From positions 1 to 48,220 of the forward strand of contig VGRB01000001.1 of assembly GCA_016875475.1 (NCBI GenBank): a DNA stretch of 48,220 nt, read 5' to 3'. A model generated the notes under the pieces. That model was given only the letters and a program-made list of their open reading frames with translations, had not been told where the DNA came from and made no database searches. The position numbers and the translations under genes were made by a program. Numbering within the stretch: position 1 is the stretch's first letter; every line of letters begins with the position of its first letter. Shown here one piece after another: positions 1-48,220 of this stretch. Origin of the DNA: Deltaproteobacteria bacterium (GTDB taxonomy: Bacteria; Myxococcota_A; UBA9042; DTJE01).

Positions 1-47
1 CTCCTGCTACGAACAGCGCGAAAACTACCCCCCGTCCGGAAAAAGAG

Positions 48-1103
48 TCACCGCCCGCTGCCACCCCGCCGCTGGGGCTCAGTTCCGGGACCTGTCATTT
101 CGCTGGGAGCGGGCGCGGCGGCCAGGGTCGCCATCCGGCCGACCAGTTCGCGCACCCCGAGCCCGGTCAGGGCCGAGATCGCCAGGAAGGGTGCCCTGCG
201 TTCGGTCGCGGCTGCGCGGAGCGCGTCGATCCCAGCCTCGCTGCCGGGCAGGTCGGCCTTGCTCGCGACCACGACGACCGGCTTCGACGCGAGCCCGGTC
301 CCGTAGCCGGCAAGCTCCCGCTCCACGACGGCGAGCGCCTCCGCGGGGTCGGGGGACGAGGCATCGACCAGGTGGACCAGCGCGCGGGTGCGCTCGACGT
401 GGCGCAGGAACTGGAGCCCGAGCCCGGCGCCTTGCGCGGCCCCCTCGATCAGCCCGGGCAGGTCCGCGACGACGAAGGTCCGGTCCGGTCCGCCGGCCTG
501 GACCACGCCCAGGTTCGGGACGATCGTGGTGAACGGGTAGTCCGCCACCTTCGCCTTGGCCGCGGAGATCCGGTTGATGAGCGTCGATTTCCCCGCGTTC
601 GGCAGGCCGACCAGGCCGATGTCCGCGAGCAGCTTCAGCTCGAGCCGGATCACCCGCTCCCGGCCGTCCCTGCCCGGGGTCGCGAAGTCGGGCACCTGCC
701 GCCAGGGGAGCGCGAACCTGGCGTTCCCCCTGCCGTGGCCGCCCCCCTTGCACATCACGACGGCCTGGCCCGCCTCCACGAAGTCCGCGAGCACCTCGCC
801 GGTTCCGGTGTCCGTGCTGACCGTGCCGACCGGGACCTTCAGGGTGACGTCGTCGCCGCCCTTGCCGGTGCGGTTGTTCCGGCCGCCGGGGTCGCCGCTG
901 CCGGCCTTGTGGTGGCGCCTGTAGTGGAAGTCGAGCAGGGTCTTCAGGCCCGGGTCCGCGACGAGGATCACGTCGCCGCCGCGGCCGCCGTCGCCTCCGT
1001 CCGGGCCTCCGTGCGGCACGTACTTCTCGCGCCGGAACGAGACGAGGCCGTCGCCGCCCCGGCCGGACCGGACCGTGATGATGGCCTCGTCGACGAACTT
1101 CAT
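48..1103 (-). CDS. obg: GTPase Obg/CgtA
   Basis: Lies inside ORF 48..1208(-). From the internal Met (cat at 1101-1103) the protein reads MKFVDEAIITVRSGRGGDGLVSFRREKYVPHGGPDGGDGGRGG, the glycine-rich Obg fold. It is followed by P-loop GLPNAGKST and G3 DLPG. The gene follows rplU-rpmA as in the conserved operon. Confidence 0.95.
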   Translation of the reverse strand: MKFVDEAIITVRSGRGGDGLVSFRREKYVPHGGPDGGDGGRGGDVILVADPGLKTLLDFHYRRHHKAGSGDPGGRNNRTGKGGDDVTLKVPVGTVSTDTGTGEVLADFVEAGQAVVMCKGGGHGRGNARFALPWRQVPDFATPGRDGRERVIRLELKLLADIGLVGLPNAGKSTLINRISAAKAKVADYPFTTIVPNLGVVQAGGPDRTFVVADLPGLIEGAAQGAGLGLQFLRHVERTRALVHLVDASSPDPAEALAVVERELAGYGTGLASKPVVVVASKADLPGSEAGIDALRAAATERRAPFLAISALTGLGVRELVGRMATLAAAPAPSEMTGPGTEPQRRGGSGR

Positions 1104-1137
1104 GCTCGGAAGACCGGTCCGGGGAGTCCCCGGTGCG

Positions 1138-1395
1138 TCAGGAGGCGGTCGTGACCACGTCCACGAACTTGTGGCCGCGCCGGTCGTGGTACTCGACCGT
1201 GCCGTCAATCGTCGCGAACAGCGTGTAGTCGCGGCCCATGCCGACGTTGTGGCCCGGGTGGATCACGGTGCCGAGCTGGCGGACGAGGATGTTGCCCGCG
1301 ATCACCTGCTGGCCGCCGTAGACCTTCACTCCGCGCCGCTGCCCGTGGCTGTCGCGACCGTTGCGACCCGCGCCCTGTCCCTTCTTGCGCCCCAT
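1138..1395 (-). CDS. rpmA: 50S ribosomal protein L27
   Basis: 85-aa ORF reading [29 protein letters not shown]...[10 protein letters not shown], a typical L27. It sits between rplU and obg. Confidence 0.97.
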
Positions 1396-1399
1396 CGCC

Positions 1400-1714
1400 C
1401 TACTCCGTCACGATGCCCTGGATCAGGAGCCGCGTGAACTGCTGCCGGTGGCCGGCCAGCCGCCGGGAATTCTTCCGCCGCCGGGTCTTGTAGACCAGGA
1501 TCTTCGGGGTCCGGCCCGCGCCGACCACCTTGCCCTTTACCGCCGCGCCCTTGACCGTGGGCGTGCCGAGCTTCGTGTCGGTGTCGGTGCCGACCACGAG
1601 CACCTCGTCGAACCGGACCTCCGCGCCGACCTCGGCCGTGAGCTTCTCGACCTCGATCGTGTCGCCTTCGCTGACCCGGTACTGCTTGCCGCCGGTCCGG
1701 ATGACTGCGTACAT
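1400..1714 (-). CDS. rplU: 50S ribosomal protein L21
   Basis: From the internal Met (cat at 1712-1714) the ORF reads [25 protein letters not shown], the canonical L21 N-terminus. The 5-codon upstream extension in the track is not needed. Confidence 0.95.
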
Positions 1715-1747
1715 CGGGAGCCTCCGCACCCCAAAGACAGGGGAGGT

Positions 1748-1775
1748 ATTGTAGCCACGGCCGTCCCCTTGTCAA
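1748..1775 (-). promoter_or_regulatory. sigma70-like promoter of rplU-rpmA-obg
   Basis: The minus strand reads TTGACA (1770-1775), a 16-nt spacer, then TACAAT (1748-1753). It lies about 35 nt upstream of the rplU start. Confidence 0.5.
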
Positions 1776-1860
1776 ATCGGACTTCCCGTCGCCGCCGGTT
1801 CTCCTGCCCGCCCGTCGCCGGCGTGCGACAATCGCCGCGGCTGCAAGCGAGGCATCACCG

Positions 1861-2526
1861 ATGCGGTCCGCTCCGCACCTCCCGCTGCTGCTCGCCGCCG
1901 CGTGCGCCGTTGCGTGCGCGACGTCCGGGCCGGTCGCCCGCGAACCCGGCCCGCGCGCGATCGAGGTCGAACTGACCGCCGACGGCGGCGACGGCGTCAC
2001 GGACGGACCGCGGATCGCGCGCAGGCTCGAGGAGATGGGCGCGGACGCGTGGGTTCTCGACGCACGCCTCGGTCGCATCGCGATCGTGGTCGAGGACCCG
2101 CGCGACCTGGGCCGGGTCCGGCTCGCCGCGAGGCCCGGCCGGCTGGGGTTCCACCTGGTCGACGAGGCCACGGGCCTGCCCGAGCCCGAGGCGCGGCTGT
2201 CCGGCGGGGACGTGGAGGAGGCCCGCGTCGGCCGCGACGAGTCCGCCGTTCCGCACGTGGCGATCCGCCTCTCGCCCGGGGCCTCGGCGCGCTTCGCCGA
2301 CCTGACCGGCGCCAACGTCGGGAGGAAGCTCGCGATCGTGCTGGACGGGGAGGTGCAGTCCGCGCCCGTGATCATGGAACGGATCGAGGGCCCCGAACTG
2401 CGGCTGACGACCGGCGGCGGGCCCGAGGCCGGGGCTCACGCGGAAGCGTTCGCAGCCGCGCTGAGCGCGGGACCGCCGCTCGCCCTCCACTGGCACGTCC
2501 GGACCGTGCGCCCCGCGTCGCGTTGA
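1861..2526 (+). CDS. small lipoprotein with a SecD P1-head-like segment
   Basis: Signal peptide and lipobox (LLLAAAC). The C-terminal part contains RKLAIVLDGEVQSAPVIMERI, which resembles the SecD periplasmic P1-head signature. No SecD/F membrane domain is present. Confidence 0.7.
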   Translation: MRSAPHLPLLLAAACAVACATSGPVAREPGPRAIEVELTADGGDGVTDGPRIARRLEEMGADAWVLDARLGRIAIVVEDPRDLGRVRLAARPGRLGFHLVDEATGLPEPEARLSGGDVEEARVGRDESAVPHVAIRLSPGASARFADLTGANVGRKLAIVLDGEVQSAPVIMERIEGPELRLTTGGGPEAGAHAEAFAAALSAGPPLALHWHVRTVRPASR

Positions 2527-2557
2527 TCAGGCGAAGTTGACGTTCGTCAGGTTTCCG

Positions 2558-2588
2558 CGAATCCGACTTGCGAACCAGTCGATATTCG
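2558..2588. promoter_or_regulatory. imperfect inverted repeat upstream of arsR (candidate operator)
   Basis: CGAATCCGAC (2558-2567) and GTCGATATTCG (2578-2588) are reverse complements apart from a 1-nt indel. They sit in a locally AT-richer stretch with TTGCGA (2568-2573), 17 nt, then TATTAG (2591-2596). Confidence 0.3.
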
Positions 2589-2718
2589 GATATTAGCATG
2601 TCGCCTTGGCCCGGACACCTTCCTCCCGGCCGTCGGCGCTGGTTCGTGCGGACGCCGGGGGGGGGGCGAAGGCGGCCCCTGGGAGCCCCGGGAGGGGCAC
2701 GATCCGCGGAGGCGGCGA

Positions 2719-3039
2719 ATGGAAGCGGTGCACGTGAGGGCGGTCCTGAGCGACGACGCGCGCGTCGAGCGCGCCTCCGGGATCCTGAAGGCGCTCGGGC
2801 ATCCGGCCCGGCTGCGGATCGTCGGCCTGCTCTGCCTCGACGGCGAGCGGTCGGTCGGGGACATCTGCCGGGCCCTCGACCTGCCGCAGGCACTGGCGTC
2901 GCAGCAGCTCGGGATCCTCCGGCTGCACGGGCTGGTGGCGGTCCGCCGGACCGGGGGGTTCCGGAGGTACTCGATCGCGGTCCCGGAGGTCGCGGACATG
3001 CTGTCCTGCATGACGCGGTGCCATCCTCCGAACGGCTGA
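2719..3039 (+). CDS. ArsR/SmtB-family transcriptional regulator
   Basis: 106-aa ORF with GILKALGHPARLRIVGLLCLDGERSVGDICRALDLPQALASQQLGILRLHGLV, a winged-helix ArsR signature. Confidence 0.9.
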   Translation: MEAVHVRAVLSDDARVERASGILKALGHPARLRIVGLLCLDGERSVGDICRALDLPQALASQQLGILRLHGLVAVRRTGGFRRYSIAVPEVADMLSCMTRCHPPNG

Positions 3040-3062
3040 CGACGGCCCGGAGGGCTTTTCGA

Positions 3063-5267
3063 ATGGAGCTGACCCGCAGGCGGTTCATCAGGATCGGCGG
3101 CGCGGCGGCCGGGGCGGCCGCGGTCGGGTCGGGCCTCGCCACCCGGTGGTGGGGGCTCGACGGCGACGCGGTCGCGGACCCGGGCACGGACGGCGACAGG
3201 GTCGTGCCGACGTTCTGCGAGCTGTGTTTCTGGAAGTGCGGCGTGCTCGCGCACGTGCGCGACGGGCGCGTCACCAAGCTGACCGGCAACCCGAAGCACC
3301 CGCTGTCCCGTGGCCGGCTCTGCCCGCGCGGGACCGGCGGCGCCGGCCTGCTGTACGACCCGGACCGGCTGAAGCGGCCGATGATCCGGCGCGAGAAGCG
3401 CGGCGAGGCCGTGTTCGAGGAGGTCGGTTGGGCCGCGGCGCTCGACTACACGGCCGAGAAGCTCATGAAGATCAAGGAGAAGTACGGGCCGGAAGCGGTC
3501 GCGCTCTACAGCCACGGGTACGGCGGGTCCTGGTTCAAGCACCTGCTGAAGGCATACGGGTCCGACGCGATCGCCGCGCCCAGCTACGCGCAGTGCCGCG
3601 GCCCGCGCGAGGTCGGCTGGCAGCTCACGTTCGGCGCCGGGGTCGGGTCGCCGGAGCAGCTCGACATCGAGAACTCGCGGGTGCTGACGCTCATCGGGTC
3701 GCACCTCGGCGAGAACATGCACAACACGCAGGTCCAGGAGCTGGCCGCGGCGCTCGACCGTGGCGCGCAGCTCGTGGTCGTGGACCCGCGCTTCTCGACC
3801 GCGGCGGGCAAGGCGCGGTACTGGCTGCCGATCAAGCCGGGGACCGACATCGCGCTGCTGCTCGCGTGGATGCACGTGATCGTGCGCGACGGCCTGCACG
3901 ACCGCGCGTACCTCGACAAGTACGCGATCGGGCTCGACAAGCTGGCGAAACACCTCACGGACAAGACCCCGGAGTGGGCCTGGACCGAGACGGGGATCCC
4001 GGCCGGGACCATCGTCGAGACGGCGCGCTTCATCGCGGGGGGGCGGCCGGCGTCGCTGGTCCACCCGGGCCGCCGCGTGGTCTGGTACGGGGACGACACC
4101 CAGCGCACGCGCGCCATCGCGATCCTGAACGCGCTGCTCGGGTCCTACGCGCGTCGCGGCGGGATCTACGTGCCGTCGCAGATGCAGCTCCCGACGTACC
4201 CGTACGCGAAGTACGGGCACGAGCCTCGCGTCCCCCCGGACTCGCCGAAGGACCGCGCGTACCCGCTCGCCGACGAGACGCTCGCGAGCGGGCTCTGCAT
4301 GGCGAGCATCCCGGGCACGGCCGCCTACGACATCAAGGGGTGGCTGGTCTACGGGACGAACCTGCTGATGGCCATGCCGCAGCCGGAGAAGGTGAAGGAG
4401 GCCATCCAGGCGCTCGACTTCATCGCGGTCGTGGACGTGCTCCCGGCCGAGATTGCGGGCTGGGCGGACGTGGTCCTGCCCGAGTCGACCTACCTCGAGC
4501 GGTGCGACGAGGTGGACAACCCCCCGTACAAGGTCCCGTTCGCCGCGGTCCGGCAGCCCGTGGTCGAGCCGATGCACGACTCGAAGCCCGGATGGTGGAT
4601 CGCGCGCGAGATCGCGCACCGCATCGGGCTCGCCGACTACTTCCCGTGGAAGGACAGCCTCGAGTACGCGATGCACCGCGTCCATTCGGCCGGGATCTCG
4701 TGCGAGACCATGAAGTCCGACGGCGTGGTCGTGGGCAAGGCGCAGCCGACGACGATCGAGGACGGGCTCGAGCCGACGTTCGCGACGCCGTCCGGGCGGA
4801 TCGAGCTGTTCTCGCAGCGGCTCGCGGACGCGGGGTTCGACCCGATGCCGGGCTACACGCCCCCCGAGGAGCCGCCTGCGGGCCACTTCCGCCTGCTGTT
4901 CGGCCGCTCCCCGGTCCACACGTTCGGCCGGACCACGAACAACCGGTTCCTCGGCGAGGTCGCGTCCGAGAACGAGGTCTGGGTGAACGCGGACGCGGCG
5001 AAGGAGCAGGGGGTCGCAGGGGGGGACAAGGTCGTGCTCGTGAACCAGGACGGCGCGCGGTCGCAGCCGATCCGCGTCAAGGCCACGGAGCGCATCCGGC
5101 CGGACTGCGTCTACATGGTGCACGGGTTCGGCCACGACGCGAAGGGCCTGAAGTTCGCGCGGAACCGCGGCGCGGACGACGCGCGGCTCGTCACGCGGAT
5201 CAAGGTCGATCCGATCATGGGCGGTACGGGCATGAACGTGAACTTCGTCCGCATCGAGAGGGCCTGA
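3063..5267 (+). CDS. TAT-exported molybdopterin oxidoreductase catalytic subunit (PsrA/PhsA-type polysulfide/thiosulfate reductase family)
   Basis: In-frame ATG at 3063 preceded by GGAGGG. Twin-arginine signal MELTRRRFIRIGG. N-terminal 4Fe-4S motif C-x2-C-x3-C-x27-C (CELCFWKCGV...LCPRG). About 734 aa. Followed by 4Fe-4S and NrfD-type subunits. Confidence 0.9.
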   Translation: MELTRRRFIRIGGAAAGAAAVGSGLATRWWGLDGDAVADPGTDGDRVVPTFCELCFWKCGVLAHVRDGRVTKLTGNPKHPLSRGRLCPRGTGGAGLLYDPDRLKRPMIRREKRGEAVFEEVGWAAALDYTAEKLMKIKEKYGPEAVALYSHGYGGSWFKHLLKAYGSDAIAAPSYAQCRGPREVGWQLTFGAGVGSPEQLDIENSRVLTLIGSHLGENMHNTQVQELAAALDRGAQLVVVDPRFSTAAGKARYWLPIKPGTDIALLLAWMHVIVRDGLHDRAYLDKYAIGLDKLAKHLTDKTPEWAWTETGIPAGTIVETARFIAGGRPASLVHPGRRVVWYGDDTQRTRAIAILNALLGSYARRGGIYVPSQMQLPTYPYAKYGHEPRVPPDSPKDRAYPLADETLASGLCMASIPGTAAYDIKGWLVYGTNLLMAMPQPEKVKEAIQALDFIAVVDVLPAEIAGWADVVLPESTYLERCDEVDNPPYKVPFAAVRQPVVEPMHDSKPGWWIAREIAHRIGLADYFPWKDSLEYAMHRVHSAGISCETMKSDGVVVGKAQPTTIEDGLEPTFATPSGRIELFSQRLADAGFDPMPGYTPPEEPPAGHFRLLFGRSPVHTFGRTTNNRFLGEVASENEVWVNADAAKEQGVAGGDKVVLVNQDGARSQPIRVKATERIRPDCVYMVHGFGHDAKGLKFARNRGADDARLVTRIKVDPIMGGTGMNVNFVRIERA

Positions 5268-5268
5268 A

Positions 5269-5817
5269 ATGCCTGACGCGAAGAAGAGATACGCCATGGT
5301 CGTGGACACGCGGGGGTGCGTCGCGTGCAAGGCGTGCGTGCTCGCGTGCAAGGCCGAGAACGCGGTGCCGGACGGCCGCACGCGCGACTGGCTCGTCGAG
5401 GAGGTGCGCGGCCGGTTCCCGCGGCTGGCCGCCGAGAACCGGAGCGAGCGCTGCAACCACTGCGCCGGGGCGCCGTGCGTCGACGCCTGCCCGACCGGCG
5501 CGAGCCACGTCGCGGAGGGAGGGACCGTGCAGGTGACGCGCCACAAGTGCACGGGCTGCAAGGCGTGCATGGCCGCGTGCCCGTACGACGCGCGCTACGT
5601 GCACCCCGACGGGTTCGTGGACAAGTGCACCTTCTGCCTGCACCGCGCGCAGTACGGGAAGCTCCCGGCGTGCGTGGAGGTCTGCCCGACCGCGTGCCTG
5701 CACTTCGGGGACCTGTCGGACCCCGGGGCCGAGGTCTCGCGGCTGCTGCGGGAGCGGAAATGGAAGGTGAACCACCCGGAGACCGGGGCGAGGCCGAACG
5801 TCTATTTCCTCGTCTGA
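5269..5817 (+). CDS. 4Fe-4S ferredoxin-type electron-transfer subunit (PsrB-like)
   Basis: Several CxxCxxCxxxCP-type cluster motifs (CVACKACVLAC, CNHCAGAPCVDACP, CTGCKACMAACP, CTFC...CVEVCP). The start is 1 nt after the catalytic-subunit stop. Confidence 0.93.
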   Translation: MPDAKKRYAMVVDTRGCVACKACVLACKAENAVPDGRTRDWLVEEVRGRFPRLAAENRSERCNHCAGAPCVDACPTGASHVAEGGTVQVTRHKCTGCKACMAACPYDARYVHPDGFVDKCTFCLHRAQYGKLPACVEVCPTACLHFGDLSDPGAEVSRLLRERKWKVNHPETGARPNVYFLV

Positions 5818-5829
5818 GCGGAGGCGGCG

Positions 5830-6723
5830 ATGGACCCGACGATCGTGGAAACCGTTCACGGGCGTGCGAATCCGCTCGTGGACCCGACCCTCTCCGTGTG
5901 GGGATGGGAGATCCCGGTCTACCTGTTCCTCGGCGGGCTCGCAGCGGGGCTGATGATCCTGCCCGCCGCGCTGGAGCTTGCTCGCGGCCGGCGGCCGGAC
6001 TCCGTCTGGGTGCGGCTCGGGCCCCTGCTCGCCGCGGCGCTGTTGTCGCTCGGCATGGGCGCGCTCTTCCTCGACCTCGAGCACAAGCTCTACGTGTGGC
6101 GGTTCTACCTCGCGTTCAAGCCGGCGTCGCCGATGAGCTGGGGCGCGTGGATCCTGGTCCTCGTCTACCCGGTCGCGTTCCTCGCGTGGTGGGACCCGGC
6201 GTGGCTCCCCCGCCGCGCGGTGCTCTGGACCGCCGTGGCCGCGGGCGGGGCGCTCGGGATCTACACGGGCATCCTGCTCGGCGCGATGGCGGCCCGTCCC
6301 GGCTGGAACAGCGCCGTGCTGGGGCCGCTCTTCCTGGCGTCCGGCCTGTCCACGGGCGCGGCCCTGCTGCTCCTGCTGCCGCTCGACGCCCGCGATCGGC
6401 ACGCGCTGGTCCGCATCGACGCGGTCGCGCTCGTCGCCGAGGCCGCGCTGCTCGGCGTGCTCCTGATCGGGTTCGCGTCGGGCGACCGGACCGCGCACCT
6501 CGCGTTCGAGCACCTGACCACGAGGAACTGGGCGAGCGCGTTCTGGTCGCTCGTCGTGGTCGCGGGCATCTCGGTCCCGCTGGCGTTCGAGGCGCTCGAG
6601 ATACGGCGGAAGCTCGCGTTCGTCGCGGTCGCGCCGGTGCTCGTGCTGGTCGGGGGGCTGTCGCTCCGGTTCGTGCTGGTGCTGTCGGGCCAGGCGTCGA
6701 GCTTCGACGAGTTCCCGGGCTGA
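5830..6723 (+). CDS. NrfD/PsrC-type polytopic membrane quinol-interacting subunit
   Basis: 297 aa with about 8 hydrophobic helices. N-terminus reads WGWEIPVYLFLGGLAAG, typical of the NrfD family. Third gene of the reductase triad. Confidence 0.9.
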   Translation: MDPTIVETVHGRANPLVDPTLSVWGWEIPVYLFLGGLAAGLMILPAALELARGRRPDSVWVRLGPLLAAALLSLGMGALFLDLEHKLYVWRFYLAFKPASPMSWGAWILVLVYPVAFLAWWDPAWLPRRAVLWTAVAAGGALGIYTGILLGAMAARPGWNSAVLGPLFLASGLSTGAALLLLLPLDARDRHALVRIDAVALVAEAALLGVLLIGFASGDRTAHLAFEHLTTRNWASAFWSLVVVAGISVPLAFEALEIRRKLAFVAVAPVLVLVGGLSLRFVLVLSGQASSFDEFPG

Positions 6724-6734
6724 GGAGGTGCGTG

Positions 6735-7253
6735 ATGACGCAGGAGAAGCCGTTCTGGAACCCCTACGTGGGCGGGTTCGTGCTGGGGCTGGTGCTGCTC
6801 GGGTCGTTCCTGGTGGTCGGGAACGGGCTCGGCGCGTCCGGCGCCGCGAACCGGCTCGGGGTCGGCGCCGCGTACCTGGTCGCGCCGGAGACCGTGGCCG
6901 CGCACGAGGTGTTCGGCGAGTACGCCGGGCCCGGGAAGAACGTGCTCGACGACTGGCTCGTCTTCGAGGTGCTCGGGGTCTTCCTGGGCGGGGCGCTCGG
7001 CGCGTACTCGGCCGGGCGGATGCGGCGCGGGATCCAGGGCGGTCCGCGGCCCCTCGCGCCGTGGAAGCGGCTCGCGTTCGCGTTCGCGGGCGGTCTCCTG
7101 ATGGGGGTTGCGGCGCGGCTCGCGCGCGGCTGCACGTCCGGCCAGGCCCTGACCGGCGGGGCGCTGCTGTCCGCGGGGTCGTGGGCCTTCATGATGATGG
7201 TGTTCGCGGGCGGCTACCTGGCCGCCCCGTTCCTCCGGAGGCAGTGGCGATGA
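6735..7253 (+). CDS. YeeE/YedE-family sulfur-compound transporter, first half
   Basis: Terminal 172 aa of ORF 5316..7253. GGAGG lies 6 nt upstream of ATG 6735. Hydrophobic protein with the conserved ARGCTSGQ motif. Confidence 0.85.
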   Translation: MTQEKPFWNPYVGGFVLGLVLLGSFLVVGNGLGASGAANRLGVGAAYLVAPETVAAHEVFGEYAGPGKNVLDDWLVFEVLGVFLGGALGAYSAGRMRRGIQGGPRPLAPWKRLAFAFAGGLLMGVAARLARGCTSGQALTGGALLSAGSWAFMMMVFAGGYLAAPFLRRQWR

Positions 7254-8476
7254 GCGAGACGGCGATGACCCTGTTCCCGCTGTACGCTGCGGACGCGTTC
7301 GGCTACGAGGCATTCCTGGTGCTCGGCACGCTGATCGGCGTGGCGTTCGGCTTCGTGCTGGAGCGGTCGGGCTTCGGGCGGGCGCCGGTGCTCGCGGCCC
7401 AGTTCTACGGCAGCGACACGCGCGTGCTCAAGGTGATGTTCACCGGCATCGTGACCGCGCTGGTCGGCATGACCGTGCTCGACGGCGCGGGCCTGCTCGA
7501 CATCTCGCGCCTGGTCATCCCGGAGACGATCCTGTGGGCCCAGGTCGCGGGCGGCCTCCTCCTCGGCGTCGGCTTCATCGTGTCCGGCTACTGCCCGGGC
7601 ACGTCGGTCGTGTCGGCCGCGTCGGGGAACGTCGACGGCCTCGTGACCGTGGTCGGCGTCGTGGCGGGCTCGCTGGTCTTCGGCGTGGCGTGGCCCGTCT
7701 TCCAGCCCCTCCACGACGCCGGCGCGATGGGCGTGGTCCGCCTCCCCGACCTCCTCGGCGTGCCCCAGGCCCTGCTCGCGTTCGGCGTTTTCGCGATGGC
7801 GGTCGGCGCCTTCGGTTTCGGCGAGTGGGTCGAGCGCGCGCTCGGCAGCCGCCGCGGCGAGCCCGTGCCCGCCTCCCAGCCGCGCGTGCGCAACCGCGTG
7901 CTCGCGGGCCTGGGCGGCGCGTCCGCGATCGGGCTCGCGCTGCTGCTGGTGCCCGGCGATGGCCCGGGCGGCGCCCCGGGCGACGCACCGCCCGGCGCCG
8001 CGCCGCGGCACGTGGCCTCGATCGAGCCGCTCGCGCTGGCCGCCGACCTCGTCGAGCGGCCATGGTCGCTGTCCCTGGTGGACGTCCGTCCGGCCGCCGA
8101 GTGCGAGGCCGCCCGCATCCCGGGCGCGGCGTGCCTGCCGGCCGACGACCCCGCCGGCTTCCTCGCGGCGCTCCCCCCCGCGCGCACGCTCGTGCTGTAT
8201 GCCGCCGCGGACCTGCCGCCCCCCCCCGACGTCGGCTCGCGCTTCACGGGTCCGGTGGCCGTGCTGCGGGGCGGCTTCGACGCCTTCCGGTCCGCGGTGC
8301 TGGCAAAGCCGGAGCTGCCCGCGGCCCCGGACGCCGCCGCGGTCGCGGCGTTCCGCACCCGCTCCGCGCTGCACGGCCATTTCACCGGCGCGAAGACCCA
8401 GGCCCCCCCCGCGGCCGTCCCCGCGCGCAGCGGCGCGCCCGCGCCCGGCGGGAAGAAGAAGGGCGGGGGGTGCTGA
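7250..8476 (+). CDS. YeeE/YedE-family transporter second half fused to a rhodanese-like domain
   Basis: ATG 7250 overlaps the previous stop (ATGA). Membrane part carries the SGYCPGTS motif. C-terminal rhodanese fold (LVDVRPAAECEAARIPGA...LVLYAAAD...LRGGFDAF) has Ala where the catalytic Cys normally sits. The protein ends KKKGGGC. Confidence 0.85.
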   Translation: MSETAMTLFPLYAADAFGYEAFLVLGTLIGVAFGFVLERSGFGRAPVLAAQFYGSDTRVLKVMFTGIVTALVGMTVLDGAGLLDISRLVIPETILWAQVAGGLLLGVGFIVSGYCPGTSVVSAASGNVDGLVTVVGVVAGSLVFGVAWPVFQPLHDAGAMGVVRLPDLLGVPQALLAFGVFAMAVGAFGFGEWVERALGSRRGEPVPASQPRVRNRVLAGLGGASAIGLALLLVPGDGPGGAPGDAPPGAAPRHVASIEPLALAADLVERPWSLSLVDVRPAAECEAARIPGAACLPADDPAGFLAALPPARTLVLYAAADLPPPPDVGSRFTGPVAVLRGGFDAFRSAVLAKPELPAAPDAAAVAAFRTRSALHGHFTGAKTQAPPAAVPARSGAPAPGGKKKGGGC

Positions 8477-8495
8477 GAAGTCGTCTCCGCATCCC

Positions 8496-8522
8496 GGCGT
8501 TCCCCCTTTCCACGGGGACGCC
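8496..8522. terminator. stem-loop between the convergent operons
   Basis: GGCGT(T)CCCC (8496-8505) pairs with GGGGACGCC (8514-8522): 9 bp with one bulge. It lies between the stop at 8476 (+) and the stop at 8525 (-). There is no clear U-tract. Confidence 0.35.
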
Positions 8523-8524
8523 GC

Positions 8525-8746
8525 CTACGCCCGCAGCACCTCGATGACCACGAGGCCGTCATCCCGGCGCTCGGCCGCGGTCACGCGGTGGCCGGCCGCC
8601 TTCAGCGACGACATGACCGCCTTCAACGCGTCCGCCCGGAGCGTGACCCGCAGCGTCCCCCCGGCCGCGAGCAGGTCCATGGCCCTGCCGACCTTCACGT
8701 GCGTCAGCGGGCAGGCGTCCCCGGTGATGTCCAGCTCCTGCGTCAT
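8525..8746 (-). CDS. TusA/SirA-like sulfur-carrier protein
   Basis: 73-aa terminal part of ORF 8525..9313: MTQELDITGDACPLTHVKVGRAMDLL...TLRV. This is the TusA fold with its conserved Cys. The start overlaps the upstream stop (ATGA). Confidence 0.85.
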   Translation of the reverse strand: MTQELDITGDACPLTHVKVGRAMDLLAAGGTLRVTLRADALKAVMSSLKAAGHRVTAAERRDDGLVVIEVLRA

Positions 8747-9606
8747 GGCGCCTCCCCCACGTGCGCGACCAGGGCCTCGACCCCGGTGCGCGCGACGGTG
8801 TCCGCGAACCGCTCGCCCGGGCGACCCCGCGCCCGGAAGAAATCGAGCACCGCGGCCGCGACGCGAACCACCTCGGCCGGGTCGCGCAGGACCGGCAGGA
8901 TCGGCACCCCGAGCCGCGGGATCCGGCCGAACTTGCCGCCCGCGAAGAGCCGGTACCCGCGCACGGCGACGGCCATGGTGCCGGTCGGGCACGCGTCGGT
9001 GCAGTCGCCGCACCCGATGCACGCGGACGCGTCGAGGTGCACCGCGACGCCCTCCTCGACGCGGATCGCCCCGGTGGGGCACGCGGCCGCGCAAAGCCCG
9101 CAGTACGTGCAGTCGTCGCGCCGCCATCCGGGCTCGACCCACCCCTTGATGCCGAGGTCGTTCTCCTCGACCTTGATGCAGTTGTTGGCGCAGCCGGTCA
9201 CGGCGAACTTGAACTTGTGCGGAACGGGCCTGCCGTAGAAGGCGCAGTCGAGGTCCCGGGCCAGGGCCGGCGCGTCGATCAAGCCGCTCGGGCAGACGGT
9301 GCACCCCTGGCACGCGGTGATCGTGCGGACCGTGGGGCCGCAGGTGCCCACGCCGACGCCGGAGGCGGCCAGGAACTCCTTCACCGCCGAGAGCGACTCG
9401 AGCGGGACGAACGGGATCTCCACGCCCTGCCGGGTGGTGAGGTGGACCTCGCCGCGACCGAACCGGGAGGCGGCCTCGTGGATGGCCGCGAGCTGCCCGG
9501 CCGAGACCTGCCCCCCGACCACGTGGAGGCGGACCGAGAACAGCCCGGCCTCGCGTTGGCGCATCATGCCGCCCTTCTTCAACTCCCTCCAGTCGGTCTC
9601 GCCCAT
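8743..9606 (-). CDS. small sulfite/nitrite-reductase-like sirohaem-[4Fe-4S] protein with ferredoxin insert
   Basis: ATG at 9606 with GGAGG 6 nt upstream; the track's 9621 start is a TTG. CX5C (CQGCTVC) and CX3C (CANNC) sirohaem-cluster motifs. Two ferredoxin motifs (CTYCGLCAAACP, CIGCGDCTDACP). 287 aa. Confidence 0.85.
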   Translation of the reverse strand: MGETDWRELKKGGMMRQREAGLFSVRLHVVGGQVSAGQLAAIHEAASRFGRGEVHLTTRQGVEIPFVPLESLSAVKEFLAASGVGVGTCGPTVRTITACQGCTVCPSGLIDAPALARDLDCAFYGRPVPHKFKFAVTGCANNCIKVEENDLGIKGWVEPGWRRDDCTYCGLCAAACPTGAIRVEEGVAVHLDASACIGCGDCTDACPTGTMAVAVRGYRLFAGGKFGRIPRLGVPILPVLRDPAEVVRVAAAVLDFFRARGRPGERFADTVARTGVEALVAHVGEAP

Positions 9607-9607
9607 C

Positions 9608-10570
9608 TCAGACCTCCACAACGCCGTCCGTGCCGACGAAATCCGTGAAGCAGGACGCGTACTTGAGCGCGCTGTCCGGCGAGATGCAGACCGCCACGGC
9701 GCCCTTCGGAAGCCCGGCGTTCAGCGCTGCCCAGACCACCGCGCCCGTGGACGGTCCGACCAGCAGCGCGTCCTCGCGGGCGAGCCGGATCGCGGTCCCG
9801 TACGCGTCGGCGTCGGACACGCGTACGGTCCGGTCGATCAGCGACTCGTCGAGGATCTCGGGCTTCCGGCTCTCCTGGAAGTTCTTGAGCCCCGAGATCC
9901 GGTGCCCCTTCTCCGGCTCGATCGCCAACACGCTCACGGCCGGGTTCCGCTCCTTCAGGTACCGCGCGACCCCCGTGATCGTCCCGCAGGTCCCGTACCC
10001 GGCGAGGAAGTGCGTCACGCGCCCGGCCGTCTGGTCCCAGATCTCCGGCCCGGTGGTCTCGTAGTGGGCGCGCACGTTGTCCGGGTTCGAATACTGGTCC
10101 GGCATCACGTAGCGGTCGCGGGTGGACTCGCTGTTCACGAACGACCGCGCGAGCGCGATCGCGCCGTCCTTCGGGTGGTCGATCGGGCACAGGTCGTCCG
10201 GCGTCTTCCAGACCTCCGCGCCGAGCACGCGCAGCAGGGTCAGCTTCTCGGGCGGCGCACCCGAGGGGAGGGTGACCGAGCACGGCACGCGGCGCAGGTT
10301 CGCCATGGCGGCGAGCGCGATCCCGGTGTTGCCGGACGTCGGCTCGATCAGGCCACGGCCCGCGAGGCGCCCGTCGCGCTCGAGGCCGTCGAGCAGGGCG
10401 CGGGCCGTCCGGTCCTTGACCGACCCGAACGGGTTCATCCACTCGAGCTTGGCCCAGACCTCCGGGCCACCTTCCGGGACGCAGCGCCGCACCCGGACAA
10501 GCGGCGTCGGGTTCTCGCGCGAACCGATCAACTCTGTCACGTCGTCGAAGACCCGCCCGGTCGCATCCAT
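9608..10570 (-). CDS. PLP-dependent cysteine synthase family protein (CysK/CysM-like)
   Basis: Starts at MDATGRVF (cat at 10568-10570, GGAGGGG upstream). PLP-lysine motif NPFGSVKDR, then TSGNTG and a glycine loop GTCGTITG. 320 aa. Confidence 0.9.
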   Translation of the reverse strand: MDATGRVFDDVTELIGSRENPTPLVRVRRCVPEGGPEVWAKLEWMNPFGSVKDRTARALLDGLERDGRLAGRGLIEPTSGNTGIALAAMANLRRVPCSVTLPSGAPPEKLTLLRVLGAEVWKTPDDLCPIDHPKDGAIALARSFVNSESTRDRYVMPDQYSNPDNVRAHYETTGPEIWDQTAGRVTHFLAGYGTCGTITGVARYLKERNPAVSVLAIEPEKGHRISGLKNFQESRKPEILDESLIDRTVRVSDADAYGTAIRLAREDALLVGPSTGAVVWAALNAGLPKGAVAVCISPDSALKYASCFTDFVGTDGVVEV

Positions 10571-11793
10571 GATCCGTCCCCTCCGGCGCACTGCCCCACG
10601 AAAACGACGGCCGGCGACCGGACCCGCGCCTCGCGCGCGAGCGCCGGGAGGTCGGCGAGCCGGCCCCGGACCACCCGCTGCGACGGGCGGCTGGCGTTCT
10701 CCACGATCGCGCACGGCGTCGCCGTGTCGAAGCCGGCCGCGAGCAGGCCCGCCACGCACTCGCCGAGGCGTCCGACCCCCATGTAGATCGCGACGGTCCC
10801 GTCCCTCGGCAGCCGGGACCAGTCCACCGCCGGGGCGGCGCCGCCCGCGCCGTGACCGGTCACGAACGTGACCGACGACGCGCGGTCGCGGTCCGTCAGC
10901 GGGATGCCCGCGGCGGCGGCGCAGGCGCTCGCGGCGGTGACGCCGGGGACCACCTCGAACGGTACCCCGGCCGCGGTGAGGCGCGACGCTTCCTCCGCCC
11001 CCCGCGAGAACAGGAGGGGATCGCCGCATTTCAGCCGGACGACCGACCGTCCCTCCCGCGCGTGCCGGACCATGGACGCGTCGATCGCCCGCTGGCGCCC
11101 GGCCGCGCCGTGGCCGGGCGTGCCCGGTGGCGCCCGGTGGCACTCCCGCACGGCCCGGTGCGCGAGCGCGAGGACCGGCTCCGGGACCAGGCCGTCGTGG
11201 ATCACCACGTCGGCGGTGCGGAGCACGCCGAGGGCGCGGACCGTGAGCAGGTCCGGGTCGCCGGGTCCCGCGCCGACGAGGTAGACCGTGCCGGGACGCG
11301 CCTCGCGGTCGGGTCGTCGCCGGCCGCGCTCGACGCGGACCGCGAGTTCGGCGCGGTGGTCGTCGAGGTACTCCCTGACCGCCCGCACCGCACCCGGGTG
11401 CTCCCCGCCCGACGACACCGCGACGGTGAGTCCGTCCGCCCGCACCACGCCAGGCACGTGGAACGTGCTTGCCTCCGGGTCGTCCGCGACGTTGACCGGC
11501 AGGCCCGCGCGCCTCGCTTCGGCCGCGGCGGCCCGGTTCACGGCCGCGTCGGACGTCGCGACGAGCACGATCGTGGCACCGGCGAGGTGCCCGGGCCGGA
11601 ATGGCTCGCGGACCGCGGCGATCCGCCCCGCGTCCGCCTCCCGCTCGAGCGCGTCGCAGAACGAGGGGGCCACGACGGTGACGCGGCCGCCGGCCTCCAG
11701 GAGGGCCCGGACGCGGCGCTCGGCCACCCGCCCCGCCCCGACGACGACGGCGTTCACCTCCCGTCCGACGAGCGTGATGGGGAACGCGGACAC
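10537..11793 (-). CDS. cysG: sirohaem synthase (precorrin-2 dehydrogenase/ferrochelatase fused to uroporphyrinogen-III C-methyltransferase)
   Basis: N-terminal Rossmann VVGAGRVAERRVRALLEAGGRVTVVAP (CysG N-domain). C-terminal SUMT motifs VYLVGAGPGDPDLLT and LKCGDPLLF. Confidence 0.9.
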   Translation of the reverse strand: MSAFPITLVGREVNAVVVGAGRVAERRVRALLEAGGRVTVVAPSFCDALEREADAGRIAAVREPFRPGHLAGATIVLVATSDAAVNRAAAAEARRAGLPVNVADDPEASTFHVPGVVRADGLTVAVSSGGEHPGAVRAVREYLDDHRAELAVRVERGRRRPDREARPGTVYLVGAGPGDPDLLTVRALGVLRTADVVIHDGLVPEPVLALAHRAVRECHRAPPGTPGHGAAGRQRAIDASMVRHAREGRSVVRLKCGDPLLFSRGAEEASRLTAAGVPFEVVPGVTAASACAAAAGIPLTDRDRASSVTFVTGHGAGGAAPAVDWSRLPRDGTVAIYMGVGRLGECVAGLLAAGFDTATPCAIVENASRPSQRVVRGRLADLPALAREARVRSPAVVFVGQCAGGDGSWMRPGGSSTT

Positions 11794-11819
11794 CCGGGTC
11801 CTCCCTCCAACCAGGACGG

Positions 11820-11849
11820 ATTCTGCCCGATCGAACCCGGGCGTGTCAA
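11820..11849 (-). promoter_or_regulatory. sigma70-like promoter of the cysG operon
   Basis: The minus strand reads TTGACA (11844-11849), an 18-nt spacer, then CAGAAT (11820-11825). GGAGGGAG (11801-11808) and the start codon at 11793 follow. Confidence 0.45.
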
Positions 11850-11920
11850 GCTAATCATTGAGTAAACAAATAAACATCTGCCACTAGGGCCCCGAGCTAA
11901 CAGGGCACAACAAAAACACC

Positions 11921-11950
11921 TTGACAGCATGACTCCGAAATAGCGATAAT
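11921..11950 (+). promoter_or_regulatory. sigma70-like promoter facing the cytochrome operon
   Basis: TTGACA (11921-11926), an 18-nt spacer, then GATAAT (11945-11950). It lies inside the only markedly AT-rich stretch of the region. Confidence 0.5.
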
Positions 11951-12032
11951 AAACATGACCATTGCAGTAAGCAATGGGTGGGGGTGGCGGTTGGCACCGA
12001 TCGACGGGGTCGGGACGAGCCGGTGGCCGGGG

Positions 12033-12263
12033 ATGCTCGAGCTGCCCCGCGCGGAGTTCGAGTCCCTCGGGCCGTCGGAGGGGGAGCCCGTCGTCCTCCG
12101 CGTCCGCGACGCGCGCACGTACCCGGCGGACGGGCAGGACTGCCGGATTCGAGGCCGCGAGAGGGAGCGATGGGCAGCCAGGCCTGTACGGATGTCGCCA
12201 GCGGAGTCGACTATTGATCAGCCGTCGCGACACGTCCCGAAGGATGTTCATTTGTTCCGGTGA
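12033..12263 (+). CDS. possible small protein in the long leader (hypothetical)
   Basis: The frame of ORF 11955..12263 has almost exclusively G/C third positions between about 12000 and 12135 (MLELPRAEFESLGPSEGEPVVLRVRDARTYPADGQDC). That bias is lost afterwards. No recognisable family. It could instead be a structured leader. Confidence 0.3.
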   Translation: MLELPRAEFESLGPSEGEPVVLRVRDARTYPADGQDCRIRGRERERWAARPVRMSPAESTIDQPSRHVPKDVHLFR

Positions 12264-12404
12264 GTTCGGCACGCCGGGGGCGGGGCACGGCCGTTGCACT
12301 CTCCCCTCGCGGCGGGCCTGGAGCCGGGCGGACCGTGCCGCCCCGGTCTTGCGGCAGGGGCGCCCGGAAGGTTCGAGGAGCTTGTGAGGAACGGGAGGGA
12401 CGAG

Positions 12405-13193
12405 ATGAACGGATCGGGTGTTCACGGACGCGCGGCCGCGCTCGTCGCGGCGACCTGGTGCGCGCTGCTCGCAGGCTGCGGCGCGCACCACGAGGAGGGC
12501 CAACAGATGGTCCTCGAGTACGACCCCGCCGTGCGCTTCCCGGCCGCGTTCACGAGCGCGTCGGGGGGGAAGGTGACGATCTCCACGATGACGATGGCGG
12601 GGGGGACGCACCGCGACACGGCCGCGCTGTTCGAGGCGGCCGCGGACGGCTGGGGGTACCGCGCGTGGGCCCGGGCGGGCGACGCGTGGACCGACCTCGG
12701 GCCGTTCGTTCCGGGCACGGACCTCGTGGCGGACGCGGCCGCGGGCGCCGCGCTGCAGGTGACCATCGAGGCGGCGGGCGCATCGCCGGCGGCGCCGTCG
12801 GCCGAGGTCGTGCTGTCCGGGACCGCCGGGGCGGGCCTCGCGTTCGGGACGCTCGACGCGCTCGCGTTCACGCCCGCCGGGGTCGAGGTGAGGGCGGGGG
12901 GCACGTCGGTCGACCTCGCCTGCCACGACCTGCCCGCGCTCCCCGCGGGGTTCCACTACGCGTTCTGGCTGACCGAGGTCGACGACGCGGGCACCGCCAA
13001 GGGCGCGCCCTTGGCGCTCGGCAAGGTCTCCCTGGCCGACGGGGGGCTCGCGGCGAGCGGCGTCGCCCTGCCGGAGCACCACGTCTTCGACCTGTCGATC
13101 GAGGCGGACCACGGCGCCGCGACGCGCTCGCCGCTGGTCTGCTTCCGGGGCACCCACGACGCGACCGCTCCCGGCGGCGGTCACGGCCACTAG
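12405..13193 (+). CDS. lipoprotein of unknown function, His/Gly-rich C-terminus
   Basis: ATG 12405 preceded by GGGAGGGA. Signal and lipobox (ALLAGC). Two similar halves. Ends ...APGGGHGH. First gene of the cytochrome operon. Confidence 0.75.
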   Translation: MNGSGVHGRAAALVAATWCALLAGCGAHHEEGQQMVLEYDPAVRFPAAFTSASGGKVTISTMTMAGGTHRDTAALFEAAADGWGYRAWARAGDAWTDLGPFVPGTDLVADAAAGAALQVTIEAAGASPAAPSAEVVLSGTAGAGLAFGTLDALAFTPAGVEVRAGGTSVDLACHDLPALPAGFHYAFWLTEVDDAGTAKGAPLALGKVSLADGGLAASGVALPEHHVFDLSIEADHGAATRSPLVCFRGTHDATAPGGGHGH

Positions 13194-13208
13194 GGGGGAG
13201 GGGCGGCC

Positions 13209-14756
13209 ATGTCAGGATCGAATCCCTGGTTCCGCAACCGTGCCCTGGCGATCCTGGCCGGGGCCGTCGCGGTCGTGACCGCGCCGCGGGAGGTCTCCGC
13301 GATCCCCGCGTTCGCGCGGAAGTACCGCACGAGCTGCGCCACCTGCCACGTCGCGTTCCCGAAGCTCAACGCGTTCGGGGAGGCATACCGGATCGCGGGC
13401 TACCACGTCCCGGGGGGGGACGAGCAGTTCGTGAAGGACGAGCCCGTCGAGATGGGCAGCGAGGCGTGGAAGCGCGTCTGGCCGAAGGGGATCTGGCCTT
13501 CGAGCATCCCGTGGATCCCCCCGGTGGCCGTGCGCGCGACCGGGGGCTTCGTCTCGGACCTGACCGGCCTCGGGGAGTCCTCGAACCCGGACGGGAAGCA
13601 CTCGTTCGTGTTCCCGGCCGCGCTGAACCTGTACGCGGCCGGCACGCTCGCCGAGGACGTCTCGCTCTGGTCCGGCGTCCACCTGTTCCGGAACGGGGAG
13701 TGGGGCGAGCTCGGGAAGCTGCACCTGTCGTTCTCGAACCTCCTCGACCGGTGGGTGCCGAGGCAGCTCTTCAACCTGCGGATCGGGCTGTTCGTGCCTG
13801 GGTCGGTCGCGTTCGACCACCACAGGAACGTCACGTTCGGCACGCCGATCTTCGCGACCGCGAACGCGATCGACGGCGTGCCGGGGGGCATCGGCCACGC
13901 GCACGGGTCCGGCGGAGCCGCCGGCGGGCACGGTGCGCACGGCGGAGGCGCGGCCGCCGGCGCGGTGTCGTACTCCGGCGCGTTCGCGCTCGGCTCGGCG
14001 CAGGTCGGCGCGGAGCTGTACGGGCTGATCCTGCCGCGCTGGGAGTACCTGGTCGGCGCGGTCAACGGGAACGGCGCCGCGATCGACGACAACAACGCCA
14101 AGGACGTCTATGGCCGCATGCGGGTGAAGATCGGCGGCATGGCGTTCGACGGCACCGACCCGGACGCGGGCGAGGCGCCGGCGGAAGCCGAGCCGCGCCT
14201 GCGGGACACGCAGGGGTGGGTGGACGACTCGGTCATCCTCGGAGCCTCCGGGTACTGGGGGCGGCACCGCACGTCGTCCACGACGACCACCGAGCACAAG
14301 CTTCTGGATTCGCTGGGGAACCTCGTCGTCCGCGCGGACGGGAAGGCGGCGACCGTGACCGAGGAGGCCACGACGTCGTGGAGCACCGACGTGATCCGGG
14401 CGGGAGGTGACATCCAGGCGACCTGGCGCGACTTCGAGCTGCTCGGCATGGCGGTATGGGGCCGCGACTCGAACCCTCGCGGCGACGGCGAGCCCGTGTC
14501 GTCGCTCGTCACGATGGGCCAGCTCGACTGGGTCACGCCGTGGCACTTCCTGATCTCCACGGTCCGCTACGAATCCGCGCTGTTCTTCGGCCACGCGGGT
14601 CACGCGCCGGACGATCGGCACCAGCTCGTCGCGGGCCTGACCGCGCTCGTGCGCGCGAACATCCGGATCCAGATCGAGGGGCAGGTCGATCTCGTCCGCG
14701 ACCCCGCACGGGAGGTGAGGGACCATGTGGCACTCGTCATCGATGCGGGCTTCTGA
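13209..14756 (+). CDS. outer-membrane beta-barrel protein with a single N-terminal c-haem motif (Cyc2-like fused cytochrome-porin candidate)
   Basis: Signal peptide, then IPAFARKYRTSCATCHVAFPKLNAFGEAYRIAGY with the protein's only CxxCH. About 470 aa of alternating-polarity sequence. His/Gly loop GHAHGSGGAAGGHGAHGGG. C-terminal ...VIDAGF, an OMP-type terminal Phe. Confidence 0.8.
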   Translation: MSGSNPWFRNRALAILAGAVAVVTAPREVSAIPAFARKYRTSCATCHVAFPKLNAFGEAYRIAGYHVPGGDEQFVKDEPVEMGSEAWKRVWPKGIWPSSIPWIPPVAVRATGGFVSDLTGLGESSNPDGKHSFVFPAALNLYAAGTLAEDVSLWSGVHLFRNGEWGELGKLHLSFSNLLDRWVPRQLFNLRIGLFVPGSVAFDHHRNVTFGTPIFATANAIDGVPGGIGHAHGSGGAAGGHGAHGGGAAAGAVSYSGAFALGSAQVGAELYGLILPRWEYLVGAVNGNGAAIDDNNAKDVYGRMRVKIGGMAFDGTDPDAGEAPAEAEPRLRDTQGWVDDSVILGASGYWGRHRTSSTTTTEHKLLDSLGNLVVRADGKAATVTEEATTSWSTDVIRAGGDIQATWRDFELLGMAVWGRDSNPRGDGEPVSSLVTMGQLDWVTPWHFLISTVRYESALFFGHAGHAPDDRHQLVAGLTALVRANIRIQIEGQVDLVRDPAREVRDHVALVIDAGF

Positions 14757-15363
14757 CGGTCTCGTGGCGGTCCTGGCCGCGGCGGTGGCGGTCGGACTCG
14801 CGGGGGAGGCCGCGGCGCAGGGCTCGATCCGCGGCGCGGTCAAGGCGACGGGGGTGCGCCGGCCCGACAACGTGGTCGTCTACCTGAAGTCCGTGCCGGG
14901 CAGCCACCCGCCGCCGTCGGCCCCCGCGATCATGGACCAGAAGGACTTCGTGTTCCTGCCGCACGTGCTGCCGATCGTGCGCGGGACGAAGGTGCGCTTC
15001 CTGAACAGCGAGCCCAAGGCGCAGCACAACGTGTTCTCGCCGGACGCGGTCGCGGACAAGGTGAACCTCGGCACCTACCCCCCCGGACAGTCGCGCGACC
15101 ACGTGTTCAACAAGACCTGCGGCGGCAAGGGTACCTGCGTCGCGGCGCTGCTGTGCAACGTCCATCCGGAGATGAGCGCGTACATCGTGATCCTGGAGAA
15201 CCCGTATTTCGCGGTCACGGACAAGGGCGGCGCCTTCGAGATCCGGAACGTCCCCCCCGGGACGTACGAGCTGGTCGCCTGGCACGAGAAGCTGAAGGAA
15301 GCTTCCACGAGCGTGACCGTGGGCGCGGGCGAGACCCAGGTGAGCCTGAGCCTGTCGCGCTGA
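14725..15363 (+). CDS. periplasmic cupredoxin (type-1 copper, amicyanin-like loop) with CarboxypepD_reg-like C-terminal domain
   Basis: GGAGG lies 9 nt upstream of ATG 14725. Signal peptide present. Cu ligand pattern H (AQHNVFS) ... C-x2-H-x2-M (LCNVHPEM). The tail FEIRNVPPGTYELVAWHEKL is typical of the Ig-like regulatory domain. Confidence 0.85.
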   Translation: MWHSSSMRASDGLVAVLAAAVAVGLAGEAAAQGSIRGAVKATGVRRPDNVVVYLKSVPGSHPPPSAPAIMDQKDFVFLPHVLPIVRGTKVRFLNSEPKAQHNVFSPDAVADKVNLGTYPPGQSRDHVFNKTCGGKGTCVAALLCNVHPEMSAYIVILENPYFAVTDKGGAFEIRNVPPGTYELVAWHEKLKEASTSVTVGAGETQVSLSLSR

Positions 15364-15381
15364 CGCGCAAGGGGACGCGAG

Positions 15382-15912
15382 ATGGCATCGGACGCGGACG
15401 CACGCATGGACCGGCGCGAGTTCGGGGCGCGGGCGCTCCGGGCGGGGTGGTGGACGCTCGCCGCGACGGGGGCCGCGGCAACGTGGGCGACCGTGCGGTT
15501 CTTCGTCCCGCGCGCGACGTACGAGCCCCCCGCGCGGTTCGTCGCGGGCCGGCCCGCGGACTACGCGGTCGGCGAGGTCAGCGTAACGCACCTCGCCGCG
15601 CAGCAGGTCTGGATCGTTCGCGACGAGCAGGGGATCTACGCGCTCGTGGCGCAGTGTACCCACCTCGGGTGCCGGCCGAACTGGCTCGCCGAGGAGCAGC
15701 GGTTCAAGTGCCCGTGCCACGGGAGCAACTTCGACCGGTCGGGGAAGGTGATCGCCGGGCCCGCGCCGAAGCCGCTCCGCAGGGCCGCGATATCGCTCCT
15801 CCGCGACGGCCGGATCCGCGTGGACCGCTCGGAGCAGGCGGACCTGGCCGAGGCGCTGCACCGGCCCGGGTTCCTGCTGACGGCGGAGGCGATCGCGCAG
15901 GCGGGGGCGTGA
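15382..15912 (+). CDS. Rieske [2Fe-2S] subunit of a cytochrome bc-type complex
   Basis: TAT-like N-terminus ([11 protein letters not shown]). Rieske boxes CTHLGC and CPCHGS. Confidence 0.93.
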
Positions 15913-15913
15913 G

Positions 15914-16660
15914 ATGGGATTCCGGCAGGGCCACGTCTGGCGCTCGATCTTCCGGGTGGGCCTGCCCTCGGACCGGCGCGGACGGCTGCGGGTGGTGCTG
16001 GCGAACTTCTTCCTGCACCTCCACCCGACGAAGGTGCCGAGGTCCGGGATCCGGCTGACCTACACGTTCTGCCTCGGCGGGCTGTCCGCGTTCCTGTTCG
16101 TGCTGCTGACGGTCACCGGCGTGTTCCTGATGTTCTACTACGTGCCCGACACCGGGCGCGCCTACGCGGACATGAAGGACATCGGGTACGTGGTGCCGTT
16201 CGGCCGGGTCATGCGGGCCGCGCACCGCTGGGCCGCGCACGGCATGGTCGTGACCGTGATCCTGCACATGACGCGCGTGTTCCTGACCGGGTCGTACAAG
16301 CCGCCGCGCGAGTTCAACTGGGTGGTCGGGGTCACGCTGCTCGTGCTGACGCTGCTGCTGTCGTTCACCGGCTACCTGCTGCCGTGGGACCAGCTCGCGT
16401 ACTGGGCGATCACGGTCGGCACGAACATGGCTGCCGCGGCGCCGGTGGTCGGCCACGAGGGGCCGTTCGGGCACCCCGCGGGCGCGCGCGTGGACTCGGA
16501 CCTGCGGTACCTGCTCCTCGGCGGAACCACGGTCGGCCAGAACGCGCTGCTGCGGTTCTACGTCCTGCACTGCGTCGCCCTGCCGCTGGCCGCGGTGGTG
16601 CTGATGGGGGTGCACTTCTGGCGGGTGAGGAAGGACGGCGGGATCTCGCGGCCGTTGTGA
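15914..16660 (+). CDS. cytochrome b (b6-like N-terminal half)
   Basis: 248 aa with 4 helices. Conserved RxxHRWxAxxMV...HMxRVF and [15 protein letters not shown] motifs. The start is 1 nt after the Rieske stop. Confidence 0.93.
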
Positions 16661-16683
16661 GGGAAGCGGTGGAGGAACGCGCG

Positions 16684-16767
16684 GGAACGGGGGCGGGGGC
16701 AGGGGCAGGGCCGGGAGCGGGTACGGGCACGGGGATCGGGACGGGGATGGGGACGGGGACGGGGGAG
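16684..16767 (+). repeat. 14 tandem GGN-NNN hexanucleotide units, in frame with the downstream gene
   Basis: gga acg ggg gcg ggg gca ggg gca ggg ccg gga gcg ggt acg ggc acg ggg atc ggg acg ggg atg ggg acg ggg acg ggg gag. Translates as GTGAGAGAGPGAGTGTGIGTGMGTGTGE. Confidence 0.9.
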
Positions 16768-16770
16768 GTC

Positions 16771-17445
16771 ATGGTCGAGACGTGGCCTCACCTCGTCTTC
16801 ATCGAACTGCTGGCCATGCTGATATGCACGGTCGCGATCGGGGCGTTCTCGCTCGTGGTCGAGGCGCCGCTCGAGTCGATCGCGAACCCCGGCTACACGC
16901 CGCCGATCGCCAAGGCGCCGTGGTACTTCGTCGGGCTCCAGGAGCTGCTCGTCTGGTTCGACCCGTGGATCGCGGGCGTGATCGTGCCGGGGGTCATCAT
17001 CCTCGGGCTGATGGCGGTCCCGTACCTCGACCGCGAGCCGGACCACGTGGGGCTGTGGTCGCCGCGCCGGCGGCCGGTCGCGTGGTCGATCTTCATCTTC
17101 GGCCTCGCCCTGTGGTTCGGGCTGATCGCGGTCGGCACCTGGGACCGCGGCCCGCACTGGGCGTGGTACTGGCCATGGGAGTCCTGGGACGTCGAGAAGC
17201 CGCCGGTCGCCACCACCACGGACCTGCCGCCGTGGGTGGGGATCCCGGCGGTCCTCGGGTACGTGGCCGGCGGCATCGCGCTGCCCGCGGTCATCCGGCC
17301 CGGGTTCCGGCGCCGGCTCGGCTGGCCGAGGTACCTGCTGGTGACGGCGCTTCTGCTCGGGATGCTGGCCGTGCCGTTGAAGATCGCGATCTGCCTCGGG
17401 CTCGACGTGCACTACGTGCTCGTGACCCCGTGGTTCAACCTGTAG
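16771..17445 (+). CDS. cytochrome b C-terminal half / subunit-IV-like protein
   Basis: MVETWPHLVFIELL...AKAPWYFVGLQELL (PEWYF-type motif), membrane helices. An in-frame GTG at 16669 preceded by GAGGGA may be the true start. That would add the Gly-Thr/Ala repeat as an N-terminal tail. Confidence 0.85.
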   Translation: MVETWPHLVFIELLAMLICTVAIGAFSLVVEAPLESIANPGYTPPIAKAPWYFVGLQELLVWFDPWIAGVIVPGVIILGLMAVPYLDREPDHVGLWSPRRRPVAWSIFIFGLALWFGLIAVGTWDRGPHWAWYWPWESWDVEKPPVATTTDLPPWVGIPAVLGYVAGGIALPAVIRPGFRRRLGWPRYLLVTALLLGMLAVPLKIAICLGLDVHYVLVTPWFNL

Positions 17446-17486
17446 GGCGGTCCGGCCGGAAGCCGGCCCCCGGGGGGGATCCGGAC

Positions 17487-19562
17487 GTGAGCGGTGACGA
17501 TCGCACCGGAGATGCGGGCACTTCCGTCGATCCGGTCGCGCCGGTGTCCGTCGGCCGGCGCGTGCTCTTCCTGGTCTCGTCCGCCGCGCTCGCCGCGGTC
17601 ACCGGCGCGACCGTGCTGGACGAGGTCCGGCCCGCGTGGTCGGGCCACTGGCTCGACGCGCAGGAGCGGCTGGCCGTCGCCGGGGTCGAGGACGCGGAAG
17701 GGGCGGTGCCGGTCCGCGTGCCGCAGCTCCATGTGCCGGCGCTCGGCGTGGTCGACCGCTGCGGCGCCTGCCACGCGGGCACGGACCGCCCGGAGCTGGC
17801 CGGCGCTCCCGCTCCGCTCGCGACGCACCCGGGCCCGATGCTCGAGCTGCACGACCCGGAGAAGGTCGGCTGCACGCCGTGCCACGACGGCCAGGGGCGG
17901 GCGACGCGGCTCCCGGACGCGCACGGATCGGTCGCCCACTGGGAATCCCCGCTGCTGGCGGGCCGGCTTGTCCAGGCCGGGTGCGGCCGGTGCCACGACC
18001 GGGCGACCGTCGCCCGCGCGCCCGACCTCCGGCGAGGCGTCGCGCTGATGGATCGCCTCGCCTGCTTCGGCTGCCACGAGATGCCGGGGGCGGGCGTCCG
18101 CGGCCGGGTGGGTCCGGAACTGACGTACGCCGCGGACCGGGCCTCGCCCGCCTGGCTGCTCGCGTGGCTCCGCCGCCCCGCGGACCTGCTCGCGACGCCG
18201 CGCATGGCCGACTTCGGCTTCTCCGAGCGCGACGCCGCCGACATCGTCGCGTACCTGCTCTCGTTCAGGGGCCGCGCGGGCCTGCCCGAGGCGGGCGGCG
18301 CGCTCGAGTCCGCGTCGGACGCGGCGCTCGACCGCATGTACGAGGCGGGGGGGAAGACCTGGCGGACCGCCCGGTGCGTGAGCTGCCACGCGATTGCGGG
18401 CACGGGCGGGACGCTCGGGCCGGACCACGGCCGCATCGGCGAGAAGCTGTCGGTCGAGGCGATCGCGGCGTGGATCGCGGACCCGGAGCGCTTCCTGCCG
18501 GGCACGCGCATGCCGCGGTTCCGGCTTCCGGAGGGCGAACGGCTCGCGCTCGCGTACCACATGAGCGAGGAGATGAAGGACCCGGCCGCGGCGGAGCGGC
18601 TGGCCGAGGTCGCGTCGCGCGCGGACTCGCTCCTCTCCTCGGCCGACGCCGCGCGCGGGCGCACGCTCGTCCACTCGCTCGGCTGCCTCGGGTGCCACGC
18701 GGTCGCGGGCGTCCCGGACGCGCGCCCCGTCGGGCCCGACCTGACGCGCTTCGGCGAGAAGGAGGTCGGCCGGCTGCCGTTCAAGGCGGGGTGGGACGGG
18801 CCGCGGACCCGCGAGGCGTGGACGCGGGCGAAGCTCGAATCGCCGCGCTCCGGAGGCGAGACCCTGATCATGCCGACTTCCCCGATCGCGAAGCAGGACC
18901 TCGACGCGCTGCTCGTCGCGGTGCTGTCCCTGACCGCGCCCGCGCCGGCGTCCGCGCAGGCCGACCCTCCCCGCCCGGCCGGGCCCGCGTACCCCCCCGG
19001 GCCCGCCGGTGCGCTCGTCCGGGACCTGAAGTGCCTGACCTGCCACGCGCTCGGCGGGAGCGGCGGCACGCTCGCGCCCGACCTGACCGCGGAGGGGAGC
19101 CGCGTGCAGCCGCGCTGGCTGTTCGACTTCCTGCGGGAGCCGTACGAGATCCGGCCGCTCCTGGTCGAGCGGATGCCGCGCTTCTTCCTTCCGGACGCGG
19201 AGGCGGAACTTCTGACGACGTGGCTCGGGGTCGCGTACGCTCGCGACGGCCTGCCCGAGGTCCCGGCCGATCCGGCCGAGGCGGCGCGCGGCGAGACCCT
19301 GTTCGAGGACCTGAGGTGCCGCGGCTGCCACATCCTGGGCGAGCGCGGCGGCGCGGTCGGGCCGAACCTGTCCGACACGGGCAGGCGGCTCGATCCGCGG
19401 TGGACCGCGTGGCAGCTCACGGACCCGGCCCGTGCCGGCGCGGTTGAGCCGCGCATCGTCGGGTCGGCGGAGGACGCCCGCTCGCTGGCCGCGTTCCTGG
19501 CGACCCGCCGGGTCGAGACGGCGGCCCCTCCCGGAGGGCCGGAGGCTGGAGGCGCGCCATGA
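17487..19562 (+). CDS. membrane-anchored octahaem c-type cytochrome
   Basis: Eight CxxCH motifs: CGACH, CTPCH, CGRCH, CFGCH, CVSCH, CLGCH, CLTCH, CRGCH. N-terminal TM segment (RRVLFLVSSAALAAVTGATVL). The GTG start at 17487 is the first plausible in-frame start, so the start is uncertain. Confidence 0.85.
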   Translation: MSGDDRTGDAGTSVDPVAPVSVGRRVLFLVSSAALAAVTGATVLDEVRPAWSGHWLDAQERLAVAGVEDAEGAVPVRVPQLHVPALGVVDRCGACHAGTDRPELAGAPAPLATHPGPMLELHDPEKVGCTPCHDGQGRATRLPDAHGSVAHWESPLLAGRLVQAGCGRCHDRATVARAPDLRRGVALMDRLACFGCHEMPGAGVRGRVGPELTYAADRASPAWLLAWLRRPADLLATPRMADFGFSERDAADIVAYLLSFRGRAGLPEAGGALESASDAALDRMYEAGGKTWRTARCVSCHAIAGTGGTLGPDHGRIGEKLSVEAIAAWIADPERFLPGTRMPRFRLPEGERLALAYHMSEEMKDPAAAERLAEVASRADSLLSSADAARGRTLVHSLGCLGCHAVAGVPDARPVGPDLTRFGEKEVGRLPFKAGWDGPRTREAWTRAKLESPRSGGETLIMPTSPIAKQDLDALLVAVLSLTAPAPASAQADPPRPAGPAYPPGPAGALVRDLKCLTCHALGGSGGTLAPDLTAEGSRVQPRWLFDFLREPYEIRPLLVERMPRFFLPDAEAELLTTWLGVAYARDGLPEVPADPAEAARGETLFEDLRCRGCHILGERGGAVGPNLSDTGRRLDPRWTAWQLTDPARAGAVEPRIVGSAEDARSLAAFLATRRVETAAPPGGPEAGGAP

Positions 19563-20014
19563 AGGCCTTCGCGATCGCCGTGGCGGCGCTCCTGGCGACG
19601 GGGTGCGGCGGGGAGGAGCCCCCCCGGCCGGCGGCCGCTTCCACGACCGGGTCCGCGGCCGGGGCGATCGGTGCGGCCGAGGGCGCCGTCCTGTACGGCC
19701 GGTGGTGCGCCGCGTGCCACGGCGCGACCGGGCACGGCGACGGCATCACCGCGTCGCGTCTCGACCCCGCGCCCGCGGACCTCGCGTCCGGGGCGGCACG
19801 GGGCCTGACGGACGCCGGGATCGACGCGGTCGTCGCCGGCGGGGCCAGGGGGACCGGGAGGGCGGGCGTGATGCCGGCGTTCGGCAACACGCTTTCGCCC
19901 TGGAAGCGGCGCGACCTCGTCACGCACGTCCGGACGCTCCAGCGTGCCGCGGCAGCTGCAGCCGCAGCCGCCGCAGCCGCAGCCGCCCCCGAGGGCCCGG
20001 TCGCGCCGGACTGA
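19559..20014 (+). CDS. monohaem class-I c-type cytochrome lipoprotein with poly-Ala tail
   Basis: ATGA overlap with the upstream stop. Lipobox LLATGC. CAACH plus distal VMPAF. 14 consecutive Ala codons (19946-19987) near the C-terminus. Confidence 0.85.
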   Translation: MKAFAIAVAALLATGCGGEEPPRPAAASTTGSAAGAIGAAEGAVLYGRWCAACHGATGHGDGITASRLDPAPADLASGAARGLTDAGIDAVVAGGARGTGRAGVMPAFGNTLSPWKRRDLVTHVRTLQRAAAAAAAAAAAAAAPEGPVAPD

Positions 20015-20196
20015 CGTCCCGGGGCGTCGTGTCCGTCGGGACGAAGGCCGAATCGGTGAATCCGCCGTAGCCCCGTCCGCCTCGGGTATTCCCGTCCCCG
20101 GCGGTCGGGCCCTGGAACCGCAGGAACGCGAAAGGTACGATCGGGGCCGGTCGGGAGGGCCGGACGGACCCTGACCCCGGCCGCCGGAGGGGTCGG

Positions 20197-22464
20197 TTGT
20201 CGCCGCTCGACCTGCTGATCGCGATGCCCGTTGCGGGTCTGATGGCCGCTGCCGGGCTCGCGACCGTGAACCAACTCGCGGGGCCGCCCGGTGGGGACCG
20301 CCCGGACGGGGCAGCGCCGGTGGCCCCGGATGCCGGCCTCCGCACCCTGCTCGCGTCGCTCGCCTGGGGCTTCGGCGTGGTGCCGCTGTTCACGCTGTGG
20401 GTCAACCTGTTCACCGGGGTCCGGGTCACGCTCCCGCTGCTGGTCGCGGTCGCCGCGGCGAACCTGGTCGCGGCCGCCGTCGCGGCGGCGATCCGGGCGC
20501 GAGGGGCGCCGCCGCTCGCTCGCATGCTGCCGGTGACCCTGCTCGCGCGCGCACTCGGCGGACGGCGCGCGGTCCTGGTCGCGGGCGGGCTCGTCGCCGC
20601 CGTCTACCTGCTCGCATTCGACGCCCGCCACCCGCTCGACGACTCGTGCATCTACAACGCGGCGTTCCTCGCGACCGGGCAGTCGGTCTCCGGGCAGCCG
20701 GTCGAGGACGTGGACCTGCTCCGGACCAACCCTGACGACGCGCGCCTCGGCAACTCCGCGCTGCTCGCGGCCGCGCTCGTGCTGTTCGGACCGCTCGGGT
20801 TCCGGCTCGCTTTCGCGCTGTGCGCGTTCGCGATCGCGCTCGGCGGCTACGTCGTCGGCCGCGACGCGGGCGGTCGCGGATGGGGCTGGTTCGGCCTCGT
20901 CTTCCTGCCGCTGAACTCGTACGTGCTGACGATCGCGCTCCCGGACGAGAACCTGTTCGCGCTCGCGATCGGCACGGCGCTGCTGCCGCTGATGCTCGGC
21001 CCCCGGGAGGACCGGGACGACGGCGCGGGGCGGGCCGCGGGTCGCTGGATCGTGCTCGGCGCGCTGTTCGGCCTGCTGCTCTGCGTCCGGCACGCGATGA
21101 TCCTGTCGTTCGCGGCGCCGCTGCTCGTGGCGTGGCGCGAGCGCCGCCGCGCCGCGGCCGTCGGGGCGTTCCTGGTCGCGGTCGCGGTCGTCACCCTGCC
21201 GGAGCACCTGCACCACCTGTACGCGCTCGGGTCGGTCCTCAAGTTCGAGAGCAACCCGCAGTTCCCCCCGCTGCCGTACGAACTGCTCGGCGTCCGGTTC
21301 CACTGGCAGGGGTTCGTGAACTGGCCGCTGCACGACCAGGTGGTGCGCACGCCCCACAACCCGTTCCCGACCTTCGTCGCGTGGCCGCTCGCCCTGGCCC
21401 ACCACTTCGGGCTGATCCTGTTCGCGCTGCTCCACGCGGGGTTCGTCCGCGTCTGGCTGCGGTCGCGGGAGCGCGCCGCGTTCTGGGCGCTCTGGGCGGT
21501 CCCGGTCGTCGCCGCGATCGCGGTGCAGGAGGCGTGGGACCAGGCGAACAAGATGGGCGTCATCCTGATGGTCGCGACCGCCTTCGTGCCCTGGATCGCG
21601 GCGGGTGGCGAGGCGGTGCGGCGGAGGCCGGTCGCCGCCGGCGGCGCGGTCGCGGCCCTGGTCCTCGCGTCGTGGGCGGGGACGGCGGGGATCCGCGACT
21701 GGCGCGTGCCCGCTGACGAGCGGTACTACTGCCTCCCCGGCGCGTGGACCGAGCGCGCCGACCTCGTGGACCGCGCGGCGGCGGAGGCGACCGACGCGGG
21801 GCTGCTCCCGCGACCGCCCGTCGCGCCGCACGTCTCGGGACGCTTCCTCGCGGGGAGCGCGGTCTCGCTCCGGGAGGCGCTCCGGTCACCGTCGTCCGCG
21901 GCCGTCGAGTGGCCGCTCGGCTTCTTCGGCCACGAGGTCCCGCCGCCGGGCGAGCCGGTCACCCTGGTCGTCGACCTGTCGCGCGACCCGTTCGGCGCGC
22001 CCTTCGTCACGACGGACCGCGGCCCGGCCGACCTCGACCTGACCGCGCCCGGGGCCGGCGCGATCGTCGAGGGCCTGTCCGCCCCGTGGTCGCGCGTGCC
22101 GATGACGGTCGTCGCGCGCCGGTCCGCGACGGCGACCGGGGTGATGGTGGACTTCGACCAGCCCCCCGCCGAAGGCTGCCCGCCGCCCCCGGACCCGGGT
22201 CGGACCCGTGATGCCTTCCTGCTCGACAACCGGTGCGAGGTCCTGTCGTGGCTGGTCGGCGACACGGCGTCGGCCTGCCCGCTGCGCGGCGCCGCGCCGG
22301 TCCGGCGACCGGACCCCGTGCTCCGGCTGAGGGTCCCGTCCGGGGTGGTCAACGTGGCCCTCGTCGTGAACTGGCGGGGCGAGAACTACCGGCTGTGGGC
22401 GGGGATCGCGGACGCGTCGGGACTTGCCCCGACCGCGCAGGGCGTCCGGTTCTGGCACAACTGA
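20197..22464 (+). CDS. polytopic membrane protein, possibly GT-C-fold (ArnT/PMT-like) glycosyltransferase, with soluble C-terminal domain
   Basis: 755-aa ORF (TTG start; GGAGGGG upstream). About 12 hydrophobic segments in the first 480 aa. Acidic first loop (HPLDDSC). Function is not established. Confidence 0.7.
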
Positions 22465-22546
22465 TCGCCGCGTCCCGAATCCGGATCCGCTTTGTCCTCT
22501 TAGCGCCGAGGCGGCGCCGCGGCTACAATCCCCGTCGGAGGTGCGG

Positions 22547-24301
22547 ATGACGTCTGCTCGCGGCGCGGTCCTCGTTGCTGCCGTCCTCTTCCTCGCGTGC
22601 GGGGGCGGCGGCGGCGACCCAGGCTACCACGGGCCGTTCCGCGAGGTCATGGTCGGCAAGGACCTGGGCGTGGCCTACGACACGGGCAAGGACAAGCCCG
22701 CGGCCGGCGACGCGGGCAAGGACGCGGCCCCGGACGCGGACGGCGCGGATCCGCAGGACGCCGAGGACGCGCCGGTCCCGTCCGACGCGACGGGGCCGGA
22801 CGTCACGGCCGACGCGTCGGAGGCGGACGCGTGGCCGCTCGGCGACGACGACGGCGACGGCATCCCGAACGGGGTCGAGGGAGAGGTCGACACCGACGGG
22901 GACGGGACGCCCGACTTCCTGGACCAGGACTCGGACGCGGACGGCATCCCGGACAAGGTCGAGGGGGTCTCGGACCCGGACTACGACGGCAAGCCGTCGT
23001 ACAAGGACCCGGACTCGGACGACGACGGGCTCGACGACGCCGCGGAGGCGCTCGGCAAGGACGGCGTCGCGGGCACGGGCGACGAGACGTCGACCACGAA
23101 GAAGGACACGGACGACGACGGGTTCATCGACCTCGTGGAGGTCGCGTACGGGTCGGACCCGCTCGACCCGGCCTCGGTGGTGCCCCCCGACGTGTTCTAC
23201 CTCGTGCTGCCGTACGACGGCGAGTCGCAGAAACGCCATCTCGACTTCTCGACGGACATCACCCGGGCGGACGTGCTGATCCTCGTGGACCTGTCCGGGT
23301 CGATGGGGGGGGAGCACGCGAACCTGAAGAAGGGCATCAAGCAGACGGTGATCGGGGGGATCAAGGCGTCCGTCCCGGAGGTCGCGTTCGGGCTCGTGAA
23401 GTTCGGCACGCTCGAGGACGACGTGTACGCGGTCGCCCAGGCGATCACGACCGACGCGGACGCGGTCAAGGCCGCGGTGGACGGGATCTCGGAGTGCGGC
23501 GGCAGCGAGGAGGCGCACTCGGAGGTGCTCTACCAGGCCGCGGCGGGGACGGGGTTCGACGGCACGCTCTGCACCGAGTGGGGGCCGTTCGGTCTGTTCT
23601 GCATCGACGAGTCGAGCCCGCACATCCCCCCGGCGAGCTGTCCCGCCGGCAAGGTCGGGGGCGCGTGCTTCCGGCCGGACGCGCTGCCGATCTTCCTGAT
23701 GATGACCGACGAGCCGTTCCAGGACGGCGACTGGGACTGGGAGTCCGGCAACCCCCACGACAAGGGGGACGCGATCGCCGCGATGAAGGCGATCGGCGCG
23801 AAGTTCGTCGGCGTGGACTCGTCCGAGGGCGGGAACGTGCTCGACAACTTCAAGGACGTGTCCAAGGGCACGGGATCGCTGGACAAGCAGGGCAATCCCT
23901 TCAACTACACGATCGCGGCCGACGGGACCGGGCTGTCCCAGCAGGTCGTGGACGCGGTCGTCGCGCTGACCGAGAACAGCGTGCTCGACGACGTCACGAC
24001 CCAGCGCGAGTCGGTCGCGAACCCGGAGATGATCGACACGACCCAGTTCGTCAAGTCGGTGACGCCGGTCTCGGCCAGTCCGGCCGGGGGGGTCGAGTCC
24101 ATGGATGCGACCTCGTTCCACAAGGTCGACCCCGGCACGACCGTCACGTTCGACGTGGAGTTCAGGAACGACTTCTACGAGCCGACCACCGTCAAGGTCA
24201 TGCTGTTCCAGGCCGTGATCCACGTGGTGACCGGGAACACCCTGTTGAGCAGCAGGCCCGTCTACATCATCGTCCCGGGGAACCGGGTGCACTGGCAGTA
24301 G
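22547..24301 (+). CDS. lipoprotein with thrombospondin type-3 Ca-binding repeats and a von Willebrand A domain
   Basis: ATG 22547 preceded by GGAGGTG. Lipobox FLAC-GGG. Repeated DxDxDGxxDxxD units ([52 protein letters not shown]). MIDAS motif DLSGSM. Confidence 0.85.
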
Positions 24302-24335
24302 CTCGTCCCGGGGAACCGGGTGCGCTGGCAGTAGC
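24270..24335 (+). repeat. 33-bp tandem duplication of the gene's 3' end including the stop codon
   Basis: tcgtcccggggaaccgggtgcActggcagtagc (24270-24302) is directly followed by tcgtcccggggaaccgggtgcGctggcagtagc (24303-24335), with one mismatch. The unit is 11 codons long and in frame. Confidence 0.9.
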
Positions 24336-24341
24336 CTGGGG

Positions 24342-24430
24342 CCCGCCCCCCCCGCGCGGCCGTCCCCTTCGTCGCGGGCGGGCCGCGGCGGAGCCACGCC
24401 GCGGCCCGAGGCCGCGCGGGGGGGGGCTGG
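24342..24430. terminator. nested GC-rich inverted repeats between convergent genes
   Basis: Outer arms are G-C8-GCGCGGCC (about 24345-24361) and GGCCGCGC-G9-C (about 24410-24427). Inner perfect 10-bp arms are gggccgcggc / gccgcggccc. They lie between the stop at 24301 (+) and the stop at 24440 (-). Confidence 0.5.
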
Positions 24431-24439
24431 GGCCTGGGG

Positions 24440-25597
24440 CTACGTCCCCGCCACCTTCCCCACCGCCGCCGCCAGCGCGTCCACGTCGGCCTCCGTGGAG
24501 AACGGCCCCGGGCTCGCCCGCACGGTCCCGTCCGGGAAGGTGCCGAGGCTGCGGTGGGCATGGGGCGCGCAGTGCAGGCCCGGCCGGACCGCGACCCCGA
24601 ACGCGGCGTCGAGCGCGGCCGCGACCTCCTGCGGCGGGTGCCCGGGGATCGTGAAGGACACCGCGGCGATCCGCGCTTCCGCGTCGCGCGGTCCGTGGAT
24701 CGCGACCCCTGGGACGGCCGAGAGCGCGCCGATGATGCGCGCGGTCAGGTCGCGCTCGTGCCGCCGGATCTCCGCGACCCCGCGGGCGGCCACCCACCGG
24801 ACGCCGGCGAGCAGCCCCGCGATCCCGACCGTGTTCGGCGTGCCGCCCTCGAGCCGGTGCGGCATCTCCCGTGGCTGGAACGGGTCGGTCGAGTCGCCGC
24901 CGGTCCCGCCCTCGCGCCACGGGGCGACGTCCAGCCCCCCCCGCACCCACAGCGCGCCGGTGCCGGTCGGGCCCATCAGCCCCTTGTGGCCGGGGAACGC
25001 GACCAGGTCCGCGCCGCAACCAGCGAGGTCCAACGGGACCGCGCCGACCGCCTGCGACGCGTCGAGCAGCAGGAGCGCCCCCGCCTCCCGGGCCGCGGCC
25101 GCGAACTCCGCGACCGGCTGGAGCGTGCCGAACGCGTTCGACGCCCACGTCAGCGCCAGGAGGCGCGTGCCGCCCGGCCGCAGCAGCCGCCGCACCGAGT
25201 CCGGGTCGATCCGCCCCTCGCCGTCGTTCTCCGCGACGTCCACGGCGATGCGACCGGCCGCCGCGAGCGCTGCCAGGGGACGGTTCACCGAGTTGTGCTC
25301 CATGCGCGACGTGACCACGCGGTCGCCGTCCCGCAGCACGCCCTTCAGCGCCATGTTCAGGGCGTCGGAGGCGTTCAGCGTGAACGCGACCCGGCTCGCG
25401 TCCGGAGCCCCGAGCAGGCGCGCGAGCGCGGCGCGGCAGTCGTCGATCGGGATCTGGGCGGCGAGCGCGAGGCGGTGCCCGGCCCGGCCGGGGTTCCCGG
25501 CGGAGTCCCGCAGGAACCGCTCCATCGCGACCGCGACCTCCGGCGGCTTCGGCCAGGACGTCGCGGCGTTGTCGAGGTAGACGAAGCGGTCCGTCAT
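24440..25597 (-). CDS. cysteine desulfurase (class-V aminotransferase, NifS/SufS/CsdA-like)
   Basis: MTDRFVYLDNAATSWPKP..., the PLP-lysine context FPGHKGLMGPTGTG, and a C-terminal active-site loop RPGLHCAPHAH. The start shares 1 nt with the upstream stop (TGATG). Confidence 0.92.
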   Translation of the reverse strand: MTDRFVYLDNAATSWPKPPEVAVAMERFLRDSAGNPGRAGHRLALAAQIPIDDCRAALARLLGAPDASRVAFTLNASDALNMALKGVLRDGDRVVTSRMEHNSVNRPLAALAAAGRIAVDVAENDGEGRIDPDSVRRLLRPGGTRLLALTWASNAFGTLQPVAEFAAAAREAGALLLLDASQAVGAVPLDLAGCGADLVAFPGHKGLMGPTGTGALWVRGGLDVAPWREGGTGGDSTDPFQPREMPHRLEGGTPNTVGIAGLLAGVRWVAARGVAEIRRHERDLTARIIGALSAVPGVAIHGPRDAEARIAAVSFTIPGHPPQEVAAALDAAFGVAVRPGLHCAPHAHRSLGTFPDGTVRASPGPFSTEADVDALAAAVGKVAGT

Positions 25598-26622
25598 CAC
25601 GTCCCCACGTGCTTCGCGAGCACTGCGCGGGCGCGGGCCGGGTCCGTGGTGCCGCGCACGATCGCCCGGCCGTCCGGGAAGAGCGCGACCTCCAGGCCGT
25701 CCGCGCAGAACCTGAGCAGATACGGGCTCCTGCGTGCATTCGCGTCCGCGGGGAGCCGCGCCGCCACCTCGTCGAGGCCGGGCCGGGCGCCCGGGCCCGC
25801 GCTCACCTGGACCTGGTCGCCACCGCACAGCACGGTCGTCCGCGACCCCTTCCGTCCCTCCAGGTGGTCGAACCGCCCCTGCGCGCAGACCGGGCACGCG
25901 GGGGAGCGCGCGACCTCGACCTCGGCCCGCTCGCCGGTCCACAGGTCGAACGACAGAAGCGTGCGGCGGACCCGGTGGGCGTTCCCGGTAATCACCTTCA
26001 GCGCCTCCGCGGCCTGGAGCGACGCGACCGCGAGCACGGTCGGGGAGAAGACGCCCGCGGCCTCGCACGTCGGGACCGAGCCGGCCGGAGGGGCGTCCTC
26101 GACCAGGCACGAGAAGCAGGCGGTCCGCCCAGGCAGCACGGTCCACTGGACGCCGTAGGTCCCCGCGACCGCGCCGTGGACCCACGGGATGGCGTGGCGG
26201 ACGCACGCCTCGTTCGCGAGCAGGCGCAACTCGAAGTTGTCCGCGCCGTCCACGACCAGCGTCGCGTCGCGCGCCAGCGCCTCGACGTTCGTCCGGTCCA
26301 CGTCCGCGACCACGCCCTCGACGGCGATATCGGCGTTCGCGGACCTGAGCTTCCGCGCCGCGGCCTCGGCCTTGGGCAGGGAGGCGTCCACGTCCGCCTC
26401 GTCGAACAGGACCTGGCGGTGCAGGTTCACGCGCTCGGGGAGGTCCCGGTCCACCACGACGAGCCGGCCGACGCCCGCGCGGGCGAGCAGCATGGCCGCC
26501 GCGCCGCCGAGCGCGCCGCACCCGAAGACCACGACCGAGGACGCGGCCACGCGGCGCTGGCCGTCCTCGCCGAACTCCGGCAGGACGCAGTGGCGGCGAT
26601 GGCGTTCGAGGGACGGCTCCAC
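25597..26622 (-). CDS. ThiF/MoeB/HesA-family E1-like adenylyltransferase with ~95-aa C-terminal extension
   Basis: LPEFGEDGQRRV...VVFGCGALGG nucleotide loop. Zn motifs CFSC and CPVC. GTG at 26622 is preferred over ATG 26688, because the intervening codons (att ata atc) break the high-GC3 pattern and contain a TATAAT palindrome. Confidence 0.85.
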   Translation of the reverse strand: MEPSLERHRRHCVLPEFGEDGQRRVAASSVVVFGCGALGGAAAMLLARAGVGRLVVVDRDLPERVNLHRQVLFDEADVDASLPKAEAAARKLRSANADIAVEGVVADVDRTNVEALARDATLVVDGADNFELRLLANEACVRHAIPWVHGAVAGTYGVQWTVLPGRTACFSCLVEDAPPAGSVPTCEAAGVFSPTVLAVASLQAAEALKVITGNAHRVRRTLLSFDLWTGERAEVEVARSPACPVCAQGRFDHLEGRKGSRTTVLCGGDQVQVSAGPGARPGLDEVAARLPADANARRSPYLLRFCADGLEVALFPDGRAIVRGTTDPARARAVLAKHVGT

Positions 26623-26626
26623 GGCT

Positions 26627-26640
26627 CGGATTATAATCCG
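26627..26640. promoter_or_regulatory. perfect 14-bp palindrome CGGATTATAATCCG presenting TATAAT on both strands
   Basis: Read directly from the sequence. TATAAT is at 26632-26637 (+) and 26630-26635 (-). It lies between the divergent E1-like and LolC-like genes. The minus-strand copy ends 7 nt before the GTG at 26622. Confidence 0.4.
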
Positions 26641-26705
26641 GCGCGCCGGGACGGCGCGGGAACTGCCGCGCCGGGACGGCGCAGCCACTCCCTGTTCGAG
26701 GCCGG

Positions 26706-28130
26706 ATGCCGACCCTGCTCAAGCGACTGCCGCTGTCCTGGGCCATCGGCCTGTCCCTGTTCTCCGGGCGGAGCCGGTCACGGGTGTCGGTCGCGACGAT
26801 CGTGTCCGTGGTCAGCATCGGCGTGGGCGTCGCGGTGCTGACCGCGGTGCTCGCGGTGACGGGCGGCTTCGAGGAGGCCTTCCGCGAGCGCATCCTCGGC
26901 GTGTACCCGCACATGGTGGTGCTGGCGCGCGGCGAGCGCTTCGAGGAGTACCGCGACGTGGCCGACCGCCTGGCGCGGCTGCCCGGGGTGGCAGGGACCA
27001 ACCCGTCGACCTACGACGAGATGATGGTGTCCTCGGACACGGGCAGCGCCGGGGCGATCGTCAAGGGGGTGGACATCGAGGGCGTCGACCGGGTGTCCTC
27101 GCTGACGGCGCTGACGACCCGCAAGTCCCTGGCCGGGCTGGCATATCGCGACGGCGAGCCGCTGCGCGCGGTGCTCGGGTGCGAGCTGGCGCGCCGCCTC
27201 GAGGTCGGCCCGGGCGACCGCGTCACCCTGACCACGCCGGTCCGGGGTCTCGGCGACGGCCCGGGCCCGATCGGCATGGCGCCGATGCAGCGGGCCTTCG
27301 TGGTCGAGGACTGCTTCGAGTCCGGGTTCTGGGAATACGACTCGCGCCTCGTCGTCATGGACCTCGCGTCTGCGCAGGCGTTCCTGGACCGGGGGCCGGC
27401 CGTGCGCTGGATCGAGCTCCGGCTGGACGACATGTTCGACACGGAGCGGATGCGCCGCTCGGCGCTGGTCGCGCTCTCGCCGTACGGCGTCGCGGACCTC
27501 GCCCGGGACTCGGTCCGGGTGCGCGAGATCGCCGGCCGGGCGATCGAGTCGGCACTGCCCGACGGCGCGACCGACGTGGTGTCGCTGATCCGCGCGGTCC
27601 GGCCGCTCCGGCGGGCGCTCGACTACGCGGACTTCGGCATGTCCGTCCCGCGCTACCGCGTGATCGACTGGAAGGAGATGAACCGGAACCTGTTCGGCGC
27701 GCTCGGGACCCAGAAGGCCGTGCTCGCGCTGTTCTTCCTGATCATCGTGCTCGTCGCCGCCTTCAACATCGTCGGCACCCAGCTCATCGTGGCGCGCGAG
27801 CGGGTGCGCGAGGTCTCGACGCTCGTGGCGCTCGGCGCGTCGCGTCGCCAGCTCGCGCGGGTGTTCGTGGCGCACGGGTTCGCGCTCGGGCTCGCGGGCG
27901 TGGCCGCCGGGCTCGCGGCCGGCTACGGCATCGTGTCCGCGATCCGGGGGCTCGACTTCCGGCTCGACCCGCGCGTCTACCTCATCACCGAGCTGCCCGC
28001 GAGCCTGCACTGGGACGACGCGCTGACGATCGCGGCCGTGTCCGCCGCGGTCGTGCTCGTGAGCTGCGTGCTGTCGTCCTGGCGCGCCACGAGGCTGAAC
28101 CCGGTGGACGGCCTTCGCAAGGTCGCGTAG
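26706..28130 (+). CDS. LolC/LolE-family lipoprotein-release ABC permease (FtsX/MacB-type)
   Basis: 474 aa. N-terminal TM, a large periplasmic domain, and three C-terminal TMs (FtsX domain). The N-terminus SWAIGLSLFSGRSRSRVSVATIVSVVSIGVGVAVL is typical. No ATPase gene lies next to it. Confidence 0.88.
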   Translation: MPTLLKRLPLSWAIGLSLFSGRSRSRVSVATIVSVVSIGVGVAVLTAVLAVTGGFEEAFRERILGVYPHMVVLARGERFEEYRDVADRLARLPGVAGTNPSTYDEMMVSSDTGSAGAIVKGVDIEGVDRVSSLTALTTRKSLAGLAYRDGEPLRAVLGCELARRLEVGPGDRVTLTTPVRGLGDGPGPIGMAPMQRAFVVEDCFESGFWEYDSRLVVMDLASAQAFLDRGPAVRWIELRLDDMFDTERMRRSALVALSPYGVADLARDSVRVREIAGRAIESALPDGATDVVSLIRAVRPLRRALDYADFGMSVPRYRVIDWKEMNRNLFGALGTQKAVLALFFLIIVLVAAFNIVGTQLIVARERVREVSTLVALGASRRQLARVFVAHGFALGLAGVAAGLAAGYGIVSAIRGLDFRLDPRVYLITELPASLHWDDALTIAAVSAAVVLVSCVLSSWRATRLNPVDGLRKVA

Positions 28131-28147
28131 GCTCCGCGGTCGGGCCG

Positions 28148-28972
28148 TCAGAAGTTCGTGACGATTACTTCCTCGATCTTGCCGCGCCGCTCGGCGTTGC
28201 TGTTGACGGCGCGGGACGCGAGAACCGTGTGGATGGGGAATCGCCCGTAGAGCCCGACCACCGAATCGGTCTTGGAGTTCGAGAGCATCACGAAGACCCG
28301 TCGCGAGGCAAGCTCCGCGAACACACGGGCAAGCCTCTCCTGGTCCGGCATCGCGAACCCGCCCTGGGCGTAGGCCGTGAACGAAGACGTTCGGGACAGC
28401 GGCACGTATGGCGGATCGAAGTACACGAGGTCCCGGGGCCTTGCCATCTCCAGGACCGCCTCGAAGGGCCGGATTGCGAGCGTCACCGAACTGAGAGCGG
28501 CCGCCGCCCTGCGCAGAGTGGCCTCGTCACAGATCGAAGGGTTGGCGTATCGACCCAACGGCACGTTGAACTCGCCACGGGAGTTCTCGCGATACAGACC
28601 GTTGAAGCACGTGCGGTTCAGGTAGATGATGCGGGCGGCCCGCTCGACGACGGACTCGGGGACCTGCCGACGAATCGCGTAGAAGTGCTCGGGCGAGTGT
28701 TTCTTCGCATGGTGTCGCAGCAGTTCGATGACTTCCTCGACATCGCGAGCAACGCCTTCGTACGCCTCGATGAGACGCGAATTCACATCGGAGAGAACGA
28801 CCCCGTTCCTGATCGCGCCAAGGCCGAAAAGAGCGAAGAAGAGCGCCCCACCGCCGACAAAGGGCTCGTGGTACGCCCCGAACGAGCGCAGACGCCGAAC
28901 GTGACCGACCAACTCCGGCAGCAGTTGTCTCTTGCCGCCGGCCCATTTCAGGAAGGGTCGGTACTCGGACAA
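28148..28972 (-). CDS. Dam-family (D12 class) N6-adenine DNA methyltransferase
   Basis: RPFLKWAGGKRQLLPEL, the EPFVGGGALFF AdoMet motif, NRTCFNGLYRENSRGEFNVP, and the catalytic DPPY. TTG at 28972 is preferred: AGGAG lies 8 nt upstream and it is just after the nuclease stop. The track start, GTG 29011, is the alternative. Confidence 0.9.
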   Translation of the reverse strand: MSEYRPFLKWAGGKRQLLPELVGHVRRLRSFGAYHEPFVGGGALFFALFGLGAIRNGVVLSDVNSRLIEAYEGVARDVEEVIELLRHHAKKHSPEHFYAIRRQVPESVVERAARIIYLNRTCFNGLYRENSRGEFNVPLGRYANPSICDEATLRRAAAALSSVTLAIRPFEAVLEMARPRDLVYFDPPYVPLSRTSSFTAYAQGGFAMPDQERLARVFAELASRRVFVMLSNSKTDSVVGLYGRFPIHTVLASRAVNSNAERRGKIEEVIVTNF

Positions 28973-28983
28973 GGCATCGACTC

Positions 28984-29373
28984 CTACAGACCGAAGTAGA
29001 GTTCGAGCCACTTGGGGAGGTGTCGGAACTCAACCGCCTTCCCCGTGGACAGCAGGAAGGCCACCATGTCCTTGGTGAAGCCTGCCCCTTCAAAGACGAC
29101 GAGCCCGCGAATGGGCCAACCCTTCATGTCCTCGATGGTCGCCGGGATCTTCTCTTGAGCGGTTCCTGGCTCCGCTTGGTACTTGCATTCGATCCCGAGA
29201 GTCAAGCGGGTCTTTGGGTCTCGCGCAACCACGTCGATCTGTCGCCGGGCGCCCCACAGGCGCCGTCCCACCTCGACCTCGGTCTCCGCCGCCAAGCCCA
29301 ACTCCCGGGCCAACGCGGCTACCCGGTCCCGAAGGTTTGTTCCACCTCGCACCGCCCGTGCCCTGCCCGGCAT
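28984..29373 (-). CDS. small PD-(D/E)xK nuclease-fold protein, putative restriction endonuclease partner
   Basis: Internal ATG at 29373 with GGAGGAGG upstream. 129 aa. D...E-x-K pattern (RQIDVVARD...LGIECKYQ). Sits immediately upstream of the methyltransferase on the same strand. The endonuclease role is inferred from context only. Confidence 0.55.
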   Translation of the reverse strand: MPGRARAVRGGTNLRDRVAALARELGLAAETEVEVGRRLWGARRQIDVVARDPKTRLTLGIECKYQAEPGTAQEKIPATIEDMKGWPIRGLVVFEGAGFTKDMVAFLLSTGKAVEFRHLPKWLELYFGL

Positions 29374-29431
29374 TGCTCCTCCTCCCGCACGGACGTCGAA
29401 TCGTACCCGAGCGGCCTCGAGTTGGGAATCT

Positions 29432-29575
29432 GGCGGCGGGCAGGGGGGCGAGCCGCGCCCCCCCTTCCAAACGATGCCCCTGGGGCCTGTCGGGCCGAGA
29501 AGGTGGGGTACGTGTCTCGACGGGAGTCGTTCGGGACCGCCTGCCATTTGGGCCGGGCGACAGCGCGGAATGCTC
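29432..29575 (+). repeat. ~145-bp GC-rich intergenic repeat, copy A
   Basis: Aligns end to end with the reverse complement of 43367-43511. Identical blocks: ggcggcgggcaggggggcgagccgcg, cgatgcccct, ggggtacg, gtcgttcgggaccgcctgcc, gcgacagcgcggaatgctc. Confidence 0.85.
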
Positions 29576-29953
29576 GGTCGGACGCAGCGGTGGCCGGTAG
29601 TCGCCGGCGGCTGTCGTCGGACGTGGTGCCCCGCAGGTTACGGGAAGCTATCCGTAACCGCCGGTTCTCTGCGTCCATCGCCAGCGACTCGACGGAAGGG
29701 GTCAGTTCCGGCGCGGTCGGGAGCGTGATCGGGGGGGCGCGCGGTCGGCTTCGCGCCCAGATCCACGAGGAGCAGCACCGGAAGGCGCTGCGGCCGGTGG
29801 GCCTGCCGGCTGGCCTCAGCCTTGGGGAAAGGGGAAGTCTCGCCGCGTGTCCGGGAGGCAGGCTGCGACAGGCCTGTGGCGCCGACTCGGAACTCGCCCC
29901 CCGACTACCGGTCAGCGCAGCGGCCGGACGGTCGGACGGCAGGGCGTCGGAAG

Positions 29954-30088
29954 GGCGGGTACCCGTACGTCCCGCTCTCCGCGTCCTCGTACTTCACCTC
30001 GTACACCGCGGACGGGTTCGGGCCGGAGGAGCAGGCGCGGCTCCGGGACGTTGCGCGCGACCTGAAGGCCCGGGGCGTCGCGGTGCTG
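29954..30088 (+). pseudogene. remnant of a second Dam-family methyltransferase (C-terminal fragment)
   Basis: The frame of ORF 29822..30145 reads GGYPYVPLSASSYFTSYTADGFGPEEQARLRDVARDLKARGVAVL. This parallels DPPYVPLSRTSSFTAYAQGGFAMPDQERLARVFAELASRRVFVML of the intact gene at 28148-28972. No N-terminal motifs are found upstream in any frame. Confidence 0.55.
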
Positions 30089-30179
30089 CCGTCACCGGTT
30101 CGCGCCACGGCAGCGAGCTTGGCTCCCCCGCGCGCGTTCCACTAGGATTCCTCCCGGGTCGATCCGTTCGCGGGGCAGC

Positions 30180-33100
30180 ATGATGGCGGTGATTCGCAGC
30201 GTGTCCCTCCTTCTCCTCGCGCTCGCGCTCGTGCCCGCGCTCGCGGCGTGCGGCGGGGGCACGTCGTCCGGGACCCCGGACCAGGACCCGGGCGCCCTGC
30301 CGGAGGCCGGGTGGACCGACGGGGGTGATCCTTCGGACGGCGCCGACGCGGAAGGTGCCGCCGGGGACGATTCCGCGGACGCGGGCACGATCCCCTGCTC
30401 GATCGACGACGACTGCGCGCCGCTCGCGGAGAGGCTCGCGGCGTGCCGCGTTCCGCGGTGCGGGCGCTCCGGGACCTGCGAGGCGGTGCCTGCCGGGGAC
30501 GGCTCGCCGTGCGGCGACGCGGAGCCCTGCCGGCCGGACGGGCTGTGCGTGTCGGGCGCCTGCATGGGCCGCGCGAAGGACTGCGACGACCACAACCCCT
30601 GCACCGACGACACGTGCGAGCCGGGCGTCGGGTGCCGGAACGCCCCGAACCGCCGTCCGTGCGACGACGGCAACCCATGTACCTCCGACGACGTGTGCGC
30701 GGACGGGTCGTGCGGGGGCCACAACGAGTGCCAGTGCGGGGGGGACGCGGAGTGCGCGGCCCACGAGGACCAGAACCGCTGCAACGGCACGCTCCGGTGC
30801 TCGAACGGCCTGTGCGAGGTGGACCCGGCCACGGTCGTCGTCTGCGACCCGCGGGCGCCCGGCGCCTGCCGCGTCCCGGCGTGCGACCCCCTCACCGGCG
30901 CGTGCGTCGAGGCGGACGTCCCGGACGGGCGGCCGTGCGACGACCTCGACGCGTGCACGGTCGGCGACGCCTGTCTCGGCGGCGCGTGCGTCGCGCTCGC
31001 CACGATCCACTGCGACGACAACAACCCCTGCACGAACGACGGCTGCGATCCCTCGGGCGGATGCGTGCGGACGCCGCGCGCCGGGGACTGCGACGACGGG
31101 AACGCGTGCACGCTCGACGACCGCTGCGACGCCTACGGCAAGTGCGTGGGGGTCCCGACCCCGGAGTGCGGTTGTCTCGACACGGCAGGGTGCGCCCCGC
31201 TCGAGGACGGGGACCGGTGCAACGGGACGCTGGCCTGCGTGAACCACGCGTGCGTGGTGGCACCGGCCACGGTCGTCGCGTGCGACACCTCGGGGGACGG
31301 CCCGTGCTCGCGCACGGCGTGCGTGCCGGCGACCGGCGAGTGCGCCGGGACCCCGGCGCCCGAGGGGCGGCCCTGCGACGACGGGAACGCGTGCAGCAGC
31401 GCCTCGGCGTGCCAGGCGGGCGAGTGCGTGCCGCTGGCGACGCTCTCGTGCGACGACGGGAACGTGTGCACCGGGGACTCCTGCGACCCGGGGCAGGGAT
31501 GCCGGCACGACCCGGTGGCGGGCGCCTGCGACGACGGCGACCCGTGCACCGGGCCGGACAACTGCGCCTGGGGCACCTGCAATCCGCTCGTCCGGGGGTG
31601 CGACGACCTCGATCCGTGCACGACGGACGTGTGCGACCCGGTCGAAGGGTGCGTGCACCAGGCGATCACGGGCGCCTGCGAGGACGGCAACGCGTGCACC
31701 GCCATGGAGACGTGCGTCGACGGCAAGTGCGTGGGCGGCGTCCCGGTCTCCTGCGACGACGGGAACCCGTGCACGGACGACCCCTGCGACCCCGCGGGGG
31801 GGTGCCGGCTCCACCCGCCGAACACCGTCCCGTGCGACGACGGCGACCCGTGTACCGGGGACGAGCACTGCTCCCAGGGCGCCTGCGTGCCGGGCGGCCC
31901 GCGGAACTGCGACGACGGCGACCCGTGTACGGCCGAGAGGTGCGACCCGGGCGTCGGGTGCGTCCGCTGGGGCAGCGGCGCGGCCTGCGACGACGGGAAT
32001 CCGTGCTCGCTCGACGACGCGTGCGCGGACGGCGGGTGTGCGCCCGGCGAGGCTACGACCTGCGACGACGGCAACCCGTGCACGACCGACTCCTGCGACG
32101 CGGTCGCGGGGTGCGTGCACGCGGACGCGCCGCCCGGGACCGGGTGCGACGACGGCGACGCGTGTACCGGGGAGGACGTCTGCCTGCCCGGCGGCAAGTG
32201 CCGTGGAACGTTCGTCGTTTGCGACGACGGGAACCCCTGCACGCTCGACCGGTGCGTCCCCGCGATCGGGTGCGTGGCCGACGACCTCGGTCACCGGTGC
32301 GACGACGGCTCCCCGTGCACCGAGGGCGACCGCTGCCGTGACGGGACGTGCGAGGGCGTGCCGAAGGGGTGCGACGACGGGAACCCGTGTACCGCCGACC
32401 GCTGCGACCCCGTCGTGGGTTGCGTGTGGGAGCCGCGGGCCGCGGCGTGCGACGACGGGAACGCCTGCACCGCCGGCGACGCCTGCCAGGGCTACGTCTG
32501 CCTGCCGGGACCGCGGCCGGACTGCGACGACCTGGACCCCTGCACGCTCGACCGGTGCCTTCCGGCCGCCGGCTGCCGGAACGACCGGCTCCTCGGGATT
32601 CCTTGCGACGACGGGGACCCGTGCACCGTCAAGGACCGCTGCCTCGCGACCGGGTGCGGGGGCGGCAGGCAGGCGTGCGACGACGGCAACCCGTGCACCA
32701 CGGACCTGTGCCTCCCCTACGGCGGGTGCGTGCACGAGCCCTCGGCCGCCGGGCCCTGCGACGACGGGAGCGTCTGCACGACCGGCGACGCCTGCGAGGC
32801 GGGCCGGTGTCGTGGCGTCGCGACGATCGACTGCTCGGACCAGGACCAGTGCACGCTCGACTGGTGCGACCCGGTCGCGGGCTGCACGCACAAGCCCCGC
32901 GGCTACTTCCCGTGCAGCGACGGCTCCGCGTGCACGATCGGCGACCATTGCGACCCGGACGGCAGGTGTACGGGCGCACCCCTGGCCTGCGACGACCGGA
33001 ACGACTGCACCGCGGACGGGTGCGACGCCGCCAAGGGGTGCTTCGCGACCCCGCTGCCCGGGAATGCGTGCGACGACGGCGACCCGTGCTCCGAATCCGA

Positions 33101-35891
33101 CGCCTGCGGCGAGGACGGGGTCTGCCGCGGCGAGCCCCGGGACTGCGACGACGGCAGGCTCTGCACGAGGGACTTCTGCGATCCGGGCGCGGCGTCGGGG
33201 TGCCGCCGCGAGTTCAACTACCTGCCGTGCGACGACGGCGACGCGTGCACCGTGAACGACCGGTGCGGCGGCGGCGAGTGCCGCGGCTACCCCGGCCCGG
33301 GCTGCGACGACGGCAACCCGTGCACCGACGACGCGTGCGATCCGGCCGGCGGGTGCCGCCACGACCCGAACACGCGAGACTGCGACGACGGGGACGCCTG
33401 CACGTCGGGGGACAAGTGCGCGGGCGGCCGGTGCGCCGGGTGGCCGGTCCCCTGCGGCGACGAGAACCCCTGCACGCACGACGCGTGCGACCCGCGCATG
33501 GGCTGCACCAGGATCCCGAAGAGCGGGGCGTCGTGCGCGTCCGGGGACCGGTGCCTCGCGGACGCGCAGTGCAGCGGGTACGAGTGCGTCGGCACCCAGC
33601 GCGCGTGCGACGACGACAACCCGTGTACCAAGGACTCCTGCCTGTACCCCGGCGAGTGCGTGTTCCTCCCGCTCACCGGCGTGTCGTGCGGCTTCGGCGG
33701 CACCTGCGAGGAGGGGCATTGCGTGGGGGTCCCGGACTGCGCCGACGGCAACCCCTGCACGTTCGATCGCTTCAACGGCGAGACCTGCGACCACCTGCCG
33801 CGCACGGGGCCGTGCGACGACGGGGACGCGTGCACGTCGCACGACTCCTGCATCGACGGCGCGTGCCTGGGCCGGCCGCGGAACTGCGACGACCATGACC
33901 CGTGCACGCTGGACGACTGCGACCCGAAGGCCGGGTGCACGTTCGCGGCGGTCGACGGCCTCGACTGCGACGACGGCAACCCGTGTACGGACGGGGACGC
34001 GTGCTCCGCCGGCACGTGCGGGGGCGTCCGGAAGCCGTGCGACGACGACAACCCGTGCACGGCCGACCGGTGCGACGTCTTCGCCGAGCCCGGCATCGAC
34101 GCCTGCGTCCACGAGCCGATCCAGATGGCCTGCGACGACGGCGACCCGTGCACGGACGGGGACTTCTGCTTCGACGCGGTGTGCCGGCCGGGCGCGATCC
34201 GGGACTGCCACGACGACAACCCGTGCACGGTCGAGCTGTGCGACCCGGTCCTCGGGTGCGTCCGGGAGGCGGCCTCGGGCGGGGGCGACGACGGGAACGC
34301 CTGCACGGCCGGCGACCGGTGCTCCGGCGAGGCGTGCACCGGCGAGCCGATCTCCTGCGACGACGGCAACCCGTGCACGGCCGACTGGTGCGACAGGGCC
34401 TGGGGATGCCGGAGTTCGCCGGTGCCCGGCGCGCCGTGCCGCGACTCGAACGCCTGCACCGCGGACGACCGGTGCACGTCTTCCGGCGCCTGCTCCGGGT
34501 CGCCGGTCGTGTGCGACGACGGGAATGCCTGCACTGACGACTCGTGCTCGCCCGCCGCGGGGTGCGTCTCGACGCCGAACTCGCTCCCGTGCGACGACCG
34601 CAACGAGTGCACGTCGAACGACCGCTGCGAGGGCGGGGGCTGCCTGGGCGGCGAGCCGGTCAGGTGCGAGGACGGGAACGTCTGCACCGAGGACCGGTGC
34701 GACCCCGTCTGGGGGTGCACGTTCAAGCCGGCAGATCGGCCCTGCGAGGACGGGAACCCGTGTACGGCCGGGGACCGGTGCCTGGGGGGGACGTGCGTGC
34801 CCGGCGGCATCATCGCCTGCAACGACGCCAACCCCTGCACGACCGACTCCTGCCAGTCGGGCAAGGGGTGCGTGTTCCACCTGACCGCCGGGCAGTGCGA
34901 CGACGGCGACGCGTGCACCGAGGGAGACCGGTGCCTGGACGGCCAGTGCCGGGGCACGGACCCGAAGGACTGCAGCGACGACAACCCCTGCACCGTCGAG
35001 CGCTGCCTGCCGGGGTCGGGCTGCGTATGGGAGCCCGTCGACCACCCGTGCGACGACAAGGACCCGTGCACGCTCGGAGATGGTTGCTCCGGGGGGGGGT
35101 GCCGGTCCGGGCCGCCCCTGGTCTGCGACGACGCCAATCCCTGCACCGCGGACGCCTGCACCGGCGGGCAGTGCGTGTTCCAGCCCGAGCCGGGTCCGGT
35201 GCCGTGCGAGGACGGGAACGCCTGCACGACCGGCGATTTCTGCCAGGCGGGATACTGCACCCCCGGCCGGCCTGTCCGGTGCGGCGACGAGATCGACCCC
35301 TGCGTGCGCGGCTCCTGTTCGCCGGCCCTGGGGTGCGTCGAGTCGTTCACGACCCTGCCCTGCGACGACCACGACCCGTGCACGCGTGGCGAGGGCTGCC
35401 GCGACGGCGCGTGTTCGGGCGGCGCGGCCGTTTCCTGCGACGACGGCGACCCGTGTACGGACGACCTCTGCCGGCCGGGCGAAGGGTGCGAGCACCTGCC
35501 CGCGCACAACGTGGCGAAGTGCGACGACGGCGACCCGTGCACCGGCGGGGACGTGTGTACCGGCGCGGGATGCGCCGGGACGTGGGTCGTGGACTGCGAC
35601 GACCACGCGTACTGCACGATCGATCGCTGCGATCCCGGCGTCGGCTGCGTCCACGAGCCCCGTCCGACCGGGGACGGTTGCGACGATTCCGACGAGTGCA
35701 CGTCGGACGACCGGTGCGCCGACGGGCGTTGCGCAGGGACGGCCGTGGACTGCGACGACGGCAACCCGTGCACGTTCGACGGGTGCGAGCGCTCGTCGGG
35801 CTGCCTCCACCGGCCGAACGCGCTCCCGTGTCCGGGAGGGCGATGCGAGGCCGGGGAGTGCAGGCCCGTGCCCGGGGCGGAGGTCCGGTGA
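30180..35891 (+). CDS. giant (1903 aa) lipoprotein built from tandem Cys-rich 'CDDGNPCTxDxC' repeats (Dictyostelium-repeat-like)
   Basis: Signal and lipobox (PALAAC-GGG). After about 130 aa it is almost entirely a bipartite 45-50 aa unit: CDDGNPCTxDxCDPxxGCxHxP...CDDGDACTxGDxCxxGxCxG. The third-position GC bias supports this frame over the long antisense ORFs. Confidence 0.9.
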   Translation: MMAVIRSVSLLLLALALVPALAACGGGTSSGTPDQDPGALPEAGWTDGGDPSDGADAEGAAGDDSADAGTIPCSIDDDCAPLAERLAACRVPRCGRSGTCEAVPAGDGSPCGDAEPCRPDGLCVSGACMGRAKDCDDHNPCTDDTCEPGVGCRNAPNRRPCDDGNPCTSDDVCADGSCGGHNECQCGGDAECAAHEDQNRCNGTLRCSNGLCEVDPATVVVCDPRAPGACRVPACDPLTGACVEADVPDGRPCDDLDACTVGDACLGGACVALATIHCDDNNPCTNDGCDPSGGCVRTPRAGDCDDGNACTLDDRCDAYGKCVGVPTPECGCLDTAGCAPLEDGDRCNGTLACVNHACVVAPATVVACDTSGDGPCSRTACVPATGECAGTPAPEGRPCDDGNACSSASACQAGECVPLATLSCDDGNVCTGDSCDPGQGCRHDPVAGACDDGDPCTGPDNCAWGTCNPLVRGCDDLDPCTTDVCDPVEGCVHQAITGACEDGNACTAMETCVDGKCVGGVPVSCDDGNPCTDDPCDPAGGCRLHPPNTVPCDDGDPCTGDEHCSQGACVPGGPRNCDDGDPCTAERCDPGVGCVRWGSGAACDDGNPCSLDDACADGGCAPGEATTCDDGNPCTTDSCDAVAGCVHADAPPGTGCDDGDACTGEDVCLPGGKCRGTFVVCDDGNPCTLDRCVPAIGCVADDLGHRCDDGSPCTEGDRCRDGTCEGVPKGCDDGNPCTADRCDPVVGCVWEPRAAACDDGNACTAGDACQGYVCLPGPRPDCDDLDPCTLDRCLPAAGCRNDRLLGIPCDDGDPCTVKDRCLATGCGGGRQACDDGNPCTTDLCLPYGGCVHEPSAAGPCDDGSVCTTGDACEAGRCRGVATIDCSDQDQCTLDWCDPVAGCTHKPRGYFPCSDGSACTIGDHCDPDGRCTGAPLACDDRNDCTADGCDAAKGCFATPLPGNACDDGDPCSESDACGEDGVCRGEPRDCDDGRLCTRDFCDPGAASGCRREFNYLPCDDGDACTVNDRCGGGECRGYPGPGCDDGNPCTDDACDPAGGCRHDPNTRDCDDGDACTSGDKCAGGRCAGWPVPCGDENPCTHDACDPRMGCTRIPKSGASCASGDRCLADAQCSGYECVGTQRACDDDNPCTKDSCLYPGECVFLPLTGVSCGFGGTCEEGHCVGVPDCADGNPCTFDRFNGETCDHLPRTGPCDDGDACTSHDSCIDGACLGRPRNCDDHDPCTLDDCDPKAGCTFAAVDGLDCDDGNPCTDGDACSAGTCGGVRKPCDDDNPCTADRCDVFAEPGIDACVHEPIQMACDDGDPCTDGDFCFDAVCRPGAIRDCHDDNPCTVELCDPVLGCVREAASGGGDDGNACTAGDRCSGEACTGEPISCDDGNPCTADWCDRAWGCRSSPVPGAPCRDSNACTADDRCTSSGACSGSPVVCDDGNACTDDSCSPAAGCVSTPNSLPCDDRNECTSNDRCEGGGCLGGEPVRCEDGNVCTEDRCDPVWGCTFKPADRPCEDGNPCTAGDRCLGGTCVPGGIIACNDANPCTTDSCQSGKGCVFHLTAGQCDDGDACTEGDRCLDGQCRGTDPKDCSDDNPCTVERCLPGSGCVWEPVDHPCDDKDPCTLGDGCSGGGCRSGPPLVCDDANPCTADACTGGQCVFQPEPGPVPCEDGNACTTGDFCQAGYCTPGRPVRCGDEIDPCVRGSCSPALGCVESFTTLPCDDHDPCTRGEGCRDGACSGGAAVSCDDGDPCTDDLCRPGEGCEHLPAHNVAKCDDGDPCTGGDVCTGAGCAGTWVVDCDDHAYCTIDRCDPGVGCVHEPRPTGDGCDDSDECTSDDRCADGRCAGTAVDCDDGNPCTFDGCERSSGCLHRPNALPCPGGRCEAGECRPVPGAEVR

Positions 35892-35917
35892 GGGGCAGCG
35901 GTCAAGGAGGCGCTGTC

Positions 35918-36613
35918 GTGACGCGCGCCGCGACCGGTCGTATCGCGTGGCCGATCGTGCTCGAGTGGGGCGCGAAGCTGCTCGCGCTCGTGCTGCTCGG
36001 CGGCATCATCTTCCTGGAGGTCGTCTCGATCCGGGCGTGGCTCGGGGTCGCGGCGGTGTCGCCCTGGCGCGGCTGGACCCGGATCGTGTCCGACGGGAGC
36101 CTCGCGGTGTTCGCGGCGATCGTGCTCGCCGTCTACGTGGTCCGGCGGCCCGCGGTCCGGAAGGCGGGCGGGGTGCTGCCGCGGGTGGCGGCCGTGGCGG
36201 GTCCGATCATCCTGCCGGTGGCGCTCTTCTTCGTGAAGCCCGACGCGACCCCGGCGCGGTTCGTCGCCGGGACGGTCCTGTCGGGCGTCGGGCACGTCCT
36301 CTCGATCGCGGCCATCGCGTGGCTCGGCCGGTCCTTCAGCGTGATGCCGGAAGCCAGGAAACTGGTGACGTCGGGACCTTACGCGATCGTGAGGCACCCG
36401 CTGTACCTGTCCGAGGCGTGCGCGTCGGTCGGGCTCGTGCTCCTGCGGTTCTCTTGGCTGTCCGTCGCGGCGTTCGCGGTCTGGACCGCGGCGCAGTTCG
36501 CGCGCGCGAGGTACGAGGAGCGTGTGCTGTCCGCCGAGTTCCCGGAATACGCCGCCTACGCCGCCCGCACCCCGATGCTCCTCCCCTGGCCCCGGCGTCG
36601 CCGCCGAGCCTGA
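35918..36613 (+). CDS. ICMT/PEMT-family integral-membrane methyltransferase
   Basis: GTG 35918 lies 7 nt after AAGGAGG. 231 aa, about 5 TM segments. C-terminal signature LVTSGPYAIVRHPLYLSE...EERVLSAEFPEY is typical of isoprenylcysteine carboxyl / phospholipid methyltransferases. Confidence 0.85.
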   Translation: MTRAATGRIAWPIVLEWGAKLLALVLLGGIIFLEVVSIRAWLGVAAVSPWRGWTRIVSDGSLAVFAAIVLAVYVVRRPAVRKAGGVLPRVAAVAGPIILPVALFFVKPDATPARFVAGTVLSGVGHVLSIAAIAWLGRSFSVMPEARKLVTSGPYAIVRHPLYLSEACASVGLVLLRFSWLSVAAFAVWTAAQFARARYEERVLSAEFPEYAAYAARTPMLLPWPRRRRRA

Positions 36614-36667
36614 CCGGCCGGAAACCCGGTACAATCACCCGCGGACCCCGAGCGGGGGAGAGGCGGG

Positions 36668-39511
36668 ATGCGGGCGCGGGAACGGGTTCGGATCGTCGTC
36701 GTCGCGGCGTTCCTCGCGGCCTGTGCGGCCTGCGGCGGGGGCGGGAGCGGGCCGGCCGGCGGTGACGCGGCCGGCGACGGCGCCGCGGTCGAGAACGGTC
36801 CCGGCGACGATGGGGCCGAGGCCGGGCCGGACGGGGGAGACCCCTCCCCGGCCGAGATCGAGGTCGGCCCCGACGGTTCGGACCCCGGCGATCCGGACGA
36901 CGCGGTGCCGCCTGACGCGGAGCCGGACGGCTCGAATCCCCCGGAATCCGCGCCGGACGCGGACGAGGGGGGCGGCGGGGACGTGCCTGAGGACGACGCG
37001 ACGCCGGACGCCGGCGCGGACGATCCGGGCGACGACCCGGGCGGCGACGCGACCCCCGAGGCGGACGAAGGCGCCGAGGCGGACGCCGGCTGCGACGGCC
37101 CGGCGTGCCTGCCGCCCTGTCCGGACGACGGGCTCGAGTGTACGGCCGAGGTGCGCGACCCGGCGACGCATGAGTGCGTCCCGTTCGTGCTGCCCGGCTA
37201 CTGCCTGATCGGCGGGGTCTGCCGGTTCAACCTCGAGCCGGACCCGGACCACCCGTGCCTGTTCTGCGACCCCGGGCAGAGCCTGGACTCGTTCTCTCCT
37301 CACGCCGGGCTCCCGTGCGACGACGGCGAGCCCTGTACCGAGGGCGACTCGTGCGACGCGGCCGGCGCCTGCGACCCAGGCGCGCCCGCGGACTGCAACG
37401 ACGGGAACGCCTGCACGAACGACAAGTGCGTGAACGGAAAGGGCTGCGAGCACACCGCGAACAAGAACGCGTGCGACGACGGGCAGGGCGTGTGCACCTA
37501 CCAGAAGCAGTGCTCGGGCGGGAAGTGCATCGGCAAGAAGATCCCGTGCACGGACGCGGACCCGTGTACCGCGGAGGCGTGCGACCCGGTGAAGGGCTGC
37601 GTCTTCCCGATCGCGATCGGCGCGCCGTGCAGCGACGCCATGCCGTGCACCACCGGCGACGCTTGCGGCGCGGACGGGAAGTGCCGCGGGACCGCGGTGG
37701 TCTGCGACGACGGCAACCAGTGCACCGCGGACTCGTGCAACCCGACGACCGGCCAGTGCATGCACCAGCCGACCTTCGGGGGGTGCGACGACGGCAACGC
37801 GTGCACCACGAACGACCACTGCGAGGCCGGGGCGAAGTGCGTGGGGTACGACCTGCTGTGCGAGGATGGGAACCCCTGCACCGACGACTCGTGCGAGCCC
37901 GGGACCGGCTGCACGTTCAGGCCGAACTGGGACACCTGCGACGACGGCGACCCGTGCACGGAGGACGACGTGTGCGGCGAAGGCCGTTGCGACGGGGCGG
38001 AGCGGAACTGCGCGGACTCGAACCTCTGCACGATCGACACGTGCGACCCGGTCGCCGGCTGCCTGCACGCGATCAACTGGGGGCCGTGCGAGGACGGGAA
38101 CCTGTGCACCTCGGGCGAGACGTGCTCGACCGGGTTCTGCGCGGGCGGCGTGAACGTGGACTGCGACGACGGCGAGACGTGTACCTACGACAAGTGCGAC
38201 CCCGCGGTCGGGTGCGTGCACGAGCCCGTGATCGAGCCGTGCGACGACATGGACCCGTGCACGCAGGACGACTTCTGCTCGGGAGGGCAGTGCGCCGGGA
38301 CCACGATCGACTGCGACGACGGCGTGGCCTGCACGATCGACACGTGCGGCGCCGGCGGGACCTGCACGCACGCGATCGTGCCGGACGGAGGCGCGTGCGA
38401 GGACGGCAACAAGTGCCTCGCCGACCGGAAGTGCCAGGGCGCGGTCTGCGTCGGCAAGTCCCTCGACTGCGACGACGGGAGCCCGTGCACCACGGACAAG
38501 TGCTTCCCGGAGACGGGCTGCCGGCACGAGCCGAAGTCCGTCGGGAACTGCAACGACGGGTCCGCGTGCACGCTCGGCGACCGCTGCGTGGCTGGCGAGT
38601 GCGTCGGGACCAGCCTGCCGTGCTCGGACGGCAACGCCTGCACCGACGACACCTGCGACGAGTCGGGGGGGTGCGTCTTCCCGCACAACAGCGCGCCCTG
38701 CGACGACAAGGACCCGTGTACCGGCCCGGACACCTGCTCGGGCGGCGGGTGTACCAGCCGGTCCCTGTTCACCGACCCGGTCGCGAAGACCGCCCTGCTG
38801 TCGTACGGCACGTCCGGCAACCCCGGGCAGGGACTGAACGTGGACAACAACGGCTCCACGTGCGCGCCCAAGGGCACGTGCGCCCAGGGAATCGACAACG
38901 CGTTCGCGAAGCTCGCATGGCTGTTCAACCCCGAGCTGACCAGGGCGGTCGCGGAGGGCTCCGCCGGCATCGTGATCGAGCCCGAGGCCGGGCCCGCCGG
39001 CGTCGCCCTGAACCTGTTCTGGGCGCGGGTCGTCGCGCCGCCGGGTTGCGACCCGGCCGGGGCGGGCTGCACGTACCGGGTCTATGCCTCGGACGTCGTG
39101 GACGAGTGCTCGCCGAAGTACCGGTTCGACAACGCGATCCTCGACGGCACGCACCTGACCGCGGGAGGCAAGGCCTACGACGCGCCGTTCTACGTGGTGA
39201 TCGGCGCGCTCCGCCTGCCCGTGACGCTGCACTGGGCCGCGCTCGACGCGTCCGTGTCGGTGTCGAACGGCACGTTCGTCTCCGGGTCGGGCGTGCTCGC
39301 CGGCGCCTTGTACCGCCAGGAGCTGATCGACGCCGTGTCCGGCGCGCCCGCGGACGCCTTCCCGCCGCCGTACACGCGCGACGTCCTGGTCCAGTACCTC
39401 ACCAAGTACGTGGTCCCGGACCTCGACGTGAGCGGCGACGGGATGAAGGACGCGATCTCGGTCGGGATGCCGTTCACGCTGGTGACCGGGAAGGTCGCGG
39501 GGTTCCAGTAG
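36668..39511 (+). CDS. 947-aa lipoprotein: acidic low-complexity spacer, 'CDDGNPCT' Cys-rich repeats, Cys-poor C-terminal domain
   Basis: Lipobox FLAACAAC-GGG. About 130 aa rich in D/P/G/E/A. About 25 half-repeats of the same type as the giant protein. Then about 250 aa with no repeats (ALLSYGTSGNPGQGLNVDNNG...GKVAGFQ). Confidence 0.9.
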   Translation: MRARERVRIVVVAAFLAACAACGGGGSGPAGGDAAGDGAAVENGPGDDGAEAGPDGGDPSPAEIEVGPDGSDPGDPDDAVPPDAEPDGSNPPESAPDADEGGGGDVPEDDATPDAGADDPGDDPGGDATPEADEGAEADAGCDGPACLPPCPDDGLECTAEVRDPATHECVPFVLPGYCLIGGVCRFNLEPDPDHPCLFCDPGQSLDSFSPHAGLPCDDGEPCTEGDSCDAAGACDPGAPADCNDGNACTNDKCVNGKGCEHTANKNACDDGQGVCTYQKQCSGGKCIGKKIPCTDADPCTAEACDPVKGCVFPIAIGAPCSDAMPCTTGDACGADGKCRGTAVVCDDGNQCTADSCNPTTGQCMHQPTFGGCDDGNACTTNDHCEAGAKCVGYDLLCEDGNPCTDDSCEPGTGCTFRPNWDTCDDGDPCTEDDVCGEGRCDGAERNCADSNLCTIDTCDPVAGCLHAINWGPCEDGNLCTSGETCSTGFCAGGVNVDCDDGETCTYDKCDPAVGCVHEPVIEPCDDMDPCTQDDFCSGGQCAGTTIDCDDGVACTIDTCGAGGTCTHAIVPDGGACEDGNKCLADRKCQGAVCVGKSLDCDDGSPCTTDKCFPETGCRHEPKSVGNCNDGSACTLGDRCVAGECVGTSLPCSDGNACTDDTCDESGGCVFPHNSAPCDDKDPCTGPDTCSGGGCTSRSLFTDPVAKTALLSYGTSGNPGQGLNVDNNGSTCAPKGTCAQGIDNAFAKLAWLFNPELTRAVAEGSAGIVIEPEAGPAGVALNLFWARVVAPPGCDPAGAGCTYRVYASDVVDECSPKYRFDNAILDGTHLTAGGKAYDAPFYVVIGALRLPVTLHWAALDASVSVSNGTFVSGSGVLAGALYRQELIDAVSGAPADAFPPPYTRDVLVQYLTKYVVPDLDVSGDGMKDAISVGMPFTLVTGKVAGFQ

Positions 39512-39539
39512 AGCATTCCGCGCTGTCGCCCGTCCCGCC
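39511..39539 (-). repeat. truncated third copy of the intergenic repeat (terminal block only)
   Basis: gagcattccgcgctgtcgc (39511-39529) is identical to 43367-43385. Partial similarity continues for about 10 more nt. It fills the whole 33-bp gap between the convergent stops at 39511 and 39545. Confidence 0.6.
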
Positions 39540-39544
39540 GGCGC

Positions 39545-40702
39545 CTACTCGTCCACGTTGACGATCGATTCCAGCAGCGCGGTCCCCTTGATGGCCACGG
39601 GCGCGGCGCCCTCGACCGCGAGCGTCAGCTCCGGCTCGCCCTCCAGGCGGTAGGTGATCGGGTTGCCCGCCACCATCGACGCGATCTGGCCCTGCGCCCA
39701 GCCGAGGCGCTCCATCACGGCCTCGCGGTCGTGCAGCCGCTTCCCCGCGATCGCGCCCGCGAGCCCCACCTTGCCCTTCAGCGCGACGCCGTAGCGCGCG
39801 TCGTAGTGGTGCCCCTTCGGGTCGGCCTTCCGGTCGCCGGGCTCGAACGCGGCCTCGTCGGTCACCTCCAGCACCCCGTTCCGACCGGCCACGATGGTGC
39901 GGGTGAACACCTCCCCCCCGTGCTTCCTGTTCATCCGCACCGCGAAGAACGCGACCGAGTGGTCCGGCGCGAACACGCGGCTGACCCACCACCGGGCCGT
40001 GAAGTCGGACGCGAGCTTGTTCTGGATCATGTGGTCCAGGTACAGGTCGCCCTTGACGCGCTGCCGGTCCCTGCCGACCACCAGCTCGCCTTCGAACTCC
40101 GCGCGCGGCACGTGGTAGAAGACGGTCATCCACGCGGACCTGTCGCTCGTCAGGTAGGTGCGGCCGTCGTGCATCTTCACGCCGTCCGTCCACGCCCGGC
40201 CCTTGATCGACAGCCGGAACTCCGCGTGATCGACCTTGAGCGTCACGTCGCGGCCGGAGAGCCCGAGCCGGTCCGGCCCGATCTCGATGATCCCGGCCTC
40301 CGCGTCCTCGCCGAAATCGTCGGTCGACTCCTCCCAGGAGAAGTACTGCGCGTCCTTCCCCGGCGCGGTGTAGGACACGTTCACCCCGGCGCGGCCCGAC
40401 ACCACCCCGATGTTGGTGTAGAGGAACGTGACGTAGATCGTGTGGCCGGCCGCGGTGCGCATGACCGCGGACCACGACTCCGTGTAGTACTTGTCGTCGT
40501 GCGGGTGCCGGAGCCAGTCCCCCGGCACGGTCGGGCTCACGCGCGGCCCGGCCCGGTCGACCGACACCTTCGCATACGCGGGTGCGCCCGCCCCCGCTGC
40601 CGCGACCCACGCCGCGATCGCCACGAGCCGCGCCGCGATCCCCCCCAACACCCGAGCCTTCGTCGACATGCCGTTCACCCCGCAAGGACCGGCGGGAATC
40701 AT
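39545..40702 (-). CDS. secreted protein of unknown function
   Basis: ATG 40702 lies 8 nt after GGAGG; ATG 40669 is the alternative. Signal peptide ...AAWVAAAGAGAPAYA. The mature part is beta-rich with no motif I can name. Sits 32 nt downstream of hrpB on the same strand. Confidence 0.75.
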   Translation of the reverse strand: MIPAGPCGVNGMSTKARVLGGIAARLVAIAAWVAAAGAGAPAYAKVSVDRAGPRVSPTVPGDWLRHPHDDKYYTESWSAVMRTAAGHTIYVTFLYTNIGVVSGRAGVNVSYTAPGKDAQYFSWEESTDDFGEDAEAGIIEIGPDRLGLSGRDVTLKVDHAEFRLSIKGRAWTDGVKMHDGRTYLTSDRSAWMTVFYHVPRAEFEGELVVGRDRQRVKGDLYLDHMIQNKLASDFTARWWVSRVFAPDHSVAFFAVRMNRKHGGEVFTRTIVAGRNGVLEVTDEAAFEPGDRKADPKGHHYDARYGVALKGKVGLAGAIAGKRLHDREAVMERLGWAQGQIASMVAGNPITYRLEGEPELTLAVEGAAPVAIKGTALLESIVNVDE

Positions 40703-40734
40703 ATCCCCATCCTCCCCGCCGCACCCCCGCGGGG

Positions 40735-43344
40735 TCACCGGGTCCTCCCCGGCGCGGGCGGGCGTGCGTTCGCCGGGTCGTCCGGCCACGTGTGGCGGGG
40801 GTAGCGGCGTCTCAGCTCGCGGGCCAGCGCCGGGTAGTGGCGTTCCCAGAACCCGGCGAGGTCCGTGGTCACCTGGACGTCCCGGCCCGCGGGCGAACGC
40901 AGGTGCAGCACGACCGGAATTTCCCCCCCGAGGACCGCGGGACCGCGCGCCATCCCGAAGAAGTCCTGGAGGCGCGACCCCGCGGATGGCGGCCGCCCCT
41001 CCTCGTACTCGAGCCGGAGCCTCCGGCCCCCCGGAAGCGCGATCGACGGGGGCGCAAGCTCGGCCAGCGCGCGCCGCTGCTCGCGCGTCAGGACCGCCTC
41101 CAGGGCCGCCACCACGCCCGCGGCGCGGACCTCCGCGAGCGATCGGCGGCCCCGGCACAGGCCTGCGATCACCCCCCCGACCTGCCCCGGATCGAACGCG
41201 GGGAGCCCGAGGTCCGGCCGGTGCGTGCGCAGGAACGCCACCCGGGCCAGGAGCAGGCCCGGGTCCTCCCCCTCGGAGGCGAGCGCGTCGATGCCGCGCT
41301 TCCGCGCCGCGTCCGCCAGCAGGGCCGCGACCGCCTCCGCGTCCGGGGCCGGGTCGGGCGTCTCCTCCAGGACCAGCCCGTCGAACAGGACCCTCCGGAC
41401 CGCCTCGACCCGCCCGGCGGATGTGTTGAAGCGAAGCTCCGAGACCTCGCGCACCTGGTCGAGGAAGAGGTCGAGCAGCCAGTCCTCCTCGACCACCGCC
41501 GCGGCCCGCACCAGCAGCGCAGCGCCGTGCGTGCCCTGCCGCTCGGCCGCGTCCGCGACCACGAGCAGGCGGCCTTCCGGCAGGAGGGCGCCCCCCGGCA
41601 GGTCCGCGACGCCGCCCGCGGCGAGCGCGAACTCCGAGGCGCCCGGCCTGCCGCGCGCGGCCGCCCGGGTCCGTCCCACCCGGTCCGGGAAGCCCGCGAG
41701 CAGCGCCTTCGTCAGCGCGGCGCGCCGGTCCGGCGGGACGGACGGGCCGTGGCGGGGCGTCCTCGTCGCGTGCACCGCCTCGCGCGCGGTCTTCAGGATC
41801 TGGTCCCGGGCCCGCAGCACCGCCGCGACCGACGGCGGGTCGAGCCCGAGCCGCCGCAGTTCGTGGTCCGCACGCGGGGTCGCGCGCAGGTCCGCGAGCA
41901 CGTCGACCGCCTCGATCGGGTCGAGGAACCCGTGCGGGGACAGGGACTCTCCGGCCGCCTCCGATCCCCCCGCGCCGAGCCCGACGGACCGCGCCGACCG
42001 CCGCACGTCGCGCTCCGCGAGCACGGCCGCGAGCATGCAGCCGTCCTCGGCGAGCCCGCCCGCGGCCGCCTCGACCACGATGCGCGCGAGCCGCGGGTGT
42101 ACCGGGATCCGCAGCATCGCGCGGCCGGCGGCCGACAACCCCCCCGAGTCATCGAGCGCGCCGAGCCTGGAGAGCAGGGCCTCCGCGGCCGGGATCGCCT
42201 GCCGCGGGGGCGCGTCCAGCCATTCGATCGCGGCCGGGTCGAGGCCCATCCCGCGGACCAGCAGCACGGTCTCGGCGAGGTCCGACCGCACGACCTCGGG
42301 CGGGTCGCGCTCGGGCCGCCCGTCCGCGTCCGCGCGCGTGAACAGCCTGAGGCAGCGCCCCGGCCGCGTGCGCCCGGCGCGTCCGGCGCGCTGCGCGATC
42401 GACGCGCGCGACGCCCGGACCACCCGGAGCGTCTTGAGCCCCGACCACGGCGAGTGTGCCGCCTGCCTCGCGAGGCCGGTGTCGATGACCGTGGTGACCC
42501 CGTCGATGGTCACGGACGTCTCGGCGACGTTCGTGGACAGGATCAGGCGCGGCCGGTCCGACGGCGCGACGGCCCGGTCCTGCTCCGCGGCCGGGAGGTC
42601 CCCGTGGAGCGCGACCAGCAGGAGCCCGTGGCGCCTCGCCGCCTCCTCGCACGCGTCGCGGGCCTGACGGATCTCTGCCGCGCCCGGCAGGAAGACCAGG
42701 CAGTCGCCCGGCGGGCCCTTCAGCGCCGCGCGCTCGACCGCGGACGCGACCTGGATCGCGAGCGGCCGGTCGTCGGGCCTCGCCAGGTGCTCGACCTCCA
42801 CGTCGAACCTGCGGCCCTCGGCAACCACCACGGCCGCGTCCAGGAACCCCGCGACCCCGGCCGCGTCGAGCGTCGCGGACATCGCGACGAGCCGCAGGTC
42901 CGGCCTCGTGGTCCGCCTCAGGCGCCGGAGCAGCGCGACCGCGAGGTCCGCGTCCAGGCTCCGCTCGTGGAACTCGTCGAGCACGACCGCGGCCACGCCG
43001 CGAAGGTCCGGGTCCGACGCCAGGCGCCGGACCAGCACGCCCTCGGTCACGAACCACAGGCGGGTCGCGCGGCCGCCGCACTCCTCGAACCGCACCCGGT
43101 ACCCGACCGAGCGGCCGACCGGCTCGCCGGCCTCCTCGGCCACGCGCCGGGCCGCGACGCGCGCCGCGATCCGCCTCGGCTCCAGCACGACCACGTCACC
43201 GTCGGCGCCCGCGAGGACGGCGGGCGGCACGCGCGTGGTCTTGCCCGACCCCGGCGGCGCCTGCACCACGGCCGCGCCGCGCGCGCGCAGGGCCGAGGCC
43301 ACTTCCGGCAGGACCTCGTCGACGGGCAGCGGGATTCGTTCCAC
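40735..43344 (-). CDS. hrpB: ATP-dependent DEAH-box RNA helicase HrpB
   Basis: Walker A APPGSGKTT, DEFHER, SAT, the TNVAETSVTIDG and QRAGRAGR motifs, and the C-terminal HrpB domain. GTG 43344 is the first start after the in-frame junk of ORF 40735..44904. 869 aa. Confidence 0.92.
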   Translation of the reverse strand: MERIPLPVDEVLPEVASALRARGAAVVQAPPGSGKTTRVPPAVLAGADGDVVVLEPRRIAARVAARRVAEEAGEPVGRSVGYRVRFEECGGRATRLWFVTEGVLVRRLASDPDLRGVAAVVLDEFHERSLDADLAVALLRRLRRTTRPDLRLVAMSATLDAAGVAGFLDAAVVVAEGRRFDVEVEHLARPDDRPLAIQVASAVERAALKGPPGDCLVFLPGAAEIRQARDACEEAARRHGLLLVALHGDLPAAEQDRAVAPSDRPRLILSTNVAETSVTIDGVTTVIDTGLARQAAHSPWSGLKTLRVVRASRASIAQRAGRAGRTRPGRCLRLFTRADADGRPERDPPEVVRSDLAETVLLVRGMGLDPAAIEWLDAPPRQAIPAAEALLSRLGALDDSGGLSAAGRAMLRIPVHPRLARIVVEAAAGGLAEDGCMLAAVLAERDVRRSARSVGLGAGGSEAAGESLSPHGFLDPIEAVDVLADLRATPRADHELRRLGLDPPSVAAVLRARDQILKTAREAVHATRTPRHGPSVPPDRRAALTKALLAGFPDRVGRTRAAARGRPGASEFALAAGGVADLPGGALLPEGRLLVVADAAERQGTHGAALLVRAAAVVEEDWLLDLFLDQVREVSELRFNTSAGRVEAVRRVLFDGLVLEETPDPAPDAEAVAALLADAARKRGIDALASEGEDPGLLLARVAFLRTHRPDLGLPAFDPGQVGGVIAGLCRGRRSLAEVRAAGVVAALEAVLTREQRRALAELAPPSIALPGGRRLRLEYEEGRPPSAGSRLQDFFGMARGPAVLGGEIPVVLHLRSPAGRDVQVTTDLAGFWERHYPALARELRRRYPRHTWPDDPANARPPAPGRTR

Positions 43345-43366
43345 GGCCGGGATTCTATCCCGTCGT

Positions 43367-43511
43367 GAGCATTCCGCGCTGTCGCGCGGCCCGCACGGCA
43401 GGCGGTCCCGAACGACAGCCGTCCGGATTCGTACCCCAAGCCCCGGCCCCCGGGCAGGCCCGGAGGGGCATCGATCGGAGGGGGACGCGGCTCGCCCCCC
43501 TGCCCGCCGCC
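43367..43511 (-). repeat. ~145-bp GC-rich intergenic repeat, copy B (inverted relative to copy A)
   Basis: Its reverse complement aligns with 29432-29575 (see copy A). It occupies most of the divergent hrpB / SGNH intergenic region. Confidence 0.85.
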
Positions 43512-43581
43512 CCGCGGTGCGGGGCGCGGGCCACCCCCCTTGCGCGGCCGCCTTGCGGTCGCTCGTCGTACAATCCCGTCG

Positions 43582-45039
43582 ATGCGAACGCGGACGCGCC
43601 GTCTCGTCGTGCTCCTGCTGGCCGCGGCCTCGCCCCTGCTCCTCGAAGCGGGGTGGCGGGCGTGGGTCGTCGCGTCCGCGCCCGGCGCCGAGCCGGGTGC
43701 ATTCACGGTCCTCGCGGTCGGCGGCTCGGGCATGCGCGGGGCGTACGTGGAGCCGCGGATGTCGATCCCCAGCACGGTCGAGTGGATGCTCGGCGGGAAC
43801 GCGGGCGGGCGGCGGATCGTGACGCACGTGCTCGCGGACCACGGCCACTCGATCTACCCGCAGGCGGTCCTGCTCGAGCGGGCGCTCGCGGGCCGGGGCG
43901 ACGCGGGACCGGGCGTGGTGCTGGTCTATTCGGGCCACAACGAGGGGATCGGGCCGGATGCCGCGGACTCGCCCGCCGGGGGGGCGTCGTTCCTGGAGCG
44001 GGAAGTCGAGTCCCGGTCGTGGCTCGTGCGCGACCTCGCGTTCCTCGCGCGCGAGCGCGGGTGGCTGGACCGCCGCCGCGATCTCCGCACGACGGAGCAC
44101 TGGCTCCGGCGCGTGGCCTGGACCGCGCGCGACCACGGGCTCGTGCCGATCCTCGCGTCCGAGCCGTCGAACGTGGGGGGGATCGAGCCGAACGTGAGGG
44201 AGGACGCGGACGCCGCGGCGGTCCGGGCCGCGGTGGAGTCGGGGGACGAGGAGTCGTGGCTCCGCCGCGCCGGCGATCAAGCCGCAGGGGCGCTGTTCCT
44301 CTACCTCGCGGGCAAGGCGCGGCGGGCGCGGGGGGCCGCGGAGGGCGCGCGGGGGCTCCTGCTCCGGGCGATCGACCGCGACCCGCGCAACCACTTCGGC
44401 CGGGCCACGTCCGCCCAGCACGACCTCGTGCGAAGGGTCGCGGCGGAGGAGGGCGTCCCGCTCGTCGATGCCCCGGCCGTGCTCGCCGCGGCCTCGCCCG
44501 ACGGGATCCCGGACGGCGGCCTGTTCGGGGACGGGCACCACCCGGGTGCCGAGGGGTACCGCCTGATCGCCGCGGCGTTCGCGGCGCGGGTGGCGGAGGT
44601 AGGGGGGGACCCGGCGCCTCCCCGCGCGTCCGCGCCGCTCGTCGAGGTCGAGGCCGCCCTGGGCGTGACGCCGTCCGACCGGCGGGACGCGGCGGTCCGG
44701 TACGGGAGCTGGCTGGTCGCGACCGCGGCCATGCACCCGTGGCCCGACGACCGGCTCGCGCTCGCCGGGACGCGCTTCCGCGAGGCCCTCGACGCGTCGC
44801 CGGACGACCCGTCGGCCCTGCTCGGCGTCGCGATCGCGCAGGCCGGGCGCGCGGGCGGGCTGCTGCGGGACCGCGAGGCGCTCGACGCGCTCCACCGGTG
44901 GCACGTGTTCTACTCGGACCGGTTCTGCGTCCCGCCGGAGGAGCGCGCCGCCGCGATGCGGCGGCTCGGCGAGGCGGGCGCGGACGGGGCGATCCTGGCG
45001 CGGCTCGACGCGTCGAAGGGGGTGGCATGCGGACCCTGA
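43582..45039 (+). CDS. SGNH/GDSL-like hydrolase-fold protein with C-terminal helical repeat region
   Basis: N-terminal hydrophobic segment. Blocks VGGSGMRG (block I-like), YSGHNE (block III-like) and DGHHP (block V DxxH). Start ATG 43582 lies 7 nt after TACAAT; TTG 43540 is the alternative. The family call is tentative. Confidence 0.65.
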   Translation: MRTRTRRLVVLLLAAASPLLLEAGWRAWVVASAPGAEPGAFTVLAVGGSGMRGAYVEPRMSIPSTVEWMLGGNAGGRRIVTHVLADHGHSIYPQAVLLERALAGRGDAGPGVVLVYSGHNEGIGPDAADSPAGGASFLEREVESRSWLVRDLAFLARERGWLDRRRDLRTTEHWLRRVAWTARDHGLVPILASEPSNVGGIEPNVREDADAAAVRAAVESGDEESWLRRAGDQAAGALFLYLAGKARRARGAAEGARGLLLRAIDRDPRNHFGRATSAQHDLVRRVAAEEGVPLVDAPAVLAAASPDGIPDGGLFGDGHHPGAEGYRLIAAAFAARVAEVGGDPAPPRASAPLVEVEAALGVTPSDRRDAAVRYGSWLVATAAMHPWPDDRLALAGTRFREALDASPDDPSALLGVAIAQAGRAGGLLRDREALDALHRWHVFYSDRFCVPPEERAAAMRRLGEAGADGAILARLDASKGVACGP

Positions 45040-47192
45040 ACCTCGGGATTGCCCTGGCCGCCGCGATCGGATGCGGGGGCGGGAGAGGTCCGTCCGGCGC
45101 CGGTCCCGCGGACGCGGATGTGGCGGCCGACGTCGCGATCGCGGACGAGGCGGCCGAGGCGCCGGGGGACGCGCCCGCGGAGGCCGCGCCGGCGCGCGTC
45201 CACGGCTGGATCCTGCTCGACGCGGACCGCGACAGGGTGCTCTCCGCGATCGAGGAGGGCGCGAGGCGGGGGGTGAACCACCTCCAGCTCTCGCACGAAC
45301 TCATCGACGAGGTCGACCAGCTCCTCGGGGACTCGCCCGAGGCCGCGGCGCGGGCGGCGCTGCTGAACGAGGCGATCGCGGCGGCGCACGCGCACGGGAT
45401 GAAGGTCCATGTCTGGGCGCACGAGCTGTCGGGCGTGGGCCCGGACGTCTGCTACGGGCCGGACGGCGACGTGTGGAAGGAGCGCGCGGACGCCTACCGC
45501 GCCGCGATCGCGCGGATCCCGGACGTGGACGGCGTTGTCCTGATGTTCGGGTCCGCGCCCGTGCCGCCGTGGTTCACGTTCTGCTCCTGCCGGTGGTGCC
45601 TGGACCGTCCCGCGGACGACCCGTTCGACATGCCCCCCCGCGCCGAGAAGGCGAGGCTGATCGTCGAGCACGTCGCCGCGGTCGTGACGGGCGAGCTTCG
45701 CAAGGAGGTGATCGCGCGCGTCTTCGTGCACGAGCCCGGGGAGAACGCGTGGCATGCCGAGGGGTTCGCCGCGGCAAACGCGGCCTTCGCGACCATGCAC
45801 AAGGGCCCGACCCAGGACTGGCAGCCCTACAACCCCCACGACCCGACGGTCGGGGCGTGCGGCCCGCGCCCGGCCCTCATGGAGGAGGACGCGGCCGGCG
45901 AGTACCTCGGCCTGTCCGCGCTGCCGTTCGCCGCGCCCGGGTACTACCTGTACCGGCTCAGGCACGTCATGGATCGGGGTGGGCAGGGCGCGGTGCTCCG
46001 GGTCGAGCGGGGCAGCCGGCGCGCGCTCGGCACGCCGAACGAAGTGAACCTGCTGGCGGTCGCCCGCTTCCTCGCGGACCCGGCCGTGACGCTCGACGCG
46101 ATCTGGGCGGAGTTCCTCGCGGATCGCTACGGCGTCGGTCCCGCGACGCCCGGGTTCCGCGCGCTCAGGTCCGCGCTCGAGTCGTCGTTCCCCGTCCGCC
46201 TCCGCGACCACTACGTCCTCGGGATATGGGCGCTCGACAAGGGGAGCGACCTGCCCCGCGACCTCGCGGTCGGCGAGCTGCAGGGGCGCGGGAACATGCC
46301 CAAGTGGGACCCCGCGTGGCAGGCGACGTGGGACGCCGTGGACCGGCCGGACGCGACCACGCTCCGGCGCCTGTGGCAGGAGGGGAGCGAGTCCGTGTGG
46401 CTCGCGTCCGAGGCGCTCGCGGCGTTCGCGGCCGTCCGGGACCGGCTCCCGGCCGGCGCGCGGGCGGACCTCGGCCGGCGGCTCGCGCACCAGCGGCTGG
46501 CCGCGCGGGCGTGGAGGGCGGCGGACCAGGCGGTCTTCGCGAACCGCGCGAGGGGCCAGGGTGACGCCGACCAAGGACTCGTCGCCCGGATGGCCTGGGC
46601 CCGAGACGAGCTGCTCGCGGTCGAGGCGGCGATGCGCGCGGAGGGCCTCGACGGGGTCGCGGCCGGGAGCCCGTCCGCCGCGGCCGCCCTCGCCGCGGCC
46701 GTCGCGGGGTCCGTTCCCGCCGGGACCGTCCCGTGGCGGCCCGACGCGCCCGCGTTCTCTCCGATCCGGGTCGCCCGCACCACCGGGGCGGCGCCGGGGG
46801 GGAACGGGGGCACCGCCGAACTGGTATTCTCGGCCCCGGCGGGCGTCGAGGTTACGGTGGACTGGGGCACGGACCCGGCAGTGCTCGGCCGCACGGTCGT
46901 CCTGCCCGCGAACCGTCCGGCCGCGGCCGAGGAGCGGGTGGTCCTCGAAGACCTCCTGCCCGGCGTGCGCTACGTCGCCCGTGCCCGCGCCGCGGTCGGC
47001 GGCGTCGGGTACGTCGGCGGCGAGACCTGGATCTTCGCCGAGGCCGCGTGCGCGGGCCCGGCCTGTCCCGCCTGCACCCCGGACTGCACGGGCCGCTGCG
47101 CGGGAGCGCCGGACGGCTGCGGAGGCGCGTGCGCCGCCGGCGACTGCCGGAGCTCGTGCGCGGGCACGGCCTGCCTGGAAGCGGAACTGTGA
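45027..47192 (+). CDS. large lipoprotein, possible TIM-barrel glycoside-hydrolase-like domain, Cys-rich C-terminal tail
   Basis: The last 721 aa of ORF 43365..47192. ATG 45027 follows AAGGGGG. Lipobox AAIGC-GGG. Ends AACAGPACPACTPDCTGRCAGAPDGCGGACAAGDCRSSCAGTAC. Function not established. Confidence 0.72.
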   Translation: MRTLNLGIALAAAIGCGGGRGPSGAGPADADVAADVAIADEAAEAPGDAPAEAAPARVHGWILLDADRDRVLSAIEEGARRGVNHLQLSHELIDEVDQLLGDSPEAAARAALLNEAIAAAHAHGMKVHVWAHELSGVGPDVCYGPDGDVWKERADAYRAAIARIPDVDGVVLMFGSAPVPPWFTFCSCRWCLDRPADDPFDMPPRAEKARLIVEHVAAVVTGELRKEVIARVFVHEPGENAWHAEGFAAANAAFATMHKGPTQDWQPYNPHDPTVGACGPRPALMEEDAAGEYLGLSALPFAAPGYYLYRLRHVMDRGGQGAVLRVERGSRRALGTPNEVNLLAVARFLADPAVTLDAIWAEFLADRYGVGPATPGFRALRSALESSFPVRLRDHYVLGIWALDKGSDLPRDLAVGELQGRGNMPKWDPAWQATWDAVDRPDATTLRRLWQEGSESVWLASEALAAFAAVRDRLPAGARADLGRRLAHQRLAARAWRAADQAVFANRARGQGDADQGLVARMAWARDELLAVEAAMRAEGLDGVAAGSPSAAAALAAAVAGSVPAGTVPWRPDAPAFSPIRVARTTGAAPGGNGGTAELVFSAPAGVEVTVDWGTDPAVLGRTVVLPANRPAAAEERVVLEDLLPGVRYVARARAAVGGVGYVGGETWIFAEAACAGPACPACTPDCTGRCAGAPDGCGGACAAGDCRSSCAGTACLEAEL

Positions 47193-47232
47193 GAGGGTCA
47201 GTCTCGCGGACCCTGTGAGAGGAGGTGCCCCC

Positions 47233-47979
47233 GTGGAGACCCTCACCGACTTCCCCAAGATCCATTGCCCGTTCATCCGGCAGACGTTCCCGGTCGACCG
47301 GGAGCAGTTCAAGGCGCGCGGCGCCGCCTTCCAGCTCCGGGCGCCGGAGGTCTACCTGGCGGTCGACCGGGTCAACCCGGGGTACGAATGGGTCTTCGAG
47401 GACCCGGACACGATCGCGGTCGAGAAGCTGAACGGGACCAACATCAAGCTGAAGACCGAGAAGGGGCGGCTCGTCGCGCTCCAGAACCGCAAGAACGTCA
47501 TCGACCCGCTCCAGATCATGTCGGGCAAGACCCACATCATCGAGGCGATCTTCCGCTCCATCGGGAAGGGCTACGTGCTCCCGGACGGCGAGCAGGCGGG
47601 CGAGTGCATCGGCCCGAAGGTGCAGGGGAATCCCTACCGGCTCGACTTCCACGAGTGGTACCCCTTCGAGAAGGCGATCGGGCACCTCCGGTACAACTCC
47701 TTCCACGAGCACGAGCGCACGTTCGACAACTGGAGCGCCTGGTTCAGGGACTTCCTCCACTCCCGCTTCCACCAGAAGGCCGCTGCGAAGAAGGGCGCCG
47801 AGGACAAGGTCTTCGCCGAGGGCGTGGTGTTCTACAACCTCGGGCGCCGGGCCGAAGGCCTCCCGTACATGGCCAAGCTCCGGCGCGACATGTTCGACTG
47901 GTTCTACGAGGGGATCCCGGTCCTCGGCTACGACAGGAAGGGCCGCGACGAGGTCGAGGATCAGGAGAAATTCGACTGA
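47233..47979 (+). CDS. ATP-dependent RNA ligase-like nucleotidyltransferase (Rnl2 / RNA_ligase family)
   Basis: GTG 47233 lies 7 nt after GGAGG. Motif I VEKLNGTN (compare EKxHGTN of Rnl2), motif IV AEGVVFY, motif V MAKLRR. 248 aa. Confidence 0.72.
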   Translation: METLTDFPKIHCPFIRQTFPVDREQFKARGAAFQLRAPEVYLAVDRVNPGYEWVFEDPDTIAVEKLNGTNIKLKTEKGRLVALQNRKNVIDPLQIMSGKTHIIEAIFRSIGKGYVLPDGEQAGECIGPKVQGNPYRLDFHEWYPFEKAIGHLRYNSFHEHERTFDNWSAWFRDFLHSRFHQKAAAKKGAEDKVFAEGVVFYNLGRRAEGLPYMAKLRRDMFDWFYEGIPVLGYDRKGRDEVEDQEKFD

Positions 47980-47989
47980 TCCCGCGGCT

Positions 47990-48220
47990 CTACGGTCTTC
48001 CCGTACCCGAGCCCGAGCCCGCTCCCTCCTGTTCCCCCCCCACGCGGTAGAACCCCACCGGGACCTCCGCCGCGTCGTACTTCTCGCTCGCGAACTCGAC
48101 CGCGGGGAGCACCGCCTCCGCGACCGGGTCGCCGCGGTAGCGCTCGAGTGCCTGCCGGCACGGGTCGCGCACGCGCGCCGCGTTGGCCGGGTCGCCGCGG
48201 CAGCTCGCCTGGAGGTAGGG
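47990..48220 (-). CDS. 3' end of a hypothetical protein gene running off the window
   Basis: The frame stays open to the window edge with G/C in nearly all third positions (...SCRGDPANAARVRDPCRQALERYRGDPVAEAVLPAVEFASEKYD...). Stop at 47990. No family recognised. Confidence 0.5.
   Translation of the reverse strand, partial: PYLQASCRGDPANAARVRDPCRQALERYRGDPVAEAVLPAVEFASEKYDAAEVPVGFYRVGGEQEGAGSGSGTGRP

Follow-up and report, generated by a model that had tools for sequence, protein, structure and literature searches.

Eight genes at positions 12,405 to 20,014 of the window, by which we mean the whole 48,220-nucleotide stretch of DNA analysed here, bring together a haem-porin, a copper protein, a Rieske/cytochrome b core and further c-type cytochromes. 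Do they encode a single electron-transfer chain and, if so, which way do electrons run? Our tentative answer, held with somewhat less than even confidence, is that they form one chain linking dissolved Fe(II) at the cell surface (or a comparable one-electron donor) with the menaquinone pool.

Gene layout and promoter region

A preliminary description of this DNA had reported eight co-directional genes, and every one of these open reading frames was found on the + strand where it had been placed. Their GC3 (0.91–0.98) is in line with real genes on a contig of 74% GC. The tiny gaps and overlaps listed earlier were accurate for six junctions: 15 nt separate g1 from g2 (13193/13209), 18 nt g3 from g4 (15363/15382), 1 nt g4 from g5 (15912/15914) and 41 nt g6 from g7 (17445/17487; the g7 start codon is GTG), g3 starts at 14725 inside g2, which ends at 14756 (32 nt overlap, or 14 nt with an alternative ATG at 14743), and g8 starts at 19559, ahead of the g7 end at 19562 (4 nt overlap). 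The remaining junction had gone unlisted. Here g5 (end 16660) and g6 are 110 nt apart; a (CGGGGA)x13.8 tandem repeat (16682..16764, +) fills this gap, and the best g6 start is an ATG at 16771 preceded by GGAGG. We count the tight spacing and overlaps in favour of a single chain. Rfam models gave zero matches over 11700–20300.

The genes had been placed downstream of a sigma70-like promoter. The consensus match is real (TTGACA-18-GATAAT, 11921..11950, +; 11 of 12 positions), and the search yielded 2 sites against 0.1 expected, but this is probably not the operon promoter. It lies 455 nt 5' of the g1 ATG, and a 102-codon open reading frame or long leader (11955..12263, +), ending in a terminator-like hairpin (12232–12247), intervenes. 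This reading frame had no Pfam match, and its GC3 was 0.81, below that of the cluster genes. A better candidate is a sigma54-type –24/–12 element, GGCACGgccgTTGCA (12284..12298, +), 106 nt before g1, which is the sole match to GGYAYN5TTGCW in the 48-kb window (0.14 expected). We compared the window with its 80 closest related loci from other species. In 14 of 78 of these loci a similar sigma54-type element lies no more than 300 nt upstream of the barrel gene (g2), against 1.9 expected, and 28 loci have genes for sigma54-dependent regulators upstream.

The haem-porin and the copper protein

Each testable component assignment of the preliminary description held, from the lipoprotein, Cyc2-like haem-porin and amicyanin-like cupredoxin to the Rieske, cytochrome b6-like and subunit IV-like proteins. 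The lipoprotein, g1 (12405..13193, +; 262 aa), has the lipobox LAGC at residues 22–25. It matched RskA_C in Pfam weakly (27.9 bits, under the 29.4 cut-off), and a homologue was present at only one related locus (L001).

The 515-aa product of g2 (13209..14756, +) is a Cyc2-type fused monohaem cytochrome-porin of the outer membrane. It satisfies every item of the published Cyc2 sequence definition: a signal peptide, a single CXXCH, the motif AXPXFAR[Q/K][T/Y], PXL four residues past the haem site and a length of >365 aa. Its haem-site stretch reads AIPAFARKY-RTS-CATCH-VAF-PKL, with CATCH at residue 43; the Cyc2 motif is invariant across 37 g2 homologues, and the last residue is aromatic. Pfam and NCBIfam models gave no match to g2 down to E ≤ 10. 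The AF2 model (pLDDT 77.4, pTM 0.77) is a barrel that matched the solved 16-strand porins OprP (2o4v) and OprO (4rjw) in Foldseek, and the predicted fold is an OprP/OprO-like porin. Both a Cyc2-type motif and a predicted barrel are thus present in 13209–14756, where the lack of the two would have told against the preliminary description. Mariprofundus Cyc2PV-1, Acidithiobacillus ferrooxidans Cyc2 and Leptospirillum Cyt572 have in common with g2 the signal peptide, the one CXXCH and both motifs, as well as a length of ~400–500 aa and an OprO/OprP-like barrel (predicted for g2).

All functionally verified Cyc2 members are Fe(II) oxidases, Cyc2PV-1 having an Em of +208 mV, and a monohaem Cyc2 probably takes its electrons from dissolved Fe2+ rather than from minerals (Keffer 2021). 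The substrate had been described as an extracellular or periplasmic metal or mineral; given a monohaem Cyc2, dissolved Fe(II) is more likely than a mineral. To judge by the carrier taxa, these Cyc2 relatives probably fall into the divergent 'Cluster 3', for which the Cyc2 authors regard function as most uncertain, and we count this probable placement against Fe(II) oxidation.

The product of g3 (14725..15363, +; 212 aa) is a periplasmic, amicyanin-like type-1 copper protein, whose C-terminal part, a CarboxypepD_reg-like beta-sandwich, is its only domain matched by Pfam. Profile comparison with the PDB returned the cupredoxin domain of 9cck (7e-10) and amicyanins (~1e-7), and the AF2 model (pLDDT 91.7) matched the NirK cupredoxin domain, amicyanin and plastocyanin in Foldseek. 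The copper ligands H95, C138, H141 and M144 are invariant among homologues. Type-1 copper proteins with a Met axial ligand have Em values of roughly +250 to +400 mV, and the Met-ligated copper of g3 suits a high-potential chain, which we count in favour of Fe(II) oxidation.

A porin and a copper protein could also serve metal handling, altering the redox state of iron or copper during outer-membrane transit for uptake or detoxification, with the respiratory complex as a mere electron supplier or acceptor. OprP and OprO, which the porin part resembles, are ion-selective channels, two-component regulation is typical for stress or nutrient responses, and some related loci encode a CcoG-like Fer4_5 membrane protein, from a family that includes a cupric reductase. 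However, known Cyc2 proteins are respiratory iron oxidases, and ten c-haems with a quinone-linked complex would be a heavy outlay for assimilation. Nor do the related loci keep a gene for a transporter, chaperone, siderophore or efflux system beside the pair, and we consider such a role very improbable.

The Rieske/cytochrome b core and its cytochromes

The TAT-exported Rieske [2Fe-2S] protein g4 (15382..15912, +; 176 aa; PF00355, TAT motif RREFG) has the cluster boxes CTHLGC and CPCHGSNF. Its best solved relative is 9rk3, the Kuenenia anammox Rieske protein Kustd1480 (1.4e-28), with a measured Em of +335 mV, and its S-F box is that of the 'Mid+' class (Kao and Hunte). We count both features in favour of high-potential Fe(II) oxidation. 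The four-helix, cytochrome b6-like cytochrome b g5 (15914..16660, +; 248 aa) matched PF00033 at 1.6e-41 and the cytochrome b6 of 7r0w at 2e-42, with four of four haem-ligand His aligned. The subunit IV-like membrane protein g6 (16771..17445, +; 224 aa) matched PF00032, and the NCBIfam ExtQ and b6f-IV models weakly.

The Qo motif of g6 is APWY, as in 22 of 23 related loci. This motif has been linked to reverse operation of the complex (Kao and Hunte 2014), and the reverse-running bc1 of Acidithiobacillus has a Pro at the same position of its Qo motif; together these observations argue for reverse flow. On the other side, reverse operation of the APWY clade is itself a proposal, which we count against Fe(II) oxidation.

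The membrane-anchored cytochrome g7 (17487..19562, +; 691 aa; TM residues 20–45) has eight CXXCH motifs (residues 92, 129, 166, 193, 297, 400, 516 and 611), in a c7/ExtS-like N-terminal part followed by class-I cytochrome c domains. Eight haem motifs are likewise present in 22 of 28 homologues, and g7 would stand in for cytochrome f/c1. The monohaem class-I cytochrome c g8 (19559..20014, +; 151 aa; PF13442 and PF00034, CAACH at residue 50), with an N-terminal LLATGC and a poly-Ala tail, is probably a lipoprotein, and its homologues follow the octahaem gene in 20 loci. The motif count, one in g2, eight in g7 and one in g8, agrees with the one haem plus nine more described previously.

Conservation of the cluster and direction of electron flow

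The arrangement recurs among the homologues of the barrel gene. The barrel–cupredoxin pair is adjacent in 77 of the 80 loci, and the full order barrel–cupredoxin–(NAD(P)/FAD protein)–Rieske–b6–subunit IV–octahaem–monohaem is found in 26, from nine phyla (Myxococcota, Acidobacteriota, Planctomycetota, Bacteroidota, Ignavibacteriota, Gemmatimonadota, Calditrichota, Marinimicrobia and Desulfobacterota). Through this recurrence in other species the gene order is beyond chance, and we count it, with the pair's adjacency, in favour of a single chain. The cluster looks like transferable wiring that would connect dissolved external iron to cell energy metabolism. In 17 of the 26 loci a gene for a GltD/DPD-like NAD(P)/FAD iron-sulfur protein lies between the cupredoxin and Rieske genes. 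The genes conserved nearby across the 80 loci encode a histidine kinase, a sigma54-dependent regulator, the NAD(P)/FAD iron-sulfur protein and more cytochromes and cupredoxins. None encodes an oxidase or a nitrite, hydroxylamine or sulfite enzyme, so a constant association with a soluble-substrate enzyme, which the preliminary description had named as evidence against it, was not observed; we count this absence in favour of Fe(II) oxidation.

Are the two halves of the cluster merely neighbours? The Rieske/b6/octahaem part could be an ordinary complex III, adjacent to a separate Cyc2-like/cupredoxin module without direct mechanistic link, the latter feeding or draining a general periplasmic carrier pool. 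Nitrospina gracilis, Kuenenia stuttgartiensis (Kustd1480-1485, Kuste4569-4574) and Methylomirabilis oxyfera have such complexes, with a b6-like cytochrome b, a subunit IV and a hexa- or octahaem cytochrome replacing cytochrome f, and no adjoining Cyc2-like or cupredoxin gene has been reported for them. The anammox complexes are located in the anammoxosome membrane. In loci with at least 7 kb downstream, 28 of 45 pairs are without a Rieske/cytochrome b part and 38% carry one, which also counts against Fe(II) oxidation, and in one locus (L047) barrel and Rieske block lie on opposite strands. Against this, order and strand are kept in about 25 loci from nine phyla although barrel identity falls to ~30%, a pattern that would be difficult to account for unless linkage were selected. 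In these loci the cupredoxin gene directly precedes the Rieske or NAD(P)/FAD gene, and the window has operon-like gaps and overlaps, and nothing resembling a promoter or terminator was found between g3 and g4. Two independent units thus appear distinctly unlikely.

The analysis establishes what the parts are, how they are ordered and that they are conserved; for the single chain, we infer the substrate, the partner in each transfer step and the direction as follows. The outer-membrane haem-porin g2 would take up an electron, the copper protein g3 would carry it, and it would pass through the monohaem lipoprotein g8 and the octahaem g7 to the high-potential Rieske centre of g4. The APWY-type core (g5, g6) would then reduce menaquinone in a reverse Q cycle, at the cost of proton-motive force. 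In lithotrophic iron oxidation such a chain would form the 'uphill' branch, and the sink of the 'downhill' branch, either an oxidase or enzymes of denitrification, would be encoded elsewhere. Its single, putatively sigma54-controlled transcription unit would be the fused equivalent of the Acidithiobacillus rus (cyc2, cyc1, cox, rus) and petI (cycA, sdrA, petABC) operons.

A. ferrooxidans likewise uses an outer-membrane Cyc2 cytochrome-porin, a type-1 copper protein, periplasmic c cytochromes and a reverse-running Rieske/cytochrome b complex. However, its parts are spread over two operons, and rus includes an aa3 oxidase, whereas the window has one cluster and no oxidase. Its unsplit cytochrome b and cytochrome c1 contrast with a split b6/subunit IV and an octahaem cytochrome here, and its rusticyanin with an amicyanin-like protein fused to a CarboxypepD_reg-like domain. 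It is an acidophile, whereas the window comes from a freshwater MAG. The near-obligate cupredoxin neighbour and the Rieske/cytochrome b linkage seen here have not been reported for characterised Cyc2 members.

The same parts might instead run outwards, with menaquinol oxidised by the Rieske/cytochrome b complex and the high-potential electron passed via octahaem, monohaem, cupredoxin and Cyc2-like porin to a dissolved external oxidant such as chelated Fe(III), Mn(III) or oxygen species. Forward running is the normal mode of Rieske/cytochrome b complexes, which we also count against reverse flow, and among the host lineages many are anaerobes or known to reduce iron. Where relatives have the NAD(P)/FAD subunit, NAD(P)+ could receive the low-potential electron, a reaction that has been proposed for anammox complexes; the GltD/DPD-like protein resembles the subunit for which bifurcation from quinol to NAD(P)+ depends on an acceptor of high potential. 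This gene of Kuenenia-type complexes is, however, absent from the window. In ~9 related loci a NapH- or CcoG-like membrane ferredoxin and CuA-like proteins replace the Rieske/cytochrome b core, a module without obvious use of proton-motive force for uphill transfer. We count this module and the host lineages against Fe(II) oxidation. For the outward direction, a ~+300 mV Rieske centre, type-1 copper and a ~+200 mV Cyc2 haem would allow high-potential acceptors only, and exclude ferric oxides at neutral pH. Reductase function has not been demonstrated for any Cyc2 homologue, and the APWY motif has been linked to reverse operation. Outward flow is therefore possible but unlikely.

A precedent is the Geobacter sulfurreducens extHIJKLMNOPQS cluster, which is linked to selenite and tellurite reduction. 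It joins a phosphate-porin-like outer-membrane protein to c cytochromes, the Rieske protein ExtO, the b6-like cytochrome b ExtP, the membrane protein ExtQ and the cytochrome c lipoprotein ExtS. That g5 is most like ExtP of a metal-reducing Geobacter (281 bits, cut-off 290) favours outward flow and counts against Fe(II) oxidation. The precedent is partial: ExtI is without haem and g2 matched no ExtI-type model, the ext cluster is without a cupredoxin, the window is without a rhodanese and 5-, 10- or 12-haem cytochromes, and all scores of window proteins on the ExtP, ExtQ and ExtS models fell under the curated cut-offs. The suggestion that the fused order is undescribed accordingly holds in part. 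The ext cluster already joins a porin to a Rieske/cytochrome b core, and Nitrospina, Kuenenia and Methylomirabilis are known to have the Rieske–b6–subunit IV–octahaem operon, but the searched literature yielded no case of a Cyc2 and a cupredoxin joined to such an operon.

The core itself fits the APWY clade, which has a split cytochrome b, the APWY Qo motif, a patchy spread over phyla and a proposed reverse Q cycle from a high-potential donor (Kao and Hunte 2014). In Geobacter metallireducens the complex of this clade is encoded with p-cresol methylhydroxylase, so that its donor system, a soluble flavocytochrome, uses an organic substrate, whereas the donor system in the window would be an outer-membrane haem-porin and a copper protein.

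Parts of the cluster

A preliminary description had read the cluster at 12405–20014 (+ strand) as a candidate electron conduit joining a Cyc2-like haem-porin, a cupredoxin and a Rieske/cytochrome b complex. That observation was confirmed, and the interpretation was supported in every computable respect, with four corrections. These concern the probable promoter, the gap between the fifth and sixth genes, the substrate (likely dissolved rather than mineral) and the existence of partial precedents. Clusters of this type are widespread and, apparently, undescribed.

The second gene (g2, 13209–14756; locus tag FJ087_00080) encodes a predicted protein with every sequence feature by which Cyc2 is recognised. 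Keffer et al. (2021) define Cyc2 by a signal peptide, one CXXCH motif, a length of >365 residues, the motif AXPXFAR[Q/K][T/Y], called unique to Cyc2, upstream of CXXCH, and PXL four residues downstream. The g2 protein has 515 residues and a signal peptide, MSGSNPWFRNRALAILAGAVAVVTAPREVSA, ahead of the conserved mature end (residues 6–23 are helical in the structural model). Its mature N-terminus reads AIPAFARKY-RTS-CATCH-VAF-PKL, with five residues between R37 and C43, and contains the single haem site, CATCH, at residue 43; 80 of 81 homologues likewise have one CXXCH per protein. Ten positions (A31, P33, F35, R37, Y39, C43, C46, H47, P51 and L53) are invariant in 37 homologues, all of which terminate in an aromatic residue, as do outer-membrane barrels.

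Curated models did not identify this protein, as neither Pfam nor NCBIfam gave a match even at E ≤ 10. What places it in Cyc2 is therefore the published motif together with the fold. The preliminary description had held that the lack of both a Cyc2-family hit and a predicted barrel would count against its reading; the Cyc2 motif and a predicted OprP/OprO-like barrel were both present. In the AlphaFold2 model (pLDDT 77.4, pTM 0.77) the barrel runs from about residue 106 onwards, and Foldseek returned 16-strand porins, with OprP (2o4v, TMq 0.47) at the top and OprO (4rjw/4rjx) among them. Structural similarity of the porin to OprO and OprP also belongs to the Cyc2 definition of Keffer et al. (2021). 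The host taxa suggest that the relatives of g2 belong to Cluster 3 of Cyc2, the largest and most divergent branch, whose function the Cyc2 authors call the least certain. The g2 barrel profile found 4,900 representatives at 50% identity among 1.84 billion proteins.

The third gene (g3, 14725–15363) had been described as encoding an amicyanin-like type-1 copper protein, and its profile, model, structural matches and ligand set all agree with this. Pfam recognised just a C-terminal CarboxypepD_reg-like domain, and a single-sequence search of the PDB found the C-terminal beta-sandwich alone; a family profile was needed to expose the cupredoxin. Built from 34 homologues, this profile hit many amicyanins (about 1e-7), as well as 5fc9, a blue copper protein, and the cupredoxin domain of 9cck (7e-10). 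The AlphaFold2 model was confident (pLDDT 91.7), and its best Foldseek matches were the NirK cupredoxin domain, amicyanin and plastocyanin. The motifs HNVF and CNVHPEM would supply the His ... Cys-x2-His-x2-Met ligands (H95, C138, H141 and M144, invariant in the homologue alignment), and C-x2-H-x2-M is the amicyanin spacing. Type-1 copper centres with a Met ligand have potentials of roughly +250 to +400 mV. More than 4,000 homologues of g3 were found, and JGI annotates such homologues as plastocyanin.

The fourth gene (g4, 15382–15912) encodes a Rieske protein (PF00355, 6.9e-15); it has the cluster boxes CTHLGC and CPCHGSNF, and RREFG as its TAT motif. Its nearest solved relatives, 9rk3 (1.4e-28, 102.9 bits) and then 9rk4, are Kustd1480 and Kuste4569 of Kuenenia stuttgartiensis, with measured potentials of +335 and +303 mV. 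The cytochrome b is split. The four-helix g5 (15914–16660) aligns over its full length with cytochrome b6 (7r0w_I, 2e-42) and keeps both pairs of His ligands; subunit IV (g6, 16771–17445; PF00032) is separate and has the Qo motif APWY (within KAPWYF), which is present in 22 of 23 loci. The Cys of TFCLGG in g5 aligns with the haem-cn Cys of cytochrome b6 (YCLGG). Since only the window and its closest relative, locus L001, have this Cys among 23 homologues (the other 21 have G, W, A, Y or F), haem cn was set aside as a trait of this complex.

Two cytochromes complete the set. The first (g7, 17487–19562) is anchored in the membrane at its N-terminus and carries eight CXXCH motifs, with a c7/ExtS-like part followed by class-I cytochrome c domains. 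The second (g8, 19559–20014) is a class-I cytochrome with one haem, and its N-terminus resembles that of a lipoprotein. Counting CXXCH motifs (one in g2, eight in g7, one in g8) reproduces the 'one plus nine' haems reported earlier.

Conservation of the cluster and its precedents

A scan of one genome per GTDB species returned at least 579 loci with relatives of the barrel. The best 80 (L001–L080) were compared, their neighbourhoods being analysed by tblastn with the window proteins and by all-against-all clustering of ORFs. A cupredoxin gene adjoins the barrel gene in 77 of these 80 loci, the exceptions being for the most part contigs that are cut short. In 26 of the best 80 there then follow, in the same order, genes for the Rieske protein, cytochrome b, subunit IV and the octahaem and monohaem cytochromes, and these loci come from the Myxococcota, Acidobacteriota, Planctomycetota, Bacteroidota, Ignavibacteriota, Gemmatimonadota, Calditrichota, Marinimicrobia and Desulfobacterota.

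Partner sets were tallied in the 45 loci whose downstream sequence spans at least 7 kb. The Rieske/cytochrome b block is present in 17 of the 45, a multihaem cytochrome alone in three, a dihaem cytochrome in five, and a cupredoxin with a CuA-like cupredoxin–cytochrome c fusion and a Fer4_5 membrane protein in nine; 12 have no such partner set. This modular distribution agrees with a reading in which two independent modules merely lie side by side. Such a reading is at odds with an order conserved across nine phyla and with the operon-like spacing, and we consider it improbable.

The preliminary description had held that constant association with a known soluble-substrate enzyme would count against a conduit. 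ORF clustering of the 80 loci found no oxidase, reductase or soluble-substrate enzyme conserved nearby, and an enzyme of the last kind was rejected as the true partner. A metal-handling role for the haem-porin and copper protein likewise finds no supporting neighbour genes, and we regard it as very improbable indeed.

Between the cupredoxin and Rieske genes, 17 of the 26 Rieske loci encode a GltD/dihydropyrimidine-dehydrogenase-like protein of 620 residues, which combines two [4Fe-4S] motifs with Fer4_20 and Pyr_redox_2 domains. This NAD(P)/FAD iron–sulfur protein, similar to the NAD(P) oxidoreductase subunit found in anammox Rieske/cytochrome b complexes, is absent from the window. It is encoded at 2607–4475 of L027 and in 18 other loci (L003, L012, L039, L042, L061 and L075 among them).

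Several variants were seen. Where the Rieske/cytochrome b genes are missing, an alternative set, downstream of the barrel–cupredoxin pair, comprises a small COX2-like cupredoxin, a polytopic Fer4_5 protein (NapH- or CcoG-like) and the CuA-like cupredoxin–cytochrome c fusion (for example, L044 12496–14504 and L034 14623–15573), in about 9–12 loci of Omnitrophota, Planctomycetota and Bacteroidales. In three loci of Zixibacteria (L010, L011, L018) and in L080, a g7-like multihaem cytochrome accompanies the barrel and the cupredoxin, and Rieske/cytochrome b genes are lacking; the cytochromes of the Zixibacteria have six CXXCH motifs, and L080 has two copies, with eight and six. In four of the 34 locus homologues of g3 (L002 3527–4171, L004 6781–7407, L009 11508–12194 and L013 6066–6662) Asn stands in for the His that is the first copper ligand (LNNIF vs LHNVF), and in these proteins the site for copper may be changed or missing. 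These loci belong to Nitrospinae and deltaproteobacterial MAGs, and are without Rieske/cytochrome b genes.

Among known systems, the rus and petI operons of Acidithiobacillus ferrooxidans are closest in function, but the parts here come from other subfamilies and no oxidase is encoded. The extHIJKLMNOPQS cluster of Geobacter also joins a phosphate-porin-like protein to a Rieske/cytochrome b core. Its porin is without haem, however, and it has no cupredoxin, whereas the window has a haem-porin and a cupredoxin. NCBIfam equivalog scores fell below their cut-offs (ExtP 281/290 for g5, ExtQ 36/150, ExtS 83.6/100), and the rhodanese ExtH, the haem-less porin ExtI, the multihaem ExtKL, ExtM and ExtN are not encoded in 12405–20014. 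The anammox-type Kustd1480–1485 cluster has in common with the window a b6 protein, subunit IV, a hexa-/octahaem cytochrome and a Kustd1480-like Rieske protein; unlike the window, it includes an NAD(P) oxidoreductase subunit, as do 17 of 26 related loci. A Rieske–b6–subunit IV–octahaem operon is known from Nitrospina, Kuenenia and Methylomirabilis, with no outer-membrane partner.

The preliminary description knew of no account of this fused gene order. In the freely accessible full-text literature, we found no description of a Cyc2–cupredoxin pair or of its linkage to Rieske/cytochrome b genes; the Geobacter ext cluster and the octahaem operon are, however, partial precedents. Metagenome surveys have reported cyc2 in these phyla (Acidobacteriota, Ignavibacteriota, Zixibacteria and others) without pathway context.

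Direction of electron flow

With the identities, order and conservation of the parts established, we infer a mechanism from the families to which they belong. Characterised Cyc2 proteins all oxidise Fe(II), and Cyc2PV-1 has an Em of +208 mV. The monohaem design of Cyc2 is thought to limit the substrate to dissolved Fe2+ (Keffer et al. 2021). Of the 'metal/mineral substrate' proposed earlier, dissolved Fe(II) is retained and minerals are unlikely for a monohaem Cyc2. Menaquinone, at about −70 mV, is the probable quinone in organisms of this kind. The periplasmic chain would be high-potential, given the values for Cyc2PV-1 (+208 mV), Met-type copper (+250 to +400 mV) and the nearest Rieske proteins (>+300 mV). 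Kao and Hunte assigned split cytochromes b that have APWY to a clade of their own with a patchy phylogenetic distribution, cited a Geobacter metallireducens complex encoded with p-cresol methylhydroxylase, and noted that the reverse-running bc1 of Acidithiobacillus has Pro at the same Qo position.

The function of Cyc2, the high-potential chain and the link of the APWY clade to reverse operation together favour inward flow, to which we give a little short of an even chance. An electron from Fe(II) would pass from the haem-porin (g2) to the copper protein (g3), then to the monohaem (g8) and octahaem (g7) cytochromes and to the Rieske centre, and menaquinone would then be reduced at the expense of the proton-motive force. 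On this reading the cluster would provide the 'uphill' branch in iron lithotrophy, and the sink for the 'downhill' branch would be encoded elsewhere.

Outward flow through the same chain is the normal direction of Rieske/cytochrome b complexes and is in keeping with the likeness of g5 to ExtP. The NAD(P)/FAD subunit of the relatives also speaks for it, as quinol bifurcation by that subunit, under the anammox hypothesis, needs a high-potential acceptor. The oxidant at the end of the chain would have to lie above about +200 mV, and we judge outward flow unlikely.

Inward flow can be extended to a broader proposal, which we hold to be possible though doubtful. The cluster may be a horizontally spread, self-contained 'uphill' module in which a Cluster-3-type Cyc2 feeds a dedicated copper protein and a reverse-running APWY-type b6 complex. 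With the NAD(P)/FAD subunit, as in two-thirds of the relatives, one membrane supercomplex would link NAD(P) to an iron couple outside the cell.

Metagenomic calls of iron oxidation rely chiefly on Cyc2 as their genetic marker. Because the copper protein lies beside the barrel in 77 of 80 loci and a quinone-linked complex comes next in a third, the conserved neighbourhood offers a testable wiring diagram for an uncertain branch of the family. It also ties together three separate puzzles: the APWY cytochrome b clade, the Geobacter ext cluster and the NAD(P)-linked anammox Rieske/cytochrome b complexes, one of which lacks a proposed high-potential reaction. If direction and substrate were confirmed, estimates of the lineages that draw energy or reducing power from dissolved iron would be revised. 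If the 'uphill' module proved true, lithotrophic or mixotrophic iron oxidation would be far wider (Acidobacteriota, Planctomycetota, Bacteroidota, Myxococcota and others), and the module would point to the missing high-potential partner of anammox-type complexes.

Gene junctions, promoter and flanks

All eight ORFs claimed for the cluster were found on the + strand. Their third-position GC of 0.91–0.98 is as expected of genuine genes in this genome; the window, a 48,220-bp contig from a MAG labelled 'Deltaproteobacteria bacterium', has a GC of about 74%. The contig also occurs in runs SRR16108671/2 and JGI 3300020603. Recomputed junctions agree with those listed earlier: gaps of 15 nt (g1/g2), 18 nt (g3/g4), 1 nt (g4/g5) and 41 nt (g6/g7), and overlaps of 32 nt (g2/g3; 14 nt with the alternative g3 start, ATG 14743) and 4 nt (g7/g8). 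That list lacked the 110-nt gap between g5 and g6. A hexanucleotide tandem repeat, (CGGGGA)x13.8 (16682–16764, + strand), fills this gap and is followed by GGAGG and ATG 16771; it is G-rich on the coding strand and lies directly before the ribosome-binding site of g6. The repeat is in frame with g6, and a start at ATG 16747 would give a Gly/Thr-rich extension. Close to its C-terminus, g8 has 14 alanines in a row, the product of a GCC/GCA repeat at 19946–19991. The first gene (g1, 12405–13193) encodes a lipoprotein that matches, below threshold, the C-terminal domain (extracytoplasmic) of the anti-sigma-K factor RskA, and a homologue precedes the barrel gene only in L001 (9157–9870).

The sigma70-like site at 11921–11950, named earlier as the only strong promoter of its kind nearby, does match the consensus (11 of 12 positions) and lies 455 nt upstream of g1. 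As the probable operon promoter it gives way to a candidate sigma54-type element, GGCACGgccgTTGCA, at 12284–12298, 106 nt before g1. This is the sole sigma54-type match in the whole window, where 0.14 were expected. Among related loci, 14 of 78 have such elements within 300 nt upstream of the barrel gene (1.9 expected), and directly upstream of that gene lie a histidine kinase in 34 loci and an NtrC-type sigma54-dependent regulator in 28. On the lone match, the enrichment and these regulators, sigma54 control appears the better hypothesis. L001 is without the element, and its upstream gene context differs, so the promoter call for the window rests on family-wide enrichment and not on the nearest neighbour. 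The kinase–regulator pair is absent from the window. In related loci the kinase (PilS-like/PAS) and the NtrC-type response regulator share the strand of the barrel gene (for example, L034 6241–8244 and L045 6258–7658).

A 102-codon ORF (11955–12263) opens 5 nt beyond the sigma70-like site, and a hairpin resembling a terminator (12232–12247) lies at its end. The ORF has an intermediate third-position GC (0.81) and no family match, and may be a small leaderless gene or a piece of a long untranslated leader. A search for a riboswitch or other RNA in the 455-nt leader and the repeat region gave no credible Rfam match over 11700–20300, and an RNA element there was rejected.

None of the large downstream genes, from 20197 onwards, is conserved beside the cluster in other loci. 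On the same strand, 20197–24301 encodes a 755-residue protein with no family match and one of 625 residues that has bacterial TSP3 repeats and matches VWA weakly; farther downstream are ORFs of about 970–1,940 residues (30066–35891, 36614–39511 and 40735–45300). Upstream lies a sulfur metabolism block (2541–11793). Its products are a Psr/Phs-like molybdopterin oxidoreductase together with 4Fe-4S and NrfD subunits, two YeeE/YedE-like proteins (Sulf_transp), TusA, a small NIR_SIR/ferredoxin protein, a PALP enzyme resembling cysteine synthase and a CysG-like sirohaem synthase. The minus strand carries the last four genes of this block, and the final one diverges from the cluster.

Follow-up and report, generated by a model that had tools for sequence, protein, structure and literature searches.

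The window, by which we mean the whole 48,220-nucleotide stretch of DNA analyzed here, contains a gene for a porin-sized protein whose only haem-binding motif directly follows a signal peptide. This raises the question of whether the protein belongs to the Cyc2 iron oxidases and, if so, with which partners it would exchange electrons and in which direction. The reading that we favor, with a probability of roughly 0.7, is that it is a Cyc2-family cytochrome-porin standing at the outer-membrane end of an eight-gene electron conduit, in which electrons most likely flow inward. The features of the gene itself that bear on family membership are as follows.

13209..14756, plus strand: gene for a Cyc2-family fused monohaem cytochrome c-porin, ATG start, 515 aa
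13209..13301, plus strand: predicted Sec signal peptide, aa 1-31, read from the sequence, with predicted cleavage after VSA31
13299..13325, plus strand: AIPAFARKY (A31-Y39), match to the Cyc2-specific motif AxPxFAR[Q/K][T/Y] of PMC8406198
13302..13523, plus strand: short cytochrome domain spanning aa 32-105, where conservation is highest
13335..13349, plus strand: CATCH, predicted sole c-type haem attachment site (C43, C46, H47), read directly from the DNA
13359..13367, plus strand: PKL (P51-K-L53), the PxL motif 3' of the haem site, from the published motif and its conservation

Re-reading of this open reading frame bore out the original prediction in what it had quoted: the signal peptide, the single CxxCH, the ...VIDAGF end with its terminal Phe and an internal His/Gly-rich loop. 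A GGGAGG-like ribosome-binding site, read directly from the DNA, lies 8-9 nucleotides 5' of the ATG. By inspection, the N-terminus consists of Arg9 and Arg11, the hydrophobic stretch ALAILAGAVAVV and VSA31, followed by the mature sequence IPAF; the segment directly following the predicted signal peptide reads IPAFARKYRTSCATCHVAFPKLNAFGEAYRIAGY. C43 and C46 are the only cysteines of the protein.

Membership was judged by the criteria of McAllister 2020, Keffer 2021 and FeGenie. The motif AxPxFAR[Q/K][T/Y] upstream of CxxCH has been stated to be unique to Cyc2, the remaining criteria being the CxxCH, a PxL about four residues downstream of it, a length of at least 365 aa and a porin (PMC8406198). 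Every sequence feature among these is present in the window protein: the signal peptide (by inspection), a single N-terminal CxxCH, the motif itself, the PxL and a length well above the published minimum of at least 365-375 aa.

The same features are found in A. ferrooxidans Cyc2 (UniProt B7JAQ7), the outer-membrane Fe(II) oxidase of the rus operon. In both proteins the signal peptide is cleaved directly before xPxFAR (by prediction in the window protein), the only CxxCH follows about 11 residues into the mature sequence, and a PxL, a barrel of some 16 strands and an aromatic residue at the C-terminus complete the layout. The predicted end of the window signal peptide falls at the position equivalent to the annotated one of A. 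ferrooxidans Cyc2, such that mature IPAFARKY parallels mature LPSFARQT, but through the haem site the motif differs, being FARKY.TSC.TCH in the window and FARQTG..C..CH in A. ferrooxidans. BLASTP between the two gave E = 1e-9 at the N-terminus, with pairwise identity detectable only in the first ~60 residues (31%). A profile of the window family matched A. ferrooxidans Cyc2 itself at 97.8% (E = 7.6e-13) and, using hhalign, a 65-sequence profile of the A. ferrooxidans Cyc2 clade at 99.7% (E = 2.5e-25) over 371 columns, which is nearly the whole protein. The A. ferrooxidans sequence was taken from an OCR'd supplement and validated by its 94% identity to a database Acidithiobacillus 'cytochrome C'. 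The suggestion of a Cyc2-type haem-barrel architecture is thus upheld by the published motif and by near full-length profile homology. The protein had no match in Pfam and NCBIfam scans, and a PDB sequence search returned only spurious matches to Gly-rich linkers. A tblastn search against plasmids recovered the N-terminal motif only, in uncharacterized Ralstonia and Methylocystis sequences, which we used as stepping stones.

Conservation across the homologues singles out the same region. C43, C46 and H47 are invariant, exactly one CxxCH occurs in each of 115 homologues out of 115, and 96 of the 115 end in Phe, so the features of this open reading frame are not due to chance. P33, R37 and Y39 are also invariant in the homologue alignment, and conservation is at least 90% at A31, I32, A34, F35, K38, P51 and L53. 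Averaged over positions, the commonest residue has a frequency of 0.69 in the cytochrome domain versus 0.38-0.40 in the barrel. Loss of the CxxCH or of the signal peptide among homologues had been named as a possible refutation; the CxxCH proved invariant, and its distance from the N-terminus, ~36-50 residues, fits the presence of signal peptides. No Met or second His that could act as a distal haem ligand proved to be conserved when we searched for one.

The window protein itself was also met in SRR16108671, SRR16108672 and JGI 3300020603. Close relatives of the window protein occur in Zixibacteria, Ignavibacteria, Omnitrophota, Acidobacteriota and Planctomycetota. The same taxa have been reported to carry the FeGenie 'cluster 3' cyc2, which is the Cyt572 cluster, and the window protein is therefore probably not a Cluster 1 Cyc2. 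The FARKY motif and the taxonomic spread of the relatives suggest that it belongs with the Cyt572-containing cluster. Together, these comparisons support an expected new member of the known Cyc2 family, and no new kind of system.

The rest of the protein is laid out as follows.

13524..14753, plus strand: predicted 16-strand beta-barrel, aa 106-515, with Phe end (AF2 DSSP, Foldseek)
13794..14000, plus strand: long loop L3 joining strands 5 and 6, aa 196-264 (strand positions from the AF2 model)
13893..13949, plus strand: His/Gly-rich stretch GHAHGSGGAAGGHGAHGGG, aa 229-247, with a GHAHG core at 13893-13907

A soluble fold had been the other outcome flagged as a possible refutation. Structure prediction instead gave a confident barrel (pLDDT 87, pTM 0.84), with 16 long strands across residues 106-514, and porins as the best PDB matches. 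Almost all of the best 50 PDB matches in Foldseek are outer-membrane beta-barrels, mostly 16-strand porins, and at rank 5 (E = 1.8e-8) is OprP 2o4v, the template reported for Cyc2 PV-1. Compared by the published criteria, Cyc2 PV-1 (of Mariprofundus ferrooxydans; Cluster 1, from neutrophilic iron oxidizers) and Leptospirillum Cyt572 share this architecture: at least 365 aa, a CxxCH, the motif AxPxFAR[Q/K][T/Y] and an OprP-like 16-strand porin. Like Cyc2, the MtrCAB, MtoAB and PioAB systems take electrons across the outer membrane via a haem protein held in a beta-barrel. Unlike Cyc2, which is one polypeptide with one haem and 16 strands, they use a 26-strand barrel and a separate decahaem protein, and no MtrA/MtoA-like decahaem gene was found adjacent to the window cyc2 using Pfam and NCBIfam.

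Following established biogenesis pathways, the protein would be exported by Sec and cleaved after VSA31, with one c-type haem attached at C43/C46 and H47 as an axial ligand. The remaining ~410 residues would form the 16-strand outer-membrane barrel ending in Phe. The ~75-residue haem domain would sit at or inside the periplasmic mouth of this barrel, and we therefore propose that the single haem bridges the outer membrane.

The genes around cyc2 suggest where its electrons might go.

11921..11950, plus strand: candidate sigma-70-like promoter, TTGACA-18-GATAAT, 11/12 matches, within an AT-rich island 5' of the operon
12405..13193, plus strand: lipoprotein, 262 aa, lipobox LLAGC, with a His-rich stretch just after the lipobox Cys
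13173..13190, plus strand: GGGHGH C-terminal tail of the lipoprotein (sequence and family conservation)
14725..15363, plus strand: type-1-copper cupredoxin with a CarboxypepD_reg beta-sandwich, 212 aa, placed in the periplasm by prediction (ligands, AF2, Foldseek, synteny)
15382..15912, plus strand: Rieske [2Fe-2S] protein (Pfam Rieske E = 6.9e-15; NCBIfam PetC-like matches)
15914..16660, plus strand: cytochrome b, b6-type, split form (Pfam Cytochrome_B E = 1.6e-41)
16774..17445, plus strand: subunit IV-like protein, the C-terminal half of cytochrome b (Pfam Cytochrom_B_C)
17481..19562, plus strand: membrane-anchored octahaem cytochrome c, eight CxxCH, 693 aa as translated from 17481 (start codon provisional)
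19559..20014, plus strand: small monohaem cytochrome c, a probable lipoprotein, overlapping the preceding stop codon by 4 nucleotides at its start

Together with cyc2, these genes form an eight-gene operon with tight or overlapping junctions, running from the His-tailed lipoprotein through cyc2, the type-1-copper cupredoxin, Rieske, cytochrome b and subunit IV to octahaem c and monohaem c. The promoter candidate is a consensus match only, of a quality expected 0.1 times by chance in the region, and an Rfam scan of the window found no RNA family. The identical eight-gene order was found elsewhere at 62% identity amid unrelated flanking genes, and the conserved synteny suggests that Cyc2 would be the outer-membrane end of an eight-gene electron conduit. 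The octahaem protein has a Pfam Cytochrome_C7 domain and four class-I cytochrome c domains, and an equivalent of the monohaem protein is present in homologous operons. Sulfur genes lie upstream in the window (PsrABC-like, YeeE, TusA, sulfite-reductase-like, CysK and CysG); a functional link between them and the operon was rejected because the flanking genes differ at homologous loci.

The most constant neighbor of cyc2 is the cupredoxin gene, which adjoins it in 75 of 80 species-level genomes from more than 10 phyla, in 70 of them directly downstream on the same strand. H101, C144, H147 and M150 of the cupredoxin are invariant among 67 sequences and make up the His...Cys-x2-His-x2-Met type-1-copper set. 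Pfam Copper-bind matches three of six syntenic homologues, the window protein falling below the PF00127 reporting threshold. Its AF2 model (pLDDT 91.7) matches amicyanin, plastocyanin and pseudoazurin in Foldseek, with TM values, normalized to the target, of 0.7-0.78 against amicyanin and plastocyanin. The cupredoxin is thus likely to be the electron partner of Cyc2. A literature search met with no described linkage of cyc2 to a cupredoxin/CarboxypepD_reg gene; its coverage was incomplete, which makes this weak evidence.

We propose that the Cyc2 haem exchanges electrons with this periplasmic cupredoxin encoded immediately downstream, and that the cupredoxin would pass them through the monohaem c and the membrane-anchored octahaem c to the Rieske/cytochrome b6-type complex and the quinone pool. 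The Rieske and cytochrome b genes accompany cyc2 in 27 of the 80 related genomes. If flow is inward, Fe(II) would be oxidized at the cell surface, and the bc complex running in reverse would reduce quinone. By analogy, inward is the most likely direction, as in the branch from Cyc2 through rusticyanin and CycA1 to bc1 in A. ferrooxidans, the organism in which the Cyc2-cupredoxin-bc1 logic is established. A. ferrooxidans Cyc2 hands electrons to a cupredoxin and is linked to a bc complex, and the gene content of the window suggests that its Cyc2 may do the same. The arrangement differs in other respects. In A. ferrooxidans the genes are split between rus (cyc2-cyc1-cup-coxBACD-rus) and petI, whereas in the window cyc2, cupredoxin and bc complex share one operon that has no aa3 oxidase. 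Compared with the rus layout of cyc2 with cyc1, the aa3 oxidase coxBACD and rusticyanin, the window operon has a cupredoxin and c-type cytochromes, with a Rieske/cytochrome b complex in place of the oxidase. Among solved structures, the window cupredoxin, which is joined to a CarboxypepD_reg beta-sandwich, is structurally similar to amicyanin and plastocyanin. The host is a neutral-environment, high-GC, Myxococcota-like metagenome-assembled genome, whereas A. ferrooxidans is an acidophile.

No terminal oxidase (haem-copper oxidases included), nitrate reductase or carbon-fixation genes were found within the 48-kb window, and the direction of flow is therefore not fixed by the window genes. The same proteins could work outward as a respiratory module, the Rieske/cytochrome b complex oxidizing menaquinol and the electrons leaving by way of octahaem c, cupredoxin and Cyc2 for an acceptor outside the cell, for example Fe(III), Mn(IV), humics or metalloid oxyanions. 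We regard this as unlikely but worth serious consideration, given that quinol oxidation is the normal running mode of a bc complex, that the operon has no oxidase gene and that the chemistry of A. ferrooxidans Cyc2 has been described as reversible. The matches of the inner-membrane genes to Geobacter proteins also lean this way. For the cytochrome b, the nearest relative is ExtP of Geobacter, with 281 bits on the NCBIfam model cytb_ExtP, just under the cut-off of 290; the c subunit matches ExtS (cytc_ExtS, 83.8 versus a cut-off of 100), and the subunit IV-like protein stays below the cut-offs of both ExtQ (memb_ExtQ, 35.9 versus 150) and b6f subunit IV. With all ExtP, ExtQ and ExtS equivalog cut-offs in NCBIfam unreached, the window genes are close relatives and not equivalogs.

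Similar to the window operon, the extHIJKLMNOPQS cluster of Geobacter sulfurreducens combines an outer-membrane barrel, periplasmic redox carriers and Rieske/cytochrome b, in its case the porin-like ExtI, multihaem cytochromes, the Rieske protein ExtO, the cytochrome b ExtP, ExtQ and ExtS; ExtO/P/Q/S belong to a porin-plus-cytochrome cluster implicated in selenite and tellurite reduction. The two clusters differ in their barrel proteins, a Cyc2 with its fused haem in the window and, in Geobacter, ExtI, for which only a porin-like character is described. The window carriers are a cupredoxin and an octahaem c, versus the 5-, 10- and 12-haem proteins ExtKL, ExtN and ExtM in Geobacter, and the window operon has no rhodanese-like ExtH. 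FeGenie flags cluster 3 Cyc2 as 'possible iron reduction', and the cluster is present in the iron reducers G. sulfurreducens, G. bemidjiensis and Rhodoferax ferrireducens.

Several observations tell against outward flow. The three Cyc2 proteins with biochemical tests behind them, those of A. ferrooxidans, Leptospirillum (Cyt572) and M. ferrooxydans PV-1, were all assayed as Fe(II) oxidases. One haem in a narrow barrel of 16 strands is unable to reach an insoluble mineral in the way that the decahaem chain of MtrCAB does. Because type-1 copper proteins and Rieske centers are usually high-potential carriers, they donate poorly to Fe(III) oxides at neutral pH.

The His-rich elements of the locus bear on what the substrate might be. 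Strand parity in the model would place L3 on the extracellular or constriction-loop side of the barrel. Residues 233-247 have pLDDT <50 and correspond to 80% gaps in the family alignment, marking a disordered, lineage-specific insertion, and the GHxHG core (H230/H232) is kept only among the nearer half of the family, which forms a subclade. This motif does not track with the bc module, which is present at 6 of 18 loci with HxH versus 24 of 65 without it. The upstream lipoprotein carries a lipobox and, as noticed earlier, ends in GGGHGH. A C-terminal H-x-H is a real hallmark of its very small family, of which there are 21 representatives among 1.84 billion, nearly all ending this way. The gene is also called on other contigs, and homologues sit within other cyc2 modules. 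The protein has a weak RskA_C-like Pfam domain (27.9 bits, below the cut-off of 29.4), and a PDB sequence search with it found nothing. We rejected the idea that the lipoprotein needs an HxH-bearing Cyc2, as the Cyc2 of the related module L091 is without the motif. Judged by their sequences, the His-rich core of L3 and the lipoprotein with its H-x-H tail are probably accessory elements that bind metal, either to deliver copper to the cupredoxin or to capture a metal substrate.

The same elements could be taken to mean that iron is not the substrate. The protein might serve another small redox solute entering the 16-strand pore (Mn(II), Cu(I), reduced sulfur species or quinone-like shuttles) or take part in copper or metal homeostasis, in which case metal would be bound by the His-rich loop and the lipoprotein, both of which resemble generic divalent-metal sites. 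Many carriers of Cyc2 homologues are not known iron oxidizers and the authors concerned allow other extracellular electron-transfer roles; a multicopper oxidase gene flanks module L091, and the window has PsrABC-like, YeeE, TusA and sulfite-reductase genes clustered upstream. We nevertheless consider this quite improbable, since those sulfur genes are not kept beside cyc2 in homologues, the His-rich features are limited to subclades while the conserved core is the haem domain, cupredoxin and bc genes, and each family member tested oxidizes Fe(II). That the protein is an ordinary diffusion porin with an incidental or non-functional CxxCH, as its best structural matches to general porins and its want of a Pfam or NCBIfam family might suggest, is very improbable given that the invariant CxxCH holds its only two cysteines and forms, with the surrounding 35 residues, its most conserved part, that near full-length homology extends to a haem-containing Cyc2, and that the gene is consistently linked to redox proteins.

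Taking the favored inward-flowing Cyc2 conduit together with these elements, we tentatively offer a joint reading, possible though not probable, in which the blue-copper protein would be the long-sought periplasmic acceptor of non-Cluster-1 Cyc2, and in the Myxococcota-like lineage the very rare H-x-H lipoprotein and the GHxHG core of L3 may together act as a metal-binding accessory dedicated to capturing substrate or loading copper. The phyla concerned are Acidobacteriota, Planctomycetota, Zixibacteria, Ignavibacteriota, Omnitrophota and Myxococcota, all without cultured iron oxidizers.

As a marker gene for microbial iron oxidation, Cyc2 is in wider use than any other, and 'cluster 3'-type homologues in non-classical phyla have been counted in many metagenome surveys. 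For such homologues, this locus and its 80 relatives supply a near-constant genetic partner, the type-1 copper protein, and a frequent inner-membrane partner, the Rieske/cytochrome b complex with its octahaem subunit. These partners are concrete and testable, and offer a way to ask whether the organisms that carry them oxidize iron, reduce iron, or do both.

The gene (locus tag FJ087_00080), on a window that is a complete MAG contig of 48,220 bp and ~74% GC labelled 'Deltaproteobacteria bacterium', is an ORF at 13209..14756 (+) with an ATG start, a GGGAGG-like ribosome-binding site ahead of it and a product of 515 aa. The protein opens with Arg9/Arg11, a hydrophobic core and VSA31, as is typical of a Sec signal, continues with IPAFARKYRTSCATCHVAFPKLNAFGEAYRIAGY, has C43 and C46 as its only cysteines, carries a His/Gly stretch at aa 229-247, GHAHGSGGAAGGHGAHGGG, and ends in ...VIDAGF. 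The original prediction, a Cyc2-type iron oxidase, had placed the signal peptide, the single CxxCH, the His/Gly loop, the VIDAGF end and the GGGHGH tail of the upstream lipoprotein where we find them.

No Pfam or NCBIfam model covers the protein, and a PDB sequence search returned spurious matches only. A search among 5.8 billion proteins identified 146 homologues, 417-552 aa long, none of which has a name beyond 'hypothetical' or a Pfam domain. In an alignment of 115 sequences, C43, C46 and H47 are invariant and every sequence has exactly one CxxCH (115/115); 73 have only the two CxxCH cysteines, and a terminal Phe is present in 96. Conservation is by far highest in the 75 residues that follow the signal peptide, where the commonest residue at a position has a mean frequency of 0.69 (elsewhere ~0.4). 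Y39 is invariant (100%), K38, K88 and K298 are each conserved in at least 94%, and Y301 and Y349 are further polar residues that vary little or not at all; no conserved Met or second His that could serve as distal haem ligand occurs anywhere in the family.

Published recognition rules for Cyc2 are a signal peptide, one CxxCH, a length of at least 365 aa and a porin, with AxPxFAR[Q/K][T/Y], 'unique to Cyc2', ahead of the haem site and PxL downstream (PMC8406198). The protein reads A-I-P-A-F-A-R-K-Y ... C-A-T-C-H ... P-K-L, and thus agrees with all of them. An AlphaFold2 model built on the family alignment (mean pLDDT 87, pTM 0.84) has 16 long beta-strands over residues 106-514, with low confidence only at residues 233-247, in the His/Gly stretch, and at residues 29-39; the latter are the conserved motif, whose presumed packing partner, the haem, is missing from the model. 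Foldseek matched the model to 16-strand porins in the PDB at E ~1e-8, among them OprP (2o4v), the template reported also for Cyc2 PV-1.

For direct comparison with Cyc2 of Acidithiobacillus ferrooxidans (AfCyc2, B7JAQ7), we used the OCR'd sequence in the supplement of Jiang et al., validated by its 94% identity to a database Acidithiobacillus 'cytochrome C'. Pairwise BLASTP aligned the N-terminal 58 residues only (31% identity, E = 1e-9), the same N-terminal-only similarity that the literature reports between Cyc2 clusters. The family profile matched AfCyc2 at 97.8% (E = 7.6e-13) and a 65-sequence AfCyc2-clade profile at 99.7% (E = 2.5e-25) over 371 columns, almost the full length of both proteins. 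Because the published rules, the porin fold and these profile matches agree, we regard the protein as a genuine member of the family of Cyc2 fused cytochrome-porins, with a probability of about 95%; the invariant CxxCH, the predicted barrel and the clade match bear out the original Cyc2-type reading. The protein has FARKY where the AfCyc2 clade has FARQT, and its close relatives are in Zixibacteria, Ignavibacteria, Omnitrophota, Acidobacteriota and Planctomycetota, the taxa from which 'cluster 3' cyc2 has been reported; motif and taxa together suggest that it falls in the Cyt572-containing cluster.

The gene is the second of eight in a tightly packed cluster, all transcribed in the same direction:

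12405-13193, +, lipoprotein (gene 1)
13209-14756, +, Cyc2-family cytochrome-porin (gene 2)
14725-15363, +, secreted cupredoxin/beta-sandwich protein, 212 aa (gene 3)
15382-15912, +, Rieske protein (gene 4)
15914-16660, +, cytochrome b, b6-type (gene 5)
16774-17445, +, subunit IV-like protein (gene 6)
17481-19562, +, membrane-anchored cytochrome c, eight CxxCH (gene 7)
19559-20014, +, monohaem cytochrome c (gene 8)

This order is kept in relatives at 62% identity, whose flanking genes are unrelated. Cytochrome b stops at 16660 and subunit IV starts at ~16774; the short spacer holds 13.8 tandem copies of CGGGGA (16682-16764), in one frame a Gly/Thr/Ala-rich repeat. In the monohaem cytochrome, a GCC/GCA tandem repeat (19946-19991) gives rise to a C-terminal stretch of 14 alanines. 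Upstream, the intergenic region 11794-12404 of this 74% GC contig contains an AT-rich island (11845-11975) with divergent sigma-70-like promoter candidates (+, 11921-11950, 11/12 matches; -, 11849-11820). The ~455-nt leader between these and the lipoprotein ATG holds an unannotated 102-aa ORF (11955-12263) and matches no Rfam family.

The 212-aa protein is annotated solely as 'carboxypeptidase regulatory-like'. Its His101...Cys144-x2-His147-x2-Met150 is invariant in 67 homologues, some of which match Pfam Copper-bind and many of which JGI names 'plastocyanin'; structure comparison pairs its model (pLDDT 91.7) with amicyanin, plastocyanin and pseudoazurin at TM 0.7-0.78, taken relative to the target structure. 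Ligands, Copper-bind matches and fold show it to be a blue-copper electron carrier. In a census of 80 species-level genomes carrying a relative of this cyc2, 75 have the cupredoxin gene, in 70 of these directly downstream on the same strand (median gap 172 nt); of the five genomes without it, three have truncated contigs. Rieske and cytochrome b genes occur together in 27 of the 80; downstream sequence extends for 5 kb or more at 56 loci.

In several related modules the cupredoxin gene is separated from the Rieske gene by one for an FeS oxidoreductase of ~600-650 aa that binds FAD/NAD(P) (Pyr_redox_2 + Fer4_20; loci L007, 10188-12140, and L091, 7956-9776). This protein, absent from the window, could link those modules to a soluble reductant. 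Small secreted proteins stand between cyc2 and cupredoxin genes in L006 (9353-10447, 364 aa, a faint Pfam Iron_transport match) and L091 (6809-7333, 174 aa, no match), in what seems to be an accessory position of varying content, comparable to the His-tailed lipoprotein of the window. Directly upstream of its cyc2-lipoprotein-cupredoxin-bc module, L091 has a multicopper oxidase of three domains together with a two-component system of the sigma-54 type (1-895); a similar sigma-54 system lies upstream in L006.

The lipoprotein (12405..13193; lipobox LLAGC, C-terminal GGGHGH) has only 21 relatives, nine at E <= 1e-10, among 1.84 billion representatives that were searched exhaustively. Of 15 inspected, 14 have a lipobox-like signal-peptide Cys and the remaining one starts after it; nearly all end in H-x-H, down to 26-35% identity. 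One distant relative is the second gene of another module, ordered cyc2 - lipoprotein - cupredoxin - Rieske - cytochrome b; a further relative adjoins a 1009-aa multihaem cytochrome.

Strand parity would place the barrel's His/Gly stretch in L3 (aa 196-264, strands 5-6), on the side of the cell exterior or the constriction loop. At residues 233-247 the family alignment is 80% gaps and model confidence is low; these residues are therefore a lineage-specific insertion, probably disordered. Of the 45 nearest relatives, 32-33 keep the GHxHG core (H230, H232), as do 18 of 83 genome loci, across several phyla; the core is absent from the remainder and shows no association with a bc module across these loci. 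The 'metal-binding-like' description thus concerns real conserved motifs, the GHxHG core in a subset and the lipoprotein H-x-H; their putative ligand would be either copper destined for the cupredoxin or iron as the substrate. A distant Cyc2-like protein of an Acidobacteriota 'Marinacidobacterales' MAG (L086, 8001-9434) has an independently His/Gly-rich L3, GFGHGGGHGGGHGGGG, suggesting that such expansions arise repeatedly there.

In the proposed path, the best supported one, the single haem in the 16-strand outer-membrane barrel would trade electrons with a small species that is extracellular or enters the pore, most likely Fe(II), and pass them to the periplasmic cupredoxin. From there they would travel through c-type cytochromes, and next the Rieske/cytochrome b complex, into the quinone pool. 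That the eight genes work as one functional conduit is quite likely. The path mirrors the 'uphill' branch of A. ferrooxidans, Cyc2 to rusticyanin to CycA1 to bc1, but the window encodes all of it in one operon. Sequence does not fix the direction. The cytochrome b is nearest to ExtP of Geobacter, whose cluster is tied to outward reduction, and no oxidase gene was found near the module in the window. We lean only slightly towards inward Fe(II) oxidation as the main flow.

Upstream genes at 2568-11793 form a sulfur-related set: a PsrABC-like molybdopterin oxidoreductase with its FeS and NrfD subunits, two YeeE/YedE (Sulf_transp), TusA, a small NIR_SIR sulfite-reductase-like protein, a PALP cysteine-synthase-like protein (CysK) and a CysG-like siroheme synthase. 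Neither these nor the genes downstream of the module are conserved beside cyc2 in homologous loci. Two giant secreted proteins (30180-35891, 1903 aa; 36668-39511, 947 aa) consist of Dicty_CTDC cysteine-rich repeats (21 and 8 detected), a family found also beside the homologous cyc2 operon of L005.

Surveys of MAGs routinely label such genes cyc2. The searchable literature yielded no description of the near-universal pairing of cyc2 with a cupredoxin/beta-sandwich protein or of the tiny H-x-H lipoprotein family; both may be previously undescribed, and they add modest interest to an otherwise known kind of protein.

Follow-up and report, generated by a model that had tools for sequence, protein, structure and literature searches.

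Small dispersed repeats have been described mostly from cultured Proteobacteria, Firmicutes, Neisseria and mycobacteria. Enterobacterial BIMEs combine different modules in a mosaic, and they are frequently transcribed together with the genes that flank them. The BOX element of Streptococcus pneumoniae has the structure boxA-boxB(n)-boxC, and ERIC (or IRU) elements are found in the enterobacteria. BOX and ERIC/IRU can change the expression of their neighbours, and we know of no transposase of their own. In Neisseria, Correia elements have 26-bp terminal inverted repeats and a TA duplication, and the NIMEs (dRS3/RS) include a repeat of about 20 bp that occurs both alone and at the edges of larger mosaic blocks. 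Elements of the IS200/IS605 type have no terminal inverted repeats, and a 9-bp flanking repeat is atypical of a family derived from them. REPs are extragenic, non-coding, GC-rich imperfect palindromes present in many copies (PMC3116915, PMC3337134). A REPIN is composed of two REPs in inverted orientation with a fixed spacing (PMC3337134). In the REPIN/RAYT systems of Pseudomonas, the repeats flank a cognate single-copy RAYT gene, which encodes an IS200-like tyrosine transposase.

Here we describe a repeat identified in 48,220 nucleotides of DNA (the window) from a high-GC (74%) uncultured lineage present in Lake Tanganyika metagenomes. On balance, we consider it to be a non-coding, multi-copy, lineage-specific mosaic intergenic element of the REP/BIME/BOX kind. 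The kind is familiar; the family is previously undescribed, and its host lineage is an uncultured, deep-branching freshwater one.

Copies of the repeat in the window

Three copies are present in the window:

29432 to 29575, plus strand: copy A, core unit, 144 nt (covariance model R1, 150.7 bits)
43367 to 43511, minus strand (opposite to A): copy B, core unit, 145 nt (covariance model R1, 128.9 bits)
39511 to 39538, minus strand: copy C, solo 3' module, 28 nt, GCGGGACGGGCGACAGCGCGGAATGCTC (nhmmer, model positions 115-142)

A first-pass annotation of the window had noted that A and B resemble each other over their full length. This is correct: copy A and the reverse complement of copy B align from end to end with 120 matches, 22 mismatches and 5 gap columns, an identity of 81.6% when all columns are counted and of 84.5% without gaps. 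The exact blocks are also as it described. They are 26, 10, 9, 20 and 19 nt long and include a 26-mer (GGCGGCGGGCAGGGGGGCGAGCCGCG) followed by two shorter blocks (CGATGCCCCT and TGGGGTACG), a 20-mer (GTCGTTCGGGACCGCCTGCC) and a 19-mer (GCGACAGCGCGGAATGCTC). Chance does not account for these block matches: with up to three mismatches the 19-mer is found three times against 0.05 expected, and the 26-mer is found twice against 0.00 expected. The recurrence of the 19-mer at 39511-39529, reported previously, was recovered on the minus strand as copy C, in which the similarity reaches 28 nt. Copy C lies between two convergent stops, the TAG of a 947-aa gene (39509-39511) and the stop of a minus-strand gene (39545-39547).

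The repeat had been proposed to be non-coding, and the comparison of A and B supports this. None of their indels (2 + 1 + 2 nt) is a multiple of three; each of the six frames is open over the repeat, and the two copies are mutually out of frame. A six-frame translation gave no protein match among 5.8 billion sequences. Open frames of this type can mislead annotation.

The genes next to copies A and B, which were also correctly placed in the initial description, are as follows:

28148 to 29373, minus strand: restriction-modification (R-M) cassette on the 5' side of copy A, with a GC content of 0.67 versus 0.74, lower than the rest of the window
28148 to 28972, minus strand: D12 (Dam-type) adenine methyltransferase of the R-M cassette
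28984 to 29373, minus strand: PD-(D/E)XK nuclease of the R-M cassette
29963 to 30094, plus strand: remnant (44 codons) left by a second Dam-type methyltransferase; it matches residues 188-231 of the intact enzyme at 48% identity and is situated between copy A and the Cys-repeat gene
40735 to 43344, minus strand: hrpB, on the strand of copy B; its GTG comes 22 nt after the 3' end of that copy
43581 to 45039, plus strand: signal-peptide protein gene, divergent from hrpB, whose ATG is 18 nt from the extended 5' end of copy B

Modular organization and further copies

Both members of the A/B pair are real copies, but the repeat unit is longer in B than first described, by 51 nt. The additional segment, shared with another copy, L007, is the following:

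43512 to 43562, minus strand: 5' module of copy B, 51 nt (covariance model R2, 88.9 bits)

With this module, copy B occupies almost the whole of the 236-nt intergenic region between hrpB and the signal-peptide gene. The order of modules is: the optional 51-nt 5' module, a hairpin (HP2), a central region of small hairpins, a 3' terminal hairpin and AATGCTC. The forward strand of the unit runs from GGCGG to GGAATGCTC, and the unit measures 145-196 nt with at least five different hairpins. The 5' module comprises HP0 (GCGACCGC-AAG-GCGGCCGC), a G-rich linker (GCAAGGGGGGTGG) and a further hairpin, HP1. It is absent from copy A, in which block 1 with HP2 precedes the central variable hairpins, block 4, the 3' terminal hairpin and AATGCTC. 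The stem strands of HP2 are GGGGGGCG and CGCCCCCC, the central hairpins have conserved loops (CGAUGCCCCU and GGGGUACG), and the terminal hairpin is CCGSGC-GACA-GCGCGG, with a sharp boundary after AATGCTC.

A and B are not the only copies in the genome. The repeat was seen at six loci (A, B, C, D, L006 and L007), of which four fall within about 52 kb. L007 is a full copy on a separate contig from the same metagenome, with an identity of 89.6% to A and 86.9% to B. Copy D is found about 3 kb beyond the end of the window, and L006 is a solo 3' module whose 19-mer stands alone in a compact 60-nt divergent region. Only three full-length copies were retrieved, and statistics on copy number, orientation and structure are therefore weak. 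Copies sit in the gaps between genes and fill these gaps almost completely.

The 5' module is common to B, L007 and a distant relative, L026, with a GC content of 62%. Positions 4403-4506 of L026 are homologous to the 5' half of the unit (5' module plus block 1); the alignment score is reached by none of 2000 shuffles, and model R2 gives 47.3 bits (E=2e-4), compared with 89.3 bits for L007. Related GC-rich modules occur in five intergenic regions within 22.7 kb of L026, among them CCCTAC...GTAGGG heads in inverted orientation and units that combine two G6 runs with one C6 run. The repeat is thus modular: full units are found with or without the 5' module, the 3' module alone (C and L006) and the 5' half alone (L026). 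Modules partly common to a distant relative point to mosaic hairpin repeats as a lasting trait of the clade.

Comparison with described elements

The repeat resembles REPs, BIMEs and REPINs in being non-coding, extragenic, GC-rich and mosaic, with solo hairpin units beside composite ones. The inverted heads of L026 recall the GTAG head of REPs. However, they are confined to L026: copies in the window have no GTAG head, nor does the 28-nt 3' module, which contains the terminal hairpin and can occur alone. A REP is a palindrome of 20-40 nt, far from the multi-hairpin unit described above. Neither is the unit a symmetric doublet of a single REP, as in a REPIN: no reverse-complemented 19-mer (up to three mismatches) was found inside the units, and the 5' part contains no inverted 3' module. 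No RAYT gene was seen within the roughly 52 kb of genome covered.

Several features are shared with BOX and ERIC/IRU: a length of 100-200 nt, optional modules, an intergenic position often near gene starts, and a predicted stable RNA if co-transcribed. There is no sequence relation to either, and host lineage and base composition are very different. As with Correia elements and NIMEs, we observe small dispersed elements in promoter-proximal gaps, and the 19-28-nt 3' module is comparable to the short NIME repeat that occurs alone or as the edge of a mosaic. Unlike Correia elements, the present repeat showed neither terminal inverted repeats nor a TA duplication.

MITEs and PATEs (omega-RNA) are also comparable in their non-autonomous size and in a subterminal hairpin a few nucleotides from a sharp 3' boundary. 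Like PATEs, the repeat lacks terminal inverted repeats and has about 145 nt of structured sequence with a variable flank after it; unlike them, it has no conserved 4-5-nt motif in the 5' flank (ACGA in B, CTCC in L007). The window contains no tnpA, tnpB or iscB gene, and no Rfam HEARO or omega-RNA match was obtained. Given the different 5' flanks and the lack of these genes in the window, an IS200/IS605-derived PATE or omega-RNA finds no support.

Dispersal of the repeat

The mosaic intergenic element that we favour is supported by copies A and B and the partial copy C in the window, by L007, D and L006 beyond it, and by hairpins kept through compensatory changes across B, L007 and L026. The 19-26-nt perfect blocks between variable stems are a counter-argument: such long conserved blocks suggest selection at the sequence level, which a purely selfish repeat does not need. 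New copies would arise by insertion or recombination, and the driving factor may be a REP-type tyrosine transposase whose gene is elsewhere in the genome, or general recombination. No transposase domain, REP-type or other, was detected in the 38 window genes compared with Pfam, and the genome data cover about 52 kb. The forward strand is probably co-transcribed with the neighbouring gene and would then fold into stable hairpins that may alter mRNA stability or translation. If so, 145-196 nt of very stable structure would be added to the 5' ends of unrelated operons, including that of hrpB. No dedicated role for the 13.8-kb block enclosed by A and B would be expected.

The flanks of extended copy B include a perfect 9-bp direct repeat, a candidate target-site duplication:

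43572 to 43580, minus strand: CGACGGGAT, left member of the direct repeat
43357 to 43365, minus strand: CGACGGGAT, right member, which overlaps the TAGAAT box upstream of hrpB

A shared flanking run of at least 9 occurs at B in only 16 of 5000 shuffles. A perfect repeat of this type points to cut-and-paste or replicative transposition with target duplication, unlike REP-type elements, and raises the alternative that the unit is a classical MITE moved by a transposase encoded elsewhere, with 9 bp of target duplicated on insertion. The segment between the direct repeats begins with TG and ends with CA, and excising it together with one 9-bp repeat would shorten the intergenic gap to about 20-30 nt, comparable to the 4-62 nt of relatives. 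Size, copy number and the absence of coding capacity are compatible. Nevertheless, we regard this explanation as improbable. The ends of extended B match at only 9 of 22 positions when compared by eye, which indicates that there are no terminal inverted repeats, and a repeat search found no inverted repeat between the ends of the unit. No flanking direct repeat was found at copy A or at L006, and the left flank of L007 (4 nt visible before the contig end) differs from its right flank. Comparison of B with L007 puts the 5' boundary 9 nt further in than the direct repeats do, and no related transposase was seen. The first-pass annotation had suggested a REP/MITE-like element. This holds broadly: the repeat is non-coding, intergenic, multi-copy and modular, with related modules in a distant relative; terminal inverted repeats are lacking and a candidate target duplication exists at B only.

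Folding and possible function as RNA

Several stems show changes on both sides. The inner stem of HP1 is CGCCCCGC/GCGGGGCG in B and L007 and CGCCCUAC/GUAGGGUG in L026, a difference of two compensatory pairs and one G.U. Position 4 of HP0 is C-G in L007 and G-C in L026, and in central helix 5 three pairs are changed on both sides. In a three-sequence alignment four pairs are changed on both sides, and 14 of 500 shuffles reach the observed covariation. The alignment fitted with the covariance model (A7) gives larger counts, but it includes weak unverified rows and leans towards the model.

These changes, also seen between lineages, would fit a structured RNA produced from the forward strand (a cis-acting 5' leader or small RNA) that controls the gene at its 3' end, with two G6 runs, for instance, pairing alternately with the single C6 run. 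The forward consensus fold is more stable than the reverse (-69.6 versus -56.6 kcal/mol, with 49 versus 42 pairs), forward-strand wobbles are G.U pairs, which read in reverse would become A.C, and loop-like blocks are perfectly conserved. The 3' end of the unit is 22 nt from a start codon in B (the hrpB GTG), 15 nt in L007 (an ATG preceded by AAGGAGG) and 3 nt in copy D (an ATG). This proximity is a simple consequence of the unit filling short intergenic gaps. Folding is no more stable than that of dinucleotide shuffles (z = 0.10 and -1.50 for single sequences), and in A and B a long-range helix contains mismatches with no compensating change. The genes downstream of the copies show no relation to one another: they encode a helicase, a 59-aa membrane protein, an SGNH-like protein and the Cys-repeat protein. 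Between copy A and the next gene there are 600 nt, and copy C is placed between convergent stops. Neither promoter nor terminator consensus was found. Rfam 15 gave no match at gathering score in the window, L006, L007 or L020, and only noise at E up to 10 for copy A, L007 and the L026 region. The hrpB genes of relatives, at most 63% identical, have upstream gaps of only 4-62 nt that contain no copy, and L019 is also without one. We consider a regulatory RNA of this type unlikely. The small structured RNA family suggested initially has in its favour some compensatory pairs and the forward-strand G.U bias, and against it shuffle-like folding energies and the lack of an Rfam match or of a promoter or terminator consensus.

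A riboswitch or cis-regulatory leader with a conserved position finds no support: the downstream genes are unrelated and no copy is present at hrpB in relatives.

We give a somewhat lower probability than for the regulatory RNA above to a mobile, modular structured RNA that would serve as a riboregulatory switch for the gene at its 3' end and whose 5' half would be an ancient module across lineages. Here the two G6 runs would compete for the one C6 run, with the GGGGUACG and CGAUGCCCCU loops conserved. Such an RNA would represent a new family, one spreading in the manner of a repeat, with its 5' half common to the organism of the window and the 62%-GC L026.

Possible role as regulatory DNA

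Conservation of exact 19-26-nt blocks at the sequence level might also reflect shared regulatory DNA, that is, binding sites of a single regulator or a portable promoter placed before the operons of one regulon. Divergent promoter regions hold copies A, B and L006 (in L006 the 19-mer stands by itself in its 60-nt region), and -10-like boxes occur near starts at leaderless-type spacing (TACAAT-N7-ATG and TAGAAT-N7-GTG). Against this, the sigma-70 consensus is absent inside the unit, and spacing checks by eye for sigma-54 (GG-N10-GC) and ECF (GGAAT-N18-GTT) failed. Across A, B and L006, the left flanks with their -10 boxes show no significant likeness (505 and 148 of 2000 shuffles), and the position of copy C between convergent stops is a senseless one for a promoter. 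We consider this explanation improbable, more so than a MITE.

Arrangement of copies A and B

The inverted pair had also been proposed to invert, or to delimit, the enclosed 13.8-kb block. A and B are indeed inverted, their exact runs of 26-32 nt are sufficient for occasional RecA-dependent recombination, and copy A adjoins the horizontally acquired, lower-GC R-M cassette. The proposal has no support, since other copies were found both outside the block (D and L007) and inside it (C), which makes the pairing of A and B incidental: a dispersed repeat will bracket stretches of DNA by chance. The window contains no recombinase or integrase gene, and the GC content and codon usage of the enclosed block are the same as in the rest of the window. 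A functional recombination substrate, or a marker of insertion junctions, is highly improbable, and the repeat is no sign that the block is mobile or invertible. GC skew follows gene strand and is uninformative on inversion.

No alternative arrangement was seen, but the short-read contigs, broken as they are at the repeat, would not have revealed one. Logan contigs (k=31) have three ends inside copies: L017 ends 30 nt into copy A (window position 29461), and L020 starts at window position 43529 and ends 28 nt into copy D. The repeat breaks short-read assemblies of this organism; it could also act as a strain-typing marker.

Copies of the repeat in the window

The forward orientation of the repeat is defined here as GGCGG...GGAATGCTC. 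With this definition, the forward strand is the plus strand for copy A and the minus strand for copies B and C:

29432-29575 (+): copy A
43367-43511 (-): copy B
43367-43562 (-): extended copy B, the core with a 51-nt 5' module
39511-39538 (-): copy C, a solo 3' module

As the first-pass annotation had proposed, 29432-29575 and the reverse complement of 43367-43511 (144 and 145 nt, respectively) can be aligned from end to end. The alignment includes 120 matches, 22 mismatches and 5 gap columns, and the exact blocks are those originally listed: a 5' 26-mer, CGATGCCCCT, TGGGGTACG, a 20-mer and the terminal 19-mer. For the long blocks, 2-3 matches were found against 0.00-0.05 expected from dinucleotide-preserving shuffles. 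The repeat is non-coding. The indels between A and B (2, 1 and 2 nt) are indeed not multiples of three, and every reading frame is broken. All six frames are open across the repeat, which is usual at such a GC content (74% for the window). The 19-mer also recurs, as described, at 39511-39529 (-) between two convergent stop codons, and the similarity extends to 28 nt (39511-39538).

Further copies in the same organism

The window is an entire contig of 48,220 bp. Several Logan assemblies contain the same organism, as does a JGI metagenome from Lake Tanganyika (3300020603; Ga0194126). When metagenomes were scanned with the 19-mer, 11 matches were obtained; only two are related, both from this Lake Tanganyika sample. 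The first, L007, is a full-length copy at positions 56-197 of a 1.1-kb contig, with 89.6% identity to A and 86.9% to B. Its flanks differ from those in the window and include, 15 nt past its 3' end, the AAGGAGG-N8-ATG of a 59-codon membrane-protein ORF. The second, L006, is a solo 3' module inside a 60-nt gap. In addition, a Logan contig (L020) matches window 43529-48218, runs 2.9 kb beyond it and ends 28 nt into a further copy, D; only 3 nt separate the 3' end of this copy and an ATG.

The repeat is therefore present in multiple copies: six loci are known. With four of these in ~52 kb of the chromosome, the copy number genome-wide may be high. Three contig ends are independent signs of multiple copies, since assembly with k=31 stops at any 31-mer that can be continued in several ways: besides the end of L020 in copy D, L020 starts in extended copy B, and the end of another Logan contig (L017) falls 30 nt inside copy A. 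A and B had been singled out as an inverted pair bracketing a 13.8-kb block. This special role finds no support because the pair is not unique and further copies occur elsewhere. GC skew was uninformative as an inversion test, and we consider it most improbable that A and B are a functional inversion or junction pair.

The repeat family itself is undescribed, with no database match of any sort. An exact 19-mer scan of the GTDB representatives (one genome per species) gave five matches, all unrelated and due to chance. A distant-mode search of a plasmid collection found nothing related, and four scans of viral contigs with different blocks gave chance matches only. The six-frame translations of three copies, concatenated, were compared with 5.8 billion proteins in search of spurious ORF calls across other copies, with no match. 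A covariance model built from the three full copies (CM R1) detected no additional copies in the ~97 kb of sequence examined. Same-genome paralogues of the Cys-repeat protein encoded in the window were sought as a route to new loci; none exceeded 49% identity.

Modular organization

The unit is modular. A 51-nt 5' module (43512-43562) is common to B and L007 and absent from A. It contains a hairpin, HP0 (GCGMCCGC-AAG-GCGGSCGC), a G-rich linker GCAAGGGGGGTGG and a second hairpin, HP1. A third, HP2 (GGGGGGCG...CGCCCCCC), lies after it, in block 1, the first of five exact shared blocks. The 3' module, composed of the hairpin CCGSGC-GACA-GCGCGG and AATGCTC, is the only part present in C and L006. 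All six loci show a sharp 3' boundary of the unit. The ATTGTAC/ATCGTAC (-10-like) boxes on the left of A, B and L006 were not counted as part of the unit, as the flank similarity is not significant.

The 5' half has a distant homologue in another lineage. This was reached by a search for paralogues of the 947-aa protein of the window, an orthologue of which is carried by the contig concerned (L026, from a 62%-GC organism). The homologous region is intergenic (L026 4403-4506) and shows, in order, HP0, an identical 13-nt linker, HP1 with a 23-nt apical insertion, and HP2 (20/21 nt). Its alignment score was reached by 0 of 2000 shuffles, and a covariance model built from B and L007 only gave 47.3 bits (E=2e-4). 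The 3' half of the unit (blocks 2-5) is absent at 4403-4506. L026 also carries a set of GC-rich modules of its own, repeated in five intergenic regions over 22.7 kb; among them are inverted CCCTAC...GTAGGG heads and units in which two G6 runs precede one C6 run. Mosaic hairpin repeats thus seem to be a property of the clade and not of this single locus. The repeated intergenic modules of L026 include:

1188-1422: repeated intergenic module
4403-4506: repeated intergenic module, homologous to the 5' half of the unit
7651-7693: repeated intergenic module
12746-12808: repeated intergenic module

Two further details of this contig may be recorded: a 45-nt unit is duplicated exactly 112 nt apart and recurs in inverted orientation at a distance of 11 kb, and a 43-nt unit with the inverted CCCTAC...GTAGGG head occurs in two gaps. 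The succession of two G6 runs and one C6 run (AAGGGGGG...AGGGGGG...CCCCCC), in which two mutually exclusive hairpins are possible, is found both in the element of the window (linker and HP2) and in unrelated-looking modules of L026:

window 29443-29463: G6/G6/C6 pattern
window 43480-43500: G6/G6/C6 pattern
window 43527-43549: G6/G6/C6 pattern
L026 12746-12780: G6/G6/C6 pattern

Nature of the repeat

Several types of dispersed repeat, such as BIME, BOX, ERIC, Correia and NIME, are known in bacteria. The best-supported reading, in which we have moderate confidence, is that the unit belongs to the REP/BIME/BOX kind of mosaic intergenic repeat and is specific to its lineage. Hairpin modules, in varied combinations, would be inserted or recombined into short intergenic gaps, and the unit would most likely be transcribed with its neighbours, on the forward strand. 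We infer both the way in which it spreads and any effect on expression. The initial description, 'REP/MITE-like or RNA family', was partly right. The unit has no terminal inverted repeats and no Rfam match. Dispersed mosaic hairpin repeats of the REP/REPIN type have been described in bacteria (PMC3116915, PMC3337134). In this uncultured clade, the repeat should be useful for assembly, annotation and strain typing.

Folding and covariation

The consensus folds at -69.6 kcal/mol with 49 pairs on the forward strand, compared with -56.6 kcal/mol and 42 pairs on the reverse. Single sequences are not more stable than their dinucleotide shuffles (z = 0.10 and -1.50), and at 74-79% GC strong folding is seen with any sequence. 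Some helices are maintained. In the three full copies, both sides of four predicted pairs have changed with pairing kept (equalled by 14 of 500 column shuffles), and three of these lie in one central hairpin enclosing a conserved GGGGUACG loop. In a long-range helix, three pairs are broken without compensation in the same copies. The inner stem of HP1 is CGCCCCGC/GCGGGGCG in B and L007 and CGCCCUAC/GUAGGGUG in L026, equivalent to two compensatory pairs and one G.U. As read by eye, position 4 of HP0 is C-G in L007 but G-C in L026, and in B it is mismatched (A.C). On the forward strand, almost every wobble pair is G.U. The high covariation counts from a model-fitted alignment (A7) include weak rows, are biased to the model and were not relied on.

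The hairpins therefore appear to be maintained, probably on the forward strand, and the data fit an RNA or a single-stranded DNA intermediate alike. A structured regulatory RNA would be consistent with the compensatory changes and with the strand preference, but Rfam searches (gathering scores and E-value thresholds) gave no match for the window, copy A, L007, L006, L020 or L026, and we regard this explanation as doubtful. There is a modest chance that the unit hides a mobile structured RNA module.

A candidate insertion footprint at copy B

A perfect 9-bp direct repeat, CGACGGGAT, flanks extended copy B (43572-43580 and 43357-43365; 16 of 5000 shuffles). The segment between the two starts with TG and ends with CA, and deleting it with one 9-mer gives a predicted intergenic gap of ~20-30 nt, like that of relatives. 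This looks like an insertion footprint and provides a lead. It is what would be expected if the unit were a true MITE generating a 9-bp duplication; however, no direct repeat flanks A or L006, and the B/L007 homology begins 9 nt inside the repeat-delimited segment, making a true MITE quite unlikely.

Gene surroundings

The original gene annotation was upheld by a codon-usage gene call combined with Pfam. No transposase, integrase or recombinase domain was found by Pfam among the genes of the window. Copy A is located between a two-gene restriction-modification cassette and ~600 nt without a gene, which contain a methyltransferase remnant:

28148-28972 (-): D12 adenine methyltransferase gene of the cassette, left of copy A
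28984-29373 (-): PD-(D/E)XK nuclease gene of the cassette, left of copy A
29963-30094 (strand opposite to the cassette): Dam-type methyltransferase remnant of 44 codons, across copy A from the cassette

The remnant derives from a different Dam-type methyltransferase than that of the cassette, which suggests that, at this site, one restriction-modification or methyltransferase gene has taken the place of another. Insertion of copy A into the old methyltransferase gene was rejected, as there is no methyltransferase similarity left of the remnant. GC content is 0.67-0.69 in 2-kb windows across the cassette versus 0.74 for the whole window. The cassette region (28131-29401; GC 0.67) also has weak codon-model scores and, on these two grounds, was probably acquired horizontally.

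The remnant is followed by genes for a 1903-aa Cys-repeat protein, a PEMT/ICMT-like protein and the 947-aa Cys-repeat protein (Dicty_CTDC), then by a 377-aa uncharacterised gene and hrpB (both on the minus strand), copy B and a divergent signal-peptide protein gene. The gap from the hrpB GTG to the divergent ATG measures 236 nt, of which extended copy B (43367-43562) leaves just 22 nt and 18 nt uncovered. The repeat is not conserved at orthologous positions. Nor is it a conserved leader of hrpB: upstream gaps in the nearest relatives of HrpB (59-63% identical) measure 4-62 nt, which is too short, and the one relative whose DNA was examined (L019) has no copy. No sigma-70 promoter or intrinsic-terminator consensus was found in either region, and sigma-54 and ECF (GGAAT-N18-GTT) promoters in the 3' module were rejected by eye because the spacings do not fit. 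Shared regulatory DNA is very unlikely. The terminal GGAATGCTC contains an ATG that, in L007 and copy D, has the same frame as the ORF that follows; this was judged a coincidence (no Shine-Dalgarno, no -10 box, closed after 5 codons in B).

The 1903-aa (30180-35891) and 947-aa (36668-39511) proteins are very large and secreted, with dozens of ~25-residue Cys-rich CDDGNPCT repeats (21 and 8 stretches, respectively, scored by Pfam Dicty_CTDC). At the DNA level, these give rise to numerous families of internal repeats with a ~150-nt period. Orthologues of ~900 aa (45-49% identity) are widespread in metagenomes. Logan contigs from four sequencing runs carrying rplU, rpmA and obg all end at ~window 77, the 3' end of obg. 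No repeat copy occurs at this shared break (window ~48-77), and the window contig continues to position 1.

A -10-like hexamer is located 7-8 nt before start codons, with no Shine-Dalgarno, at three sites, which suggests that leaderless mRNAs are common in this organism:

window 43568-43583 (+): TACAAT-N7-ATG
window 43342-43357 (-): TAGAAT-N7-GTG
L006 591-612: TACAAT-N8-ATG

The L006 contig (Ga0194126_10085095) has one more feature, at ~1040-2470. A near-consensus promoter, TTGACA-N17-TATTCT, is preceded by an A-rich tract, and downstream of the promoter ~1.35 kb of sequence is strongly purine-rich. This sequence has no ORF scoring as coding with the codon model of the window, matches no Rfam family at thresholds up to E = 1 and terminates at a canonical hairpin-plus-T-run terminator. 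The whole looks like a long non-coding transcription unit adjoining the solo 3' module of the repeat.
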